Below, piece by piece: positions 1 through 64,000 of a stretch of DNA of 64,000 bases (positions within the stretch are counted from its first letter, which is position 1; every line of letters starts with the position of its first letter). Both the position numbers and the translations under genes were made by a program. Below the pieces are notes generated by a model. That model did not search any database. It had not been told where the DNA came from and saw nothing but the letters and a program-made list of their open reading frames with translations. Origin of the DNA: Nostoc sp. (GTDB lineage: Bacteria > Cyanobacteriota > Cyanobacteriia > Cyanobacteriales > Nostocaceae). The stretch lies in the NCBI RefSeq assembly GCF_036917935.1, contig NZ_JBALEL010000022.1, positions 111,460-175,459 of the forward strand. Direction: 5' to 3'.

Positions 1-2
1 AA

Positions 3-560
3 ATTGTCAGCACTGGCCCCAATCGGTTGATTGTGTTTGAGGGAGCCGAAGAACGGGTAAACCAGTTAACAGTTGGTTTTCTGGAGCGCCTGGGTATCGG
101 TAAAGCACCGTGGGAACGCGATGCAGAAGAAGAATACGGCTATACTCCACCACGCCAAATTGCACCACCCAATCAACTGCCTGCGGGAGTGCCATTGCAG
201 CAGCCATCCAAAAGAGTTCGCGCCCCCGAACCCGTAGCGCGGGAAGAAGAATGGAATGAAGACTATGTGGAAGAAGAAAGGCCACAGCGTCAGGTAATGA
301 AGGCGCAGCAGTATGAATCTATTCAATACGAAGAAGACGAGGAAGAAGATAACTGGAGCGAAGCAACCGGCAGCGACAGGTATCAACAACCGCAGCCGCT
401 AAAGTATGAAGCAAAGCCCTATAGCAAGCCTTATGTTGATGAATACGATGATTATGACGATGTAGACGGCGATGCTTGGGAAGATGCGCCGAAGCCGGTG
501 AATATTCCCAAGAAAGTCAAGGAAAGACAGCCAGAATACGAAGAAGAAGGCGGATATTAA
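3..560 (+). CDS. PRC-barrel domain-containing protein, C-terminal part (5' end lies outside the window)
   Basis: The frame is open from the window start (IVSTGPNRLIVFEGAEERVNQLTVGFLERLGIGKAPWE), the typical end of the second PRC barrel in cyanobacterial proteins. An acidic, Tyr/Pro-rich low-complexity tail follows. Confidence 0.8.
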   Translation: MVSTGPNRLIVFEGAEERVNQLTVGFLERLGIGKAPWERDAEEEYGYTPPRQIAPPNQLPAGVPLQQPSKRVRAPEPVAREEEWNEDYVEEERPQRQVMKAQQYESIQYEEDEEEDNWSEATGSDRYQQPQPLKYEAKPYSKPYVDEYDDYDDVDGDAWEDAPKPVNIPKKVKERQPEYEEEGGY

Positions 561-561
561 C

Positions 562-746
562 TAATTGGTAATTCGTAATTCGTTAGGCAGTCGGTCTTCT
601 CCCAAAGGGAGAGGCTAGCGCCTTCTCTACGAGACACTACGTGAAGGCGGAGCGTCTCAGAAGGTGGTTTCCCCTTCCCCTGCATAGGAAAGGAACCGTG
701 CCGTTAGCGTAGCGGTAGCGATGTAGGAGCGTCACCCGAAGGGTAA
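562..746. repeat. STRR (TAATTCG-type) tract interrupted by a nest of small dispersed repeats
   Basis: TAATTCG units flank a GC-rich block. CGTTAG occurs at 581-586 and again at 702-707. The motif CGGTCTTCTCCCAAAGGGAGAGGCTA recurs with two mismatches near 11292-11318. Confidence 0.75.
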
Positions 747-970
747 TTCGTAATTCAACTGGAAAATTAGGAAGTATTTTAAGATTAATTCAGCCTTTTC
801 CTTACTTAACAAGGAGAGGGCTAATTTTTTAGATATTTCTGATTTTAGCGAGGTTCGAGCCAGTTTTCTACTTTGAAATTAGGAACACGGGAAAATTCAC
901 GAGTATTGGCGGTAACGAGAGTTAGACCAAGGGTTAAAGAATGGGCAGCAATTAATAAGTCATTACCTCC

Positions 971-1115
971 AACGTGAGTTCGACAAGTCTTATTTGACCT
1001 CTCCCCCAGCCCCTCTCCGACGCCCAGAGGGGAGCAAAAAGCGGAATTTTTCTTGCTCCTCCCTCTCCGAAACGGAAAGGGAGGCTGGGAGGGAGAGGTT
1101 CATCGAACTCACGTT
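971..1115. mobile_element. MITE-like element, 145 bp, 13-bp perfect terminal inverted repeats
   Basis: AACGTGAGTTCGA (971-983) and TCGAACTCACGTT (1103-1115). Interior has CCCCTCTCC/GGAGAGG stem-loops and no coding capacity. Confidence 0.75.
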
Positions 1116-1192
1116 AATTAGTTAAGTGTTCAGAAACTCCCCAAAAACTGCTAGCGTCAAACAAAGTAAAATATCGTTGTGGACTTTCGAGC

Positions 1193-2917
1193 TTGAAAAC
1201 CCGTTCTAATTACTGGCAACTGCTGCCTTATATCCGACTCCAGTGGAAAACGATCGCCAAGGGACTTATTGGTATCTTGGGATACGTACTGGCGACATTA
1301 GTGTTGATCAATCTCGCTGGTAAATTGGCAATTCCCTTTGCCCAAGGTAATGTAGTAGCGATCGCTCAAATAACTGGCAGTTGTGCTTTAGTCTTTCTTG
1401 TCAGAGGCTTGTTTCAGTCTATACAAGATATGTACATGGCGAAAGCTGCTTTGAGAGTTGCTTTTTATCTCCGCCAGCAAGTCTACGCCCATCTGCAAAA
1501 GCTAAATCTCAGCTATTTTGAAACAGCAAAAGCAGGTGATTTATCTTACCGCCTCACCGAAGATGTTGACCGCGTTGGCGAAGTAGTAAATAAAGTATTT
1601 CACGACTTTATCCCCTGCATTTTGCAGTTGCTAGCAATTCCAATTTACATGATTTACCTAAATTGGCAACTGACATTAGCAACAGTGATAGTTGCGCCGC
1701 TGATGGGTATTTTAGTTGGCTGGTTTGGTGAACGGTTACGCAAATATTCCTTAAAAAGTCAAAATCGGGTATCGGGTTTATCAGCCATCCTCGCGGAAGT
1801 TTTCAACGGTATTCGTTTGGTACAAGCTTTTGCTGCCGAAAATTACGAAATCGCCCGCTTTGGCCATGAAGCAGAACGCAGTCTCAAAGCCAAATACTCA
1901 GCCGAACGCCTGAAAGCGATTCAGATTCCGATCATCGGGTTTCTAGAAGCCTTAAGTGCGTTATCGTTACTGATTGTGGGAGCGTGGCAAATTTCCCAAG
2001 GTAACTTGACAGTGGCGAATTTTTTCAGTTATCTGGCGGCGGCGGCGCTGTTAATTGATCCCATTGGTCACACTACTAACAACTACAACGAATTTAAGCA
2101 GGGTGAAGCATCTGTTGACCGCGTTTTTGAATTGATGGCAATTCAGCCGACGGTAATCGAAAAGATAAATGCGATCGCTCTACCCCCAGTCAAGGGCAAA
2201 GTAGAATATCGTCATATTTCCTTCGCCTATAAACCAGGTGAACCTGTATTAAAAGATATCAGTTTATTGGTATCGCCAGGTGAAGCGATCGCTCTTGTGG
2301 GTGCTTCTGGTGCTGGTAAAACCACATTTGTCAATCTTCTACCGCGTTTTTACGATCCCGAAGTTGGTCAAATCTTCATTGACGGTATTGATATTCGGGA
2401 TGTCAAGCTGCATAGTCTGCGGCGACAAATTGGGATTGTTCCCCAAGAAACCATCATGTTTTCGGGGACAATTGCCCAAAATATCGCCTTTGGACAAGAT
2501 GTTTTTGACATGGAAGCAGTTAAAGAAGCGGCAAAAATTGCTAATGCCCATCAGTTTATTAGCCAACTACCAGAGGGTTATCAGACTTGGGTAGGCGAAC
2601 GTGGGGTAAACTTATCAGGTGGACAAAGACAAAGAATTGCGATCGCTCGTGCTGTTCTGCTCAATCCCCAAATTTTGATTCTGGATGAGGCGACATCAGC
2701 ATTAGATTCTGAGTCAGAAGCGCTGGTACAGGAAGCGCTGGAAAGATTGATGGAAAAACGGACAGTATTTATTATTGCTCACCGTTTATCGACCGTGAGA
2801 AGGTGCGATCGTATTTTAGTTATCGAACAAGGACAAATTGTCGAATCGGGAACCCATGAAGAATTATTAGCCCTAGAGCGTCGCTATGCGCGGTCTTATG
2901 CTCAACAATTTAGTTAG
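1193..2917 (+). CDS. ABC transporter, fused permease/ATP-binding protein (MsbA-like exporter)
   Basis: N-terminal TM helices; Walker A GASGAGKT, signature LSGGQRQR, Walker B ILILDEATSALD, H-loop IAHRLST. TTG start. Confidence 0.95.
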   Translation: MKTRSNYWQLLPYIRLQWKTIAKGLIGILGYVLATLVLINLAGKLAIPFAQGNVVAIAQITGSCALVFLVRGLFQSIQDMYMAKAALRVAFYLRQQVYAHLQKLNLSYFETAKAGDLSYRLTEDVDRVGEVVNKVFHDFIPCILQLLAIPIYMIYLNWQLTLATVIVAPLMGILVGWFGERLRKYSLKSQNRVSGLSAILAEVFNGIRLVQAFAAENYEIARFGHEAERSLKAKYSAERLKAIQIPIIGFLEALSALSLLIVGAWQISQGNLTVANFFSYLAAAALLIDPIGHTTNNYNEFKQGEASVDRVFELMAIQPTVIEKINAIALPPVKGKVEYRHISFAYKPGEPVLKDISLLVSPGEAIALVGASGAGKTTFVNLLPRFYDPEVGQIFIDGIDIRDVKLHSLRRQIGIVPQETIMFSGTIAQNIAFGQDVFDMEAVKEAAKIANAHQFISQLPEGYQTWVGERGVNLSGGQRQRIAIARAVLLNPQILILDEATSALDSESEALVQEALERLMEKRTVFIIAHRLSTVRRCDRILVIEQGQIVESGTHEELLALERRYARSYAQQFS

Positions 2918-3016
2918 AGGCAGGGGAAGTTCGAGGTTTTGAGACAACCGAATTAGTTTTTGAGTTCACAAAAACTATTTTTGAGCTAGAAGAATGAGTA
3001 TCTATAGGACTAGTAT

Positions 3017-3881
3017 TTGATTTTTGAAATGCAGGTAGTGGACTGTCATGGCTTTAATAGTGCATTAGACGTAGACGTAGGTTGGGTGGAGCGGAGCGCA
3101 ACCCAACTGATTATCAGGATGTTGGGTTACGCAAAGCCTCCACCCAACAAAGCAATTTTTTTGCTCGATGAATTTTTGGGTTCCCAAAAGAACGAAATAT
3201 ATGCGGACAGCAATATTGTATGGTCTTTAATACCCAATACTGTCGTACCAAATGCTTCCATCTTCCATAATGGTATTAGAGAAAATAGCCTTACAAATGT
3301 TATAGAAGCCCTCGACCGAACGCAAATCGGCATTGGTGAATGTTAGCACCATCGAAAGAGGAGTGGTTCACGAAAGCATCCCTGAGAATAGCATGGCTGA
3401 AATTAGCGCCATTAAAACCGCATTGATACATTTCGGCTCTGCTCAGGTTGGCGTTGACAAAGGAAGTATTGATGAAGTTGGCTTGACCACCTCTAGCCTC
3501 ACTCAAATTAGCGCCGTTAAGGATGGCTTCATTCAACTCAGTTCCTTCCATGTAAGCTCCTTTGAGATTAGCCCCACTGAGATTGGTATTGTCCAGATTA
3601 GTACCCTCCAAAATAACTCCTTCCAAATTAACTCTGCTCAAGTCAGCCCCGCTCAAGTCCATATAAGTAAAATTCAAACCAATTTCAATGAAATCAAGAA
3701 GTCCAGCAAAGTTTCTCTCTCCAGCTGTATACCTTTCCAAGAATTCTTCAACATCCATAACTCAACTTCGGTATCAACTAACACGTATAAAGATAACCCA
3801 CTCAATCTCTGGTCTAACCTCTTCGACCCCACCTTGAATATTGACATCCAAATCTAAGACCTACCCAGAAGACCTGATTAG
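3017..3881 (+). pseudogene. Interrupted plus-strand reading frame enclosing the pentapeptide gene in antisense; possible fragment of a giant cyanobacterial secreted protein
   Basis: ORFs 3017-3346 and 3333-3857 join into one frame if the same base at about 3341 is removed. The frame extends beyond the pentapeptide gene on both sides and ends NLWSNLFDPTLNIDIQI*DLP. Confidence 0.45.
3227..3758 (-). pseudogene. Pentapeptide repeat protein with a +1 frameshift at about 3341 (pseudogene or sequencing error)
   Basis: MDVEEFLERYTAGERNF start and A(N/D)Lxx repeats. Removing one base at about 3341 changes the aberrant end ANIHQCRFAFGRGLL* into ANFTNADLRSVEGFYNICKAIFSNTIMEDGSIWYDSIGY*, a normal pentapeptide C-terminus (stop at 3227-3229). 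Confidence 0.8.
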
Positions 3882-3919
3882 CCCGATTGCGATCGCTGAC
3901 CAAGCACAAAGTGTGGTAA

Positions 3920-4145
3920 TATAGCGGTTCTCAATTGCATGAAATACAGACCTAACCCCAGCCCCTTCCCTACTAGCGTTGGGGAGTAAGTCTCAAAACC
4001 TCTCTCCTTTTAAGCTACCCTGTACACACAAGTCATCGAATTACCCAAAACAAAAGAAAAACCTCACCCTGTCCTATCTTTAATCCCTCTCCTTACTAAG
4101 GAGAGGGACAGATTTTGTGTAGTAAAATCAGGGTGAGGTATTGCG
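3920..4145. repeat. Composite of non-autonomous repeat elements with stem-loops
   Basis: TATAGCGGTTCTCA-type end at 3920, CCCCAGCCCCTTCCC motif, GTACACACAAGT motif, ACCTCACCCTG...CAGGGTGAGGT inverted pair, and hairpin TCCCTCTCCTT/AAGGAGAGGGA (4084-4108). Confidence 0.65.
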
Positions 4146-4178
4146 CGATAAATCTTAAATGGACTCTCCCCTTGCTAA

Positions 4179-5666
4179 CTATTTCCTAGACTGAATTGCC
4201 TTGATTAAATCATAAAAAGGTTGCCAATTATCTTCCTGAGCAATTGCTTCCCAAATAGATTCAATCACAGGTCTTAATAATGCCGTTTGCGGATTATGAA
4301 CAGCTAGAGTTTGGGCAATTACATCGATGCGTAGGCGTAGCCCGTCGTAGACATCGCTATCAAAATCATTCAAAATTTGATGATACAGTATACACCAATC
4401 ATCAAAAATTGCTGATGCACCCGGTACTGGTACAATATCGGAACCATTCATTACAAAACCTGGTTCATCTCGCCATTTAGATGAAAAAGTGCGAGCCATC
4501 TCATAAAAGAATTGGTGATAACCCACTTGGCTCACTTTCAAAAATTCAATCGTTAGATTCAAGAGTTCTTGAGCTTGTGGATGTACCAACTCCACAAAAC
4601 CTAACTTTTTCAACATCAAAGAACTGTATTCAGCTTCATAATATTCACCAAACCTAGCTAATCCAGCTTCCATTTCACCTGTATCAATAATCGCCTTTAA
4701 AGGTTCTTGGAGGATTTGTAGATTCAGCTGGCAAATACTTGGTTGATTACCGTAACAGTAGCGTCCAGAATAGTCAAAATATGCCGCTATAAAGTAGGGA
4801 TTATAACTAGGGATAAACGCGTAAGGGCCATAATCAAAACTTTCTCCGGTAATCGACATATTGTCAGTATTCAGAACTCCATGACAAAAGCCAGCCGCCA
4901 TCCACTGCGCTGCTAGTTCTGCAACCCGTTTAACTAATTCGGCGTAAAACAGAGCATATTTCTCTTCTTCAGCATTTAAGTGTCGATAATACTGCTCAAT
5001 TACGTGGTCTAACAGCTTCTTAGTTAAATCTGGACGCTGGAAATAGTGCAGTCGCTCAAAAGTGCCAAACCGAATATGAGAACTGCTCATCCTGACCATC
5101 ACAGATGAACGGGTAGGCGAAGGTTCATCGCCCCGCCAGAGTGGTAAACCTGTTTCAATCATGCTTAGACAGCGCGAAGTACGTACACCCAAATAGTGCA
5201 GTGCTTCCGCAGCCAGAACTTCCCGCATTCCACCTTTGAGCGTGAGCATACCATCGCCACCACGGGAGTAGGGCGTTCTCCCGGAACCTTTCGTGCCAAA
5301 ATCGTACAATTCGCCATCATTGGCGCGTGCTTGCCCGTAGAGAAAGCCTCTACCATCACCCAAGTGTCCGTTATATTCACCAAATTGATAGCCGTGGTAA
5401 CGCAGTGCCAACAAGGGTTCGCGCCCCTGAAATTTACCAAAAGCTGTGATAAAATCTTCGTCTTTGACTACTTGGGGGTCTAGACCGAAACGGGGTAATA
5501 GTTCATCGTTACGCCAACGCAGGAGGTGTTGGGGAAATTCTGCCGCTGCAACCTCATCATAGTAGTCATCGCCTAGAGATTCTAAAGCGCTTTCGTAGTT
5601 GAGGGTGAGAAAAGGATTGCTAGAATTCTTGTAGTTTGGAGTTTCAGCCAGAGTCATTACGAGCAA
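4179..5666 (-). CDS. selO: Protein adenylyltransferase SelO (YdiU/UPF0061 family)
   Basis: [27 protein letters not shown] and [14 protein letters not shown] motifs. Confidence 0.93.
4332..4352 (-). mobile_element. 21-nt small dispersed repeat inserted in a HIP1 site inside selO
   Basis: GCG(4329-4331) + TAGGCGTAGCCCGTCGTAGAC + ATCGC(4353-4357). Removing the 21 nt restores GCGATCGC. Confidence 0.85.
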
Positions 5667-5741
5667 AGCTTAATTCATTCTTCTCTTAATACTACCTCTG
5701 GCTTCAGCATCAGCATAGACGCAAAAAGCGACCCATATCTA

Positions 5742-5907
5742 AGAGGATGTTTGAAAAGTCCTTAGTGATGTATCAAATACTCTTAGATCCCCCTAAATCC
5801 CCCGATAAAAAGGTGGACTTTGATTCCGTTTCCCCCCTTTTTAAGGGGGGCTAGGGGGGATCGATAAGTGCCTGATATCACAGCCGACCACTTTTCAAAC
5901 AACCTCT
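5742..5907. mobile_element. MITE-like element, 166 bp, 18-bp terminal inverted repeats
   Basis: AGAGGATGTTTGAAAAGT and ACTTTTCAAACAACCTCT (1 mismatch). Internal GATCCCCC...GGGGGATC stem. Second copy at 11179-11415. Confidence 0.85.
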
Positions 5908-5945
5908 AAAATATTGTAGCGTCACCATCAAAATCTGGAGCGCTT

Positions 5946-6110
5946 CAGGAAGGAGGAAGGAGTAACCCATGTTCACAAACCTGGAATTGAAGCAAGGATA
6001 CTCCACAAAGAGAAAGGCTAGCGTCTTTCTTTCGGAACGCACGCGAACACGGTGCGTCTCCTAGAGAAGGAAAGTTTTCATTCACAATTCTTTCCTCCTG
6101 CCTTCTCTGA
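5946..6110. repeat. GAAGGAGG/CCTCCTGCCTTC-bounded repeat with nested small dispersed repeats
   Basis: Inverted purine/pyrimidine ends enclose GAGAAAGGCTAGCG and GCGTCTCCTAGAGAAG motifs related to those at 590-665 and 22220-22250. Confidence 0.5.
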
Positions 6111-6218
6111 TAATGAATAAAATTTTACAATTAAAAAAAAGAAGACTGGCTCAACCGAAGTTTAGATAAACTCCGCCAGTCTTCCGAAACTTAACCTTAA
6201 TTAAATAAAACTGATTTT

Positions 6219-6695
6219 TTATTTTTTAATGGGTTGTGATGTTGGTGTAGTAATTCCTACTGAGTTTGATGTTGGTTGTGATGCCTGTGAAGATAGAATT
6301 TTTTTCACTTGCAGGTTATAAGCTTGCAAAACTGATTGAACCTGTTTCTGTTGATCTTGATTCAGATCCAAAGATGTTAACACTGTTCTGATTCTCTGAC
6401 GGGATTGCAGTGCTGCCTTAAATTTAGTATCTTGGGATGGGTTTAATAGAGCCTCAATATCTTTATCTCTTTGCTGGCGAGCCAGTTGGATTTGTAGCCG
6501 CTGTTGCTTTGTGAGTTTGATTGGCTGGTGTGATGCAGCACTAGTCTGAGTTTTTAAAGCTGGTGTCGTGGCGGAGTTTGGGCCTGGTGCTGCCAAGACA
6601 ATTCCGTTTAAGATGGTAGCAAAAGCGAAGATAGTAGAAAAGACAGATAACCGCTTTATAGAATTAATAGACATTTTGAAAAACTCCTCAATCAT
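6219..6695 (-). CDS. Secreted helical protein, Spy/CpxP-like (LTxxQ motifs)
   Basis: Signal-peptide-like N-terminus; KLTKQQR, LNPSQ and LNQDQQKQV repeats; Gln-rich helices. Confidence 0.6.
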   Translation of the reverse strand: MIEEFFKMSINSIKRLSVFSTIFAFATILNGIVLAAPGPNSATTPALKTQTSAASHQPIKLTKQQRLQIQLARQQRDKDIEALLNPSQDTKFKAALQSRQRIRTVLTSLDLNQDQQKQVQSVLQAYNLQVKKILSSQASQPTSNSVGITTPTSQPIKK

Positions 6696-6947
6696 TTAAT
6701 CAAGTTGGACACATCGACTAAAGCTAACTTTAATAACTGAGCCGGGTAGTTAACAAATATTACTATTGCATTTGCTTGTGGAGCTGTTGTGTATTTATTA
6801 TGAATTTGCTATGATTTTGTAGATATTGACAACTAATATATTAAATTCATTCAAATTTAGATATAGTACCATTATAAATAGCTGTAAGGTGGGCAAGACT
6901 CACAAATTAAAAATAAGGCTTTGAGCGAAAGTTAAGCATTTTTTACT

Positions 6948-7044
6948 TACAGCGTATTTCAGGTAAATGAAGTACAGGGGTAGGGGCATAACATGTTGTG
7001 CCCCTACAATTATCTGTACCTCACGCCTGTTGCAATCTGCTGTA
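6948..7044. mobile_element. Short TACAGC...GCTGTA element carrying a GTAGGGGCA...TGCCCCTAC REP-like hairpin
   Basis: Ends at 6948-6953 and 7039-7044; hairpin arms 6980-6988 and 6999-7007. The end sequence is shared with the element at 37815-38117. Confidence 0.7.
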
Positions 7045-7074
7045 TATAAATTACCTAACTTGCGTTCATAACTA

Positions 7075-7246
7075 TAGGACTTACGCACTTTAAAAATTGA
7101 GCATCATCTGCATATCAAGCTTATTAAGATAAAAGTCTTGCTCTGCCTCGTTCCCAGGCAGAGCCTCCCACAAGAGCATTAGAAGGCTCTGCCTGGGAAC
7201 GAGAGGTAATCCACATTTGGTTATGTCTGTCAATGCGTAAGTCCTA
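7075..7246. mobile_element. MITE-like element, 172 bp, 13-bp terminal inverted repeats, internal 20-bp perfect hairpin
   Basis: TAGGACTTACGCA and TGCGTAAGTCCTA. Internal arms CTCGTTCCCAGGCAGAGCCT (7147-7166) and AGGCTCTGCCTGGGAACGAG (7184-7203). Confidence 0.8.
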
Positions 7247-7332
7247 AACTAGTATTTATAAATAAATTAATTTATAAGCAGGGATAGTGGGAAAAGAAAA
7301 TAAATATTATTGAAAACATTCTCAGCTATATT

Positions 7333-7908
7333 TTAAAATTTAGGTACTTTCCAATTAGAATTTGTAAGACTTGTCAAAACATGATCTTCCCATTGCCCAT
7401 TAATTAACAAATAGTCTCTAGCATATCCTTCAATGACAAAACCGAGTCTTTTTAGCACATTACCACTACGCCGATTGTGAGGCATATAATTAGCCATGAC
7501 TCGGTGAAAATTTAACTCTTGAAATAGATATTGAGTTGCAGTTTTTAGCCCTTCTGTCATATATCCTTTACCTTGTTTATTTTCAGCAAGGCTATATCCC
7601 ACATAGCAAAAATGAGCGGCTCCTCGGACAAAATTACTAAAATTTACCGTTCCAATAACTACAGTGGGATTTTTTTTAGTAAAAATAAATAGTTTTAACG
7701 ATTGCCCGTTTATAAATTCCAGAAAACTATTCTCTATCTGATACTGCCAATATTCTTCAGTGAAAAAACCATCAGCCCAAAGAGGGTAAAATGGAGTGAG
7801 ATAAGTTTTGTTATGAATAAAGTATTTGAGAATTTGGGGTATATCTTCATGGATCGCTGCTCGTAATAATAGGCGATCGCTTGTAATTATTGGCAGTTCT
7901 GATATCAT
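7333..7908 (-). CDS. GNAT N-acetyltransferase, RimJ/RimL family
   Basis: CYVGYSLAENKQGKGYMTE, HRVMANYMPHNRRSGNVLKRLGF and LLINGQWEDHVLT motifs. Confidence 0.9.
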   Translation of the reverse strand: MISELPIITSDRLLLRAAIHEDIPQILKYFIHNKTYLTPFYPLWADGFFTEEYWQYQIENSFLEFINGQSLKLFIFTKKNPTVVIGTVNFSNFVRGAAHFCYVGYSLAENKQGKGYMTEGLKTATQYLFQELNFHRVMANYMPHNRRSGNVLKRLGFVIEGYARDYLLINGQWEDHVLTSLTNSNWKVPKF

Positions 7909-8449
7909 AAATTACTTAATCGACGGGTTCTCTTCCCAAAACATTCTCTAAATCTTATAAATTCTCTCATAACCTGCGGTTTAGCAGCAGCAGTTAGATT
8001 AGCTATCTCATCATCAGGACTTACGTAAGTGTGATAGTTATTCCATAAAGTTTGTCAAGAGTCAAGGGCCAATTAACTGATTTTATATAGACTTTGAACT
8101 CTTGGCCACCATGAAACAAGATATATGTATGCCCAATACCACTCAGGAGTGCTGTTAACGGTAGCGGTGCGTTTAGCCCTAAGTAGGGAACCTCACTTCT
8201 TTACTCAGAACTCATTTGTCCAATCCCCAACCCCAATACATGAGTATTTTTGCTGTAAATCTGCCATTCAACCAAAATCTTGATAAGCTGATGTCTAATA
8301 TCTAGAGCGGAAGGATTGAGAGCCAATGGGTGATAAAGCACAGTGCGCGGCATAACTTCGATAAAATCGCTTTGCCCAAACGCTGTACCGCAGCAGATTC
8401 AAGCAAAAGACAGCTCTTGATTAACCCAATCTACAAGAAGGATAGTGAT

Positions 8450-9457
8450 GTGGTGGGAATACGCTACGATTGGCAGGAATTAGAGATTCAGGCGATATAC
8501 AACACGCCTTTGCTAGAGCTTATTTATCAAGCTGCTAGCGTGCATCGCCAATATCATGACCCAACAAAAATCCAAGTTTGTAAGCTTATATCGATTAAAA
8601 CGGGAGGTTGTCCAGAAGATTGTAGCTACTGCGCTCAATCTTCCCGCTATAAAACAGAGGTAAAGGCGCAAGCACTCCTAGAAAAGGAAACGGTAGTTAA
8701 CATCGCCCAGAAAGCTAAAGAAACTGGTGTTAGTCGCATCTGCATGGGTGCTGCTTGGCGCGAAGTGCGGGATAACTCACAATTTGAGGAAGTCCTGGAA
8801 ATGGTTAAGGATGTAACCGCAATGGGTTTAGAAGTGTGCTGCACTCTGGGTATGTTGACGGCAAATCAAGCTAGGAAATTGGCAGAAGCGGGACTTTATG
8901 CCTACAACCATAACTTAGATACCTCGCAAGAATATTACAGCACAATTATTACCACAAGGACATATAGCGATCGCTTGAACACAATTGAGAATGTGCGTGA
9001 GACAAATGTTACTGTCTGTTCCGGCGGTATTCTGGGTTTGGGTGAAACTGTTGATGACCGTGTTGGGATGTTACAAACTCTGGCAAACTTACATCCACAT
9101 CCAGAGTCTGTACCGATTAATATTCTTTCACAAGTACCGGGCACACCCTTAGAAAATCAGCCTGATGTCCCCATTTGGGATATTGTGCGGATGATTGCCA
9201 CAGCCAGGATTTTAATGCCAGCTGCCGATGTGCGTCTTAGTGCCGGTAGGGCGAGACTTTCTCAAGTTGAGCAAGCTTTCTGCTTTATGGCAGGAGCCAA
9301 TTCTATCTTTTCCAGCGACGACAACAAGATGTTGACGGTGACAACTCCCTGTCCAGATTACGATACTGACCGAGAAATGCTGAATTTACTTGGTTTAGGA
9401 ATGCGTCCGCCTTCCCAAAGACACCAGAAGGTAGCAAGTCCGGCTGTTGTCGGATAA
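8450..9457 (+). CDS. bioB: Biotin synthase (radical SAM)
   Basis: CPEDCSYC (CxxxCxxC), [14 protein letters not shown] and GANSIF motifs. Likely start is GTG at 8450 after AAGAAGGA, not 8330. Confidence 0.95.
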
Positions 9458-9465
9458 ATATCTGA

Positions 9466-9496
9466 TTGTGGGATAGCCAAAAGGCCCATCCCACAA
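9466..9496. terminator. Hairpin between convergent bioB and the methyltransferase
   Basis: TTGTGGGAT...ATCCCACAA inverted repeat. Confidence 0.5.
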
Positions 9497-9527
9497 TAAA
9501 TAATTGGATCTTTTTTACTTGAATTCC

Positions 9528-10709
9528 CTAAGTAGGTGTCAATAAAATTAACTGCTGTTGCAGGAGGGTTCTTACCCCATCTAATCCCAGTTCTACACTT
9601 GCCAAAATCTCTGTAACGGTGGAATTACTATCACATCTTTGCATAAACTCAAACTCTGCTACAGACAAATTTACAATTTGGTAATCGTAATTAAAGAAAC
9701 ATTGACTGGGAAATCCCTCAATACAAGGATTAAGTTCGGGAATTGCTGCCAGTAGAGCGTTATCGTCTGACCAGTCAGCTTTGATTAAGGGAGGACGACC
9801 GAGGAAAAACTCGTAATGAGTTACTTCTGGGTCTAATAATTCTATCAGGCGGTAAAGCTGGCGATCGCTCAAATCTTTTGCTCGTTCTACTAACTCTGGT
9901 GCTTTACCCAAAAGTCTCTCTAAATCCCAGAAACTCGGATTCGAGAAACCAATAAACTCCAATCCCGAAGCATCTATTAATTCAAACAGCGTCTCAATGT
10001 TGTAGTCAATTTCTTGAGGATGAACGTACATATCAGCAAAGTATTCATCCTTGTTGTTTTCTAGCGACCAACGTTGTTTATCGTATTTGACAATTCGGTT
10101 ATTTTCTGGTAGGGAAGCGAAGATTTGTCGCCCGACTTGGACACCATCGCGGTAGTCGCCTTTTTTGTCACCTTGAATAAGTGCGATCGCTTTTTGCATG
10201 AGTTGAATTTCCCAGCGCCCCAACTCCCCATACACAAAAATGTGCATTAAGCCGCCTGGGGTTAACTTCTTCGCCAGAGCTTGAATACCGCGAATGGGAT
10301 CGGGTGTATGGTGCAAAACGCCAACACAGTTAATTAAATCAAACTCACCCGGTAACTGTTCCACATCAAACAAGCTGAGGTGATGAAATTCCACGCGGGT
10401 AGCGCCTGAACGCTGACAACGTTCTTTGGCTACAGCTAAAGCGCCACTACTGAGGTCAATTCCCACAACCGAAGCTTGAGGATTGAGGTGAACCAAGTAC
10501 TCTGTACTCACACCAGTACCGCAACCTGCATCTAAAATCCGAATATCTTGCTTTTGGGGTTTTTGACCTGTGCAGAAGTTATGAGCGGCTAGCCAATTCC
10601 AGCGCCAGTTATAGCCTGGGGGTGGTTCATCTAACAGGGCTTCTGGCGGAAAGGGGTAGGTATTGTAGAGTTTGGCAACAGCAGCACTAACAGTTTGGGA
10701 GTCGGACAT
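9528..10709 (-). CDS. Class I SAM-dependent methyltransferase (conserved cyanobacterial type)
   Basis: ILDAGCGTG motif I, VVGIDLS, FDLINCVGVLHH. Confidence 0.9.
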   Translation of the reverse strand: MSDSQTVSAAVAKLYNTYPFPPEALLDEPPPGYNWRWNWLAAHNFCTGQKPQKQDIRILDAGCGTGVSTEYLVHLNPQASVVGIDLSSGALAVAKERCQRSGATRVEFHHLSLFDVEQLPGEFDLINCVGVLHHTPDPIRGIQALAKKLTPGGLMHIFVYGELGRWEIQLMQKAIALIQGDKKGDYRDGVQVGRQIFASLPENNRIVKYDKQRWSLENNKDEYFADMYVHPQEIDYNIETLFELIDASGLEFIGFSNPSFWDLERLLGKAPELVERAKDLSDRQLYRLIELLDPEVTHYEFFLGRPPLIKADWSDDNALLAAIPELNPCIEGFPSQCFFNYDYQIVNLSVAEFEFMQRCDSNSTVTEILASVELGLDGVRTLLQQQLILLTPT

Positions 10710-10791
10710 GATCAGGAATAACGCAGCATTTCTGAGTTTAGCGGATAGTGGATGATTAGGGCAAAGATTACTATTGCTTATTTCCTACTAT

Positions 10792-11121
10792 TTATCCAAC
10801 AGCAAAGTCAGTAAATTGGCGTTTATAAGGAGCGTGAAATCCTAATACAATATCTTCTTTAGGTACTCCAGCAGCGATTAATTCATTAGCAATGCCGATT
10901 TCTGTACCATCTCTTTGTATCCAAATTTTTTTCTCTTTAATATCAACATGAATTATAACTCCGTAAATTCTCCGTTGTTCTTTCCAGCCAATATTTAAGA
11001 CTTGATAATGATGGCGTTCTGCATCAAATAACAATTGAACCTCTGTGCCATTAGCCACATCATTAGCTGAATGATTACTTAAAATATCTGGAATAATTTG
11101 AGAGTAATTTATTCCTTCCAT
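10792..11121 (-). CDS. xisI: XisI family protein (element excision factor)
   Basis: HYQVLNIGW, IIHVDIKEKKIWIQRDGTE and GVPKEDIVLGF are XisI hallmarks. Confidence 0.92.
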   Translation of the reverse strand: MEGINYSQIIPDILSNHSANDVANGTEVQLLFDAERHHYQVLNIGWKEQRRIYGVIIHVDIKEKKIWIQRDGTEIGIANELIAAGVPKEDIVLGFHAPYKRQFTDFAVG

Positions 11122-11177
11122 AAAACAATGTCCTGACTTAAGGAATTAAATATTAAAAGTTTAATTTGATATTCTTT
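11109..11177 (-). pseudogene. xisH: XisH C-terminal remnant (22 aa) cut off by a MITE
   Basis: KEYQIKLLIFNSLSQDIVLWKE* overlaps the xisI start, as xisH normally does. The frame runs into the MITE terminal repeat at 11179. Confidence 0.7.
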
Positions 11178-11178
11178 T

Positions 11179-11415
11179 AGAGGATGTTTGAAAAGTCCTC
11201 TTGTCGGTATCAAAAGTTTTAGATCCCCCTAAATCCCCCGATAAATTGGGGGACTTTGATTCCGGTTCCCCCCTTTTTAAGGGGAGCCAGCGCGGTCTTC
11301 TCCCAAGGGGAGACGCTAAAAGCGATGGGGGTTTCCCCCATGAGCGACTGGCGTGGGTTAGGGGGGATCTAAAAGTGCCTAAAATCACAGTGAAATACTT
11401 ATTCATTTAACCTCT
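11179..11415. mobile_element. Second copy of the AGAGGATGTTTGAAAAGT MITE with a 70-bp nested insertion
   Basis: Left terminal repeat intact, right one degenerate (ACTTATTCATTTAACCTCT). Body matches 5742-5907 except for the insert at 11285-11354. Confidence 0.8.
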
Positions 11416-11419
11416 TAAA

Positions 11420-11887
11420 GGCCCCATAGTTAAACTCACGCAAGACTTTGTGACGATTCACCAATTTACACCGCCTATATTGGAAGTAACTGGTGTTACC
11501 CCAATGGGTGGGGCGATTGAGTATGCTTTGGATTTTCTAGAAAACCGGAAACAGACTTATAAAGATAACGGTATTCTCTATTATCGCCCTTGGGTGTTTT
11601 TGATTACAGATGGAACGCCAACTGACTCCTGGGATTCAGCCGCGCAAAGATTGAGACAAGCAGAAGCACAAAGCCGACTGTCATTTTTTGCGGTTGGTGT
11701 AAAGGATGCTGATATGAATATACTCAAACAAATTTCTCCTCCTGAACGTCCACCAATTATGCTAAATGGCTTGGATTTTCGTGAGTTGTTTGTCTGGCTT
11801 TCTGCTTCGATGAAACGGGTTTCTAGCGGCAAAGTAGGACAGGCTGTAGCTTTACCGGCTGTGGGATGGGGTCAAATTACTACTTAG
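11420..11887 (+). pseudogene. vWA domain protein (TerY/YegL-like), 5'-truncated
   Basis: TPMGGAI and YYRPWVFLITDG motifs present. The N-terminal DxSxS MIDAS segment is absent, and the frame begins right after the MITE. Confidence 0.75.
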
Positions 11888-11897
11888 GGGAAATTTT

Positions 11898-12572
11898 GTG
11901 AGTTGGAAAGCTGTTGCGGATTCTGCGATCGGAACAAGTCATCAAAAGCAGGAGATACTTTGTCAAGATTATGTGGATTATCGCATCTTTGATGATGTCA
12001 TTGTAGGCGCGGTTGCTGATGGTACTGGTAGCGCAAAACATTCTGATGTTGGTTCTAAGTTGGCGGTAGAAACGGTACTTAAATGCTTTTCTGAAATTAA
12101 TGAATTTCCTCAAAATAAAGCTTTTTCTCAACCACTTTCCAAAGAAGAAGCAGAGGAAGTGTTTGTTAAGATTGTGAACCAAGTTATTAAAGAATTACAG
12201 AAGCAAGCAGAAGAAGGAGATTATTCTGTCAATGATTTAGCTTGTACGTTATTAGTTTTCGTGGCTACTCCTGACTGGGTTGCAGCTATGCAAATCGGGG
12301 ATGGATTTATTGTGCTGCGTTCCCAAGAGTCAGAATATAAACTGTTGTTTCAGCCCGATAAAGGTGAGTTTGTCAATGAAACAACTTTTATCACCTCAAC
12401 AAATGCAGTAAAAGATATGCAGGTAAAGGTTATTTCCGAAAAACAAGAGTTTATTTGTGCTTCCACTGATGGACTAGAAAAAGTAGCAATTCGTTTGAGC
12501 GACTGGAAACCTTTCTTACCTTTCTTTAAACCTTTGGAGGAATACTTGCACGAACCTGTTAATCCAGACTAA
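11898..12572 (+). pseudogene. PP2C-family phosphatase (YegK-like), 3'-truncated
   Basis: SAIGTSH, CQD, AVADGTGS, QIGDG and STDGL motifs present. Ends EPVNPD* without the terminal DD(K)T metal-binding motif. Confidence 0.75.
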
Positions 12573-12698
12573 ACCTTGGCAGTCTGGTAAACCTAGTAAT
12601 GTTGCTTTAATTGTGCCGTCTGGTTGGTTTTCAATTAAGACATCATAATTTAACTTGGGTGTAGTATTTTTAGTATAATTTTTTACAGCTAAATTCAT
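12570..12698 (-). pseudogene. HicB-like antitoxin N-terminal fragment
   Basis: LNYDVLIENQPDGTIKATLLGLPDCQGL is a HicB-type start. After it, the ORF reads into antisense PP2C sequence. Confidence 0.6.
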
Positions 12699-12982
12699 AA
12701 TATTTTTAACCTTGAAGTTTTATATTGATTATAACTGCTGACCTAGAACAAGTTCATAGTCAGGATTTTAGTACTGAATTTTTAAATATTGTTCGCGCAG
12801 CGTTCCCGCAGGGTAGTGCTTACTAAAAACCTTTAATTATTTATACTGGCTTGGTTAATTTGTGGTTTGATTTTTATCATATTGTCTTTTGCGATCGCAC
12901 CAATGATTTACAATCAATCAGAGTTTAATTGACGCTGTGGGTGTGGTCTACAAGGATTTGCTCAATTCTGGAAAATCCCTAA

Positions 12983-13513
12983 TTAAACGTCGCACTGATT
13001 GGTTTGGCAATATTTGGCATTATCTATAAACTCTTGCAACTTATTTAAGGGAATCATCTGCAATGATGAGCCACCTTGTACCTCAGCAGCGATGTAAGCA
13101 AGCTTTTGTCCACGATAAAATTGGTCACGTCCAACTTTGGTGATATATCGGGACTTCTGAAAGTCATTGGCAATATTAGAATTATAAATATTTTGTAACA
13201 GTTTTACTGAATTGGCATTTTTTGTGGTGAATTTGAGGCGTTTATCACCACTAACGGTTATGCCTTCTTTAGTTACTGTCCCATTTTGAGAAGTGACATC
13301 AGCATAAAAGTATAAATTTCCCTTTGTACCCTCGTAGCCGTGGGCTTCGCTGTTGTATCTCAGAGTTGGTAATTGGGATCTAGTCTTTGCCCACTTGACA
13401 ACAGTGTTGATATTTTGTTCTGGAAGCGCATTTGCAGGAGTGACAGCCAAAATAACTGCGATCGCAGATAGGGTAGCATGGAATAAATAGTTAAATTTAC
13501 AACTTTTGTGCAT
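12983..13513 (-). CDS. Hypothetical secreted protein
   Basis: 176-aa ORF with a signal-peptide-like segment (ILAVTPANA-LP) and normal codon usage. Confidence 0.7.
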   Translation of the reverse strand: MHKSCKFNYLFHATLSAIAVILAVTPANALPEQNINTVVKWAKTRSQLPTLRYNSEAHGYEGTKGNLYFYADVTSQNGTVTKEGITVSGDKRLKFTTKNANSVKLLQNIYNSNIANDFQKSRYITKVGRDQFYRGQKLAYIAAEVQGGSSLQMIPLNKLQEFIDNAKYCQTNQCDV

Positions 13514-13998
13514 AGTATTTCCCCTGTATATAAATACTGACTATTTGCAGATTAAACCACCACAAATTAAGAATTGCTTCCCGTGCGGTATTCAGTTGCG
13601 AATATGAGTTCTTTAGTAGCAAAAACAACTTAACATCGACTAATAACCACTGTCCAGTGACTAAGTACAACATTTAATTAATTAGTAGTAAATTCTCTGC
13701 GTGTCTCTGCGCCCCTATACGTTTAAATAAAAAACAAATCAGTAGACAGTTCCCAACCTACTACTTGGTTACAAAACTTAGACTTCATCTCAGACAAACT
13801 GGAGTATGCACTTTTAATACTGGAGACATTTAAGATACAGGTTCTACACACTTCTTAATAAACCCGCCTTGAGAACGCAAAACGTTCTAATCTAAAAGCT
13901 AACTGGGTTAATTTACTGGCAGTTTTGCAGGCAATACTCTCAAGATCAGAAAGCATAGACACACCGATGTGTCAAGCCTCAAAACGATCCAGACTTAA

Positions 13999-17340
<3,342 letters not shown>

Positions 17341-17351
17341 GGAGTAGGGGG

Positions 17352-17375
17352 TAGGGAATAGGGAATAGGGAATAG
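17352..17375. repeat. STRR heptamer tandem repeat (TAGGGAA)3
   Basis: Direct reading. Confidence 0.85.
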
Positions 17376-17725
17376 ATTATTTCTAGTCTCCAGTCCCCTG
17401 TAACCCTTCCCCCGTAACCTTCGTAACCTTTCGTAATACCGCTCTCAGATTGCAGTTTGAACAGCAAATTCTGAAAAGCAATATTACAAAGTATTAAGAG
17501 CAGTCATAAATGCTCAACAGAATGCCGGAAAATGTTTTGCGGAAGGTAACTGAGTTTAAAAGCTTGTGTACTTATGTTGACTCAAGCAAACTCGTAATTT
17601 ATTAGCCGTAGCAGTTATAAAACTGTTGTGTTTAAAAGAACGAGAAAATAAACTCAGTAAACCAAATTTAAAGTCGCACCAGTTTAATCAAATCCTGGTT
17701 TCATTCGTATTGGAGGAATCCATTA

Positions 17726-18214
17726 ATGAGTATTGTCACGAAAGCTATCGTGAATGCTGATGCAGAAGCCCGCTATCTCAGCCCTGGTGAGTTAGATCGG
17801 ATCAAGTCATTTGTTGCAAGTGGTGAGCGCCGTGTGCGGATTGCTCAAATTTTGTCAGAAAATCGCGAACGGCTTGTTAAGCAAGCTGGCGATCAACTGT
17901 TCCAAAAGCGTCCTGATGTTGTGTCTCCTGGTGGAAACGCTTACGGTCAAGAATTGACTGCTACTTGTCTGCGTGACCTAGATTACTACCTCCGCCTCGT
18001 TACCTACGGTATCGTTGCTGGTGATGTTACCCCCATCGAAGAAATTGGTGTTATCGGTGCCCGTGAACTGTACAAGTCCTTGGGAACTCCTATCGATGGT
18101 GTCGCTGAAGGTATCCGTGGGCTGAAGAATGTAGCTGGTACATTGCTGTCTGGTGATGATGCTAGTGAAGCTGGTAGCTACTTCGACTACCTAGTTGGCG
18201 CTCTTCTAGGATAG
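17726..18214 (+). CDS. apcA: Allophycocyanin alpha subunit
   Basis: [27 protein letters not shown]; TATCLRD. Confidence 0.98.
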
Positions 18215-18279
18215 GTTAAAGCTGTTTACCTACTGAAACAGAAGTATTGCAATACGGTTGGAAATAAGGAATTAACAAC

Positions 18280-18768
18280 ATGGCTCAAGACGCAATTACC
18301 GCTGTCATTAACTCCGCAGACGTTCAAGGTAAATACCTAGACTCTTCGGCTTTAGAAAAGCTAAAAGGCTACTTCGCCACTGGCGAACTACGGGTACGTG
18401 CTGCTAGCACCATCAGCGCTAACGCTGCTGCGATCGTCAAAGAAGCTGTAGCAAAATCTTTGCTGTACTCGGACATCACCCGTCCAGGCGGCAACATGTA
18501 CACCACCCGCCGCTATGCTGCTTGCATCCGCGATTTGGACTACTACCTCCGCTATGCCACCTACGCTATGTTAGCTGGCGATCCTTCCATTTTGGATGAG
18601 CGTGTATTGAATGGCTTGAAAGAAACCTATAACTCCTTAGGTGTTCCCGTCGGTGCTACCGTGCAAGCTATCCAAGCAATCAAGGAAGTAACCGCCAGTT
18701 TGGTAGGTTCTGACGCCGGCAAGGAAATGGGCGTTTACTTAGACTATATCTCCTCTGGCTTAAGCTAA
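18280..18768 (+). CDS. apcB: Allophycocyanin beta subunit
   Basis: [21 protein letters not shown]; RRYAACIRD. Confidence 0.98.
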
Positions 18769-18990
18769 GAACTAGTTTGCGCTTAAAAATTTAGGTGCGA
18801 CTTTATTAAGGTCTGGAAATCAATCGTGAGTGCTAGAACGTTTTATTGCTTATCTTGGTAAATTATCAGTGATGAGTGTTGGTGGTCTAGTATTGATGTT
18901 TGATTTCCAGCCTTTGAATGATTAAAAGATTTGCACTAAAGATTTTGAGATAAAAAAGTTTTCACAAAGTATACAGGAGATTTTCCAAAT

Positions 18991-19197
18991 ATGTCCCGTT
19001 TGTTTAAAATTACTGCTCTAGTTCCTAGTCAAACCCGAATTCGTACCCAACGCGAACTGCAAAATACTTACTTCACGAAGCTAGTTCCTTATGAGAACTG
19101 GTTCCGCGAACAGCAACGCATTCAAAAAGCAGGCGGCAAAATCATCAAGGTGCAACTGGTAACTGGTAAGCAAGGTACTAATACTGGCTTGTTGTAA
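18991..19197 (+). CDS. apcC: Phycobilisome core small linker (LC 7.8)
   Basis: MSRLFKITALVPSQTRIRTQRELQNTYFTKLVPYENWFREQQRIQKAGGKI. Confidence 0.98.
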   Translation: MSRLFKITALVPSQTRIRTQRELQNTYFTKLVPYENWFREQQRIQKAGGKIIKVQLVTGKQGTNTGLL

Positions 19198-19231
19198 TTC
19201 TGTAAATAGAACATTATTTTAGGGAATTGCT

Positions 19232-19257
19232 AAGAGGTCGAGAAAGACCTCTTTTTT
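19232..19257 (+). terminator. Rho-independent terminator of apcABC
   Basis: AAGAGGTC-GAGAAA-GACCTCTT followed by a T run. Confidence 0.75.
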
Positions 19258-19315
19258 GTTGAGAATTGATACTACAAAAAATATGTTAATTAAGTCATAT
19301 AGAAACCAGGTACTC

Positions 19316-19819
19316 TTAATAAAGCTTGTTAACCTTCTTAAAGTACTTCTTCCACTCAGCATCTAGGGCAGCTTCGTACTGAAAACCTAGTTCTTGTCCA
19401 CTTCCGTACCTAACAAGATTGACCCCCTGCATACTTGATAATTTTAGTAGATGGCTATCTTCTAAAGGACTATCAAGACTCACAACCTCATCGAGCCTTA
19501 TTAATACAGTAGGGCAGTTTCCAAAGAAATGTTGAGTATAAGCATCAGAGTATTTAGAGTATTTAGGATATTCAGGAAGTTGATTCAAGCGTTGAGCATC
19601 TTTAGCCTCGATTACTTCTCCTACCGCAATGAAACCACGTTTCCCCTGTCCAGTTTTTTTCAAGTAGGCTTTATCTTCAACCTTAATTGACTTTACCTGA
19701 CCTGCACTCCAGGTGATCTGATACTCCCGTTTATTTTTGATGTAATCAAGTGCTTCTTCAATATAGCTAGGAATATTAACATCAATATCTGGATTTGCTA
19801 AGAAAATACGTGTTGGCAT
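19316..19819 (-). CDS. Hypothetical protein, stand-alone EVE/PUA-like domain (tentative)
   Basis: ITWSAGQVKSIKVEDKAYLKKTGQGKRGFIAVGEV resembles the W-S-x-G...I..GD..FL...G....G...G.V pattern N-terminal to many HNH nucleases. AT-rich. Confidence 0.5.
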   Translation of the reverse strand: MPTRIFLANPDIDVNIPSYIEEALDYIKNKREYQITWSAGQVKSIKVEDKAYLKKTGQGKRGFIAVGEVIEAKDAQRLNQLPEYPKYSKYSDAYTQHFFGNCPTVLIRLDEVVSLDSPLEDSHLLKLSSMQGVNLVRYGSGQELGFQYEAALDAEWKKYFKKVNKLY

Positions 19820-20056
19820 GATTGTGCTGCACCTAAATTAGTACAAGGGTTATCAATTTCTATGAAAAGTATATAACTAGCTTTCATAACACATATATCT
19901 TTTGTATACTTCCGTATATGTACCCTGTTTCAGGTAAATATCCAGAATTTATCAAGATGTTATTTCATTTCGGGTAACAGATAGAAAACTTCTATTTCAG
20001 AAAATTAGACTATCGCAAAGTTTATGAATCAAGGTCTATGGGTGATAAAAATTAAA

Positions 20057-20088
20057 AAAGAGGTCTGGTATTAGACCTCTTTGTTTTT
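20057..20088. terminator. Hairpin with A/T tails downstream of the ORF at 20109-20618
   Basis: AAAGAGGTCT-GGTATT-AGACCTCTTT; same stem as the apcC terminator. Confidence 0.6.
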
Positions 20089-20108
20089 GTTGCTCGTCTT
20101 TCTGAAAG

Positions 20109-20618
20109 TTAAGAGTTGAAGATTTCTACAAGGCGATATCCGCGAGTGTATAGCGGAACTGGAGCGCCAGAATTTTGTTTTTTCCTTGCTTGTTCAGAAG
20201 TTTCATCAAATACAATTAGTGTTTCCTTACCAACCTTTAACCAGTCTTCGTAAGGCACACTCATATCTTCTTCAACACCACCAATACTAGGTGCTACCAT
20301 TGCTCGATAATCTTCATTAAATTTTCTGCGAAACCGGAAATCTACTGAAATTCTTAGACCTTCAGTTTTCCTTCTTACTGTTTGGTGCAATCCACGGGCA
20401 TCATTAAAGTACATTGTGCCGTGTTGTAGTTGTGCTTCTGTATAGGAGACAACCATTGGAACATCCCGGCCTTCAGCAAAGTCTGACATCACCCGCATCG
20501 CCTCTAGTTCCATCTCGCGGGGCATCTCACCTGCTTCAATAGTTATATTATCGATGTCACCAAAAGGAACTGAGTTCTGGATTGAAATTCCCTTATCTAT
20601 GGATAAACAATTAGTCAA
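20109..20618 (-). pseudogene. Probable C-terminal fragment of a 2OG-Fe(II)/PhyH-type oxygenase
   Basis: GTMYFNDARGLHQT...RISVDFRF matches the distal His and R-x-S-x-D-F-R end of the double-stranded beta-helix fold. No HxD motif is present upstream. Confidence 0.4.
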
Positions 20619-20890
20619 TTACGTTAAATCATTAAGTTTAATTAAATAAATACTTTAAGTCAATTTTCGAGCGATCGCTCTTAACTATAACAATTCTAAA
20701 TTTTGAGTATAAAATACTACTTTTACATTGCGTGAGAGCGATCGCAAATTGTCAGAAATATTGAATTAGTGGTGTATTGAAGTTGAAAACCCTAAGATTT
20801 ATGGTTGTAAAGTCCACTTATGAGTTATAAGTTATGATTTATGAGTTTTATTTCTAACTCCTAATTTCTAACTTTTTACCTGTACTGATC

Positions 20891-22093
20891 GTGAATCTAC
20901 GCCGCCTGATTCCAATTTTTGATAGTTCAGTTTCCAACTGGGCATTAGAAGCGCGGTTGTTGCGCTGGTTAACGTTGATTTGGCTGTTCGTCGGCTTGAT
21001 AATGCTATTTTCAGCATCATACGCCGTCGCTGACGCCCGTCAGAATGATGGGTTGTACTACTTTAAACGTCAACTGCTTTGGGTCTTAGTTTCCTTAATC
21101 GGATTCAATATTATTGTTAATTTGCCGTTGCAGAAAATTTTGGGACTATCCCATTGGTTTTTGTTGCTGTTTTTGGGGTTAATTTTCGTCACACTGATCC
21201 CAGGATTAGGAAGAAAGGCTTTTGATGCAGCGCGTTGGATTGCGATCGGGCCAATTCCGATTCAACCTTCAGAATTAATTAAACCCTTTTTAGTGCTGCA
21301 AAGTGCGCGGCTTTTTGGTCAGTGGGAACGAATCAGTTGGCGGGTTCGCTTGGCTTGGTTGGGTATTTTCGGTCTGGTACTTTTAGGAATTCTTGCCCAG
21401 CCTAACTTGAGTACAACAGCACTTTGCGGTATGACTATTTGGCTAATTGCTCTAGCAGCTGGCTTACCTTACAAATATCTGGGAGGAACAGCAATTGGTG
21501 GAGTGATGTTGGCAGTACTCAGTATTAGCATTAAAGAGTATCAGCGTAAGCGGGTAATGTCATTCCTCAATCCTTGGGCGGATGCTACAGGAGATGGGTA
21601 TCAGTTGGTGCAAAGTCTACTAGCTGTGGGTTCTGGTAGAACTTGGGGTTCTGGATATGGGCTTTCTCAACAAAAGTTGTTTTATTTACCAATTCAGGAT
21701 ACCGATTTTATTTTTGCGGTGTTCGCTGAAGAGTTTGGCTTTGTTGGCAGTATGGTGTTGTTAGCACTTTTAGCTACATTTGCTACTCTCGGATTAATTG
21801 TGGCGCTGAAGGCTAAAAATACAGTATATCGATTGGTAGCGATCGGTGTAACGATTTTGATGGTAGGACAATCATTGCTCCACATTGGTGTTGCTACAGG
21901 TTCTCTACCGACTACTGGCTTACCTTTGCCTATGTTTAGTTATGGTGGTAATTCGATGATTGCCAGCTTAATAGCTGCTGGGTTGTTGATTCGGGTAGCA
22001 CGTGAGAGTAGTGAAGCTGACGTAGTACCGTTGCGAAAACCCCTGTTTGAGAATGGGCAAAGACGCAGAGCTTTTGAAAAAAATAGGAATTGA
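20891..22093 (+). CDS. ftsW: Cell division peptidoglycan polymerase FtsW (SEDS family)
   Basis: ARWIAIGPIPIQPSELIK, QPNLST, GYQLVQS, TDFIFAV and GLPLPMFSYGG motifs. Confidence 0.93.
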   Translation: MNLRRLIPIFDSSVSNWALEARLLRWLTLIWLFVGLIMLFSASYAVADARQNDGLYYFKRQLLWVLVSLIGFNIIVNLPLQKILGLSHWFLLLFLGLIFVTLIPGLGRKAFDAARWIAIGPIPIQPSELIKPFLVLQSARLFGQWERISWRVRLAWLGIFGLVLLGILAQPNLSTTALCGMTIWLIALAAGLPYKYLGGTAIGGVMLAVLSISIKEYQRKRVMSFLNPWADATGDGYQLVQSLLAVGSGRTWGSGYGLSQQKLFYLPIQDTDFIFAVFAEEFGFVGSMVLLALLATFATLGLIVALKAKNTVYRLVAIGVTILMVGQSLLHIGVATGSLPTTGLPLPMFSYGGNSMIASLIAAGLLIRVARESSEADVVPLRKPLFENGQRRRAFEKNRN

Positions 22094-22128
22094 GCTAGTA
22101 CGCCTTTATCAAAGTCAATTTTTTTTAA

Positions 22129-22330
22129 GATAGACGTGGAGCAGCTTACCCCAGGCTACCGCCTTCTGGTGCGTTGGCTTCCACCAGGGCACCAGAACTA
22201 CGCATACTCTTACGGAGAAGCAAGCTACGTGTAACGTCTCGTAGAGAAGAACGATGCTTATACCATTTCTATATGAAGACGCATAGAAAGAACCCCACCG
22301 CTTGCGGCATCTCCCCTTACCTCAGAGGTA
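22129..22330. repeat. Nest of small dispersed repeats between ftsW and the convergent gene
   Basis: TTCTGGTGC...GCACCAGAA hairpin; GGAGAAGCAAGCTAC, GTCTCGTAGAGAAG and CCCCACCGCTTGCGGCATCTCCCCTTACC motifs. Confidence 0.65.
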
Positions 22331-24629
22331 AGGGAGTCTTAAATGGGCTATTTCTAGGTGGCAGAGTAGGTGGAATTGGGTTAATGCCAGGTATAGGAGT
22401 AGGAGTAGGCTCTACTTTTTTGAGTACCGTGATTGCAAATCCTCTTTGCTGGGATTGTTGCTTACCAGATATATCATTCACTAGCAGTCCGATTTGAGGG
22501 GGGAAAGCTTGATTGACTGGAAGCTTCATTGAGCCAACTGGTGGAACGTCATTGCCGTATGGTAGAAGTTTAACCTGAATATTTTCTCCCTCTACTCTCC
22601 AACTCAGGGTAGCAGATTCGCCTTCGTTGAGAACCAAATTTGGTTGCTCGCTACCATTGATTCTAAAAGAGACAATCTTAAATGGTTTCGGCAATATTTC
22701 AATTTTTGATTCAGTCTTTTTAAAACTAGTTTTTTGACTTCCATTGTTAGGAAAAGCTTTGACTTCAAAGGCATATTTTCCAGCTTTATATGCTGATAGA
22801 GGAATATTTGTACATCGCAGTTGCTGATTTTGTTGTGTACATAGCTTTTGAAGTTTCGGGTCTGTAATATTACCTTGATTAAATTTATAAGTAACTGGTT
22901 TACTATATAATGTACCATCATCTGCACTGCCAGCAAGTTGAATTTGTGCTAACAATAATGGCCGGGCAATTGTCCAGGTTAAAAGTATATTTTGACCTTT
23001 TGTATACAGTGGTTTATCTGCTTGGAAACTAAGTACTTCCGCAATTTGTTTTTCAGCTATTTCTACTTGGGTTGTTTGGCTGGCTACTTTGTTATTAGGA
23101 GAAAATAATTTTATCCCATTACGATAAAAGGCTTGTAACTCAAAAGTGTAATTCCCTTTTGTTTTCACTCCAGTTTTAACGTTGCTACAAATTAGCTCTT
23201 GTTTATCTTGCACCTGACAAGGAGGTATTTCATTAGGGCTTCCCTTACCCAGTGTTTCCGGAATGCCATTGCTAAAGTTATATGTAATCGGCTGAATCGG
23301 TTGCGAACCTTTGGCTGTCAGAACCAACTTTTGCAACTGTTGATAATTGTGAATGTCCCATTTCAAAGCGACTTCATCGTCTTCAGTGATTTGAGAGTCA
23401 TTTGCACTAAAATTTTCTAATCTCAAAGGATCGGGGTTTAAAATTCGCCAAATGATGAATCCTATCCCACCTAGTAACCCCAAAACTGCTAAAATTAACA
23501 GAATAAATTGCCACCAAGGACGGGATTTCCATACCAAAGTTCCTTGAGGCAATGTGTTAGGTAGGGGTAAATTTTGTTGGTCTTTGATGTCGAGTTGAAA
23601 GTTGACCACTAACCCTGTGCCAAACCACGGTCGTCGCCACCAAGGTCTGGGTTTGACCGTCAAATTAGCCAGGGCACTTCTATTAGGTAATAATCTTACT
23701 TCAGTCGGATCAAATTTGTAAGTATATAGTTCTTCTTCGTCTCGACTTTTTAAGTTTAATATCAGTTCACGGACAATATTACCCTGGTTAGTTAGTGATA
23801 ATTCGTACTTGCCAAGACTACGGCTAACTTGTCCCAAGATGGTATTAAGTTCTATATCTAGGCGATAATTTGTCGGAATTTGGATATACACCAAATCTAG
23901 CAATACTAAGTCTGGAGAGTTTTCCGAATACAAGCGGATTGTCGGAGAATAGCTTCCCGCAAGGGTATCCCCAGGTGGGTGAAATTTCAACAGTATTTGA
24001 CCTTGAGTACCAGGGTTGAGTTCTAGTGCAGTCACGTCAGACACTAACCCTGTCCCCTCAAATCCAGTTGCAGGATAATTAATTGTGAACCAGTCATCGT
24101 CTAAATCTGGGCAACTCAAGCGGAACCTGTCTACGAGATAAGAGCGATTGTCAACTATTACCTCCACTTGCAGAGGTTCACTAGGATTGAAAATTAGCGG
24201 TTTGTTGGGGTTGGTGTTAGGTCTAAGGGAAAATGTCGGATCATTTACCCGAATTGCTGTCTGTTCTTTTAGCAGAACCTTAATTTGGTTTGGGAAGGTT
24301 ATGGGAGTATCTTGGGGATAATGTACAGGGGAATCTACGACTAGTGTATAGTCATAGGTTCCGGGGAGAGCATTTGCAGCGATTTGAAACTCAAATTTTA
24401 CTTCGTCGCTATTTTGCCCTGGAGCTAATGCTAAACTTTCTCTAGGAGAACTAGACCAGCCGGTTAAATTTTGAAATACTTCGTCAAAAACAAAATATAA
24501 GTCAATAACTGCACTCTGATCTCCCTGATTGATTACAACAACATAGAGTTCAATGGTGTCTCCTGGCATCCCAAATTGAATTCCAGGTGGGTTGATAATA
24601 ACTTGCAGTGGATTGAATTTAGCTTGCAT
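22317..24629 (-). CDS. Membrane-anchored protein: three Ig-like (NEW3/COG1470-like) modules, TM helix, further beta-sandwich domains, Pro-rich tail
   Basis: ATG at 24629 with AAGGGAG RBS. Three ~120-aa modules with V-x-N-x-G/S and L-x-L-x-PG motifs; TM segment WWQFILLILAVLGLLGGIGFIIW. Confidence 0.75.
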   Translation of the reverse strand: MQAKFNPLQVIINPPGIQFGMPGDTIELYVVVINQGDQSAVIDLYFVFDEVFQNLTGWSSSPRESLALAPGQNSDEVKFEFQIAANALPGTYDYTLVVDSPVHYPQDTPITFPNQIKVLLKEQTAIRVNDPTFSLRPNTNPNKPLIFNPSEPLQVEVIVDNRSYLVDRFRLSCPDLDDDWFTINYPATGFEGTGLVSDVTALELNPGTQGQILLKFHPPGDTLAGSYSPTIRLYSENSPDLVLLDLVYIQIPTNYRLDIELNTILGQVSRSLGKYELSLTNQGNIVRELILNLKSRDEEELYTYKFDPTEVRLLPNRSALANLTVKPRPWWRRPWFGTGLVVNFQLDIKDQQNLPLPNTLPQGTLVWKSRPWWQFILLILAVLGLLGGIGFIIWRILNPDPLRLENFSANDSQITEDDEVALKWDIHNYQQLQKLVLTAKGSQPIQPITYNFSNGIPETLGKGSPNEIPPCQVQDKQELICSNVKTGVKTKGNYTFELQAFYRNGIKLFSPNNKVASQTTQVEIAEKQIAEVLSFQADKPLYTKGQNILLTWTIARPLLLAQIQLAGSADDGTLYSKPVTYKFNQGNITDPKLQKLCTQQNQQLRCTNIPLSAYKAGKYAFEVKAFPNNGSQKTSFKKTESKIEILPKPFKIVSFRINGSEQPNLVLNEGESATLSWRVEGENIQVKLLPYGNDVPPVGSMKLPVNQAFPPQIGLLVNDISGKQQSQQRGFAITVLKKVEPTPTPIPGINPIPPTLPPRNSPFKTPLPLR

Positions 24630-24642
24630 GTCATTGACTCCC

Positions 24643-26877
24643 TTATTTGATGCGGTGTAGTTTGACCTGAAAATCTTCGCTACCACTCACAATCATGGTT
24701 CCTTGATTTGTTTTCAAGTCGATACTATTGATTTTTTTAGAGCTTTGGTAAATTGTTTTACCTTCTGCGGCTTTTGTTTTGTCGAGCTGATGTTTGGGGG
24801 TTAAGTACCAAACCACAACTCGGCCATCATCGCTACCACTTACTAAGAGACTACCATCATCACTAAATGCCAGACTACGCACAGATGTTTTTGATGCTGG
24901 CCAGCGGTCTAGTGGCGAACAATTGAGTTCATTTACTTTTTCGAGGGGATTCGGATTTTTGATAGTTTGACACTGATTCAAATTCCAAATCGTAATAAAG
25001 CCCGCAGAATCGGAGGTTGCGAGGATTTTTTCTGCCGAATTAGGAACAAAAGCCAATGCCCAAATATAGTCTTCACGCCCAACTAATGGGTCTAGTTTTT
25101 CTAGATTTTGCACAGATAAACCTGGGAATTGTTTATCAGATTGAGTTGGGTTCCACTGCCACAAGATGAAACGCTTAAAGTTTCCAGCAATTACGAGAGT
25201 TTTTGCATCTGGACTGAGATTTAATGCCCGGACTTGGAAACCTGATAGTTTCAATGTACTTTGTACGTCGATAACTTGCGGTTCTGGCAGAAAATCGCTG
25301 TTAGGCGCTGGTCTTGACCATAATCTAACTTTACCACTGCCATAACCACTGAATAAGTTAAGTGAGTTTGAGGTGAAAGCTAAGTCAAAAACGCGATCGC
25401 CTTTTGCTTTAGGATCTTTAAGGTCTTGAAGTTGGCTAATCTTTGCACCTGATGGGACATCTCTGAGTTCAATTACACCATTATCTAAACCAACAGCCGC
25501 GCGATCGTTTTGTAACGGCATGAAGCGTAAGACTTGTACTGCGTCATCGGTAATCGCCATCAACCCTTTGGGCTGTTGCGGTTGCTCACAAGCAAGGGGC
25601 TGCCCTGCGTATGTTACTCTGTCATCGGGGTCTAAGTTATCAGCACCGATTCTCCAAAGTCTTAAGGTACAATCATCTGAGCCACTGACTACAGATAAAC
25701 CAATACCACTAAAACGCACTGAGTTTACAGAACGGGTATGCATTACATCTCTTGGTTGCAGGATTAATGCTAGGAGTGCGGCTAAAAGTGCGATCGCAGC
25801 CAATTGTAGCCATAGAGGTATAATTGGCAAAGTCTCCACTTCTAATGTCTGCGTGGCTGGGTCTGTACTCCCTAAACGTTGGTCGGATAATTCCGATTTA
25901 GCTTCCAGCAACAAAGTTTTGCCGATTCCTACCCAAGGGCGTTTTGTTTTAACATCGAGGATAACTTTACTTGTCTCTCCTAGATGCAGATTGGCGGTTT
26001 CAGGAAGGTTTTTAAAACTACATTTTCGCCAGTCTCTACCCTGCACCTGCACATTAATTTGCTGGTTGAGGTTGCTAGCGTTTTTAAATAGTAATTCAAA
26101 GGAAGCTGTATCAGATTTCCAGTCAGGCAACCATGCCGATTTACTAGGAATTTTCAGGTGTTTTTCTCTAGTGGTAAAGTCTATAAAACCTACAGGTAAA
26201 ACTTCAATGTTGCCTTCAGCATTAGTGGGATAACCGTTATTGCTAACAGCTTCAATAGTAAAAGGGTAATTTTGACTGGGCGCTTGTACTACAGAAGGAG
26301 GTTGGCATTGGAATGTGGCTTCTGCTAAACCACCTGGATCTAAAGATAATCGACGTTCTGCACTGCCAGCCAGCCAAGACGGATCAACACCTGTAAAACG
26401 TAGCATCACCTCAGTCGGTTGTTGCCCCAAGTTCCGCACCCTTACAGGTATATCGACAGAATTGCGGGGATAAACTTGGAACTCTCGCACAGGCAATTCT
26501 ACACTTAAATGTGTTGGTCTGTTGTCTCGCTCGATTTTCAGACGTAGCACAAGTCTGCACTGTTGTGCTAATTGCGGTGAAAAAATCTTCACCATTAGGT
26601 TGACAGTACCGATAAATCCCGGAATGGGTGTATTGAATACGAAGACTTGGAAGATGGTACTACTGCCGGGTGGCTTGGCTGCTGCTACCTCTGGTTCGAG
26701 TCTATACCAGCGATATCCTGTGTTTCGGGTTTCTCCAGCTGCGGCAATTTCTATCTGAAAATTGACGAAGCGATCGCTGTCATTATTGACAGTTACCTCA
26801 AATGATACAGGAGTATCACCGGGACGAAAGGTTAGGTTCTGAGTAGAAAGGCTGGCATTAATAACACTTTTTTCCAT
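24643..26877 (-). CDS. Membrane-anchored protein: three Ig-like (NEW3-like) modules, TM helix, WD40 propeller
   Basis: Paralogous N-terminal modules; TM segment LWLQLAAIALLAALLALIL; WD repeats SGSDDCTLRLW, SGYGSGKVRLW, SDSAGFITIW, SGSDDGRVVVW. Confidence 0.8.
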   Translation of the reverse strand: MEKSVINASLSTQNLTFRPGDTPVSFEVTVNNDSDRFVNFQIEIAAAGETRNTGYRWYRLEPEVAAAKPPGSSTIFQVFVFNTPIPGFIGTVNLMVKIFSPQLAQQCRLVLRLKIERDNRPTHLSVELPVREFQVYPRNSVDIPVRVRNLGQQPTEVMLRFTGVDPSWLAGSAERRLSLDPGGLAEATFQCQPPSVVQAPSQNYPFTIEAVSNNGYPTNAEGNIEVLPVGFIDFTTREKHLKIPSKSAWLPDWKSDTASFELLFKNASNLNQQINVQVQGRDWRKCSFKNLPETANLHLGETSKVILDVKTKRPWVGIGKTLLLEAKSELSDQRLGSTDPATQTLEVETLPIIPLWLQLAAIALLAALLALILQPRDVMHTRSVNSVRFSGIGLSVVSGSDDCTLRLWRIGADNLDPDDRVTYAGQPLACEQPQQPKGLMAITDDAVQVLRFMPLQNDRAAVGLDNGVIELRDVPSGAKISQLQDLKDPKAKGDRVFDLAFTSNSLNLFSGYGSGKVRLWSRPAPNSDFLPEPQVIDVQSTLKLSGFQVRALNLSPDAKTLVIAGNFKRFILWQWNPTQSDKQFPGLSVQNLEKLDPLVGREDYIWALAFVPNSAEKILATSDSAGFITIWNLNQCQTIKNPNPLEKVNELNCSPLDRWPASKTSVRSLAFSDDGSLLVSGSDDGRVVVWYLTPKHQLDKTKAAEGKTIYQSSKKINSIDLKTNQGTMIVSGSEDFQVKLHRIK

Positions 26878-27328
26878 ACTATTACTTATAATATTTTTTT
26901 ATATTCTGGATGATTAGCACTATTAAAAAATTAATGTCTCGCGAAAATGTGACAGTTGTTCTCTTCCTTGAACGCCTGCTAGGGTAAGGCACATAACTGT
27001 GGCACTTAAACGTCGAACAATTGTTTTAGCACTGAGATGAATTGGGAACTCCACATTGTAGATTGATAGTTGCTGCATACGAATATTGAGCTAATTTTCT
27101 TTATCTTTAATAATTAATCGGAAATTATCTCATATAGACAAATAATATGAGTGAAGTGTTATGGAACTTTCACTAATAAAACCCTAGATTTTGAACAGAA
27201 TTGTTAAGATACCATGTGAAATCTATGTCAATAAAGAATGTAGAAACCTAGCACTGCTACGTTTCTACAAGGGTTCTGGATAACGCATATTTAATTTCTG
27301 GATATGACCTCTTAGCAACGCCTTAACA

Positions 27329-29404
27329 TTAAAATCGCTGCCCAATTCCTAGATGCACCTTGCTTTCTCCCTGGTCATTAATGCCATAGTCAGCCCGAAT
27401 TAAGCCTAGTGGTGAATCTAATCGCACTCCCGCCCCATAACCAAAACCATAACCTGGTTTATCCCGCACACCAGCCGGATCTCCTAATACAGTATCACCA
27501 GAGCCTAAATCTGAGGCAAAGTCGGCAAACAATACACCGCCTACAATTGGTAATACGGGAAAACGATATTCTGCGGAAGCTAACACATAACTGCGACCAC
27601 TGCCAACTTCTCCAGAATCGTAACCGCGCACTGAATTGGAACCACCCAAGTTAAAGCTTTCGTAGGGCGGTAAATTCCCAATGACGGTACCAGCTTGCAG
27701 ATTCACTGCAAAAACTTGTGGCTGTTTGCTGTTAAATAACTGGACTGGTAAATATTGGCTGTAGTTGGCTTTGAGGCGATTTAGAGAAATATTACCTTGA
27801 CCGATAGGTATAGATTGTTCTGTACTCAGACTTAAAACGGAACCTTGAGTTGGATTGATGGGGTTATCTCGTTGGTCTTTGGTGGCGATGAAGGATACGG
27901 TAGTTAGGTCGTCAATACCAGTTCCACTCACAGAGAGGGGATTGCCTTGAGCGTCGGTTGGGGTAATATTACCTTGGCGATCGCGAATACTAGTTCGGGT
28001 ATAGTTTAATCCTAATGAGGTATTCCAGTCATCAATTGGTCGCTGCAAGCTGATACCACCGCCAATTTGACCTTCTCGCACTTTGTCGCCGTTAGCTAGC
28101 GTAATCTTGTCATCAAAGGTTTCCGAAAGTTCTCGATTCCGAAAACCATTCAGAGTATAGCCCAAGCGATCGGGGTTAGTTGTCCGATAGGGACTGATAA
28201 ATTTGGTATTAAACTGCAAGTCTCGGCTACTTACACCAACATTCGCAGCTAAAGTATCATTAATACCGCCGACATTCTGATCTTGATAGCTGATTGTACC
28301 TACCAATCCCTGATCGGCATTGTAACTACCACCCAAGTTAACACCACGCGCCCCAGTTTCTTTGAGTTGATAGACTAAATCAAGTTTTGTCGCATCTCCT
28401 TCTAAGGCAACATTCACAGTTTCAAATAAACCAGTACGATATAGCTGTTGTATGTCTTGTTTAACGACATTTTCTTGGAAGATTTGACCAGGTTTCAACT
28501 TGAGTTGTTGTTGTAGGAAATCTGGTTTAGTGCGTCCTCCGACGGGATTACCCTTACTATCAACAGTTTTACCCTCATCGCTGATAAAGCGAAACTTAAT
28601 ATCACTCACCAAGCCTTCAGCAACATTCACAGTGAGAATACCTTGAGAACTGGGTTTAATTGATAGCACCCGCGCCAAGTTATAACCATTTTCGGCGTAC
28701 CACTTGTTAATTTGTGCTACTGCTTGTTGCAGTCCAATGGGACTGATGGTGGTTCCAATCTGAGATTGCAAACGTTGTTGGGCGACTTGATAGGTAAGTA
28801 CTTTAGCACCAGATAATTGCAGCGATCGCACAATCAGCGGTTGCACTTGATAAACTACATTTAATCCAGTCTGTGTACTAAAGCTATTCACACTGACATT
28901 GCTAAATAAACCTGTATCTAAAATTGCAGCGACATCTTTTTGTAACTGGCTTTGACTGGTTTCTCCACCAGCCTCAGTTTTAATGACTTTGCGAATGATC
29001 TCCTGCAATTCTTGATTGGCTCCCACTACCTGTACATCTGTAGCTGTAACTACTAAATCGTTTTCAGTAGCAGGAGTTTTGGGAGATGAGGGGGAAAAAG
29101 AGGGAGTGGGAAGGAGTGTTACAGGAGAATTACCCTTGTCTGCTGACTTTAAGACTACTGGGGAATTTTTGTTTGCACCTGTTTGTACGATGACGAGATT
29201 TTGGGAAAATTGTTGTGCAACTATAGTTTCTGGGGAAGCAATTGTCTCTACCCGTGCGGGAGTGTCTTCAATTCTCGACACCACCAAGTTACCAGCTTTT
29301 GCAGTTGGCGTAACGGTTTTAGCAGGTGCAGCCGTTGCTTGCTGAGTGACATTGCCAGCAGCTAAAGTAGCTAAAGTAAAAATTGCAGTAGCAGAAACTC
29401 GCAT
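27329..29404 (-). CDS. Omp85/BamA family outer membrane protein
   Basis: Signal peptide, POTRA-like domains, LGGSNSVRGY motif, C-terminal GLIRADYG...HLGIGQRF. Confidence 0.92.
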   Translation of the reverse strand: MRVSATAIFTLATLAAGNVTQQATAAPAKTVTPTAKAGNLVVSRIEDTPARVETIASPETIVAQQFSQNLVIVQTGANKNSPVVLKSADKGNSPVTLLPTPSFSPSSPKTPATENDLVVTATDVQVVGANQELQEIIRKVIKTEAGGETSQSQLQKDVAAILDTGLFSNVSVNSFSTQTGLNVVYQVQPLIVRSLQLSGAKVLTYQVAQQRLQSQIGTTISPIGLQQAVAQINKWYAENGYNLARVLSIKPSSQGILTVNVAEGLVSDIKFRFISDEGKTVDSKGNPVGGRTKPDFLQQQLKLKPGQIFQENVVKQDIQQLYRTGLFETVNVALEGDATKLDLVYQLKETGARGVNLGGSYNADQGLVGTISYQDQNVGGINDTLAANVGVSSRDLQFNTKFISPYRTTNPDRLGYTLNGFRNRELSETFDDKITLANGDKVREGQIGGGISLQRPIDDWNTSLGLNYTRTSIRDRQGNITPTDAQGNPLSVSGTGIDDLTTVSFIATKDQRDNPINPTQGSVLSLSTEQSIPIGQGNISLNRLKANYSQYLPVQLFNSKQPQVFAVNLQAGTVIGNLPPYESFNLGGSNSVRGYDSGEVGSGRSYVLASAEYRFPVLPIVGGVLFADFASDLGSGDTVLGDPAGVRDKPGYGFGYGAGVRLDSPLGLIRADYGINDQGESKVHLGIGQRF

Positions 29405-29637
29405 AATATTTAACCTAGTTAACTGGGAGTTATACTAATTTTGGATTTTAGATTTTAGATTTTTGATTAAAAGTCTTGACCAAAAGGCTGTTCGGTGGAA
29501 TTTCAAACAATACTACCTATCCAAAATTGGTGTTAGTTGTACGAAAGTAAAGAAATAGGGATAATACTAACTTCCAGCTTCTTCGCCGATTTCCCTATTT
29601 ATACCTCTTACCCAAATAGACAGTTAATTTTGATATT

Positions 29638-31011
29638 TTGTTTCTTATGAGTAATGTATCTCGGTCATCCCTAGCTTCTAACTCCCAATCTGTAACTTCT
29701 CCTTTGCGGTTACTTGTATTAAGTAATGGTCATGGGGAAGATATGATTGCAGTTCGGATTTTGCAAGAACTCCAACGACAACCAAACCCACCAGAAATCT
29801 TTGCTTTACCTCTGGTGGGTGAAGGACATGCTTATCAACAGTTGGATATTCCACTCATCGGTTCAGTCCGCACTATGCCTTCTGGCGGCTTTATTTATAT
29901 GGATGGACGCCAATTAGCGCGGGATGTACGCGGTGGTTTATTGCAACTTACCCTCAGCCAGATTAAAGCTGTTCGCCGTTGGGTAAGTTCTCAAAAAAAA
30001 TTAGGTAACAAAAGAGCGATTTTAGCAGTGGGAGATATTGTCCCGCTGTTATTTGCAACTTTCAGCGGCGCTAATTATGCTTTTGTCGGTACGGCGAAAT
30101 CTGAATATTATGTGCAAGATGAAGCTGGATTATTACCACGGAAATCTCAGAATGCACGTTGGGAAAACTTTTCTGGTTCAGTTTACCATCCTTGGGAACG
30201 TTGGTTAATGAGTCGTCGCCGTTGTAAGGCAGTGTTCCCTAGAGATGCGCTGACGACGGAAACATTAAAACAATGGCCAATTCCAGCTTTTAATCTCGGT
30301 AATCCCATGATGGATGGTCTAGAACCGACCTTTTCACGCCAACAATTTTATAGTCAGGATGTCCAACAACAAGAGACAGTTCGGCCTCTAATGGTGACTC
30401 TTCTTCCTGGTTCCCGTCCGCCAGAGGCATACACGAACTGGGAAAAAATTATGATTGCCGTTTCTGCATTGATGGCAAGTTTCCAGGAGCGAGATTCGGT
30501 GTTTTACACTTCTGGCACAGTGATATTTTTAGGTGCGATCGCTCCTAGTTTAGACTCTCATATTTTATCCCAAAGTGTGCAATCCCAAGGCTGGCGCACT
30601 GAATCAGCATCTCCTATCCAACTTCGCGACCCAAATGTATTAACATTTAAACAGAGAAATGCCTATCTGCTGTTGACACAACAAGCCTATAATGATTGCT
30701 TGCATTTGGGAGATTTAGCGATCGCAATGGCAGGGACAGCCACAGAACAGTTTATCGGTTTAGGGAAACCTGCGATCGCGATTTCCGGTAATGGGCCACA
30801 ATATAACCCTGCTTTTGCTGAAGCTCAAAGTCGCCTTCTTGGATCATCTCTGATTTTAATTGATCAGCCGTCAGAAGTAGCGAAGGTTGTACAATCCCTA
30901 TTTAAAAATCCTGATAATTTGCAAATTATTGCCGAGAATGGTGGCCGACGCATGGGCAAATCGGGAGCAGCACTACGCATTGCTAATTGCTTGCAGGAAA
31001 GATTGGGATGA
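29638..31011 (+). CDS. Lipid-A-disaccharide synthase-related protein (GT-B fold)
   Basis: LSNGHGED, LPLVGEG, LLPGSR and AMAGTATEQ motifs. Confidence 0.85.
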   Translation: MFLMSNVSRSSLASNSQSVTSPLRLLVLSNGHGEDMIAVRILQELQRQPNPPEIFALPLVGEGHAYQQLDIPLIGSVRTMPSGGFIYMDGRQLARDVRGGLLQLTLSQIKAVRRWVSSQKKLGNKRAILAVGDIVPLLFATFSGANYAFVGTAKSEYYVQDEAGLLPRKSQNARWENFSGSVYHPWERWLMSRRRCKAVFPRDALTTETLKQWPIPAFNLGNPMMDGLEPTFSRQQFYSQDVQQQETVRPLMVTLLPGSRPPEAYTNWEKIMIAVSALMASFQERDSVFYTSGTVIFLGAIAPSLDSHILSQSVQSQGWRTESASPIQLRDPNVLTFKQRNAYLLLTQQAYNDCLHLGDLAIAMAGTATEQFIGLGKPAIAISGNGPQYNPAFAEAQSRLLGSSLILIDQPSEVAKVVQSLFKNPDNLQIIAENGGRRMGKSGAALRIANCLQERLG

Positions 31012-31023
31012 TCGGGCATTGAG

Positions 31024-31048
31024 TATTGGGTATTGGGTATTGGGTATT
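31024..31048. repeat. STRR heptamer tandem repeat (TATTGGG)3
   Basis: Direct reading. Confidence 0.85.
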
Positions 31049-31086
31049 CTCCTTGTCCCCTTGTTCCCTCATCTCCCCCTAGTCCC

Positions 31087-31809
31087 TCACGCTACCAACC
31101 CAGAACGTAAGGCCCTCACAGCAGCTTGGGTACGGTCATCAGCACATAGTTTATTTAGAATATTACGAACATGGGTCTTCACAGTACCAACCGTAATGTA
31201 GAGTTTCTCAGCAATCTGACCATTGCTACACCCAGCTACAATCAACTCCAGAATTTCTAGTTCCCGTTGAGTCAAGGGGTATGTTTCCAAAACTTGCTCG
31301 TATTCTGTCGCCAGCGCCTCAATTTTTACAGTCTTCGGCTTGTCAGAACTTTGGCTTTCTCCAGGAATACCTTGCCGCATCTTCCGCAATACCACATTGG
31401 CAATTGCCGGATCAATCCAAGAGTTACCGCCGTGAGTTGCTTGGATCGCCTCTGTTAATTTACTGATGCTGGTTTCTTTCATATAATAAGAATCAGCACC
31501 AGCGGCGAAGGCTGCAAGTACAGCATCCTCTGTATGATCCATTGTCAGGATGAGAATCTTCGTATTTGATTGCCCAGTTTCAGCCTGGTAGCGTTTGAAT
31601 TTACGAGTGAGTTCGATGCCATCCATGTCAGGCAAGCCGATATCTACAACCGCTACGTCTGGCTTTGCCGTTTCTAAAAGTTTTAATCCTTGGGTAGCAT
31701 TTGCTGCTTCGCCAATTACTTTCAATGCACTATGAGACTGTAATGCCGCTCGTAGCCCCATTCGCGTTAAGTCATGATCTTCAATTAAAATAATACTAAT
31801 TTCATTCAT
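31087..31809 (-). CDS. Response regulator, NarL/FixJ family (REC + LuxR HTH)
   Basis: ILIEDH, VVDIGLPDMDG, LTQRELEILELI...ITVGTVKTHVRNI. Likely ATG at 31809. Confidence 0.95.
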   Translation of the reverse strand: MNEISIILIEDHDLTRMGLRAALQSHSALKVIGEAANATQGLKLLETAKPDVAVVDIGLPDMDGIELTRKFKRYQAETGQSNTKILILTMDHTEDAVLAAFAAGADSYYMKETSISKLTEAIQATHGGNSWIDPAIANVVLRKMRQGIPGESQSSDKPKTVKIEALATEYEQVLETYPLTQRELEILELIVAGCSNGQIAEKLYITVGTVKTHVRNILNKLCADDRTQAAVRALRSGLVA

Positions 31810-33071
31810 CGCTACACTCACTCTTGTGCCGTTGGCATCTTTCAAAGTATTACCTTTCTCTAACTACTATCTCTTATTTTCCCAAACTAAAGATAGATGA
31901 TATTTCAACCAGTCTGCATCCACCGATAGAAATAATAAGTACCCAATTTTTTGATATTTAGATAGAGGACAAATCTAGCTGAAGATATATGGATACTTAG
32001 ACAAAAAGTATGAAATATTGAGACAAATGCCAAATTGCTGCTTCCTGCTTATAATTCAGCTTGAAGTTGCCATGTTCCATTCCTTAATTAGTATTATTTT
32101 GTATAAAACTTAAAAAAAAGCTTACGAAAATGAAAAAATTACAGCGCGTCAAAGTTGCTTTACGAAAAAGTAAAGGATGGTTTGGAACGATTTTTAACCA
32201 AACCTTTGGATTCATCCAATTGATGGAGCCAATAGAAATCCTCATGGAAGGGAATCAGACGGGGTTAAAATTTGCCAGAATCAGCAACAGCAAAGTAATT
32301 CGTAGTCCTTTGTGGCTAGCTTGTTCGCCTGACTTTTCAAAAAATATACAAGCCATCTGTGCAAACCTCACCCCTTTTAGGTTTTTAATTTCTGCCTAAC
32401 TTTTGTCGGGAAGCTTTCTTATGGGTTAAGTTTTGGTAATTTTACGAACATGTATTAAGTCCGATCTAGCTGGGTAAATACTAACACAGTCCTGGCGATC
32501 GCTAAGAAAATTGTCGAAATTTCAGGAGGTAGGATTACTTCAGATTCACGAATAGGTATAGATAGTACTTTTTTATTTAGCTGGTCTAACTAATCTGATA
32601 GGTAAAACTCTTCAAGCTTATGGTACACGATAATGGGATGCAACTCTCACCAATGGCTGACGACGGTGGCTTGCTCACTCATTTACAATTGTTTTAAGCT
32701 GAGTAAAGTATTTTATTTTACTTTAATATCAGCTGCGTCTACTTTGTTAATTACTAATTTTTTGATAGTCATTGAGCATTTATTAAGAGTTTAATTCCCC
32801 GACTCTGGTAAATTAATCAGATTCAGGATGCAAAAGACTCAATTTAAACCCAGGTAAATGCCCGAAAGAGTGATTAATATACTACTAGGGGAGAAGAAGG
32901 AAGTTGATGTGATGGATGTCAAGCAGGCATGAAAGTGGATATTATGCACAATATCTTAATCAATCAAATTACAGATTTTAGATGTCCGAAAATATTATAT
33001 TCTTTAGTTGGATAATCTGAAAAGGGAAATATTAAACATCAACCTATGTTTGGCGGTAAAAATAAAACCCG

Positions 33072-34406
33072 ATGGAAGAAACGCTGAAAATTTTGCTTGT
33101 AGACGATGACGAAGGAGACCGGATAAGCATTCGTTCTGCCCTAACGAAAGCAGGTGTTCAGATGGAACTGTCTGAAGTAGGCGATGGTAATGATGCGTTT
33201 TCTGCCTTAACCACTACTGCATATCATTGTGTTTTCCTCGACTCTAGCTTACCAGATCAGGATGGACTAACCTTGATTCAACAGCTACGCTCTTCGGAAA
33301 TTAAAGTTCCTTTAATAGTCTTAACTGGTCAAGGAGATGAACAAATTACTCTCCAATTATTGAAAGCTGGTGCTACAGACTATCTCTCTAAGTCTAGAAT
33401 ATCCCCAGAAACTTTGTCGCAGGTTTTGCGGAGTGCGATTCGGGTTTATCGGGCGGAAATGCAGGCAGATTTGGCAAACCAGCAGCTTAGAGAAAGTCAT
33501 AAACAACTCATTAGTAAGAACCAAGAATTGGAGAGACAACAGCAACAGATTCAAATACAAAAGTTCAAGCTATTGGAGGCATCACGGCTAAAATCACTTT
33601 TTTTGGCAACTATATCCCACGAACTCAGAACGCCGATGAATGCGATTATTGGTTTTTCGCAAATACTGCTGCGTCCTAAGTTCGGTCAACTAACGCACCA
33701 GCAAGCAGATATGATTGAGCGGATCTTGAATAATGGGAAGCATTTGCTGATGCTACTTAATGAAGTTCTCGACTTTTCTAAACTGGAGGGAGGAGGATTA
33801 GACTTAAAGGCGGAAGTATTTGATGTATCAAAGGTAATAAATCTTGCTGTAGGTGAAATGCGTTCCCTAGCTGATGCTAAAAATCTTTCATTATTAGTAC
33901 AAACCGATTTGCAAAATCCTTTGGTATTTAATGATCCGGGTCGTGTAAAACAAATTTTAATTAACCTGCTCTCTAACGCCATTAAGTTTACAGAGTTTGG
34001 TGAAATTTGGGTTGAGGTTAAGGAACTCCCTGCAAATCAAGTGGCAATTATTGTTCAGGATACAGGTATTGGCATAGCACCCAGAGATTTTAAACATATT
34101 TTTGAAGCATTTCGGCAAGTTGATCAAACCATCACTCGCAAATATCCAGGTACAGGTCTGGGTTTGGCAATTATAGATTCGCTAGTACGAATGATGGGTG
34201 GTAAAATATTTCTTGAGAGCAAATTGGGGGTCGGTTCAATGTTTAAAATTGAATTGCCACATCAAATTAGATTACCGACTGTAGTCGATGATGCTCTACC
34301 TTTATATTTAGATGGTGAGGAAGTTTTTTGCTCTGCTAATAAACCCCATCATTCATCTTGTCAAGCCAGGAAAGCACCAATAGGATATCCTAAATTTAAA
34401 CTATAA
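33072..34406 (+). CDS. Hybrid histidine kinase (REC-coiled coil-HisKA-HATPase)
   Basis: LLVDDD, FLDSSLPD, SHELRTP, NLLSNAIKF, DTGIGI, GTGLGL. Confidence 0.93.
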   Translation: MEETLKILLVDDDEGDRISIRSALTKAGVQMELSEVGDGNDAFSALTTTAYHCVFLDSSLPDQDGLTLIQQLRSSEIKVPLIVLTGQGDEQITLQLLKAGATDYLSKSRISPETLSQVLRSAIRVYRAEMQADLANQQLRESHKQLISKNQELERQQQQIQIQKFKLLEASRLKSLFLATISHELRTPMNAIIGFSQILLRPKFGQLTHQQADMIERILNNGKHLLMLLNEVLDFSKLEGGGLDLKAEVFDVSKVINLAVGEMRSLADAKNLSLLVQTDLQNPLVFNDPGRVKQILINLLSNAIKFTEFGEIWVEVKELPANQVAIIVQDTGIGIAPRDFKHIFEAFRQVDQTITRKYPGTGLGLAIIDSLVRMMGGKIFLESKLGVGSMFKIELPHQIRLPTVVDDALPLYLDGEEVFCSANKPHHSSCQARKAPIGYPKFKL

Positions 34407-34443
34407 ATTACTTCCCAAAAAAACTGATAAAAGTTGATAAATC

Positions 34444-35568
34444 ATGTCTGTAGTTGAAGATAATAAAATTTATCGTATCCTCGCAGTTGACGACACTCGA
34501 GATAATCTCATTTTGGTTGAAGCAATTTTAGAAAGTGAGGGGTATAAAATTGATTTGGCTTCAGATGGAATAAAGGCTTTGCAGCAAATTGACCAATCTC
34601 CACCCGATCTGATTCTGTTAGATGTGATGATGCCGGGGATAGATGGTTATGAAGTCACACGTCGGATTCGGAATAACCCTGCAATCTCTTATATTCCAAT
34701 TCTGTTGATTACTGCCTTTCACCAATCCAGCGTTGTCGAAGGTTTGGATGCTGGTGCTGACGATTTTATTCGTAAACCATTTGATACTGATGAACTACTG
34801 GCAAGAGTGCGATCGCTATTGCGTCTTAAGCACAGTCTGGACGAACAACAAAAAATGGCCCGGCAACGCGAAGACTTTGTTTCCCGTCTGACTCATGATT
34901 TGCGAACTCCCCTAGTAGCCGCCGATCGGATGTTGAATTTGTTTGAGATGGAAACATTCTGCAAAATTTCGCCGGAAATGAAACAAGCGATCGCCGTGAT
35001 GATTCGCAGTAACCAAAATTTGATGGAAATGGTGAACACCCTGTTAGAAGTGTATCGCTTCGAGGCAGGTAAAAAAACGTTGAATTGGGAGGAATGCGAT
35101 TTACGTGAGATATCTCAAGAAGTAGTCAGCGAACTAAGTCCTCTAACTAGTGAAAAAGGCTTGACTCTGGAAATAGATACCCGTGAATTAGATCCACTGA
35201 GTCAAAACGCTGGTATTATTATGGGCGATCGCTTGGAACTACGGCGAGTCCTAAACAACCTGATTGCAAATGCCATCAAATTTACAGATACAGGAGGCAT
35301 AACAATCCGCATTTTTGAAACATCACCTGCTCCAGGAAATTCAAATTTGGTAAAAATTGAGGTACAAGATACAGGATATGGAATTGCGCCTGAAGATCGG
35401 GCAACAATTTTCGAGCGATTTCGCCAAGGTAGAAATAAACGCTCAGGTAGTGGCTTAGGACTACATCTATCCCACCGCATTGTCGAAGGGCACGCAGGAA
35501 CTATCCAGGTCGCTTCTGAACTAGGTAAAGGTAGTTTGTTTACTGTACAACTACCTAAAAACACTTAA
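34444..35568 (+). CDS. Hybrid histidine kinase (REC-HisKA-HATPase)
   Basis: LAVDD, LLDVMMP, THDLRTP, NLIANAIKF, DTGYGI, GSGLGL. Confidence 0.93.
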   Translation: MSVVEDNKIYRILAVDDTRDNLILVEAILESEGYKIDLASDGIKALQQIDQSPPDLILLDVMMPGIDGYEVTRRIRNNPAISYIPILLITAFHQSSVVEGLDAGADDFIRKPFDTDELLARVRSLLRLKHSLDEQQKMARQREDFVSRLTHDLRTPLVAADRMLNLFEMETFCKISPEMKQAIAVMIRSNQNLMEMVNTLLEVYRFEAGKKTLNWEECDLREISQEVVSELSPLTSEKGLTLEIDTRELDPLSQNAGIIMGDRLELRRVLNNLIANAIKFTDTGGITIRIFETSPAPGNSNLVKIEVQDTGYGIAPEDRATIFERFRQGRNKRSGSGLGLHLSHRIVEGHAGTIQVASELGKGSLFTVQLPKNT

Positions 35569-35856
35569 GTTGTTCTCCTTTACCAGAGATTTTTTTGAGG
35601 ATATCTCCCAAAAAATTACCAAAAATTGAATTAGCTTAAATTGATACTTGTATACTCCCCAACGACAGATGTATTGATAGACTAAAATTAACTAAATTCT
35701 GCTTTTGGATCATTCTATGGATAGTAGAAATCACTATTTTACAGAGTTATTATTCAGCCTATTAATGCCTGAAAAACGTGTATGCACCCTGGAATAATAC
35801 CCAGGGTCTTTTTTTATAAAAACTTAGATAATCATTGTGTTTTCATCGTTGACTAC

Positions 35857-35895
35857 TGTCATCCCCACCCTCAACTCTTAGTAGGGTGGGGATGG
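35857..35895. terminator. Hairpin downstream of the convergent TpsB gene
   Basis: CTGTCATCCCCACC...GGTGGGGATGGACAG imperfect inverted repeat. Confidence 0.45.
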
Positions 35896-35907
35896 ACAGG
35901 GGTACTG

Positions 35908-37701
35908 TTAAAAAGGATTATAGAGTAAACTAAAATACAGACCGTTTTCTTGTAATGTTCTATGATTTGAGTCAATAGATACTAAAGGAATGCCCCAGTC
36001 AAGACGAACGGTGAAGCGATCGCCCTGTGACCAACGCAACCCCAGACCAACAGCAGCTAAAGTATTAGGGTCGGGATTCTCTCTACCAGAACTGTTCCAG
36101 CCAACACCAAAATCTACAAAAGGGATAACCTGTAAGGTGCTATCTATCTGGGGTAAGCGCAAAATCGGGACTTGAACTTCCGCAGAAACAAAAGTGCCAT
36201 TATCCGTCAGCAGGTAATCTTGACGGTAGCCCCGAATGCTATCCTGCCCACCTAAGCCAAATTGCTCTAAAGGCAAAAGTGTTCTAGATGCGAATTGCGT
36301 ATTTAAACGTAATAACAATAAGGTTTCAGGAGCTAAAAGGCGTGCCCACTGCGCTTGTCCTTGCCAAGCAAAAAAACGGCTATCGGGAGCATCTTGATTA
36401 ACCGTGGCATTCAACACATCTATGCCCAAACTGAATTGAGAGCGTAAGGCGATGACTTCACGACTGTTACGAGAAGTCCATTCTTGAAAAAATCGCAACG
36501 CAGATACCCTGGTACGTCCCTCTTCATCAGCACCAGGCGAAAGTTCAGAGGCGGGAACCCCTAGTCTCTGTAGCAAAGATGAGATATCACTTTCGCGTCG
36601 GGAAGCTGTTAACCCCAAAGCGAATTCTTTTGTAGGAGTTTGAACTATGGGCTGGCGAAATGTCAGTTCGTAGTAGCGAGATGCCGATTCGATATCTAGG
36701 AAGTCGAAAGGAGGTTCAATGACATTACTCGACGTGACGCCATAGTTGAAGCTAAGGGTTCCATTGCGGGGATTGAGAGGTAATGTGTAGTTGGCATCAA
36801 AGGAGTTGCTACCATCAGTGTTAGTGTATCCTAAACTTAGACCATCTCCCAATCCGAGTAAGTTCGCTTCATTCAATCGTAATCCGCGGCGAAAACTGCC
36901 AACACTAGGCGATCGCCCATTATCAAGAACTATTTGACTACTAAAGGTTTTTGCCTCAGTGACTTTAACTTCTAAGAGACTCGCACCAGTCCGCGATCCT
37001 GCTGAGAGTTCAGCAGTCACGTTTTCAATCAAAGGATTAAGTTGCAAAAGTTGCAGTGCTTCTAACAGACGCTGGCGATTCAGAGGCGCTGATGTTGCTA
37101 TTGCTAGTCGGCTGCGGACATAATTCGGATTCAACCGCCGAGTCCCAGTTACCAGGATATCTTCTAATTTACCTTCGACCACCTGAATTTTGAGAACACC
37201 GGATTGGATTGTTTGAGGTGGAATATAAGCACCAGAAGTAATGTAACCATTTTTGACGTATAAATCAGTGATTTTAGAACGTGCTTGATAGACTTCAGTC
37301 AGCGAGATCGGTCGTTTGGTAAATTCAGCAGTGGCTTTGGCTAACTCTTGGGCACTGAAGACTGTGCTACCAAGAACTTCAAACCGTTCAACAACAATAG
37401 TTTGAGGAAAGTTGCCAGGGAGTCGTTCATCTGGTGTGGGAGTTGGGGCGGAGGGTGGAAATAGTTCTGCTGGTGGGGGGAGTGGCTGTGGCAGTTCAGG
37501 TGAGGGAAGGGGGGAAGGTGAAGGTGGTTGGATATCCTGTGGTGGGGGAATTTTTTGTGATCGGGTGAAATTACTAGTTGGTAATTGTGTAGCATCAACA
37601 GCCTGAGCTTTCAGTGGACTTAAAGATATACTGCTGAACAATAGAAGCATACTCAGCGGTAAGCAGGACACTATAAGATTCTGAGGGTATTTATCAATCA
37701 T
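35908..37701 (-). CDS. ShlB/FhaC/HecB family two-partner secretion pore (TpsB)
   Basis: Pro-rich N-terminus, POTRA (YVKNGYITSGAYIPPQ), LGGQDSIRGYRQ, VRLDWGIPL. Confidence 0.92.
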   Translation of the reverse strand: MIDKYPQNLIVSCLPLSMLLLFSSISLSPLKAQAVDATQLPTSNFTRSQKIPPPQDIQPPSPSPLPSPELPQPLPPPAELFPPSAPTPTPDERLPGNFPQTIVVERFEVLGSTVFSAQELAKATAEFTKRPISLTEVYQARSKITDLYVKNGYITSGAYIPPQTIQSGVLKIQVVEGKLEDILVTGTRRLNPNYVRSRLAIATSAPLNRQRLLEALQLLQLNPLIENVTAELSAGSRTGASLLEVKVTEAKTFSSQIVLDNGRSPSVGSFRRGLRLNEANLLGLGDGLSLGYTNTDGSNSFDANYTLPLNPRNGTLSFNYGVTSSNVIEPPFDFLDIESASRYYELTFRQPIVQTPTKEFALGLTASRRESDISSLLQRLGVPASELSPGADEEGRTRVSALRFFQEWTSRNSREVIALRSQFSLGIDVLNATVNQDAPDSRFFAWQGQAQWARLLAPETLLLLRLNTQFASRTLLPLEQFGLGGQDSIRGYRQDYLLTDNGTFVSAEVQVPILRLPQIDSTLQVIPFVDFGVGWNSSGRENPDPNTLAAVGLGLRWSQGDRFTVRLDWGIPLVSIDSNHRTLQENGLYFSLLYNPF

Positions 37702-37814
37702 CGCACTGGACTATTTTTTGTCAGCAACTATGGGATTATACGGGGACTGCTTCAGATGTGAATCTTACTTCATCTTTTGTCGCTAAAGTTGATATCTTGA
37801 GCAAATCTCAATTT

Positions 37815-38117
37815 AAAAGCAATTTTCATGTATTTGAACCACATCTGTCGTAAGGGCACAGAAAAAGCTCATTGGTGTCAACTTAACGTGAAAGCAAGTC
37901 TAGAACTAGCTTTTAGATTGCCTCGTTAAGAGTCTCCGACTGGGAATGCTCGTCCTTGAGGCTCCGCCTCTCTTGCTGGCGGCAGAGCCGCCAGGAGCAG
38001 CATTTCTAGCCTCTGGCTAGAAACGAGGTTTTAAAGGAGTTTCAGCTTAAGTTGACACCAATCAATGAGCAATGCTGTGCCCCTACCGCGTGGTTTATTT
38101 ACCTGAAAATAGCTGTA
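37815..38117. mobile_element. TACAGC/GCTGTA-family element whose REP hairpin is split by a nested MITE
   Basis: Right end reverse-complemented reads TACAGCTATTTTCAGGTAAAT (compare 6948). Arms GTAAGGGCACAG and CTGTGCCCCTAC lie either side of the insert. Confidence 0.7.
37871..38062. mobile_element. MITE, 192 bp, 16-bp perfect terminal inverted repeats
   Basis: ATTGGTGTCAACTTAA and TTAAGTTGACACCAAT. Carries a CTCGTT...AACGAG REP-like cassette related to 7147-7203. Confidence 0.85.
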
Positions 38118-38234
38118 ATATCATGTCCGCTTAATAACTTACGATAGTCATTGCGAACGAAGTGAAGCAATCACAAGGGTTTGGAGATTGCTTCACTTCG
38201 TTCGCAATGACAACTAATCAGCCGGACATGATAT
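38118..38234. mobile_element. Short element with 12-bp terminal inverted repeats and a 26-bp perfect internal hairpin
   Basis: ATATCATGTCCG and CGGACATGATAT. Arms GTCATTGCGAACGAAGTGAAGCAATC (38147-38172) and its complement (38186-38211). Confidence 0.8.
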
Positions 38235-38550
38235 AAAAGCTAAATCATCTGGTTATCGCAGACTTAAAAGTATCGATGAGACATCTCCATAAATTAATTA
38301 TGCGTTGCCAAAAATCCTTGGTAGGCAAAATTCATGGATTGTGCCTACGTCATTTTCACTCCTATATTTGTTGTCATAATTCTTGCTAGAGGAATGCTGT
38401 CCTCTGCCTCAGTAAAGTGACTAAAGCTTTTTTTGCGGTTTAAGTCTTACAGCAAATCTCTAATTTTAGTGTGCTGCAATCAGCGGAGGTCTTTCCGTTG
38501 CGCGTCTCTGCAAGAGAAGCCTACACGCTGATTGCAACCTCCTGCCTTTT

Positions 38551-40326
38551 TCACTCCATACCGCTTTGCTTAAACATTCCCATCAATTTACGTTTACGAG
38601 CGTGAGTTTGCATCAAGTTTTCCCGATAGCTTAACCAGTCAGCTTTCTTCCCAGATTCTAAGTAGGCATTACGCGCCTTTTTCAACCATTCAACCGCGTA
38701 ATAGTAGTATTCGGCTTTTCCTGCATCCATAATCTTTTCGGCACGGCGACGAGCATTAGCAATCACCCAACTAGGATTGTGAGGGATAGCAGCATCCATG
38801 ACTCGGTGAATTAACTCTGAATGATCAGAACTGATTTCACTAGCGATCGCAATTGCATCATCAATTAGCCCCTCATGCAAGAATATATCCACCTTGGCTG
38901 ATTCTGTTCCCCAACCACTATAAGTACGGACAATTCTCAGCAGGTCTGTTTGGACACTTTCCCAGTTTTCCCCAGCCAATTCTGCCATCTTTTGGTAATC
39001 CACAAAGGAGGGCTTGACTTGAAAAGCCGCTTTGATTCCTAATAAAGCAGTTTCACTATTACCCAACTCAACAGCTAAATCACTTGTCCAAATTCCCAGT
39101 TCGTACTGACAATTACCAGGTAAATTTAATCCACTCTGGGCTATATCTAGTGCTTGCTGTAATGCTCCCTGAACGCTGAGTGTTTTCGCTAGGGCAAAGG
39201 CTTCTTCCATTGAGTTCATTTGGGTTTGAGCAGCATCAATTGCTTCTTCCACCCTGCCTAAACGCCCCAACATTGTCAGATATTGCTGGGTTTGCCCTTC
39301 CGCTGCTGCTAAATACAGGTATTCTTGATAACGTTCTTGACGTTCGAGAATTTTCAGGCGAATTAATGCCAAATCGTCTGCATAATCTGGTACATCTTCT
39401 TCCCAAGCTCCCCTTTCGCTGATATTACCTTGGAGAACTTGTACCAGGGGCGGATAATCCCAACCTTGGCGTAAAGCCTCCATAATTAGGCCAAAATCAA
39501 CATTCCACTCATCTTGCCACGCTTCCAAATTTATTTGAATATCAACTTTTTCTTCTGGGGAGAGTTCGGTGCTAAGAATTGCTTCACACCAAGCTTGATT
39601 CAGTTCCTTGACAATTTGCTCATTTTCAGCACCGTATTCGGCAACATCATCCCAATTTTCGACACAGGTAGAGGTAATCGCTTCCAAAATAGCGATCGCA
39701 TTTTCACCCTCTCCCCGTTCGCTAAAATCTACCGCAGTTTGCACCACACTCAGCAAATCTTCGCCAATCGGGTCTTCTTCGTACCCCTCCTCAAAGTAGC
39801 GCACGGTATCCTTGAGAATCTGCCGTACTTGCCGCCGAAAGGGAGCCGGATCAAGAGTATTACGGCGCACGGGTTTTATGGTTGTTTGGTTATCAGCAGG
39901 ATTCGTCATCCAACTGACATGGCGGTCAATCGCCTCAATCAGTGGTGAGTATTCTGCTACCAACTCTTGCAGCAGCCTTTGAGTTTGGATATGATCGAGG
40001 CGATTTAGTAGTTGTTCTAGGGTGGGGCGCTGCTCAATATTTTCTGAGTTACGCGCACAGACGAGCATCGTCGCGACAATGTGTTTGCACCACCCTTGAA
40101 AGTCGTAGGCACAGGTGCATTTTACTGAGGTTAACCCACTGCTATCGAAACTCAGGTTGACATGATAAGGTCTAGCTTGAGTGCCGACAACATCTGCCTG
40201 AAGCAGATGACCACGTTGGATCACGGCATTGACAGCACCAGACTGATAATATGCCTCGCCCCGCTGGAAAGATTTGGCGTTGGCATGACGGCGAATAGTA
40301 AATTCACTAATTTGGGGAATAGACAT
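38551..40326 (-). CDS. SWIM zinc finger domain protein with helical-repeat C-terminus
   Basis: AKSFQRGEAYY; CTCAYDFQGWCKHIVA (CxCx(n)CxH). Confidence 0.9.
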   Translation of the reverse strand: MSIPQISEFTIRRHANAKSFQRGEAYYQSGAVNAVIQRGHLLQADVVGTQARPYHVNLSFDSSGLTSVKCTCAYDFQGWCKHIVATMLVCARNSENIEQRPTLEQLLNRLDHIQTQRLLQELVAEYSPLIEAIDRHVSWMTNPADNQTTIKPVRRNTLDPAPFRRQVRQILKDTVRYFEEGYEEDPIGEDLLSVVQTAVDFSERGEGENAIAILEAITSTCVENWDDVAEYGAENEQIVKELNQAWCEAILSTELSPEEKVDIQINLEAWQDEWNVDFGLIMEALRQGWDYPPLVQVLQGNISERGAWEEDVPDYADDLALIRLKILERQERYQEYLYLAAAEGQTQQYLTMLGRLGRVEEAIDAAQTQMNSMEEAFALAKTLSVQGALQQALDIAQSGLNLPGNCQYELGIWTSDLAVELGNSETALLGIKAAFQVKPSFVDYQKMAELAGENWESVQTDLLRIVRTYSGWGTESAKVDIFLHEGLIDDAIAIASEISSDHSELIHRVMDAAIPHNPSWVIANARRRAEKIMDAGKAEYYYYAVEWLKKARNAYLESGKKADWLSYRENLMQTHARKRKLMGMFKQSGME

Positions 40327-40339
40327 CGAGCGATCGCCT

Positions 40340-40386
40340 GCGTAACACTAAGCTGGATCAATCCTAAATCCAGCTTAGTGTTACGC
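40340..40386. promoter_or_regulatory. Perfect 19-bp hairpin just upstream of the SWIM gene
   Basis: GCGTAACACTAAGCTGGAT - 9 nt - ATCCAGCTTAGTGTTACGC. Confidence 0.4.
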
Positions 40387-40748
40387 TAACGCGCTGTAAA
40401 GAAAAAGGTGTGGGGACTCTGGATGAGACTGCAATTTCTATTCCTTAACTAGCTCAGAACTGGAATCCGCTTCACTACCCTGCAAATACTCACCTAATTT
40501 ATTGTCGCTTTTCTGGGAAAACCAACCCATATAATGAAAACATCCATATTTTCGCCAGAAGTGAGTGAATCATAATTTGAGTTAGCAACACCCGAACCTT
40601 AAATCAGTGAACAGTCAACAGTAAACAGTCAGGGTAATGTATGGTGAGGGATTTATAGTCTAGCGATAAAACTGATAACTGTTAAAGGGGTTGCGCTGAT
40701 TGTCGGTCAAGTTGAGAATAAATAGGCGAAGCACACGGGGAAACTAAC

Positions 40749-42179
40749 GTGAGTCAAGGATATGATTACGATTTAGTAATTATCGGCGCTGGTGTAGGCG
40801 GACATGGCGCAGCCTTACACGCCGTGAGTTGTGGTCTGAAAACAGCGATTATTGAAGCTGCTGATATGGGAGGAACCTGTGTTAATCGGGGCTGTATTCC
40901 TTCTAAAGCTCTGCTGGCAGCATCTGGACGTGTACGGGAGTTACGCAATGCCCACCACCTCAAGTCACTGGGAATTCAAATTGGTAGCGTGGAATTCGAT
41001 CGCCAAGCGATCGCCAATCATGCTAATAATCTCGTCTCGAAAATTCAAGGCGACTTAACCAACAGCCTCAAACGTCTAAAAGTCGATATCATCAAAGGTT
41101 GGGGAAAAATCGCTGGGGCGCAAAAAGTTTCTATCACCGGAGACGGTGGTGAAAAAACGATCACAGCCAAAGATATCATCCTTTCGCCAGGTTCAATTCC
41201 TTTTGTGCCTCCGGGGATTGAAGTAGACGGCAAAACTGTCTTTACCAGCGATCAAGGTGTCAAGTTGGAGTCGCTACCAGACTGGGTAGCGATTATTGGC
41301 AGTGGTTATATCGGCTTGGAATTTTCTGATATTTACTCAGCTTTGGGTTGTGAAATCACCTTGATTGAAGCCCTAGATCAGTTAATGCCAGGATTTGACC
41401 GCGATATTGCCAAACTTGCCGAACGGGTGCTAATTACTCCCCGCGATATTGAAACGAAAGTCGGGATATACGCCAAAAAAGTCATTCCCGGTTCACCTGT
41501 GGTGATTGAGTTAGCAGATTTCAAAACCAAAGAAGATGTCGATGTCATCGAGGTAGATGCTTGCTTGGTGGCTACCGGACGCATCCCAGCGACCAAAAAT
41601 CTGGGTTTAGAGTCTGTGGGCGTGGAAGTTGATCGGCGGAATTTTATCCCAGTTGACGATCGCATGGCAGTGCTATCAGCAGGTGAAGTCGTGCCGCATT
41701 TGTGGGCAATTGGCGACGCTAATGGGAAAATGATGTTGGCACATGCGGCTTCTGCTCAAGGCATCATCGCGGTAGAAAACATAGTTGGGAGGGAAAGAAT
41801 AGTAGACTATCGCAGCATCCCCGCAGCGGCATTTACCCACCCAGAAGTCAGCTATGTAGGCTTAACTGAAACAGCAGCTAAGGAGTTGGGACAAACCGAG
41901 GGGTTTGAAATTGCCACAAGTAAAAGTTACTTCAAAGGAAATTCCAAAGCGTTGGCAGAAAATGAAGCCGACGGTATTGCCAAGGTGATATATCGCAAAG
42001 ACACCGGAGAAGTCTTAGGCGTTCACATTTTCGGACTGCACGCCTCAGACTTAATTCATGAAGCGTCAGCTGCGATCGCCAACCGTCAATCTGTCCAAAG
42101 TCTCGCACATTTAGTTCACGCCCATCCAACACTTTCGGAAGTCTTGGACGAAGCTTATAAACGAGCGATCGCAATTTAA
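40749..42179 (+). CDS. lpdA: Dihydrolipoyl dehydrogenase (E3)
   Basis: [19 protein letters not shown] redox disulfide, HAHPTLSE. Confidence 0.97.
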
Positions 42180-42281
42180 TCATTTGTTCTTTGTCATTTG
42201 TCCTTTGCTAATAAACAAGGACAAATGACCACTGATCAATGACCAATGACCAATGACAAATGACCACTGACCAATGACTAA
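42180..42281. repeat. STRR tract (CAATGAC-type heptamers, partly inverted)
   Basis: TTTGTCA/TTTGTCC units facing (CAATGAC)n. Confidence 0.85.
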
Positions 42282-42283
42282 TT

Positions 42284-43174
42284 ATGCAAATCCGTCGTCG
42301 TTCACCTAACCCAGTTATTGCTGTATCCATGTTACGTTATCAGGCTGTCGTGCCTGACGGAGCGCCAAACAACATCTTGGAGGAAATTGTCTGGCAGAAA
42401 GAAGTAGAATATGACCAAATGCGGGAAAAGGTTCCTTTGCAAGAATTACAGAAGCAGGTACTCACTGCGCCGCCAACCCGTGATTTTGTCGCCGCTTTGC
42501 GCCAAGGTAAGACAAAGCCAGCATTGATTGCCGAAATCAAAAAAGCTTCACCCAGCAAAGGCGTTTTACGAGAAGATTTTGACCCAGTAGCGATCGCCCA
42601 ATCTTATCAGCAAGCCAAAGCTAGTTGTCTTTCTGTACTGACAGATACCAAGTTCTTTCAAGGTAGTTTTGATAACTTAGCCAAAGTTCGGGCTGCGGTA
42701 GATTTGCCCTTACTTTGTAAAGAGTTTGTGATTTATGCTTACCAAATATACTTGGCGCGAGTTCAGGGTGCAGATGCTATTTTGTTGATTGCAGCTATCC
42801 TGAGCGATCAAGATTTGAAATACTTCCTCAAAATTGCTAACAACCTGAAAATGGCAGCCCTGATTGAAGTCCATAGCTTGGCAGAACTTGACCGTGTGTT
42901 AGCCTTAGATGGAGTCTCCTTGGTAGGAATCAATAATCGCAATTTGGAAGATTTCTCTGTTGATCTGCAAACCACTTGCCAACTTTTAGCTGCAAGGGGT
43001 AGCCAATTGCAAGAGAAAAACATCCTTGTTGTCAGCGAATCAGGACTACACAACCCAGAGGATTTGAGTTTGGTGCTGACAGCAGGTGCATCTGCTGTGC
43101 TTATTGGAGAATCTTTGGTAAAACAACCAGATCCCGGCGCTGCGATCGCCCATATATTGCCGAGGAATTTCTGA
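42284..43174 (+). CDS. trpC: Indole-3-glycerol phosphate synthase
   Basis: [37 protein letters not shown]. Confidence 0.97.
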
Positions 43175-43379
43175 AAAGTTACACCTCATCAGCCCCAACT
43201 GGCTTAGGGCAAACTGCACACAATAGTTGGCAATTGGGCACACTATGCGTAGACACGCAGCACTTTGCCATCAAATATCATCAATATCTTTGCCAAATCT
43301 TCATTGCTAATCAAATTAAAGCCATAAACAACTAGTTATTTATTATGTAACAATTCATTTACAAAAGACAAACTCTGAC

Positions 43380-43505
43380 TAAGTAGGTAGGCACGAATTA
43401 ATCTAACTATGTAACAAAATGTAAACCCGTCAAAGTCCTTGTGATTGCTTGGTTACACTCCGTTTCACTCGCAATGACATACTTGTAAATTTTCCCACCT
43501 ACTTA
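43380..43505. mobile_element. Short element with TAAGTAGGT(A/G)GG terminal inverted repeats carrying half of the GTCATTGCGA hairpin
   Basis: TAAGTAGGTAGG and CCCACCTACTTA; internal GATTGCT...TCGCAATGAC. Confidence 0.65.
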
Positions 43506-43546
43506 CTTAATAGAAAATACCAAATATGAAATCAAAATTTAAGTTC

Positions 43547-43798
43547 ATGGAGCAAATTCCTCTACCTTCACCTATTCACTACGAACTTATACTTCAACTC
43601 TTAGAAAGACAAACTATGTTAGCAGTAAATGATAATCCAGATTTACGGTATCAGGTGAATCAGCTAATTATTACTCTCCGTAAAGCTGCTGTGCAGCAAA
43701 AGCGACTAGAAGAAATTTGCGAGTTTTCCTCTGTAACTATTGATCATCGTTGGTCGATCAACCATCATCACGATAGCAAAGTTGTTGCCCCCGATTGA
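43547..43798 (+). CDS. Small conserved cyanobacterial protein (DUF5340-like)
   Basis: MEQIPLPSPIHYELILQLLERQT...QLIITLRKA; lies downstream of trpC. Confidence 0.65.
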   Translation: MEQIPLPSPIHYELILQLLERQTMLAVNDNPDLRYQVNQLIITLRKAAVQQKRLEEICEFSSVTIDHRWSINHHHDSKVVAPD

Positions 43799-44279
43799 AG
43801 TTGATAAATTAAATATCTCAACCTCAAATTTGGCATTTTTGTGAAGTTAGCTTACCATCATCAGAAAGTGTCCCTGTGTATTGAAGTGGTGAGTGCTTAA
43901 AAGTTCCGCCGCACTTGCTTGACTCAAATGCACAGTTTGGGGTGTGATTTCAAAGAATTTATATACATTCTGGTTACAGAACTTTCTTAGCTTTGGAAAA
44001 ATATCTATAAATGCTAGATTTTAAATCGGCAGTTTCAACGCTCAGACTTTAATTGATATAATTTTTACTTTCTTTAGCTAGTTTTCTCAAGTTATACATA
44101 GTTGTTGTTTCTCTAACTACTAACTTAGCTTTTTACAATTTATACAATAATTCTATTAATGCTGTAGAAATAATCGTCATATTTATCAGATTTTAGCTCT
44201 GAAAAAGTTCATCTTGATTTAGAGGAAACTGTAGATAAGTTAAAATATTGATCAGATTCTCTCTCGAATTTGACAAAAG

Positions 44280-44942
44280 ATGAAATACAACAGCATTGAT
44301 GAACTCCTCAGAAATAATCAGGCTTGGGTTGCCGAAAAGCTAGCCCTAGACCCAACTTACTTTCAAGAATTATCTAGCGGACAAACACCACCTTTTCTAT
44401 ATATCGGGTGTTCTGACAGTCGTCTGGCATTAACAAAGTTTACCCATACAGAACCAGGAGAGTTATTTGTACATCGTAATATTGCCAATCAAGTTTCTCT
44501 AACGGATATAAACTTTTTAGCAGTTTTAGAATACGCAATTTTACATCTTAAAGTGGAACATATTATCGTTTGTGGTCACTATGATTGCGGAGGAATTAAG
44601 ATAGCTTTAGAAGGGAGAAGCATCGGAATTCTTGATAACTGGGTAAATCCGATTCGGGAACTGTATTTAGACAAACAAGAAGAAATTGATGCCTTGCCAA
44701 CAAGAGAAGAACGTCTGAATCGTTTGGCGGAAATCAATGTTGTGGCACAAGTAAAAAATCTTTACCAAACTTCCATCATGCGTCAGGTACTCCATGAGCG
44801 AAAAGCGCCTATGGTTCATGGCTGGGTACTAGATATACGCACTGGGTTAATCAAAGATTTGAACGTCTCAACTGTGCAATGGCAATTGCACATCTGCCCC
44901 TTGCTTCTAGAGTTTAGACTCTATGCCATGTTAAAAAATTAG
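44280..44942 (+). CDS. Beta-class carbonic anhydrase
   Basis: IGCSDSR, GELFVHRNIAN, CGHYDCGG zinc ligands. Confidence 0.93.
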   Translation: MKYNSIDELLRNNQAWVAEKLALDPTYFQELSSGQTPPFLYIGCSDSRLALTKFTHTEPGELFVHRNIANQVSLTDINFLAVLEYAILHLKVEHIIVCGHYDCGGIKIALEGRSIGILDNWVNPIRELYLDKQEEIDALPTREERLNRLAEINVVAQVKNLYQTSIMRQVLHERKAPMVHGWVLDIRTGLIKDLNVSTVQWQLHICPLLLEFRLYAMLKN

Positions 44943-45138
44943 AGTTAATTCGATATTTTCCACTACACCAAAGCCGACATTAGACACTTTATAAATACTG
45001 TTTTTACAACTTTTATTTAGATATCGGGTTTTATTGGGCAGTGTCTATGTATATTTCAAAAATAAAATAGGATTTTTAGAGATTTTTCTTTAATTAAAGT
45101 TAAAAATACAAAACAGTTAATTTCCTAACCTTTTTGAG

Positions 45139-45162
45139 AGAGGCAATTCATGAATTGCCTCT
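45139..45162. repeat. 24-bp perfect palindrome, REP-like
   Basis: AGAGGCAATTCATGAATTGCCTCT; degenerate relative at about 38326-38350. Confidence 0.6.
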
Positions 45163-45526
45163 ACACCAACATTACTCAGAATCAGTAACGCCGAGATTGG
45201 TACGCTCAACCTACTTCTACAAAGAATTATTTTTTAGCAATTATCCATATTGCATGAATAATCCCAGGAATGTAACCAAAAAGCGTCAAAAGTATATTAA
45301 TCCAAAAGTCTATACCAAAACCTACTTGTAAAAAAACTCCCAAAGGCGGCAGGAAAATGGCACACAGAATCCGAACTAAATCCATTTAAACCTCCTGTTC
45401 ATCTCACAAAAAACAGCTTGCTGGCGAACTGATTCACCACTGCTCAAGCATATTTGTACTTTTCAAAGATAACATTCCCTCTCTTAATCTAGATCGCGGT
45501 TTAGATACGGTAAACCGCACTCCAGA

Positions 45527-45874
45527 TTAGCCACCGCTAATTTTGGCTTTGTAACCTAGCTTGGTCAAAACCTCGACAATTTTCTGTTTGTGTTCGCCCT
45601 GAATTTCAATTTCGTTGTCTTTAAGTGTCCCACCTGTCCCACACTGGGTTTTCAACTGCTTCACCAAATCTGCTAAGGTTTCCGGTTTGGCTTGAAAACC
45701 ACTAATCACGGTGACGGTTTTGCCTTTGCGTCCTTTGCGGGAAGCTTGTACTTTCAGATTTTGTTGTTGTGGGGGTAGTTCTGGAATTGGTCTTTCTATG
45801 GCAGCGGAGTTGTCGTTGCCAAATTCGCGGTAGACAAAGCTTTTGTGAGAAGATTGAGAATTGGAAGAAGACAT
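45527..45874 (-). CDS. yciH: Translation initiation factor SUI1 (YciH)
   Basis: RKGRKGKTVTVISG, LKTQCGTGGT, IEIQGEH. Confidence 0.92.
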   Translation of the reverse strand: MSSSNSQSSHKSFVYREFGNDNSAAIERPIPELPPQQQNLKVQASRKGRKGKTVTVISGFQAKPETLADLVKQLKTQCGTGGTLKDNEIEIQGEHKQKIVEVLTKLGYKAKISGG

Positions 45875-46092
45875 AAAATGAATGTTTAAGAAAAATTTCA
45901 AAGGCAGTGGAAACTTTTACGCAACCATTCTGCTGGGATATCAATTTCTAGGCTAACATTACACATCTATACATCATAACCAAACTGACCTAACACTTGA
46001 ACTAATCCTTCCTTCTGTGGAAAATAGATTCAAATGGTTGAACTGATTTAGGAAAATGGCTTGTCTATGTCTATAATTAAACCTAATCTCAC

Positions 46093-46587
46093 CTAAACCA
46101 TCTCAAACTCTAATTGATGACTCTTGAGAAAATCATGGGTGAAGTGATCGACCATATTTGTATCAGCTAGTTCCAGATTATAAAAATCCACAGCTTCATG
46201 GTCAAAATGGGGGCCAGCGTGCCAAGTACCCTCATCTAGCTTGATAAAACAATCTCCCGGAATGCGGAAAGCAGCAATCTCTTTTAATGCGGGTTCATTC
46301 ACATTATTATCAGGAGGACAAACTGCAATTAACCAATCCTTCCCTGACAAAGAACCCAGACATTGAGTGCATTGGAGATGGCGAGTAATTTTGTGGAACT
46401 TTCGCCCTCTCTTCTCCAACCGCATAACATAAAATCGTGGAATCCCGTTTTGCAGGTTTAACTGGGCATCTTCCCCATCATAAGTTTTACCATCAAGACT
46501 TGCAAAAATCACCTGTCCATAACGGCGAAAGTTTTCAGAAGTCACCCATTGTACTTGCAATTGTTGCACTGTCTTTGATGTGTTCAT
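46093..46587 (-). CDS. Ureidoglycolate hydrolase/lyase-like cupin protein
   Basis: ENFRRYGQVI, RHLQCTQCLG, GTWHAGP, FYNLE. Confidence 0.8.
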   Translation of the reverse strand: MNTSKTVQQLQVQWVTSENFRRYGQVIFASLDGKTYDGEDAQLNLQNGIPRFYVMRLEKRGRKFHKITRHLQCTQCLGSLSGKDWLIAVCPPDNNVNEPALKEIAAFRIPGDCFIKLDEGTWHAGPHFDHEAVDFYNLELADTNMVDHFTHDFLKSHQLEFEMV

Positions 46588-46702
46588 ATCAAATCATTAA
46601 GAGAGATTATTTAGGTTTATTTTTGCCCAAAATGACTGAATTTTACACAGTCATGATGGTGATTTCCTCAGTTTAAATGCCCTAAATTATCAAAAAATAA
46701 CC

Positions 46703-47722
46703 TCAGCTAGCTAGATAACTACGCACTTGTTCCTTTTGGCGTCGGAGGAGACTGAGAGCTTTTTGTTCTATCTGACGCACCCGTTCTCGACTAATACCCA
46801 TGCGATCGCCAATCTGTGCTAAAGAAAGTTCATACCCATCAGTTAGACCAAAGCGCAAGGTTAATATTTCTCGCTGCTGGGGAGACAGCTTTGCCAATAA
46901 GTCTTGTAAGTCTTGGTGGAGAGATTCTTCAACCGCATAATCTTCGGGAGAAGGGCCATCATCCTCCAGTATGTCCTGCAATTCTGTATCTTGTTGTTCA
47001 CCAACTCGCGCCTCTAGAGAGAAGGGTTGACGCGCCAAGTACAAACACTCTCGAACTTGGCTAGGTGTCAAAGATAAGGCAGTGGCAATTTCAGCAGTAG
47101 TGGGAACGCGACCCAACTGTTGAGATAATTCTCGCTGCACCCGTTTAATTTTGTTCAGTTTCTCAAAGACGTGGATAGGTAAACGAATTGTCCGTCCTTG
47201 TTGAGCGATCGCCCGTGTAATTCCTTGACGAATCCACCAGTAAGCGTAGGTAGAAAACTTATAACCAAGGGCAGGATCAAATTTATCCACCCCTCGCTCC
47301 AAACCTAAAGTACCTTCTTGAATTAAATCCATAAATTCCAGGTTGCGGTGCTGGTATTTCTTCGCCACAGCTACCACTAACCGGAGATTAGCCTGAATCA
47401 TTTTCTGCTTGGCATGGTGTCCTAAATTTAGCTGTTGCTCTAACACCTCAACACTTAACTCCACCTGATCTGCCCATTCTTGCTGCGTGGGTTCGTGGTT
47501 TAATTTCACAGCCAATTCTTCTTTAGCAGCTAATAAACTCATCATCTGCTGCACTTGTTGGGCAAAAATAACCTCTTGTTCGCGAGTCAACAAATCTACA
47601 CGCCCGATCTCTTGCAGATAACTACGCACAATATCATCTGTAGCTCGAGGCTTTTTATCTGCGGCTAAACTTTTTTTCTTCGTTTTTTGAACTTCGGTAT
47701 GTGGAGATGTTAAGTTGCTCAT
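46703..47722 (-). CDS. Group 2 RNA polymerase sigma factor (SigB-like)
   Basis: VRSYLQEIGR, ANLRLVV, DLIQEG, KFSTYAYWWIRQ, ISRERVRQIE; no region 1.1. Confidence 0.93.
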   Translation of the reverse strand: MSNLTSPHTEVQKTKKKSLAADKKPRATDDIVRSYLQEIGRVDLLTREQEVIFAQQVQQMMSLLAAKEELAVKLNHEPTQQEWADQVELSVEVLEQQLNLGHHAKQKMIQANLRLVVAVAKKYQHRNLEFMDLIQEGTLGLERGVDKFDPALGYKFSTYAYWWIRQGITRAIAQQGRTIRLPIHVFEKLNKIKRVQRELSQQLGRVPTTAEIATALSLTPSQVRECLYLARQPFSLEARVGEQQDTELQDILEDDGPSPEDYAVEESLHQDLQDLLAKLSPQQREILTLRFGLTDGYELSLAQIGDRMGISRERVRQIEQKALSLLRRQKEQVRSYLAS

Positions 47723-48925
47723 GGTTATTTGCTCCTCTGTAACCTCATCAATTTATTGGTATCAAGTCTAGATATTCAGACCTACAGCCATTTCACACTG
47801 CCAATCAATACATATCTTGCAAAAGTCCCTAACACCCCATCCCTTAATTCCCTTTCCCTAGATTTTAGGGGAGACAAAGCGCAGCTTTGGCGGGGTGGAA
47901 CTATTATTTGTAATTTGTGCAACAGATGTAATCAATTGGCAACACTGATGAATTCTGGTCTATGATACATTACAAGTTAATTCTTGGAGATAATAAACCC
48001 AAAATCAACCCACCCATTAATACTAACATCATCACCAGTCACAAATCAATTACCTAAAGTATCATCAGCATATCCTTTGAAGTAATTACACTCCTTTTTT
48101 ATTGATTTTTGCATTTTTTCAACCACAATTATCTTTAGTTTAATTATCTAATGCAGTTCTGAGAAAAATTCCAAAACCTAACGATTAACGATTCTATTAT
48201 CTCAGAGTTAAATTACTAACAGCAACTTTTACAATCATCAAAATACAAAAAGCTTATTTGTTGAAGTGTTAATAGTCTAGTTATACTTTCATGCAATTCT
48301 AATTAAATATAAAATATCCATTTTCACCTCTACTTTTTTGCTAGATAATCCAATCATATCAAGCTGGGTACATAGCGGGCGAGCGTTAAACATGGGAGAA
48401 AGCACTTCTCCTTTTCCCGCTGCTCAATAACAGCTTTTTTTAGAAGTCAGGTCCAATATTTAGTAATTAGACATCTAATGAAATTAATTATGCGGTATCC
48501 AGAACCCTTGTAGAGACGTATCAGCACTACATCTCTACATTCATTTTCACTCATATCTCTATTAGGGATTGAGGATGACAAAAACGCAGATATCTGTGAC
48601 AATTGCATTTGTGTCATAGTGTACGCAGATATCTGTATTGGATGCGGTATTATCAATAGAATTACTCCTGAAGACATTTTATGGATTAAAAGTGGTAACA
48701 GTGGTAACACTAACACCAAGGATAATACTTGGCAAGATAGCAACACCCGCGATCGCCACTAAATATCCGATTGAAGCGAAAAGACTTTTATTTAGAGGTA
48801 GGTAGTTGATTGTTATAGAGCATAACTTGAACAACAAGATTCCTCACTTATTGGAGAAGTCGAAAATAGTCTGAGACTTATAACCAAGCAACATCTCATA
48901 GCTTTCTCGCTTACTATTTTTCACC

Positions 48926-48940
48926 TTAAGTTGACACCAA
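48926..48940. mobile_element. Solo terminal repeat end identical to the 37871-38062 MITE
   Basis: TTAAGTTGACACCAA; no partner end recognised nearby. Confidence 0.55.
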
Positions 48941-49034
48941 AGCAGATTTATGCATCTAGACAGATGATTGACTTATTGCCAAGATTTTTGCGAAAATGCT
49001 ACTATCTTGAAATTTTAATCTAACTCTTCAATCA

Positions 49035-49463
49035 TCACTTTAGTAGATATTGGTTAAGAAAAGCATTCACCTCATTGGCGCATAATCCGACATTAACTAT
49101 CTTTCCTGCTTTACTGATAATGTCTAATCCTTGACCATTATTCCGGGGGTCTGGATCAAGTATAGATACATATATTTCATGTATCCGACAATCTTCAGCG
49201 ATCGCTAAAGTACAGGCGGGAGTGCATCCATGAAAAGAACAAGGTTCAAGAGTTACATACATTTTCAAGAAGTTGAAAGCTTTACCTTGAATCTGTTTAA
49301 GTGCGTCAGCCTCAGCATGGTGTTTTCCTGGTGCTTGCGTGTATCCTTGAGCCACTATCTTTTGGGTATCTATAATTACACAACCTACTGGTGGATTAGG
49401 CAAACATTCCGGCAAAGCTTTTCTGCTTTGAGCTAAAGCAGCCAGCATAAATATTTCATCCAT
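49035..49463 (-). CDS. Stand-alone RibD-type deaminase domain
   Basis: PNPPVGCVI, HAE, YVTLEPC...PAC, DPDPRNNGQG; no reductase domain. Confidence 0.85.
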   Translation of the reverse strand: MDEIFMLAALAQSRKALPECLPNPPVGCVIIDTQKIVAQGYTQAPGKHHAEADALKQIQGKAFNFLKMYVTLEPCSFHGCTPACTLAIAEDCRIHEIYVSILDPDPRNNGQGLDIISKAGKIVNVGLCANEVNAFLNQYLLK

Positions 49464-49535
49464 GTTTGAGCGTAAATTATCTAGATAAATTACACTACCA
49501 AGAATTAGTTACCTATTGTTAAAAAAGTTCCTATA

Positions 49536-49919
49536 TCAAAACTTAGTAACTGTCACACTAATACCAGAATCCAGTTTAGGAACCTTGAGATACTCAATTG
49601 GCTCAGTACTTTGAGTCTTTGTTGGCTCCTGACATTGCTTAAAAAAAGCGCCTGGGTTATTAATGTACTCAAGCGGGTTAATTTTTTGGCATCCTTGCTC
49701 CTGCACTAACGAAATTGATTCACGAGTTTGTTTTGGATTATTAGTCTGTCCAATAAAATTACTCCATGTAGTGTTAATCGTGGCTGGTTCCGTCAATAAA
49801 ACTCCAGCCTGATTGCGATCGCCTGTTGTCATGGGAACATTCTCTTGGTTAGCATCTGCACTCTGGCTGAGAGCAAGTGCGCTAATCACAAGCACTAAGA
49901 TAATAGAAGAGGATTTCAT
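49536..49919 (-). CDS. Hypothetical secreted protein
   Basis: Signal-peptide-like N-terminus; ends EPIEYLKVPKLDSGISVTVTKF. Confidence 0.7.
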   Translation of the reverse strand: MKSSSIILVLVISALALSQSADANQENVPMTTGDRNQAGVLLTEPATINTTWSNFIGQTNNPKQTRESISLVQEQGCQKINPLEYINNPGAFFKQCQEPTKTQSTEPIEYLKVPKLDSGISVTVTKF

Positions 49920-50557
49920 AATTCAATCTCTCAACATTTAATGTCAGTTTAATAATTACAATTGGCTAGATACAGAAACCAAAAAATAGCAATCTAGCTA
50001 TGGGTACTTCAGATTAACACAGGTAATAAGAAGTATAGCCAAACTTCATTAAAAATATAGTAAAGAGTGACGCAAGTTTGCCTACCTTGAACAAGTTCCT
50101 TGAGCTACTTGTCTGGTTAATTGAGATAGTAAGTGGATTTCCCCCCTCCTGTACTAGTCTGATAGCATTTTGTATGAATTTTTTGTAAAGTTCTCGAATT
50201 CAGTGTTCTTACATAATATGATAGTGATTGTTAGATTAATAATCAATACTTGCATCAGTAGTAGTAGTAACACAAAACTAAGTTAACCAAAAAAAGTGGA
50301 AAGCCACTAAATCAGGGAGGAAATTGCGATCTATCTTGTTTTTGCTGTCAGGAGAATATCAATGTAAGTTGTTAACTTTGCGACTTGCAAAACTATTAGT
50401 TAACTTCAGATATTGAACAACCTCAGCCAAAAGGCATTAGCTGAAAATCAACGCAAATATTACCATCGCAAAGTAAACTACAGTGCTACTGTAAGCGAAA
50501 TGCTGAGAACAATCTACTGTAAGTAAATAGTCTTTTTTATAAAAGTTTGTATATATT

Positions 50558-52762
50558 ATGACGATGGAATCTTTACCAAACTTTGAAGAAGTAAATATTC
50601 AGAAATACTTAGAAGTTATTCAACGGCGTTGGCTACCTCTAGTTGGAATTTTTGCCATATCTGTTACCCTTGGATGCTTGTATGCATTTTCACTAAAACC
50701 TTCATACAAAGCAGAAGGAAGTTTGATGATTAAAACAAATCGCTCTTCCTCACTCACGGGCTTACCGGATGACATAGGACGCCTAGAAGCTTTGAATGTG
50801 AACGACAATCCCCTGGAAACTCAGGTGAGAGTTATTGGATCGAATCCAGTAATTGAGAAAACAATTAATTCCCTTAACCTCAAAGATAGTCAAGGCAAAC
50901 TGCTCTCGATTCCCGACTTGGCAAAACAACTAAAAATAGAAGGAATCAAAGGCACTGATGTTGTACAACTTTCTTATAAAGGCGGCGATCCGGAACTAGC
51001 TGCTAAAATTGTCAATGAAGTTATTGACAGTTATATCGATCTAAATATCAAGGCTAATCAGAATGAAGCGCGGACAGCCAAACAGGTTCTTGTAACAGAA
51101 GTACCTAAAGCTGAGGAAATTGTCAGAAGAGCCGAATCAAAACTGCGGCTATTTAAAGAAACGAATAAAGTTGTTGTCCTAGAACAAGAAGCAACCGCAG
51201 CAGTCGATACAATTTCCAAGTTAGGAAACCAAATTTCTCAAGCTTTAGCTCAACTAGATGATGTCAAGGGTCGTCTAGAACAGTTAACCAGTGAAGCTCA
51301 GGTAGATTCACGGCAAGGTGTAATCGAATCTGAATTGAGTCAAGCACCTGGAGTTCAGAAAGTGCTTGCCCAACTCCAAGAAACAGAGAGCCAACTGGCA
51401 CTTGAGCGTACCCGTTTTTCACCTGAACACCCTACAATCACTAACTTAGAAGAAAAAGTCGCAGCTCTTAACAACTTGTTAAAAGAGCGCACAGGACAAG
51501 TAGCAGGTTCAGCGCAGATAACACAGGGAAGTTTACAAGTTGGACAACTGCGGCAAAGCCTAATTGCAGATATTACTCGTGCTCAGGCAGAACGCGTTGG
51601 TCTGGAGAGACAAATTGCCACACTCAAGCAACAGCAAGATGCCTACATCAAACGAGCAAATAATTTACCAAGGCTAGAACAGAATCAACGAGAGCTAGAA
51701 CGGAAGTTGCAAGCAGCTCAAACAACTTACGAAACACTCTTAAAGAAACGCCAAGAAATTGATATTGCACAGAACCAAAAGATTCCTAATGCTCGTGTTA
51801 TTTCCTATGCCTTAATCCCTGATAAAGCAGAAGGACCTCGCAAAATTCTGTTTATTGTTGGTGGTGGAGGAGTTGGTCTTTTCTTAGGTATAATTATTGC
51901 CTTTAGTTTAGACTTGATAGACCGCTCGGTGAAGACCGTCAAAGAAGCCAAAGAAGTCTTGAGATATAGTGTTTTGGGAGTGATTCCCACACAAGGTAAA
52001 AATGGTAAAGATCATTCTTCTATAGCAGGACTCGATAGACCTATTCCCAAAATCATCGGCAGAGATATTCCTTACTTCCCTGTTGGTAATGCATACCAAA
52101 TACTACAAGTTAACTTGAAGTTCCTCTGTTCTGATAAACCGCTCAAAAGTATTGTAATTACAAGTTCTGTTGCCAAAGAAGGAAAGTCTGACGTATCTGC
52201 AAATTTAGCTGTGACTATGGCTCAGGCTGGGCGTCGGGTGTTATTGGTGGATGCAGATATGCGTCATCCTATACAGCATCATATCTGGGGGCTAACAAAT
52301 ACAACAGGACTAAGTAATGTAATTACTGGACAAGCTTTATTAGATACATCGGTACAAGAAGTAATGCCTAATCTGGAGGTTCTTACTTCTGGAGTTTTAC
52401 CTCCCAATCCAGTAGCAATGCTAGATTCTCAACGCATGGTGACATTAATTAGTAACTTTGAGAGAGAATACGATCTTGTGATTTTTGATACTCCGCCTCT
52501 GTCAGGAATAGCAGATGCTGCTGTTTTAAGCACCCTGACTGACGGTATCTTATTAGTCGTTCGTCCTGGAGTGGTTGACTTGAGCAGTGCGAATGCAGCT
52601 AAAGAGTTTTTAACTCAGTCAGGTCAGAAGGTATTAGGGATAGTCATCAATGGTGTAAATACTAAAAATGAACCTAATAATTATTTTCATGACACCAAAA
52701 AACGACAAATTGAGGAAGATTTGGTATCGAGTAGCTTAACAAAATTTCGCAAAGAGCGTTAA
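50558..52762 (+). CDS. wzc: GumC/Wzc polysaccharide chain-length determinant and tyrosine kinase
   Basis: Two TM segments around a long coiled coil; Walker A SSVAKEGKS, LLVDADMR, IFDTPP. Confidence 0.92.
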   Translation: MTMESLPNFEEVNIQKYLEVIQRRWLPLVGIFAISVTLGCLYAFSLKPSYKAEGSLMIKTNRSSSLTGLPDDIGRLEALNVNDNPLETQVRVIGSNPVIEKTINSLNLKDSQGKLLSIPDLAKQLKIEGIKGTDVVQLSYKGGDPELAAKIVNEVIDSYIDLNIKANQNEARTAKQVLVTEVPKAEEIVRRAESKLRLFKETNKVVVLEQEATAAVDTISKLGNQISQALAQLDDVKGRLEQLTSEAQVDSRQGVIESELSQAPGVQKVLAQLQETESQLALERTRFSPEHPTITNLEEKVAALNNLLKERTGQVAGSAQITQGSLQVGQLRQSLIADITRAQAERVGLERQIATLKQQQDAYIKRANNLPRLEQNQRELERKLQAAQTTYETLLKKRQEIDIAQNQKIPNARVISYALIPDKAEGPRKILFIVGGGGVGLFLGIIIAFSLDLIDRSVKTVKEAKEVLRYSVLGVIPTQGKNGKDHSSIAGLDRPIPKIIGRDIPYFPVGNAYQILQVNLKFLCSDKPLKSIVITSSVAKEGKSDVSANLAVTMAQAGRRVLLVDADMRHPIQHHIWGLTNTTGLSNVITGQALLDTSVQEVMPNLEVLTSGVLPPNPVAMLDSQRMVTLISNFEREYDLVIFDTPPLSGIADAAVLSTLTDGILLVVRPGVVDLSSANAAKEFLTQSGQKVLGIVINGVNTKNEPNNYFHDTKKRQIEEDLVSSSLTKFRKER

Positions 52763-52817
52763 TTTCTCTTATAAATTGTGAAAGCGGCTATCACTACAAC
52801 CATTTAAACCCAACTTT

Positions 52818-53786
52818 TTGACTGTAGAAATAATGGATAAAAATAAAATTAAAACATCTTGTTTAATTAATAATTACAATTATGCTGAATTTCTCTCTGA
52901 GGCAATTGATAGCGCTTTAAATCAGACAGTTAAATTTGATGAGATTATTATTGTTGATGACGCATCCACAGATAACTCTGCGGAAGTCATCAATAAATTT
53001 ACTCAAGTAGCTAATGTTAAATGTATCTTGAAAGAAAAAAATGAAGGACAATTATCATCCTTTAATGAAGGATTTTTAGCTGCAACTGGTGACATTATAT
53101 TTTTTTTAGACGCTGATGATATTTATGAACCTCAGTATTTAGAAACCGCTCTAAATTTTTACAAGAGACGTAGTGAATGTGATTTGATATTTTGTGCTTA
53201 TAAAAAATTTGGAGCCGTGGAAGGAACATTTCAAAGTGATGCAGTTGATTTAGATTTGGGTTATTCAGTAATCAGAACTTTATATAATGGTGAATGGATT
53301 GGTTCGATAACTTCAACATTATCAATACGTAGAGAAATAGTCAGAAAATTTTTACCTATTCCAAATATAGAAGATTGGCGTGTAAGGGCTGATGACTGTC
53401 TGGTATGGGGAGCTTCTTTGGTAGGGGCTAAAAAGTTTTATATGTCTAAACCTCTAGTGATGTATAGAATACATGAGAATAATCAGTATCATAATAAAAA
53501 GTTTTTAGACATAGACAAAAACTATGAATACAAGAGATTCTGGAAACGCAATTCCCTCTTTAATTATATTCTGCAAAAAAATAATTTTAGCTCACCGTTA
53601 TTCTTAGCTTTCACATCTCTCAATGAGTTAAAAACAATATCATGCCCAAAATATCAAGATTTTGTTTCGTATTTGAAAATAATATTTTTGTTTGAGCATA
53701 GTTTGTTTTGGAAAATAAAGGGGATGATTTTACTATTTAGCTATTTTTTTAAAACTTTGATGACTGGTAAATTAAAAACATGGTAG
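52818..53786 (+). CDS. Glycosyltransferase family 2
   Basis: NNYNYAEFL, IIVDDASTDNS, FFLDADD. TTG start is uncertain. Confidence 0.9.
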   Translation: MTVEIMDKNKIKTSCLINNYNYAEFLSEAIDSALNQTVKFDEIIIVDDASTDNSAEVINKFTQVANVKCILKEKNEGQLSSFNEGFLAATGDIIFFLDADDIYEPQYLETALNFYKRRSECDLIFCAYKKFGAVEGTFQSDAVDLDLGYSVIRTLYNGEWIGSITSTLSIRREIVRKFLPIPNIEDWRVRADDCLVWGASLVGAKKFYMSKPLVMYRIHENNQYHNKKFLDIDKNYEYKRFWKRNSLFNYILQKNNFSSPLFLAFTSLNELKTISCPKYQDFVSYLKIIFLFEHSLFWKIKGMILLFSYFFKTLMTGKLKTW

Positions 53787-53902
53787 GCGGTAAATGATGT
53801 GAGTTACTGGATAAATACATTTTATTTTGTATCTGTGAAAACGAAAAAATAGCCTGAGCTTGATAGGGATAGAGAATGTCATATTATTAATTAATAAAAA
53901 TA

Positions 53903-55225
53903 ATGTTAAGTAAATTCAAATTTAAAAACTTATCAACATTTAAATCTCGTTCTGGACTGCGTGCAATTATTGCCAATACAGGTTGGTTGTTCGCTGATCG
54001 CATTCTACGTATGGGTGCAAGCTTGGTAGTAGGAGTATGGGTAGCACGCTATTTAGGAGTACAGCAGTATGGTCTATTTAACTATGCTTTAGCTTTTGTT
54101 GCCTTATTTAGCCCAATTTTCACTCTCGGACTGGATGAGGTAGTAGTTCGCCATCTTGTTCGTCAATCATCAAACAAAGAGGAAATTTTAGGAACCACTT
54201 TTTGGCTAAAATTTCTGGGTGGAATTGCTTCTGTCTTATTAGCAGTTAGCACGATGTTTTTCTTAGGTGAGCAGGAAACACTAAAGATATGGCTAGTTGC
54301 AATTTTAGGAATAGCAGGAATTTTTAGGGCGTCTGATACTATTGAACTGTGGTTTCAATCACAGGTGCAGTCAAAATACACTGTGATTGCTAAAAATACA
54401 GCGTTTCTGCTAAATACTGTCATTAAAATCGCACTAATTTTAACAAAAGCACCATTGCTAGCTTTTGCTTTGGTAACATTAGCGGAATTTGCGATGAGTG
54501 CAATTGGCTTGTTGATTGTTTACCAAGTGAAAGGAGCTTCATTGTGGTTATGGCGTTGGAGTTTTGCGGCTGCCAAAACTCTTCTGAAAGAGAGTTTACC
54601 TCTAATTTTTTCGGGGTTCGCCATCATGATTTTTATGAGAATAGATCAGGTGATGTTAGGTCAAATGATCGGAGATAGTGAGGTAGGAGTTTATTCTGCT
54701 GCTGTGCGTATTTCTGAAATTTGGTATTTTATTCCAGGGGCTATTGTTTCTTCTGTCGCTCCTGCAATTTATGCAGCTAAGGAAAAATCAGAAAGTCTTT
54801 ACTATCAGCGAATAGGACAATTACTCAGTCTAATGACATGTATATCTTTGGCAATTGCTCTGCCAATGTCATTCTTGTCTGACAAGATAATTATGGTGAT
54901 GTTTGGAAGTGGATATGCAGAAGCAGGAGCAATATTAGCAGTTCATATTTGGACTTCTTTGTTTGTATTTATGGGTCTGGCAACATCACCTTGGTTTATT
55001 GCTGAAGGTTTGAATCACGTTTCTTTAGGTAAGACTTTATTTGGGGCGATACTAAACATTGTTCTTAATTTATTACTTATTCCTAAATATGCAGGACTAG
55101 GGGCTGCGATCGCAACAATAATATCTCAAGCGGCTGCTGCTTTTATATGCAACGCATTTGATTCAAGAACACAAAAAATATTTAAGATTCAGGTGCGATC
55201 GCTTATTCCTTTTTACAAATACTGA
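53903..55225 (+). CDS. wzx: Wzx-type flippase
   Basis: NTGWLFADRILR, ARYLGVQQYG, RIDQVML, LLIPKYAGLGAA; many TM helices. Confidence 0.92.
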   Translation: MLSKFKFKNLSTFKSRSGLRAIIANTGWLFADRILRMGASLVVGVWVARYLGVQQYGLFNYALAFVALFSPIFTLGLDEVVVRHLVRQSSNKEEILGTTFWLKFLGGIASVLLAVSTMFFLGEQETLKIWLVAILGIAGIFRASDTIELWFQSQVQSKYTVIAKNTAFLLNTVIKIALILTKAPLLAFALVTLAEFAMSAIGLLIVYQVKGASLWLWRWSFAAAKTLLKESLPLIFSGFAIMIFMRIDQVMLGQMIGDSEVGVYSAAVRISEIWYFIPGAIVSSVAPAIYAAKEKSESLYYQRIGQLLSLMTCISLAIALPMSFLSDKIIMVMFGSGYAEAGAILAVHIWTSLFVFMGLATSPWFIAEGLNHVSLGKTLFGAILNIVLNLLLIPKYAGLGAAIATIISQAAAAFICNAFDSRTQKIFKIQVRSLIPFYKY

Positions 55226-55246
55226 TCGTTGTTATTTAACCTTTAT

Positions 55247-56176
55247 ATGATGCAAACACCAGTAACTTTTATTATTTTTAAACGCCCACAAACAACAGAA
55301 AAAGTTTTTGAGGCTATTCGCCAAGCCAAGCCAAAAAAACTTTTTGTAATTGCCGATGGCCCCCGCACTGAGCGCGAAGATGAAGTAGAAAAGTGTGAAG
55401 CAACTAGGGCAATTATTGAGAGAGTTGATTGGGAATGCGAAGTTATCAAAAATTATTCTGATATCAACTTAGGTTGTGCAAAACGAGTATCGAGTGGTTT
55501 AGATTGGGTATTTAATAATGTTGAAGAGACAATTATTTTAGAAGATGATTGTATCCCTCACCCAACTTTTTTCAGGTTTAGTGAAGATCTGCTGGAAAAA
55601 TATAGAAATGACACCAGAATCGCCACAATCTCTGCTCAAAATCTTCAACTCGGACGAAAACGCACAAATTACAGTTACTATTTTTCTCGCTACAATCACT
55701 GCTGGGGTTGGGCAAGTTGGAGACGTGCTTGGCAACATTATGATTTGACCATCAAACTCTGGAAAGAGGTGCAAGCAGAAAACCTTTTACATGACATTCT
55801 CTTAGACCGAAAAGCAGTAAATTCTTGGCAACGAATATTTCAATCTGTTTATAACAATCCTACAGGTATAACCTGGGATTACCAATGGACATTTGCTTGT
55901 TGGATGCAGGGAAGCTTAAGCATTATTCCCAATGTCAATTTAATCTCTAATGTTGGTGTTGGTGCAGACGCAACTCATTTCACATCCAATCAAGAATTTT
56001 CGTTCATCAATATGTCGATGCAAGCAATGGAATTTCCCTTAAAGCATCCACCATTTATTGTTAGGAATGTAGAAGCAGATAATTTTACCCAAAAAACAGT
56101 CTATAAAGCAACTGCATTGGATATTTTTAAAGAGGAATTGAAGAAAAGATTGAATTACTCAACAATAAAAAAATAG
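55247..56176 (+). CDS. Nucleotide-diphospho-sugar transferase (GT-A fold)
   Basis: IIFKRP, IADGPR, NLGCAKRVSSGLDW, ILEDDC, CWGWASW. Confidence 0.85.
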   Translation: MMQTPVTFIIFKRPQTTEKVFEAIRQAKPKKLFVIADGPRTEREDEVEKCEATRAIIERVDWECEVIKNYSDINLGCAKRVSSGLDWVFNNVEETIILEDDCIPHPTFFRFSEDLLEKYRNDTRIATISAQNLQLGRKRTNYSYYFSRYNHCWGWASWRRAWQHYDLTIKLWKEVQAENLLHDILLDRKAVNSWQRIFQSVYNNPTGITWDYQWTFACWMQGSLSIIPNVNLISNVGVGADATHFTSNQEFSFINMSMQAMEFPLKHPPFIVRNVEADNFTQKTVYKATALDIFKEELKKRLNYSTIKK

Positions 56177-56194
56177 ATAGATTAAATTTCAGAA

Positions 56195-57424
56195 ATGAAA
56201 GTAAAATTAACAGAAAAAATATTAACTATCTTGCTATTACTCATTGCTGTAGGGGCATTAACAATACACCCTGCACAAGAAGTTTCCATGTCTACCCTTG
56301 GAGGCGATAAGCTAGATACTTTATTCAATATAGTTTCATATTTAATCCTATTTTATTTCCTAATTTCATACTGGAAAGGTTTTCTTTATGTAATTACTAG
56401 AAGTCCATTACAGTTTTTGTTACTAGCAATAGTTATATTTTCTCTTTTATGGTCAGAAGACCTAAGTTCTAGTCTTACTTATCTAAGAGGTCTAATCCGA
56501 ATATATTTTCTTGCCATCTATTTAGCAATGCGTTATTCCCTTAGAGAACAAATGAGGCTGATAGCTTGGGCGCTTGGTGTAGCTGCATCATTATCTATAC
56601 TATTTTCTGCATTCGTACCAGGTTATATTCACGAATCACCTGAATTACTAGGTATGTGGAGTGGAATTTATGGTCATAAAAATGAATTAGGTTACATGAT
56701 GGCTTGGAGTGCAGGAGTTTTTTTGCACCTTGGTCTTAGTGTACATCGATATCGCTGGTTGATGTGGACACTATGTGGGATATCTATATGTCTAATTATC
56801 CTCTCACGTTCAACAACATCTTTAACGATTCTATTGACAATGATATTACTTTTACCTTTCTATAGATCCCTGAAAAAAACTAATTATAAGTTGCAAGTTA
56901 TTATGATTACTTCAACTTTAATGTTACTGATGATCTCTTCAATATTACTTCTCAATAATGCCGAAACTGTAGTTGGTACTTCTGGCAAAGACCTTACCTT
57001 CAATGGACGCTCTGACCTCTGGGAGCTAGTGATTTCCAAGATTTTGGAAAGACCTTGGCTAGGTTATGGATTTTCGGGATTTTGGACTAGTAATGCTGCA
57101 TCTAAATTAAGAGCTACTTATGATTGGGCGAGCAATGCTCACAATGGTTTTTTAGAAATATTATTAGAATTAGGATTCTTAGGTTTTTTGACTTTTGCAG
57201 CAGGGTTTGTCCGGTTTTTTGTAATGGCATTGACTCGAATTATTTCTGTCGCTAAAAAACCGGAAGATTATTGGCCAATGCAGATGCTACTTATCATTGT
57301 CATAGTGAACTTTTCAGAAGCCAGGTTATTAACTCCTAGCTGGAATTGGTTAATGTATGTCACCACGTCATTATCTTTGACTGTTGAATATCAACGAAAT
57401 CATAAAAATATTTTAATCGATTAA
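56195..57424 (+). CDS. O-antigen ligase/Wzy polymerase family protein
   Basis: About 11 TM helices; GIYGHKNELG, GRSDLW, PWLGYG, AHNGFLE. Confidence 0.88.
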   Translation: MKVKLTEKILTILLLLIAVGALTIHPAQEVSMSTLGGDKLDTLFNIVSYLILFYFLISYWKGFLYVITRSPLQFLLLAIVIFSLLWSEDLSSSLTYLRGLIRIYFLAIYLAMRYSLREQMRLIAWALGVAASLSILFSAFVPGYIHESPELLGMWSGIYGHKNELGYMMAWSAGVFLHLGLSVHRYRWLMWTLCGISICLIILSRSTTSLTILLTMILLLPFYRSLKKTNYKLQVIMITSTLMLLMISSILLLNNAETVVGTSGKDLTFNGRSDLWELVISKILERPWLGYGFSGFWTSNAASKLRATYDWASNAHNGFLEILLELGFLGFLTFAAGFVRFFVMALTRIISVAKKPEDYWPMQMLLIIVIVNFSEARLLTPSWNWLMYVTTSLSLTVEYQRNHKNILID

Positions 57425-57472
57425 TTTTTCTGGCAGTCAGAAATAGTTTTAGTAATTAGGAGGTTAATAAAA

Positions 57473-58744
57473 ATGAAGATTTTACATATTAGTACCCATG
57501 ATATTAATGGAGGTGCAGCGAGGGCTGCATATCGGTTGCACACAGGTTTACAGGATATAGGACTACAGTCACAAATGTTAGTCCAGGAAAAATATAGTGA
57601 TGATAAAACAGTAATTGCACCTAAGATTAGACTATTTCAAGGCATCGCTAAGGCCAAGTTGACAATTGAAAGTTTACCATTAAAGCTTTATCGTCAAAAG
57701 AAAAGTACTCCATTTTTTGCTCAATGGTTGCCAGATAGAGTTATTTCTAAAGTTTCTCAGATTAATCCAGACATAATTAATTTGCATTGGATTAGCGGAG
57801 GTTTTATGCAAATAGAAACATTCCCTAAACTGAAGTATCCTCTAGTTTGGACTCTCCATGATATGTGGGGGTTTACTGGAGGATGTCACGTTACAGGAGA
57901 ATGCGATCGCTACAAAGTATCCTGCGGGGCTTGTCCTCAACTCAACAGTGGTAATGAATGGGATCTATCCCGTTGGGTATGGCAGCGGAAAGTAAAAGCT
58001 TGGAAAAATTTAAATTTAACTCTGGTTTCACCAAGTTCTTGGTTAGCACAGTGCGCTCGTTCCAGTTCTTTGTTCCAGAATTTGCGAATCGAGGTAATTC
58101 CCCACGGACTGGATACTCAAAAATATCGACCGATCAATCAACATTTTGCGCGAGAAGCACTCAATCTACCCCAAGATAAGAAGCTGATACTCTTTGGAGC
58201 GATAGAAGCAACAAGCGATAGAAATAAAGGATTTCATTTGTTGCAACCAGCTTTACAAGAATTGAGTAAATCTGGCTGGAAGGATGACTTGGAAGTTGTG
58301 ATTTTTGGAGCATCTCAACCCGAAAATCCACCTGATTTAGGCTTCAAAACCCACTATTTGGGACACTTACACGATGCTATATCTTTAGCAACTGTTTACT
58401 CAGCAGCTGATGTGATGCTTGTACCGTCTCTTCAAGAATCTTTTGGACAGACAGCTTCGGAATCATTCGCTTGTGGTACTCCAGTTGTGGCGTTTAATTC
58501 TACTGGCTTAAAAGATATTGTTGATCATCAGCAGAACGGCTATTTGGCTAAACCTTATGAAGTTGAGGATTTTGCCAAAGGAATTACCTGGGTACTTGAA
58601 AATGAACAGAGGTTGCAAAAACTATCATTTTATGCTCGCGACAAAGCCGAACAAGAATTCACTCTGGAACTTCAAGCACGTCGTTATTCAGCCTTGTTTC
58701 AGGAAATATTGATGACAGCAAAGAAATCTTCATTGAGTAATTAA
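57473..58744 (+). CDS. Glycosyltransferase family 4
   Basis: GGAARAAYRLH, WTLHDMW, PSLQESFGQTASESFACGTPVV. Confidence 0.92.
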   Translation: MKILHISTHDINGGAARAAYRLHTGLQDIGLQSQMLVQEKYSDDKTVIAPKIRLFQGIAKAKLTIESLPLKLYRQKKSTPFFAQWLPDRVISKVSQINPDIINLHWISGGFMQIETFPKLKYPLVWTLHDMWGFTGGCHVTGECDRYKVSCGACPQLNSGNEWDLSRWVWQRKVKAWKNLNLTLVSPSSWLAQCARSSSLFQNLRIEVIPHGLDTQKYRPINQHFAREALNLPQDKKLILFGAIEATSDRNKGFHLLQPALQELSKSGWKDDLEVVIFGASQPENPPDLGFKTHYLGHLHDAISLATVYSAADVMLVPSLQESFGQTASESFACGTPVVAFNSTGLKDIVDHQQNGYLAKPYEVEDFAKGITWVLENEQRLQKLSFYARDKAEQEFTLELQARRYSALFQEILMTAKKSSLSN

Positions 58745-58768
58745 CCTAGTAAATCAATACTTCATAAT

Positions 58769-59785
58769 ATGTCACTACCTATAGCTTTTATAATTTGTAC
58801 AGAACCTGGCCGTTTAGAAGGTCAATCTTTGATGCTTGCAGAAAGTATTCGTAAATTCTGCGGTGAATTGAAAAATACACCTATATATAGTTTTCATCCT
58901 AGGGTAGGTGAACCGATATTAAAGCAAACCCAACAAGCGTTTGAAGCATTGCAGGTGACTCATCAACAAATCCCGATAAATCGAGAATTTCATGAATATT
59001 ATTTAGCCAATAAACCCTTAGTTTGTGCCTATGCAGAACAAAATATCGATGCAGAAATATTGGTTTTTTTAGACAGTGACAAATGCTTTTTTTCTGAACC
59101 AAAAGAATTTTTATTGCCAGTAGATTGTAATGTACGGATACGTCCTGAGTATGGTCAAGGAATTGGTTCTACAGGTCTGCAAGACCCTCAAGAATGGTAT
59201 TGGCAAAAACTATATGAAGTACTGGGAGTAAAGCGTGAGGTATTTGTTGACACACCAATTGGTAATAAAAGAATCAGAGCCTACTGGAATTCTGGTTTGG
59301 TTGCTGTGAGAAGAAGTGCGGGTATATTTACAGCTTGGAAAGAGAACTTTGAAAAAGTAATGCGCCTGGATATTACTCCTCCCCAGGGTATTTATTTTGT
59401 TGAGCAGTCTGTTTTGTCTGTAACTTTATGTGCCTTGGAAGAGAATATCGAACATCTTCCTCCTAATTATAGTTATCCATTACCTTTACATAACCGTTTA
59501 TCAACAGGAATACAAATTAAACATTGGGATGATATTATATCCATTCATTATTTCAACTTATTTTTCTATAACGATTGGAATGCACAAATAAAAAGATTGC
59601 AAAAATTCAATATAAATTCAGATAAATATCGATGGTTATGTCAAGAGGTTGTCAGACTTAATATGCCTCGCGTATCAGTTTGGCATCGATATGTGTTGGT
59701 GGTCAGAAGAATGGAACAAAAACTAAAAAACTTTAATTTAGATATTAATCTCAGTGGCTGGATAGAAAAGATGGTTAAATTTTAA
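58769..59785 (+). CDS. Hypothetical protein, probable GT-A (GT8-like) transferase
   Basis: NKPLVC, VFLDSD, YWNSGLV and EQ motifs resemble the GT8-type DxD and FNSG pattern. Confidence 0.55.
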   Translation: MSLPIAFIICTEPGRLEGQSLMLAESIRKFCGELKNTPIYSFHPRVGEPILKQTQQAFEALQVTHQQIPINREFHEYYLANKPLVCAYAEQNIDAEILVFLDSDKCFFSEPKEFLLPVDCNVRIRPEYGQGIGSTGLQDPQEWYWQKLYEVLGVKREVFVDTPIGNKRIRAYWNSGLVAVRRSAGIFTAWKENFEKVMRLDITPPQGIYFVEQSVLSVTLCALEENIEHLPPNYSYPLPLHNRLSTGIQIKHWDDIISIHYFNLFFYNDWNAQIKRLQKFNINSDKYRWLCQEVVRLNMPRVSVWHRYVLVVRRMEQKLKNFNLDINLSGWIEKMVKF

Positions 59786-59918
59786 ACTTACCTAAAAATA
59801 TACGGAAGGGAAAAATTTGATGTTTGGATTATGAAGGTAAATTTGTAAATATTGCATAAAAGTGCATTATTTATATGATTGTTTTTGTCGATAGTAGATA
59901 TTATATGGGGTAAATGAA

Positions 59919-60812
59919 ATGAAGCAAGCAAATCTAGCTGTAATTATGACATGTTATAACAGGCGGAATACAACTCTTGCCTGCCTAAATTCTTTATATC
60001 AGCAAAAAAATCATTGTGATGTTTATTTAACTGATGATGGGAGTTCTGATGGGACTACAGAGGCTGTTAAAGCAGAATATCCAGAAGTACAAATTCTTCA
60101 GGGGAATGGCAATTTATTTTGGGTGGGAGGAATGCATCTCGCCTTTGGTGAGGCGATAAAATATCAATATGATTATTATCTGTGGTTGAATGATGACACC
60201 TTTCTAGAAGCCAATGCTGTGAGTAAACTATTGCAGGTTCATCAAAATTTGACGGAACTTGGTTATCCAGACTCAATTATAGTTGGTTCAACTAAAGACT
60301 CAATTACAGGAAGAGCAACTTATGGAGGAGCAGTAAAATCTAAAAAGTGGTATTCTAATAAGTTTGAATTTTTAGAACCAAATTCGGTTATCCAAAAATG
60401 CGATGCTATGTATGGTAACTGCGTGCTAATTCCTAAAAGTGTTACCGCCAAAGTTGGCAATATCGATACAGCTTTTGTTCACAGTTTAGGAGATTTAGAT
60501 TATGCCCTGAGAGCGCGGAAATTGGGTTTTCAAATATGGGTAGCTCCTGGATATATTGGTACTTGTACTAAAAATTCTATCCGCAATAGTTGGGCAGATA
60601 CCAATTTAAATATATTAGAACGCTTGAAAAAGATACTACAAATTAAAGGATTCCCATTGAAATCCTGGACTATATTTTGTAGCAGACATTCTGGGCCATT
60701 CTGGATATTTTACTGGTTATTACCCTATATCAGAGCAATTATTGGTTACAAGGATTTAGCAACTTCTCCCACATTTGCTGAGGATATTAATCAAACTAAC
60801 TCAGAAATTTAG
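59919..60812 (+). CDS. Glycosyltransferase family 2
   Basis: DDGSSDGT, WLNDD, GNCVLIP, GDLDYALRA. Confidence 0.9.
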   Translation: MKQANLAVIMTCYNRRNTTLACLNSLYQQKNHCDVYLTDDGSSDGTTEAVKAEYPEVQILQGNGNLFWVGGMHLAFGEAIKYQYDYYLWLNDDTFLEANAVSKLLQVHQNLTELGYPDSIIVGSTKDSITGRATYGGAVKSKKWYSNKFEFLEPNSVIQKCDAMYGNCVLIPKSVTAKVGNIDTAFVHSLGDLDYALRARKLGFQIWVAPGYIGTCTKNSIRNSWADTNLNILERLKKILQIKGFPLKSWTIFCSRHSGPFWIFYWLLPYIRAIIGYKDLATSPTFAEDINQTNSEI

Positions 60813-60917
60813 TACTTGCACGAAAGTCATTAGTCAATAATACTTGGATAAGTTATAAATATCTTAACAAGTGGACAAATGTAGTTTTAAATTATAAACA
60901 TAGTTAGCAATCATTTT

Positions 60918-62069
60918 ATGGGTAAACGCTTACTAATTGTCTCAACACTCGATTCTAGTCAACCATTTGGTGCATTTACTAGACCTTTTTATTTAGGACA
61001 ATATCTTACTAAATATTTTGATGTTTTTCAGCTAGGTTTAGATTGTTCGTCTGTTAATTATGCACCTTCTTTTTCTATTGGTTCAAGAAGCTTGAAGTCA
61101 TATATTCAAGCTATAGAAAAGTGCATCGACGAGTTTTGTCCTGATATTGTGTATGCTCAAGAAACATTACCTGGATTGGCTGCTTTAGTTTCACTAAAGC
61201 TTAGGAAACACAGTAGTTCCTCTCTTGTATTGGATTTTCATACATTTTCGCCTTATGAATACTGGATGCGCTTGTTTTCAGTTGCCAATCCTTTCAAGGA
61301 GTTTGCACAATGTATTAAGACATATATTGCTCAAGGAATTTTAATATTCTCTGGTAGTCCAATTATTGCAGCAGGTGAATCAATTCCTAAACTAATTTCC
61401 CAATGGTATGGTAAAACTCCACAGCAAATTTATTCCATCGGGAATGGAGTGACTGAAGACTTACTCAATACTGAACTTTTTCCCGAAAAAGACCCCTATC
61501 AAGCATTCAAACCAGCTAAAATAGTGGTTGTTATTGCTCCCAAAACATTTCAATTTCCAACTAATGATATGTCTGTATCAATGGCTATTGAGGTTGCTAA
61601 ATCCCTTGAAAGTCATCAAGAAAAGCTACATTTTGTTGTCATTGGTAGGGATAGTAGTGAGATTTCAGAAGCAATACCTTCTAACATTTCTTTTTTAGGA
61701 TTTTTACCTAAAAGAGAAGATTTTATTGCCCATCTGAAATATGCAGATATTGCTTTGCTGCCATTCTCAAAACAAGCAGTAGCAGGTGGCGCTCGCAATA
61801 AAGCATTAGATTATTTCGCTAGTAGAAAGTTAGTTGTATCAACACCAGAAGGCTTGCGAGGTTTAGAAGAATTTCGCCACTTAGAACATCTGTTAGTCAC
61901 AGGATACTCTAGCGAAGAAGTCGCTAACACAGTGCTGGATGCTGCTTCAAATATTGATAAATATCAATCACTTGTAGATACAGCATATACCTTAATTACA
62001 GAAAAGTATTCCTGGAATGCAAGAGCACATAATATCGCGGAAATACTCATGAAGACAAGCGCTTTTTAG
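60918..62069 (+). CDS. Glycosyltransferase family 4
   Basis: GNGV, FLGFLP, RNKALDYFA (K-x-x-E/D-Y pattern); GT-B architecture. Confidence 0.8.
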   Translation: MGKRLLIVSTLDSSQPFGAFTRPFYLGQYLTKYFDVFQLGLDCSSVNYAPSFSIGSRSLKSYIQAIEKCIDEFCPDIVYAQETLPGLAALVSLKLRKHSSSSLVLDFHTFSPYEYWMRLFSVANPFKEFAQCIKTYIAQGILIFSGSPIIAAGESIPKLISQWYGKTPQQIYSIGNGVTEDLLNTELFPEKDPYQAFKPAKIVVVIAPKTFQFPTNDMSVSMAIEVAKSLESHQEKLHFVVIGRDSSEISEAIPSNISFLGFLPKREDFIAHLKYADIALLPFSKQAVAGGARNKALDYFASRKLVVSTPEGLRGLEEFRHLEHLLVTGYSSEEVANTVLDAASNIDKYQSLVDTAYTLITEKYSWNARAHNIAEILMKTSAF

Positions 62070-62216
62070 TTATATCTAGATAACAACTTTTAACTAAAAA
62101 AACCTAGCTTTTTTAAATATTTCAATACTTCAGCATTGAAATATTGTTAAGTAATTTTACAACACTCACCTTTACCTTGAGATAACATCTCATATTTATC
62201 AAAAGAAAAACAAGAT

Positions 62217-63068
62217 ATGAAAAAGCTATTTTCTTATAAACTTATTGGCGCTCAAGTGGATGCACTCTCTATCCTCGACTTAAATTTATTGATTGAAGAA
62301 TCCATTGATAAGGATGAGAAATGGATTATTGCTAATCACAACTTACATAGTCTTTATCTCTTCCATAATGATCTAAAAATGCAAGCTTTTTATGCCAAGG
62401 CAGAATATACCCATATTGATAGTATGCCTCTAGTGTTTCTTGGAAAGCTGTTGGGTTTACCAATTCAACGGGAACAAAGAGTAACCTATGCTGACTGGGT
62501 ATGGCCTCTGATGGCAGAAGCTGCTGATAAAGGCTGGCGTGTATTCTATTTAGGTTCAAAGCCCGGAGTTGCTGAAAAAGCAGCAAGTATTTTATGCCAG
62601 AGATTTCCTGGTTTACAGATTGCTTGCGCTCATGGCTACATTGATATGGATAAAGATAGTCAAGAAAATCTCGCCACTGTGGCTGCAATTAATGCTTACA
62701 AACCCCATGTATTAATGGTGGGGATGGGTATGCCGCGCCAAGAGTATTGGATTTACGAAAATCTTGAACATATTCATACCAACACTATTTTGACTACTGG
62801 AGCCTGTATGGACTATGTAGCAGGAGCAATACCTACTCCTCCTCGCTGGATGGGAAAGGTGGGGTTGGAATGGTTGTATCGCTTGTTATCTGAACCGAAA
62901 AGACTTTGGAGACGTTACTTACTTGAACCTTGGTTTGTTGGCACATTATTTATACGAGAAATTTGGAGTATCTCAAGTCAACAAAAAAAAAGTAACCTGC
63001 TGGTATTTCTAAGTACGAAATTTCACAAGTTCGTAGCGTTATCGAGTCTCTCAAAGCCTTACCACTAG
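62217..63068 (+). CDS. WecB/TagA/CpsF family glycosyltransferase
   Basis: DSMPLV, RVTYADW, VGMGMPRQE, GLEWLYRLLSEPKRLWRRY. Confidence 0.92.
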   Translation: MKKLFSYKLIGAQVDALSILDLNLLIEESIDKDEKWIIANHNLHSLYLFHNDLKMQAFYAKAEYTHIDSMPLVFLGKLLGLPIQREQRVTYADWVWPLMAEAADKGWRVFYLGSKPGVAEKAASILCQRFPGLQIACAHGYIDMDKDSQENLATVAAINAYKPHVLMVGMGMPRQEYWIYENLEHIHTNTILTTGACMDYVAGAIPTPPRWMGKVGLEWLYRLLSEPKRLWRRYLLEPWFVGTLFIREIWSISSQQKKSNLLVFLSTKFHKFVALSSLSKPYH

Positions 63069-63231
63069 GTTGCTCAATTCGTCACGAATTTATGAAATGT
63101 TGTACTAAGGTTTAATGATTAATTAGTCAGTACGTCTTGTTCAACTTTCATAATCGTGAATAGCGAGAAATCTCTGCACCTACTTTGCTTAGACTAATGC
63201 TTAAAAGTGCTATTTACGCCTGGATGGAGTA

Positions 63232-63999
63232 TTAAGTTGCTTGCTGAAAAGCCTGGGCAATAGCATTGCAAGCAGGTTTAGGTTGTAGGTTTTCATCGAA
63301 GGGAAGCGGACGTAGAAATTTCCAGAGACTTGGATTGTTTCTAAAGGTTTTTCTTGGCATCCATCTGGGATGACGTATCCAGGTATGACGGTCGGTAAGT
63401 CCCCATGTAATCACAGTATCGACTTTAGCCGCAAAGCACAGGTCAAGATATCGCTTGTAACTGTCGGCTACCATCTGGTCTAGCTTTTTGATACTATCGG
63501 GTAGTGGAGTATCAATGATAATATCCAATTCCGTGATTATTGGTTTAACTTCAAGATCATTAAGCCGTTTTAAGACGGAATTAAATCCTTTTTCGTCAAA
63601 ACCGTAGGCAGTAGAAAACCATAGATGTGACTGGATACCTGCCCCGTCAATTTTAACGCCACTATTCTTCAGATATTCGACCATTTTTAAGAAACGGTCT
63701 GATTTCCACGTGGCGCCTTCGATGCCAAAATCGTTTAGGTAAAATTTCTTGTTCTTATCAACTGAAGCGGCAATTAAAAACAAGTCTCGAATCAATTCTG
63801 GTTTTACGCCTTTACGCAAACCATAGGTAGCATTGTCAGTTTCATTTTCACTATCAGCGATAATTTCATTGGCAATATCCCAAGACTTTAAAACAGGGCT
63901 ATTGCGATAATGCCCCATGACTCCTTTAACATGGCGTTCGATCATCTGAAGTGTGGGGGGGTAAGGAACCCAGTCTGGTTTTCCCATGTGCCAGAAAAG
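63232..63999 (-). CDS. GH10 endo-1,4-beta-xylanase-like glycoside hydrolase (5' end lies outside the window)
   Basis: LFWH at the window edge, WDIANE acid/base, YLND, GIQSH, ITELD nucleophile, TWGLTD. Confidence 0.88.
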   Translation of the reverse strand, partial: LFWHMGKPDWVPYPPTLQMIERHVKGVMGHYRNSPVLKSWDIANEIIADSENETDNATYGLRKGVKPELIRDLFLIAASVDKNKKFYLNDFGIEGATWKSDRFLKMVEYLKNSGVKIDGAGIQSHLWFSTAYGFDEKGFNSVLKRLNDLEVKPIITELDIIIDTPLPDSIKKLDQMVADSYKRYLDLCFAAKVDTVITWGLTDRHTWIRHPRWMPRKTFRNNPSLWKFLRPLPFDENLQPKPACNAIAQAFQQAT

Positions 64000-64000
64000 G

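Follow-up and report, generated by a model that had tools for sequence, protein, structure and literature searches.

Near the start of the window (the whole 64,000-nucleotide stretch of Nostoc sp. DNA analyzed here) lies a gene for a pentapeptide-repeat protein (PRP), faced on the opposite strand by an open frame that follows it codon for codon (Table 1). As it stands, the PRP frame matches Pfam PF00805 with 101 bits (E=2e-29; cut-off 20.2) and the protein carries an N-terminal cap RYxAGERNF and a C-terminal cap ...TIMEDGSIWYDSIGY. This copy is not intact: a 1-nt insertion shortens it to 152 aa, whereas its orthologues are 176-177 aa long and 64-85% identical to it. The insertion site reads GCT AAC TTC ACC in all six orthologues, and the extra base may be a genuine pseudogene mutation or may have arisen in assembly. 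Among the orphan orthologues (copies standing outside any giant gene, see below) the PRP evolves with a dN/dS of 0.07-0.36. The closest solved structures are All3740 (3du1) and Np275/276 (2j8k), cyanobacterial PRPs of unassigned function. The purine run ahead of the start codon is weak, and related nested PRPs have GGAGG, GAAGG or GAGG at the matching position. A promoter scan upstream of the window PRP found no sigma-70-like site, and an exact-sequence cluster look-up for three PRPs returned none.

Table 1. Features of the PRP locus, in coordinates of the window
Feature	Position	Strand	Remarks
PRP gene	3227..3758	-	176 codons and stop after 1-nt correction; probable orphan, whose counterparts in relatives lie within giant genes
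PRP open frame as it stands	3300..3758	-	152 aa, with out-of-frame tail ...IHQCRFAFGRGLL before the stop
Single extra base	3341	T on +, A on -	within minus-strand GCTAAC[A]TTCACC; disrupts the PRP frame and the plus frame alike
Plus reading, codon-aligned with the PRP	3230..3758	+	probable remnant of a giant exoprotein's S/T/Q-rich linker; stop-free, split by the 1-nt insertion
Probable remnant of the giant protein's DLPxGQLAEA...HExxH domain (its beginning)	3759..3866	+	NSTSVSTNTYKDNPLNLWSNLFDPTLNIDIQI, then stop and DLP; 36 codons
Weak Shine-Dalgarno-like purine run GAAG..GAG	3762..3770	-	3-11 nt before the PRP ATG; by sequence comparison only
Inserted DNA, ~220 bp	3006..3225		directly after the PRP stop; ~217-bp gap at orthologous loci L017-L019
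MITE-like dispersed repeat	3017-3170		inside the insertion; inverted arms 3081-3091 and 3138-3148

An open frame antisense to the PRP gene

A sequence-only reading of this DNA had described two plus-strand ORFs (3017-3346 and 3333-3857), which a one-base correction would join into a frame of about 279 aa that passes the PRP stop by about 210 nt and the PRP start by about 100 nt, and then continues as DLP beyond a stop codon. Both ORFs are present and the description holds to the letter. Removal of the T at 3341 fuses them into 279 codons (...RTQIGIGEVSTIERG...), and the same correction returns the minus-strand gene to 176 aa (3758-3227, with a TAA stop at 3227-3229), the length of its intact orthologues; the plus frame overshoots the corrected PRP stop by 210 nt and the PRP start by 99 nt, up to a TAA at 3855-3857 followed by DLP. 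The corrected plus frame is the exact codon-aligned antisense frame of the PRP gene. Because both frames share their triplets, it can be stopped solely by TTA, CTA and TCA codons in the PRP sense. With the codon usage of the genome itself (TTA and CTA together make up 42% of Leu codons, TCA 16% of Ser codons), the 176 PRP codons should contain 9.3 antisense stops, and the probability of finding none after the 1-nt correction is 8.5e-6; it is only with this correction that both frames of the window are open across the overlap beyond chance. Long ORFs free of antisense stops number 2 out of 3606 in this genome.

Such a frame could be a plain shadow that owes its openness solely to the RNY-type codons and the amino-acid content of pentapeptide repeats, with no gene ever having existed on the plus strand. 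No antisense frame is open more often than the codon-aligned one, RNY codons can spell most of the PRP consensus A-(D/N)-L-S-G, the dN/dS of the plus frame is close to 1 in orthologues, two to four of which carry a stop, and a word-indexed protein search with the plus ORF gave no match. However, general openness of such antisense frames, which the earlier reading had listed among the findings that would refute its proposal, is not seen here: 33 of the 42 pentapeptide genes of the same genome have 2.8-14 codon-aligned antisense stops per 100 codons. A full HMMER search with the plus reading, moreover, retrieved 147 predicted proteins (lowest E 9e-24), the matched segments lying inside proteins of up to 2153 aa; an Endonuclease_NS domain lies upstream of the matched segment in three of the five long hits scanned.

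The tail of the plus frame beyond the PRP start also has homologues. The earlier reading had likened it to the FDPT..NI.ITDLP.GQLAEA segment of giant secreted cyanobacterial proteins with QIS/QVG pentad repeats, and had counted a lack of homologues of the flanks against itself. The motif is real and matches at the syntenic position: 30 of the 36 residues of the relic align with five giant proteins (59-73% identity), at the point where their PRP region ends (for example TNTYKDNPLNL----FDPTFNINLQITDLP, 73% identity, E=1e-17 against 20.5 kaa). The giant proteins of relatives read ...LFDPTLNINLQITDLPTGQLAEAQ... at exactly the position of this tail, and encode Thr where the window has the in-frame TAA. 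The minus strand of the relic is the 5' leader of the PRP gene. On the other side, the 210-nt 5' extension of the plus frame (3017-3226) does not belong to the old gene. It lies in the inserted DNA that carries the dispersed repeat, and the 71 own-genome matches of the plus frame include dozens, on both strands and often with stops, that are limited to the first ~50 codons (3017-3170). The insertion supplies both this extension and the TTG "start" of the ORF. In the window, the host gene does not extend on both flanks: repeat DNA lies on one side and a stop-bearing relic of 36 codons on the other.

The intact arrangement in other cyanobacteria

The earlier reading had named in advance what would support it most, namely multi-kilobase ORFs carrying the tail segment together with an intact antisense pentapeptide ORF, and relatives have precisely these. 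Giant genes with a nested PRP occur in several genera of Nostocaceae, in Stanieria PCC 7437, in Leptolyngbya and in Scytonema. In all of them the order is an Endonuclease_NS (DNA/RNA non-specific endonuclease) domain, an S/T/Q-rich linker and the DLPxGQLAEA...HExxH domain (hereafter the DLP domain), and in the 13 giant genes for which DNA was available an ATG-started PRP gene on the opposite strand fills the linker (13/13). Codon-aligned nested PRPs were found in eight Nostocaceae genomes (G050, G163, G155, G115, G162, G161, G187 and G082), and also in Leptolyngbya SIOISBB, Scytonema NUACC21, two ENA genomes and one NCBI MAG. The host genes range from 2,000 to over 10,000 codons (e.g. 10,376 codons in G050:C41, at least 9,667 in G163 and 4,229 on a plasmid of Stanieria PCC 7437). 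On this plasmid (CP003654.1; giant gene at about 226.6-239.3 kb) the 151-aa antisense gene already appears in the public annotation, where the overlap draws no comment. Chlorogloeopsis sp. ULAP01 is another culturable strain with an intact module. At 123 aa, the nested ORF of Scytonema is short and possibly degenerate. The linker is little more than the antisense reading of the PRP plus ~35 residues on either side. Nested PRPs score 67-108 bits against PF00805, and in the ten nested modules compared a Shine-Dalgarno motif precedes every PRP ATG, while the giant frame across the overlap has 0 stops at 372 Leu and Ser codons.

These giant ORFs span the very region in question, and they could mimic a gene on the plus strand if they were assembly artefacts; the finished Stanieria plasmid speaks against this. 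Taking these ORFs, the matching tail, the HMMER hits and the stops in other pentapeptide genes together, we regard a mere shadow ORF as a very improbable account of the plus frame.

These findings bear out the earlier suggestion that the window retains what is left of a giant and perhaps toxin-like gene, with a passenger on its antisense strand, and the giants do carry a nuclease domain and RHS repeats. Pfam places a Peptidase_M10 motif, CARDB repeats (22 matched stretches), PA14, RHS repeat, Dockerin and Endonuclease_NS domains before the linker, and Big_9, Cadherin and PKD domains after it; in the giant protein of relatives, Endonuclease_NS scores 117 bits alongside RHS_repeat and Dockerin. 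The nuclease domain retains its catalytic His and Asn..PQ residues, and ~940 residues follow it, so it does not form the C-terminal tip of the protein. The DLP domain is common to all giant genes compared, with or without the nuclease. The PRP, in contrast, comes and goes with the nuclease: it always lies directly after the nuclease domain, locus L205 is a fragment that retains only the nuclease and the PRP, and three nuclease-less collinear homologues have neither linker nor PRP. Among 46 public giant proteins, a spacer of 140-420 aa is present in 28/28 with the nuclease, and a linker is detectable in 0/18 without it.

Selection and codon usage across the overlap

The two frames were compared in four pairs drawn from five genomes. 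In the overlap, the dN/dS of the PRP frame is 0.26-0.37 versus 0.77-0.99 for the giant frame, at a dS of 0.8-1.3; in the flanks the pattern is reversed, with a giant-frame dN/dS of 0.17-0.40 and ~1 in the opposite frame. Since dN/dS values of overlapping frames are confounded, our reading leans on this contrast between overlap and flanks rather than on single ratios. The nested PRPs of relatives are thus under purifying selection distinct from that on the host frame. Of the two frames for which the earlier reading had envisaged a dN/dS analysis, only that of the PRP shows such constraint in the overlap, where amino-acid selection appears to act on the PRP, the giant frame seemingly evolving freely and yet staying open. 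Its idea of beta-helix repeats on both strands finds no support: the giant-frame reading evolves with a dN/dS near 1 and is modelled as disordered. The model, an AlphaFold2 prediction from a 10-row alignment, has a pLDDT of 37.5 and no strands, although the shallowness of the alignment makes this weak evidence against a plus-strand beta-helix.

The roles of the two frames could conceivably be the reverse, the pentad linker of the giant being the sole real coding sequence and the nested PRP frame the untranslated shadow of an ancient inverted PRP gene. The frameshift in the window PRP and the apparently shortened Scytonema copy would fit. Against it, substitutions in the overlap concentrate at PRP third positions, with the frame-specific ratios given above; the full PRP ORF, with ATG, Shine-Dalgarno motif and both caps, is kept in 13/13 cases across cyanobacterial orders at saturated dS; and orphan PRPs are under purifying selection where any giant gene is absent. 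We therefore consider an untranslated PRP highly unlikely. It is hardly more plausible, and in our estimate rather less so, that the region between nuclease and DLP domain is removed from the product, as an intein, by splicing or as a bypass element housing the PRP gene. The lack of constraint on the giant-frame sequence of the linker would agree with removal, but the Pfam scan of the giant protein detected no Hint or intein domain, a dN/dS of ~1 excludes a conserved splicing domain, and the PRP antisense with ~35 residues on each side leaves no space for splicing blocks; an intein was rejected on these grounds. The giant frame is kept open across the linker, which implies that the linker is translated.

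A nested arrangement accounts for an anomaly in codon usage, the near absence of TTA, CTA, TCA and other NYA codons from PRPs of this class. The PRP would avoid them because the giant frame must stay open and avoid Cys, Tyr and Trp codons, and the giant frame does avoid TAY, TGY and TGG besides stop codons. Several other causes were examined. An expression-type codon bias, which would also favor a shadow ORF, was rejected: photosystem, phycobilisome, RuBisCO and EF-Tu genes of the window's genome still use TTA, CTA and TCA (11-16% each), and AGA, AGG, GGA and AGT, shunned by its highly expressed genes, are favored by the PRP class. Codons shared through common repeat ancestry were discarded, as the synonymous divergence of orthologues reaches 0.97-1.16 with stops still at 0-1. 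Avoidance of k-mers or nuclease sites was likewise dismissed: the other antisense frames of the same genes hold 4-23 stops, and the avoidance is thus frame-specific. General avoidance of NYA codons, put forward as a full explanation, fitted the data when class membership was decided without reference to stops; we set it aside as being itself the footprint of the giant frame.

In the window's genome the host is gone. Neither the nuclease nor the DLP domain was found anywhere in it, and it carries eight orphan PRP genes of this class, the one in the window among them, that are nearly stop-free in the giant frame with the giant gene absent. This sits uneasily with the proposed module and requires either recent orphaning or another force keeping NYA codons rare. 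Other orphans of this genome share the TNTYKDNPLNLW..LFDPT flank, and other orphans have 1-8 giant-frame stops. In the orthologue group of the window, three independent mutations, in four of seven genomes, have created stops in the plus frame. The dual-coding module proposed earlier survives in the window as a relic, with a plus frame that is decaying.

We conclude that the window very probably contains an orphaned two-strand coding module in decay, of which relatives retain intact copies. In its intact form, a secreted giant gene would read through the nuclease domain, a linker of 140-300 residues, the DLP domain and Ig-like domains, while a complete PRP gene with its own Shine-Dalgarno motif, ATG and stop would fill the linker codon for codon on the opposite strand; the giant frame would be constrained there merely to stay open and to shun Cys, Tyr and Trp codons. 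In the lineage of the window, the giant gene would have been lost and 36 codons of the DLP domain kept, repeat DNA would have been inserted after the PRP stop, and a 1-nt insertion would have occurred.

A candidate partner of the nuclease domain and its known counterparts

The acidic and presumably DNA-shaped PRP might serve as an inhibitor of the nuclease domain, or as an immunity protein to it, by binding and blocking it. We put this forward tentatively, as a possibility that falls somewhat short of even chances. It is consistent with the pI of 4.3-5.4 of PRPs of this class, with the retained catalytic residues of the nuclease, with the co-occurrence of nuclease and PRP and with the reported links of PRPs to His-Me finger toxins and to DNA mimicry taken up below, although charge is weak evidence for DNA mimicry because most PRPs are acidic. 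The position of the nuclease away from the C-terminal tip, unlike that in classic polymorphic toxins, counts against an inhibitor. Nesting would hold nuclease and inhibitor together, and orphans would persist as stand-alone inhibitors. A more specific version is in our view rather doubtful: the PRP would be a DNA-mimic immunity protein to a His-Me finger nuclease, encoded antisense within the toxin gene, and the orphans an immunity arsenal against the nucleases of neighbors. Toxin and antidote would then be inseparable by recombination, and convergent transcription would couple their expression.

The nested PRP could also be functional and yet unrelated to the nuclease, for instance as a gene whose antisense transcription throttles or times the distal part of the giant gene, as a chaperone or secretion factor of the giant protein, or as a selfish passenger. 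On its own strand the PRP starts just upstream of the highly conserved DLP-domain coding sequence, convergent transcription within a 31-kb gene must interfere, and orphans survive in a genome devoid of the nuclease. However, PRP and nuclease are gained or lost together in collinear giants, all of which keep the DLP domain, and both the invariable position of the PRP directly after the nuclease and the L205 fragment tie the two together. We hold such an unrelated function to be less likely than not, about on a par with the specific immunity proposal.

We know of no PRP that inhibits a nuclease. If the immunity reading were true, this PRP would be the first to inhibit a nuclease, and the pair would be the first in which toxin and immunity protein are read from the two strands of one stretch of DNA. 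For one class of the abundant cyanobacterial PRPs, partnership with a nuclease domain is the first tangible clue to function. The locus is also a warning for annotation, as gene callers pick either the giant gene or the PRP.

A comparable pair of proteins exists in Anabaena sp. PCC 7120, whose secreted sugar-non-specific nuclease NucA has an intracellular inhibitor, NuiA. In both cases a cyanobacterial Endonuclease_NS-family nuclease for export is accompanied by a small cytoplasmic, potentially protective protein; unlike the protein described here, NuiA is not a PRP and is encoded by a separate, non-overlapping gene, whereas our nuclease is one domain of a giant protein. The parallel with polymorphic toxins (Rhs, CdiA) lies in the large secreted protein with RHS repeats, the His-Me finger nuclease and the tightly linked small gene; the many stand-alone PRP copies, present also in genomes lacking the toxin, are moreover reminiscent of the orphan immunity genes of these systems. 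Here, in contrast, another ~940 residues separate the nuclease from the C-terminus, the small gene is nested on the antisense strand instead of lying downstream on the same strand, and both toxicity and immunity are putative. YjbI-like PRP genes have been reported to adjoin GH-E His-Me finger Rhs toxins that have no known immunity gene (PMC5714182). PRPs are known to act as DNA mimics (PMC7980463), and MfpA, Qnr and AlbG are DNA-mimic PRPs that act on DNA gyrase (PMC7980463, PMC7897471). Like them, the PRP of this study is predicted to form an acidic, right-handed quadrilateral beta-helix about as large as DNA and to give protection from a DNA-binding enzyme, but its proposed target is a nuclease instead of gyrase, and by sequence the window PRP is nearest to All3740 and Np275/276.

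Finally, the arrangement itself can be set against other overlapping genes, and our literature search for a PRP nested antisense in a giant gene found no published description. Only a small number of long antisense overlapping genes have been proposed in bacteria; they are disputed, and the majority are young ORFs that fit no known family. Here the nested gene comes from a textbook family, in an arrangement kept from Nostocales to Pleurocapsales and Leptolyngbya-type genomes. The sharp flip of selection at the edges of the overlap and the decay of the host frame in orphans make it an unusually clean natural two-strand coding system. Embedded antisense genes have been described in E. coli O157:H7 (PMC9927249) and in Pseudomonas aeruginosa (olg1/olg2; PMC8850804). 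As in our case, these genes lie wholly within a gene on the opposite strand and show evidence of purifying selection. However, they are young overprinted ORFs that belong to no known family and have ordinary hosts, whereas the nested PRP belongs to the old family PF00805, its host is a giant gene whose overlapped segment has lost amino-acid constraint, and the arrangement is conserved across cyanobacterial orders.

The open frame opposite the window's pentapeptide gene

Removal of the T at 3341 restores the pentapeptide-repeat protein (PRP) of the window to 176 aa, with ...TIMEDGSIWYDSIGY as its C-terminal end and the stop codon at 3227-3229, and the same deletion merges the two plus-strand ORFs into one frame of 279 codons (...RTQIGIGEVSTIERG...), as the sequence-only reading had proposed. 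Since the same triplets are used on both strands, this plus frame runs antisense to the PRP gene in exact codon register. The site reads GCT AAC A TTC ACC in the window and GCT AAC TTC ACC in six of six orthologues, and the PRP orthologues are all intact (176-177 aa); the extra base is either a true lesion or an assembly error.

Features of the window and giant ORFs in genomes of relatives (G numbers)
Feature	Position	Strand	Detail
PRP ORF	3300-3758	minus	Pfam PF00805, E=2e-29
Plus ORFs	3017-3346 and 3333-3857	plus	open reading frames in the window
Inverted arms of MITE-like repeat	3081-3091 and 3138-3148		within the 3006-3225 insert
Giant-domain relic	3759-3866	plus	reads NSTSVSTNTYKDNPLNLWSNLFDPTLNIDIQI*DLP
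Giant ORF	G050:C41		10,408 codons between stops; 10,376 counted from first ATG
Giant ORF	G163		at least 9,667 codons
Giant ORF	G155		4,330 codons
Giant ORF	G162		3,524 codons

In such an alignment, the sense codons TTA, CTA and TCA become stops on the other strand. Across 3606 long ORFs in the genome of the window (G000), TTA and CTA account for 42% of Leu and TCA for 16% of Ser, aligned antisense stops occur at 5.8 per 100 codons, and only two ORFs have none. With 9.3 stops expected opposite the window's PRP gene (P(0) = 8.5e-6), its open plus frame exceeds chance. Nor are pentapeptide antisense frames generally open, the outcome that the sequence-only reading had named as counting against it: 33 of the 42 pentapeptide genes of this genome carry antisense stops at 2.8-14 per 100 codons. 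A separate set of nine short genes among the 42 has 0-2 antisense stops; here TTA, CTA and TCA are nearly unused, GCA, ACA, GTA and ATA are avoided too, and GGA, AGA, AAA and GAA are not avoided. This differs from the bias of highly expressed genes, and an expression-type codon bias was therefore rejected. The sole other long ORF without an aligned antisense stop (G000:C28:79643-80779, minus strand; 378 repetitive codons, HRHRRVIISSSIEVFS...) may represent a repeat-protein gene's shadow or a second two-strand case. Two near-identical 395-aa ORFs (G000:C33:37636-38823 and C16:96295-97482), TnpB-like by reading of their sequence, also have some of the lowest TTA, CTA and TCA contents of any gene in the genome, a scarcity that suggests recent acquisition.

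Several early results first pointed to a plain non-coding shadow, a reading later overturned by the giant ORFs. Matches to the plus frame's opening ~50 codons (3017-3170) are dispersed by the dozen through the genome, lie on both strands and in many cases contain stops. Three orthologous loci (L017-L019), 93-95% identical in their flanks, lack ~217 bp directly 3' of the PRP stop, so that 3006-3225 in the window is inserted DNA with a MITE-like repeat. Among seven orthologues, dN/dS was 0.07-0.36 in the PRP frame and ~1 in the plus frame, which is broken in four of the seven by three independent mutations (TTA, TTA, CTA). With the plus ORF as query, a word-indexed search of proteins returned zero matches. 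A hairpin (TCCCTCTCCTTACTAAGGAGAGGGA) with a T-rich tail (4081-4140, plus strand) sits between the PRP relic and the minus-strand gene that follows; it is terminator-like in score, and its match to the Rfam whalefall-1 RNA is below threshold (29.5 bits against 37, E=2.7e-5).

Giant exoprotein genes and their orphans

We collected 140 PRP genes with an N-terminal RYxxGERxF motif from 51 of the 61 Nostocaceae genomes searched. Codon usage is ordinary in most of them; a minority lack antisense stops altogether and have hardly any NYA codons (N, any base; Y, pyrimidine), and in these the antisense frame extends beyond the PRP gene both ways. Beyond the PRP stop it encodes the C-terminal portion of a nuclease domain, and on the other side, beyond the PRP start, it runs ...LFDPTLNINLQITDLPTGQLAEAQ..., the motif cited in the sequence-only reading. 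The multi-kilobase ORFs with an intact antisense PRP envisaged there were also recovered, as four opposite-strand ORFs of 3,524 to 10,408 codons. The Pfam order of the G050 protein begins with a Peptidase_M10 motif, CARDB repeats (22 matched stretches), PA14, PPC and Ig-like arrays and continues with an RHS repeat, Dockerin, a beta-propeller and Endonuclease_NS (117 bits); next come 175 residues without a family, which are the PRP read antisense, and then a DLP...HETGH region (the DLP domain), Big_9/Cadherin and PKD. The nested PRP is the longest antisense ORF within this 31-kb gene. An intein housing the PRP was rejected on the Pfam analysis of the giant protein and the dN/dS of the linker. 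A literature search found no published description of a PRP nested antisense in a giant exoprotein gene.

In a full HMMER search, the window's plus ORF matched 147 predicted proteins, with E values as low as 9e-24; the matches are internal in proteins of up to 2153 aa and reach the query end, covering the tail outside the PRP overlap. Of the five long hits that were scanned, three place the match between Endonuclease_NS upstream and Ig-like domains downstream. Used as query for a region search, the nuclease-linker-DLP segment brought up 46 annotated giant proteins, among them those of Chlorogloeopsis sp. ULAP01, Scytonema sp. NUACC21 and Leptolyngbya sp. SIOISBB and a plasmid protein of Stanieria cyanosphaera PCC 7437 annotated 'outer membrane adhesin like protein'. 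In all 13 nuclease-bearing giant genes or large fragments whose DNA was inspected, an ATG-started PRP ORF, codon-aligned with the opposite frame, fills the gap between nuclease and DLP domain. The Scytonema copy has only 123 aa, five of five nested ORFs tested exceed the Pfam Pentapeptide threshold, and the 151-aa antisense gene inside the Stanieria giant gene is already in the public annotation. Giant-gene fragments in other Nostocaceae and Calothrix sp. CCY 0018 (L204, L207, L208, L056) start or stop with a translated copy of the window's MITE-like repeat family (…MLGFVPQPNL…), and such repeats seem often to break up giant genes, with nuclease-PRP-DLP cassettes of 200-800 codons left behind. 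A 7.1-kb contig of 40% GC from a MAG labelled Bacteroidota (L259, JBCCOE010000155.1) consists entirely of a giant-gene fragment with nuclease and double nested PRP of cyanobacterial type; its bin label may be wrong.

The window's genome has no nuclease or DLP domain of the giant-gene kind. All eight of its nested-class PRPs are orphans, yet nearly stop-free in the giant frame, and several retain a flank TNTYKDNPLNLW..LFDPT just beyond the PRP start. The window's tail is 59-73% identical to five giant proteins directly after their PRP region, with TAA where they carry Thr. The proposed relic of a giant gene with an antisense PRP thus holds for this tail and fails for the inserted 5' stretch. 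Giant-frame stops number 1-8 in other orphans, and three were gained within the window's orthologue group, as relaxed giant-frame constraint predicts; purifying selection on the orphan PRP is kept in relatives, and the window copy is broken by the 1-nt insertion. The seven other orphans of this genome (C39:49348-50838, C39:180533-181135, C51:316095-, C64:93521-95674, C8:40237-40815) include two tandem pairs and have 0-2 giant-frame stops, several with a TNTYKDN..LFDPT relic; at C39:50212-50838 the antisense ORF exceeds the PRP gene in length and would lead gene calling astray. The relic at 3759-3782, ahead of the PRP start, reads HNST...TNTYK... in the window, L016 and L021 and HKGLPRNK... in L017-L019, which indicates that the PRP leader was replaced in one sub-lineage and the gene not lost.

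Selection on the two strands

Giant genes from three genera (G050, G163, G155) were compared, and the contrast in dN/dS between the frames, a check proposed in the sequence-only reading, reverses between flanks and overlap. In the nuclease and DLP flanks, changes gather at giant third positions (dN/dS 0.17-0.40 for the giant frame, ~1 for the opposite one); in the overlap they gather at PRP third positions (PRP 0.26-0.33, giant 0.79-0.99, dS 0.8-1.3). The independent double-PRP pair G187/G161 behaves similarly, with 0.37 for the PRP vs 0.77 for the giant frame in the overlap and 0.31 for the giant frame vs 1.11 for the opposite one downstream. Despite saturated divergence, no giant-frame stop occurs across 372 Leu and Ser codons of 10 nested modules, in which NYA control codons number 30 of 526. 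Both strands are constrained, each differently: from the reversal and the stop-free giant frame, the PRP is conserved in its amino acids, whereas the linker varies freely but must stay open. The linker is accordingly nearly devoid of Cys (0.2%), Trp (0.5%) and Tyr (0.9%) and rich in Ser, Ile, Gln and Thr. A beta-helix on the plus strand, as had been suggested, was not borne out by AlphaFold2, which for the window's plus ORF and a shallow 10-row alignment predicted zero strands (pLDDT 37.5); this model fits a disordered linker. A purine run (GGAGG, GAAGG, GAGG or similar) lies a few bases 5' of every nested PRP ATG, and a simple promoter scan found no promoter for the PRP gene.

The PRP as a putative nuclease inhibitor

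Giant homologues in three genomes (G043, G172, G138) follow the G050 protein collinearly on both sides of the module and have no nuclease, no linker and no antisense PRP. All 28 public proteins bearing Endonuclease_NS, of the 46, have 140-420 residues between nuclease and DLP domain, and the linker is detectable by blastp in 16 of these 28 vs none of the 18 without nuclease. One fragment (L205) retains nuclease and PRP alone. In nine genes the nuclease retains its catalytic His and its Asn..PQ metal site, and the PRPs are acidic (pI 4.3-5.4). The nuclease-less homologues (L246, G043:C23; L247, G172:C9; L248, G138:C50) span 9,000-9,700 codons; L247 has ~470 residues without recognised identity where the module would sit.

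From the co-occurrence, the kept active-site residues, the acidic PRPs and the published context of such proteins, we infer that the PRP may act as an inhibitor of the nuclease domain. MfpA and Qnr are PRPs that act as DNA mimics. YjbI-like pentapeptide genes often adjoin GH-E His-Me finger Rhs toxins without a known immunity gene, as described in PMC5714182.

Follow-up and report, generated by a model that had tools for sequence, protein, structure and literature searches.

Here we describe two adjacent genes of Nostoc sp., A and B, whose products probably form the membrane-docking or trigger module of a contractile injection system (CIS) that is encoded far away in the same genome. Both products are single-pass membrane proteins. 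They are paralogous, and each carries an N-terminal array of three beta-sandwich domains. Sequence comparison places the pair in the lineage of Streptomyces-type CIS and indicates that it co-diversifies with Cis11. One explanation named in the original prediction was a CIS anchor module that is detached and acts in trans; it is now strongly supported by co-occurrence, gene neighbourhood, co-diversification with Cis11 and purifying selection.

The window, the whole stretch of 64,000 nucleotides that was analysed, contains no CIS gene. This agrees with the first reading of the sequence, in which the pair was adjoined by ftsW and an Omp85 gene and flanked by no CIS gene. The tight coupling that had been described is also confirmed. 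Between the stop codon of A (TAA, 24645-24643) and the ATG of B at 24629 there are 13 bp, which include a GGGAG ribosome-binding site, and the two genes (744 and 770 aa) are translationally coupled. All 80 related loci have A directly upstream of B, and in each of them both frames are intact. A, B and the CIS genes are each present as a single copy in the genome. A scan of positions 22000-27500 for promoters and terminators was uninformative, as the matches did not exceed those in shuffled sequence. The features of the locus are listed below.

20891..22093, plus strand: ftsW, neighbour of the pair.
22317..24629, minus strand: gene B, 770 aa; triple beta-sandwich, transmembrane (TM) helix, three Ig-like domains and Pro-rich tail.
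22320..22409, minus strand: Pro-rich disordered tail of B, residues 741-770; pLDDT below 50.
22416..23432, minus strand: residues 400-738 of B, three related Ig-like domains (hhalign), proposed to be extracytoplasmic; invariant Cys pairs 471/481 and 597/606.
23451..23513, minus strand: TM helix of B, residues about 373-393 (hydropathy, AlphaFold2 model).
23523..24629, minus strand: residues 1-369 of B, the three N-terminal beta-sandwich domains, paralogous to the array in A (hhalign, model); weak NEW3 match at 56-98.
24630..24642, minus strand: A-B spacer, 13 bp with the GGGAG ribosome-binding site, read from the sequence.
24643..26877, minus strand: gene A, 744 aa; triple beta-sandwich, TM helix and 7-bladed WD40 propeller (ORF, translation, Pfam, AlphaFold2 model).
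24646..25740, minus strand: WD40 propeller of A, residues 380-744 (Pfam, profile and fold search); invariant Cys636/Cys653 pair.
25756..25824, minus strand: TM helix of A, residues about 352-374; Kyte-Doolittle values up to 2.6 in a 19-residue window, model helix 355-372.
25828..26877, minus strand: residues 1-350 of A, three beta-sandwich domains without signal peptide (DSSP of the model), proposed to be cytoplasmic and to face the baseplate.
27329..29404, minus strand: Omp85/POTRA gene, neighbour of the pair.

The AlphaFold2 model of A (pLDDT 86.6) has beta-sandwiches at about residues 1-115, 124-226 and 232-349. The fold of residues 1-350, the segment used in the genome searches for A, resembles Ig arrays of the ASH/MG type in Foldseek. 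The C-terminal part is modelled as a 7-bladed WD40 propeller, with TM-scores of 0.83-0.85 to 7-bladed WD40 structures in the PDB, and it belongs to the Pfam WD40 family (PF00400; 1.7e-25, 88.8 bits against a cutoff of 27). Orthologues of A are 60-97% identical across Nostocales, and the orthologous loci include one of Nostoc punctiforme NIES-2108. In the model of B (pLDDT 79.0) the three N-terminal sandwiches reach about residue 367, the TM helix spans 371-397 and three further sandwiches occupy 403-736. These C-terminal Ig-like domains are related to each other (hhalign, d4 to d5 98.7%, d4 to d6 85.5%), and their number ranges from 3 to 5 among relatives. The models bear out the predicted order of one TM helix followed by a WD40 propeller in A or by more beta-sandwiches in B.

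The N-terminal halves and TM helices of A and B are homologous and colinear over about 360 residues (hhalign probability 95.8%, E 7e-9), with residues 1-350 of A corresponding to residues 16-370 of B; BLASTP alone gives just E 0.002. Modules 1 and 2 are mutually related across the two proteins (75-92% probability), and module 3 finds a counterpart only in module 3 of the other protein. K-x-R-P-W-like motifs are found only at the end of module 3 or just before the TM helix (A 311-315; B about 326, 333 and 368). The triple arrays of the original prediction are retained, but its three related modules each ending in this motif are not.

Family searches place the proteins among generic folds. The expected NEW3 (NPCBM_assoc) domain did not hold up: the Pfam search gave a sub-threshold match of PF10633 to residues 56-98 of B (22.5 bits, cutoff 24.4; E 1.3e-4) and no match to A, and two homologues, P0018 and P0111, bear a precomputed PF10633 match. 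No NCBIfam family is matched by A or B. Single-sequence and profile searches of both against all PDB chains returned nothing beyond WD40 proteins. In Foldseek searches of both models against the PDB the top 50 matches contain no CIS chain; they comprise ASH-domain proteins of cilia, MG arrays of macroglobulin/complement proteins, and WD40 propellers. Such generic Ig arrays and propellers do not inform function. The named distant representatives of the family are all cyanobacterial, and most representatives are unnamed metagenome proteins. Searches of the literature on COG1470 in cyanobacteria, on WD40 or FHA proteins with cyanobacterial CIS and on entry 9GTP found no paper describing the family. 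Homologues of B are named 'COG1470 family protein' in the sources. This name, the weak NEW3 match of B and the beta-sandwich array recall the COG1470, NEW3 (PF10633) and CARDB-type membrane proteins. However, those are generic extracellular domains of unknown function without a link to CIS, and the match of B is below Pfam's cutoff.

A search of the genome for phage-tail genes, as had been proposed, located one complete CIS on other contigs (C58 and C62/C19). Its parts are cap, sheath, three tube proteins, CIS_tube, VgrG-like spike, PAAR, gp25, Baseplate_J, Tail_P2_I (Cis12, 343 aa) and DUF4159. Cis11 matches PDB entry 9gtp at 5.6e-125 and the sheath matches 8bky/9gtp over its full length at 3.3e-121, whereas the match to the sheath of the Anabaena thylakoid-anchored CIS (tCIS) is 5e-53 and covers the C-terminal part only. 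On sequence comparison the system is of the Streptomyces cytoplasmic type (cCIS, type IId-like) and not of the Anabaena thylakoid type. Its sheath operon ends with an FHA protein and a CHASE2 Ser/Thr kinase. The FHA and DUF4159 proteins were considered as membrane anchors of this genome and rejected, each having just one marginal hydrophobic segment.

The distribution of A follows this type of CIS. With the N-terminal segment as query, A was detected in 29 of 401 sampled cyanobacterial genomes, and all 29 have a sheath match, although related genomes in such counts are not independent samples. All genomes with a full-length orthologue of the own-type Cis11 carry A (27/27). In the genus itself, seven of eight genomes have both A and Cis11, and the eighth (G098) has neither. 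A was not found in any sheath-less genome among the 401, so the genomes with the pair and no CIS that the original prediction had proposed to look for did not appear in the sample. Sampled genomes whose sheath and Cis11 are of other types also lack A. Pairwise distances of the A N-terminus and of Cis11 correlate with r = 0.956 over 406 pairs. Where one genome has a second system, A and Cis11 have the same nearest neighbours.

In most cyanobacteria the pair is, by gene order, encoded right after the baseplate genes, in the slot usual for tail fibres or cisA. The order gp25-Cis11-Cis12-DUF4159 followed by A, and usually by B, is seen in seven genomes (G107, G119, G312, G144, G029, G384 and G208). 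B is missing next to A in the last three of these, so an A-B heterodimer is not obligatory. In at least 15 systems the coordinates put A 1-7 kb downstream of Cis11. Relatives of the pair fill the CisA-like slot downstream of the baseplate genes in at least nine inspected loci; in the window the pair is between Omp85 and ftsW. Other arrangements also bring the pair close to CIS genes. In Dulcicalothrix PCC 7102 it comes after the FHA gene, and in G206 it precedes cap-sheath. A-B-ftsW is followed by a cap-sheath-tube-FHA operon in Nostoc sp. C117, and in four further Nostocales the pair and that operon are convergent. In Sphaerospermopsis and Cuspidothrix a 65%-identical kinase is upstream of the pair. 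The order Omp85-A-B-ftsW is kept in most Nostoc genomes and is confined to the Nostoc clade. There the pair is separated from the CIS genes and, as judged from substitution ratios, is still under purifying selection, with dN/dS of 0.08-0.13 for A and 0.12-0.19 for B (0.08-0.19 for the detached genes together).

A and B each have one TM helix and no signal peptide, and their invariant Cys pairs are confined to the C-terminal parts. The lack of a signal peptide suggests that both insert with the N-terminus in the cytoplasm. The charge bias around the TM helices is ambiguous under the positive-inside rule, slightly C-in for A and slightly N-in for B. Canonical WD40 propellers are usually cytoplasmic, which counts against an N-in, C-out orientation of A. 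In the mechanism proposed here, the paralogous triple arrays of A and B would pair up and bind the baseplate through Cis11, Cis12 or the DUF4159 protein. The TM helices would hold this complex in the membrane, either cytoplasmic or thylakoid, while the propeller of A and the disulfide-type Ig array of B would face the periplasm or lumen, and there they might anchor the complex or sense envelope damage. Docking would license firing of the CIS under stress, by analogy with CisA in Streptomyces, and would probably do so in concert with two products of the sheath operon, the FHA protein and the CHASE2 Ser/Thr kinase. In its most specific form, the proposal is that A and B are a previously undescribed, two-protein membrane-spanning receptor that ties a Streptomyces-type CIS to a membrane of the cyanobacterium and couples its firing to a periplasmic or lumenal signal read by the WD40 domain. 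Such a receptor would match CisA in role without being homologous to it, and could act from a distant locus. We put forward this fuller reading tentatively, as one that may hold but is slightly more apt to fail.

The pair could be a sensor or regulator and not a structural anchor. Extracytoplasmic signals received by the WD40 and Ig domains would then feed an FHA/CHASE2-kinase phospho-relay that controls assembly or firing of the CIS, by analogy with the accessory proteins of threonine phosphorylation in type VI secretion systems (T6SS). The FHA protein and kinase at the end of the sheath operon, the position behind the FHA gene in Dulcicalothrix and the kinase upstream of the pair in Sphaerospermopsis and Cuspidothrix are all consistent with such a relay. 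However, most genomes place the pair after baseplate genes and not beside a kinase, neither protein has a signalling output domain in Pfam, and the cytoplasmic parts are large structural Ig arrays. A purely regulatory role is unlikely, though it is the most serious of the alternatives. Sensing and docking are compatible, and both could hold.

A replacement for tail fibres is an improbable alternative. Here lysis or ghost-cell formation would expose the membrane-held C-terminal WD40 and Ig domains, which would then bind target cells, by analogy with the exposed thylakoid-anchored CIS of Anabaena, for which target binding was proposed (PMC8894136). The pair does occupy the tail-fibre slot downstream of the baseplate genes, and the C-terminal Ig repeats of B vary in number as in receptor-binding proteins. 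However, a CIS of the Streptomyces type acts inside its producer, and the C-terminal parts are conserved at the dN/dS values given above, which is not the pattern of diversifying domains.

The conserved Omp85-A-B-ftsW order in Nostoc might be taken to indicate an envelope scaffold for cell division or outer-membrane biogenesis that is unrelated to CIS. This is very improbable, as the synteny is limited to one clade and elsewhere the pair is inside CIS clusters, no sampled sheath-less genome has it, and the pair is patchy in its distribution, unlike the universal genes ftsW and Omp85. The independent scaffold offered in the original prediction is rejected by the complete co-occurrence with this CIS type among the 401 sampled genomes.

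There is hardly any likelihood that A and B are homologues of the crown or anchor proteins of the Anabaena PCC 7120 tCIS, for which only the general analogy of a membrane-linked accessory of a cyanobacterial CIS speaks. The original prediction had likened them to a crown of adjacent paralogues, each with three NEW3 domains and a TM segment. That likeness fails. The crown consists of trimers of a single gene product, Cis19 (all3314), and its description mentions no NEW3 domains, TM helix or paralogue pair (PMC8894136). With A, B, A3 and A2 as queries, phmmer and profile searches of all PDB chains, which include the tCIS entries 7b5h/7b5i, returned no CIS chain at E values up to 10, and fold comparison gave no link either. 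Cis19 resembles the pair in being an accessory found only in cyanobacterial CIS, but its trimers surround the spike cage and it goes with tCIS, a type that is not found together with A and B. The thylakoid anchor of the tCIS is the short, tail-fibre-like Cis13 (All3316). It too is an accessory of a cyanobacterial CIS, bound to the baseplate by its N-terminus and entering the membrane with a single TM helix (PMC8894136). Cis13 differs in its short length, its TM at residues 122-154, its trimeric helical fibre and its CIS lineage (PMC8894136). It has no similarity to A or B, which have large domains to either side of the membrane. Placement of the pair in a tCIS-type cluster with an extended Cis12 and a TM-bearing Cis13 was also considered and rejected, the system here being of the Streptomyces type with a Cis12 of 343 aa.

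A decaying relic left when the CIS genes moved away, also raised originally and suggested by the distance of the pair from all CIS genes, has a negligible chance of being right given the intact frames, the dN/dS of 0.08-0.19 and the complete CIS kept in the genome.

The docking module favoured here is a candidate answer to how intracellular CIS reach the membrane outside Streptomyces. To our knowledge, no adaptor is known for cytoplasmic CIS outside actinomycetes. The cCIS of Roseiflexus lack close cisA homologues (PMC12998442). A CIS of the Streptomyces type, different from the thylakoid-anchored CIS of Anabaena, is present in many filamentous cyanobacteria. Cluster-based catalogues of CIS would miss the Nostoc pair because it is at a separate locus. 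If the receptor reading is true, CIS-mediated regulated cell death in filamentous cyanobacteria becomes testable genetically through two genes.

Two further known systems bear comparison. In the T6SS threonine-phosphorylation pathway, PpkA and Fha1 act with envelope-spanning accessory proteins that gate assembly. The likeness is one of analogy, in that genes for a Ser/Thr kinase of the membrane and for an FHA protein accompany those of a contractile machine. Unlike a T6SS, the CIS described here lacks a TssJLM complex.

CisA (SCO4242) is the membrane adaptor of the cytoplasmic CIS of Streptomyces coelicolor (eLife 2025, PMC12237407). These CIS kill their own producer under stress, and their firing needs CisA, which is absent from purified particles and hence an accessory (PMC12237407). 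CisA has a largely disordered N-terminus and a C-terminal domain resembling substrate-binding proteins (PMC12237407), whereas in A and B the TM helix is preceded by three beta-sandwiches and followed by a WD40 propeller (A) or an Ig array (B). Homology to CisA is unlikely because its described architecture differs from the models of A and B. CisA is also one protein with an experimentally shown function, and A and B are two paralogues whose function is proposed from comparison. The CIS lineage is nevertheless the same, with Cis11 and sheath matching 9gtp/8bky at 1e-121 to 1e-125. The slot of CisA, directly after the baseplate genes, is the position of A-B in relatives, although in this genome the pair is away from the CIS. 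Widely conserved and co-evolving with the baseplate, the pair is a concrete cyanobacterial candidate for the role that CisA has in Streptomyces.

Genes A and B, two minus-strand paralogues that encode single-pass membrane proteins, can be shown on comparative-genomic grounds to belong to the Streptomyces-type lineage of contractile injection systems (CIS). In the window they lie between the two neighbours named in the original prediction, ftsW and an Omp85 gene:

20891..22093, plus strand: ftsW (PF01098, 3.5e-100), convergent with B
22317 to 24629 (ATG at 24629), minus strand: gene B, 770 aa
24643..26877, minus strand: gene A, 744 aa, stop TAA
27329..29404, minus strand: Omp85/POTRA gene, 450 bp upstream of A

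The 13-base spacer between A and B contains GGGAG before the B start codon. A longer, GTG-initiated B frame overlaps A and is disfavoured by the conservation of Met1 among homologues. The genes apcE, apcA and apcB are found further along in the window; they and the names given to homologues mark the source as a Nostoc. Approximately ten co-directional genes at 50558-63068 have a low GC content (33-38% versus ~42% elsewhere).

The source genome (7.4 Mb, 68 contigs) has CIS genes at two loci, neither of them on the window contig C22. A, B and every CIS gene are single-copy.

C58, locus 1: Pvc16-type cap, sheath, two gp19 tubes, two small proteins, FHA protein, CHASE2 Ser/Thr kinase
C62-end/C19-start, locus 2: third tube, large repeat protein (cut off at the contig break), CIS_tube, VgrG-like spike, PAAR, gp25, Baseplate_J (Cis11, 732 aa), Tail_P2_I (Cis12, 343 aa), DUF4159 protein (399 aa)

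The sheath matches 8bky/9gtp, the Streptomyces coelicolor cytoplasmic CIS, over its full length (3.3e-121), and Cis11 matches 9gtp at 5.6e-125. The sheath of the thylakoid-anchored CIS (tCIS) of Anabaena PCC 7120 aligns with the C-terminal domain only (5e-53). Judged by these matches, the system is of the Streptomyces cytoplasmic type and different from tCIS. The search of the genome for a CIS called for in the original prediction succeeded on other contigs, but the type is not the one with which the pair had been compared.

The large gene cut by the contig break (C62:254728-256737 and C19:1-1953; L009:14729-16738 and L008:1-1953 in the fetched loci) has a tandem 111-nt (37-aa) repeat of 75-91% identity at both ends and probably encodes a tape-measure-like protein, with repeats that interrupted the assembly. 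Since the gene is split across C62 and C19, these contigs join and the baseplate half of the CIS is a single locus. Two short ORFs within the CIS loci, one of 110 aa (L006:2543-2875) and one of 99 aa (L008:2561-2860), have dozens of matching sites in the genome (45-97% aa identity over 40-55 residues) and are probably not genes, but overlie a dispersed MITE-like short repeat. The sheath operon on C58 ends with the 655-aa FHA protein (L006:3341-5308) and the CHASE2-domain Ser/Thr kinase (L006:5502-7682). A kinase with 65% identity to the latter is encoded just upstream of A-B in Sphaerospermopsis NIES-73 and Cuspidothrix; together with the FHA and kinase genes of the operon, this suggests a phospho-threonine control step in Streptomyces-type cyanobacterial CIS.

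The association of the pair with this CIS type was examined in 401 evenly sampled Cyanobacteriota genomes with the N-terminal part of A as the query. The sample includes related lineages and is hence not independent, and distant copies can be missed by the first-pass filter. A was present in 29 of the 401 genomes, all 29 with a sheath match (82/401 overall), and in all 27 genomes where the source Cis11 has a full-length orthologue (>=51% identity). The two A-positive genomes lacking a Cis11 match are fragmented drafts, both still with a sheath match. Within the genus, A and Cis11 occur together in 7/8 genomes, and G098 has neither. In this sample A was absent from genomes with sheath and Cis11 of other types.

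Genomic neighbourhood leads to the same lineage. Mapping of 16 loci by tblastn revealed the order gp25-Cis11-Cis12-DUF4159 followed by A, and usually B, in seven genomes (G107, G119, G312, G144, G029, G384 and G208), and A-B followed by cap-sheath in G206. Coordinates place A downstream of Cis11, at a distance of 1-7 kb, in no fewer than 15 systems that represent approximately ten families. The pair comes straight after cap-sheath-tube-tube-two small genes-DUF6760-FHA in Dulcicalothrix desertica PCC 7102, and it converges on the cap-sheath-tube-FHA operon in four other Nostocales. A precedes B in 80/80 close orthologous loci, among which most Nostoc have the window order Omp85-A-B-ftsW. In Nostoc sp. 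C117 the cap-sheath-tube-FHA operon comes immediately after A-B-ftsW. The pair is 1-2.5 Mb from Cis11 in complete Nostoc genomes. Because the pair is inside or beside CIS clusters in relatives and in Nostoc sp. C117, its detached state in the window is a recent rearrangement inside the Nostoc clade. The DUF4159 gene (L008:9709-10908, C19), always between Cis12 and A in other cyanobacterial CIS clusters, remains in the baseplate operon of the source genome, from which A-B moved away. B is not always present in the inspected loci of relatives, and A may therefore be the core component.

The pairwise distances calculated for the N-terminus of A correlate with those for Cis11 (r = 0.956; 29 systems, 406 pairs). 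G206, G378 and G044 have two systems and two A copies each, and the nearest neighbours of each second A copy match those of Cis11, even with the genes on different contigs; species phylogeny alone cannot account for this. These three are among the genomes with two A(-B) sets, one within a cluster and the other detached; divergence between the copies is 52-66%. In G206, a complete Nostoc genome, the two same-type CIS with their A(-B) sets are at C1:3446521-3467688 and C1:4672427/5810823. The detached genes have low dN/dS across four orthologues (A 0.08-0.13, B 0.12-0.19), so they are not relics, an alternative the original prediction had raised. Its suggestion of a detached CIS module is supported by co-occurrence, neighbourhood, co-diversification and selection.

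AlphaFold2 models built from homologue alignments (32 sequences for A, 29 for B) were confident for both proteins (mean pLDDT 86.6 and 79.0):

A, residues ~1-115, 124-226 and 232-349: beta-sandwiches
A, residues 355-372: TM helix
A, residues 380-744: propeller
B, N-terminal part: three beta-sandwiches
B, residues 371-397: TM helix
B, residues 403-736: three more Ig-like domains after the TM helix
B, C-terminal tail: Pro-rich, disordered

The propeller of A has the canonical 7-bladed WD40 form (88.8 bits in Pfam; TM-scores 0.83-0.85 against 5yzv, 7big and 3ow8). The N-terminal halves including the TM helix are homologous and colinear (hhalign probability 95.8%, E 7e-9). Domain by domain, d1 and d2 are related to one another across A and B (75-92%), d3 of A matches only d3 of B (95%), and d4-d6 of B form a repeat family of their own (d4 to d5, 98.7%). 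The K-x-R-P-W motif is confined to the close of the third module and the vicinity of the TM helix, and does not end each module as first described. A and B have no signal peptide, their ORFs cannot be extended upstream, and invariant cysteine pairs occur only C-terminal to the TM helix (B 471/481 and 597/606; A 636/653); an N-in/C-out topology is favoured on these features. The TM-flanking charges do not decide orientation.

The proposed resemblance to the tCIS crown/anchor did not hold. The tCIS crown consists of trimers of one protein, Cis19 (all3314), for which NEW3 domains and a TM helix are not mentioned; the TM anchor is the short fibre-like Cis13 (TM residues 122-154), and Cis12 bears an extension (PMC8894136). 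The NEW3 match, in B, scored under the Pfam threshold, and A had no match. Single-sequence and profile searches of every PDB chain matched neither protein to a CIS protein, a valid negative because the same library yields 7b5h/7b5i (All3325) for the source sheath. The Foldseek matches were WD40 propellers and multi-Ig proteins of a generic kind, with no CIS chain among the top 50. Homology of A and B to tCIS crown or anchor proteins was rejected.

For topology, binding partners, membrane and trigger we infer the following as the most likely arrangement. The paralogous cytoplasmic beta-sandwich arrays of A and B would bind each other and the baseplate, and the TM helices would fix the assembly in a membrane, either cytoplasmic or thylakoid. 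Beyond that membrane, the propeller of A and the Ig array of B could anchor the complex or sense envelope state. Docking would license CIS firing, probably in cooperation with two products of the sheath operon, the FHA protein and the CHASE2 kinase. The data also fit a role that is purely regulatory, within an FHA/kinase relay, and such a role may exist alongside docking. Binding of target cells after lysis would fit the tail-fibre slot, but clashes with the conserved C-terminal parts. A cell-division or outer-membrane scaffold is contradicted by the distribution of the pair.

As putative docking proteins, A and B are best compared with CisA, the membrane adaptor of Streptomyces. In the literature searched, nothing connects CIS with this family, whose members are labelled 'COG1470 family protein' or 'WD40 repeat protein'; all members with organism names are cyanobacterial. 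The Streptomyces CIS of the same lineage is free in the cytoplasm, and its contraction and stress-induced cell death need CisA, whose homologues were searched for within actinomycetes only (PMC12237407); close cisA homologues are reported to be absent in Roseiflexus (PMC12998442). In most cyanobacteria A and B take the same genomic slot, directly after the baseplate genes, and are alike in overall layout, whereas their folds are unrelated to CisA. We regard A and B as probable membrane adaptors of an intracellular CIS.
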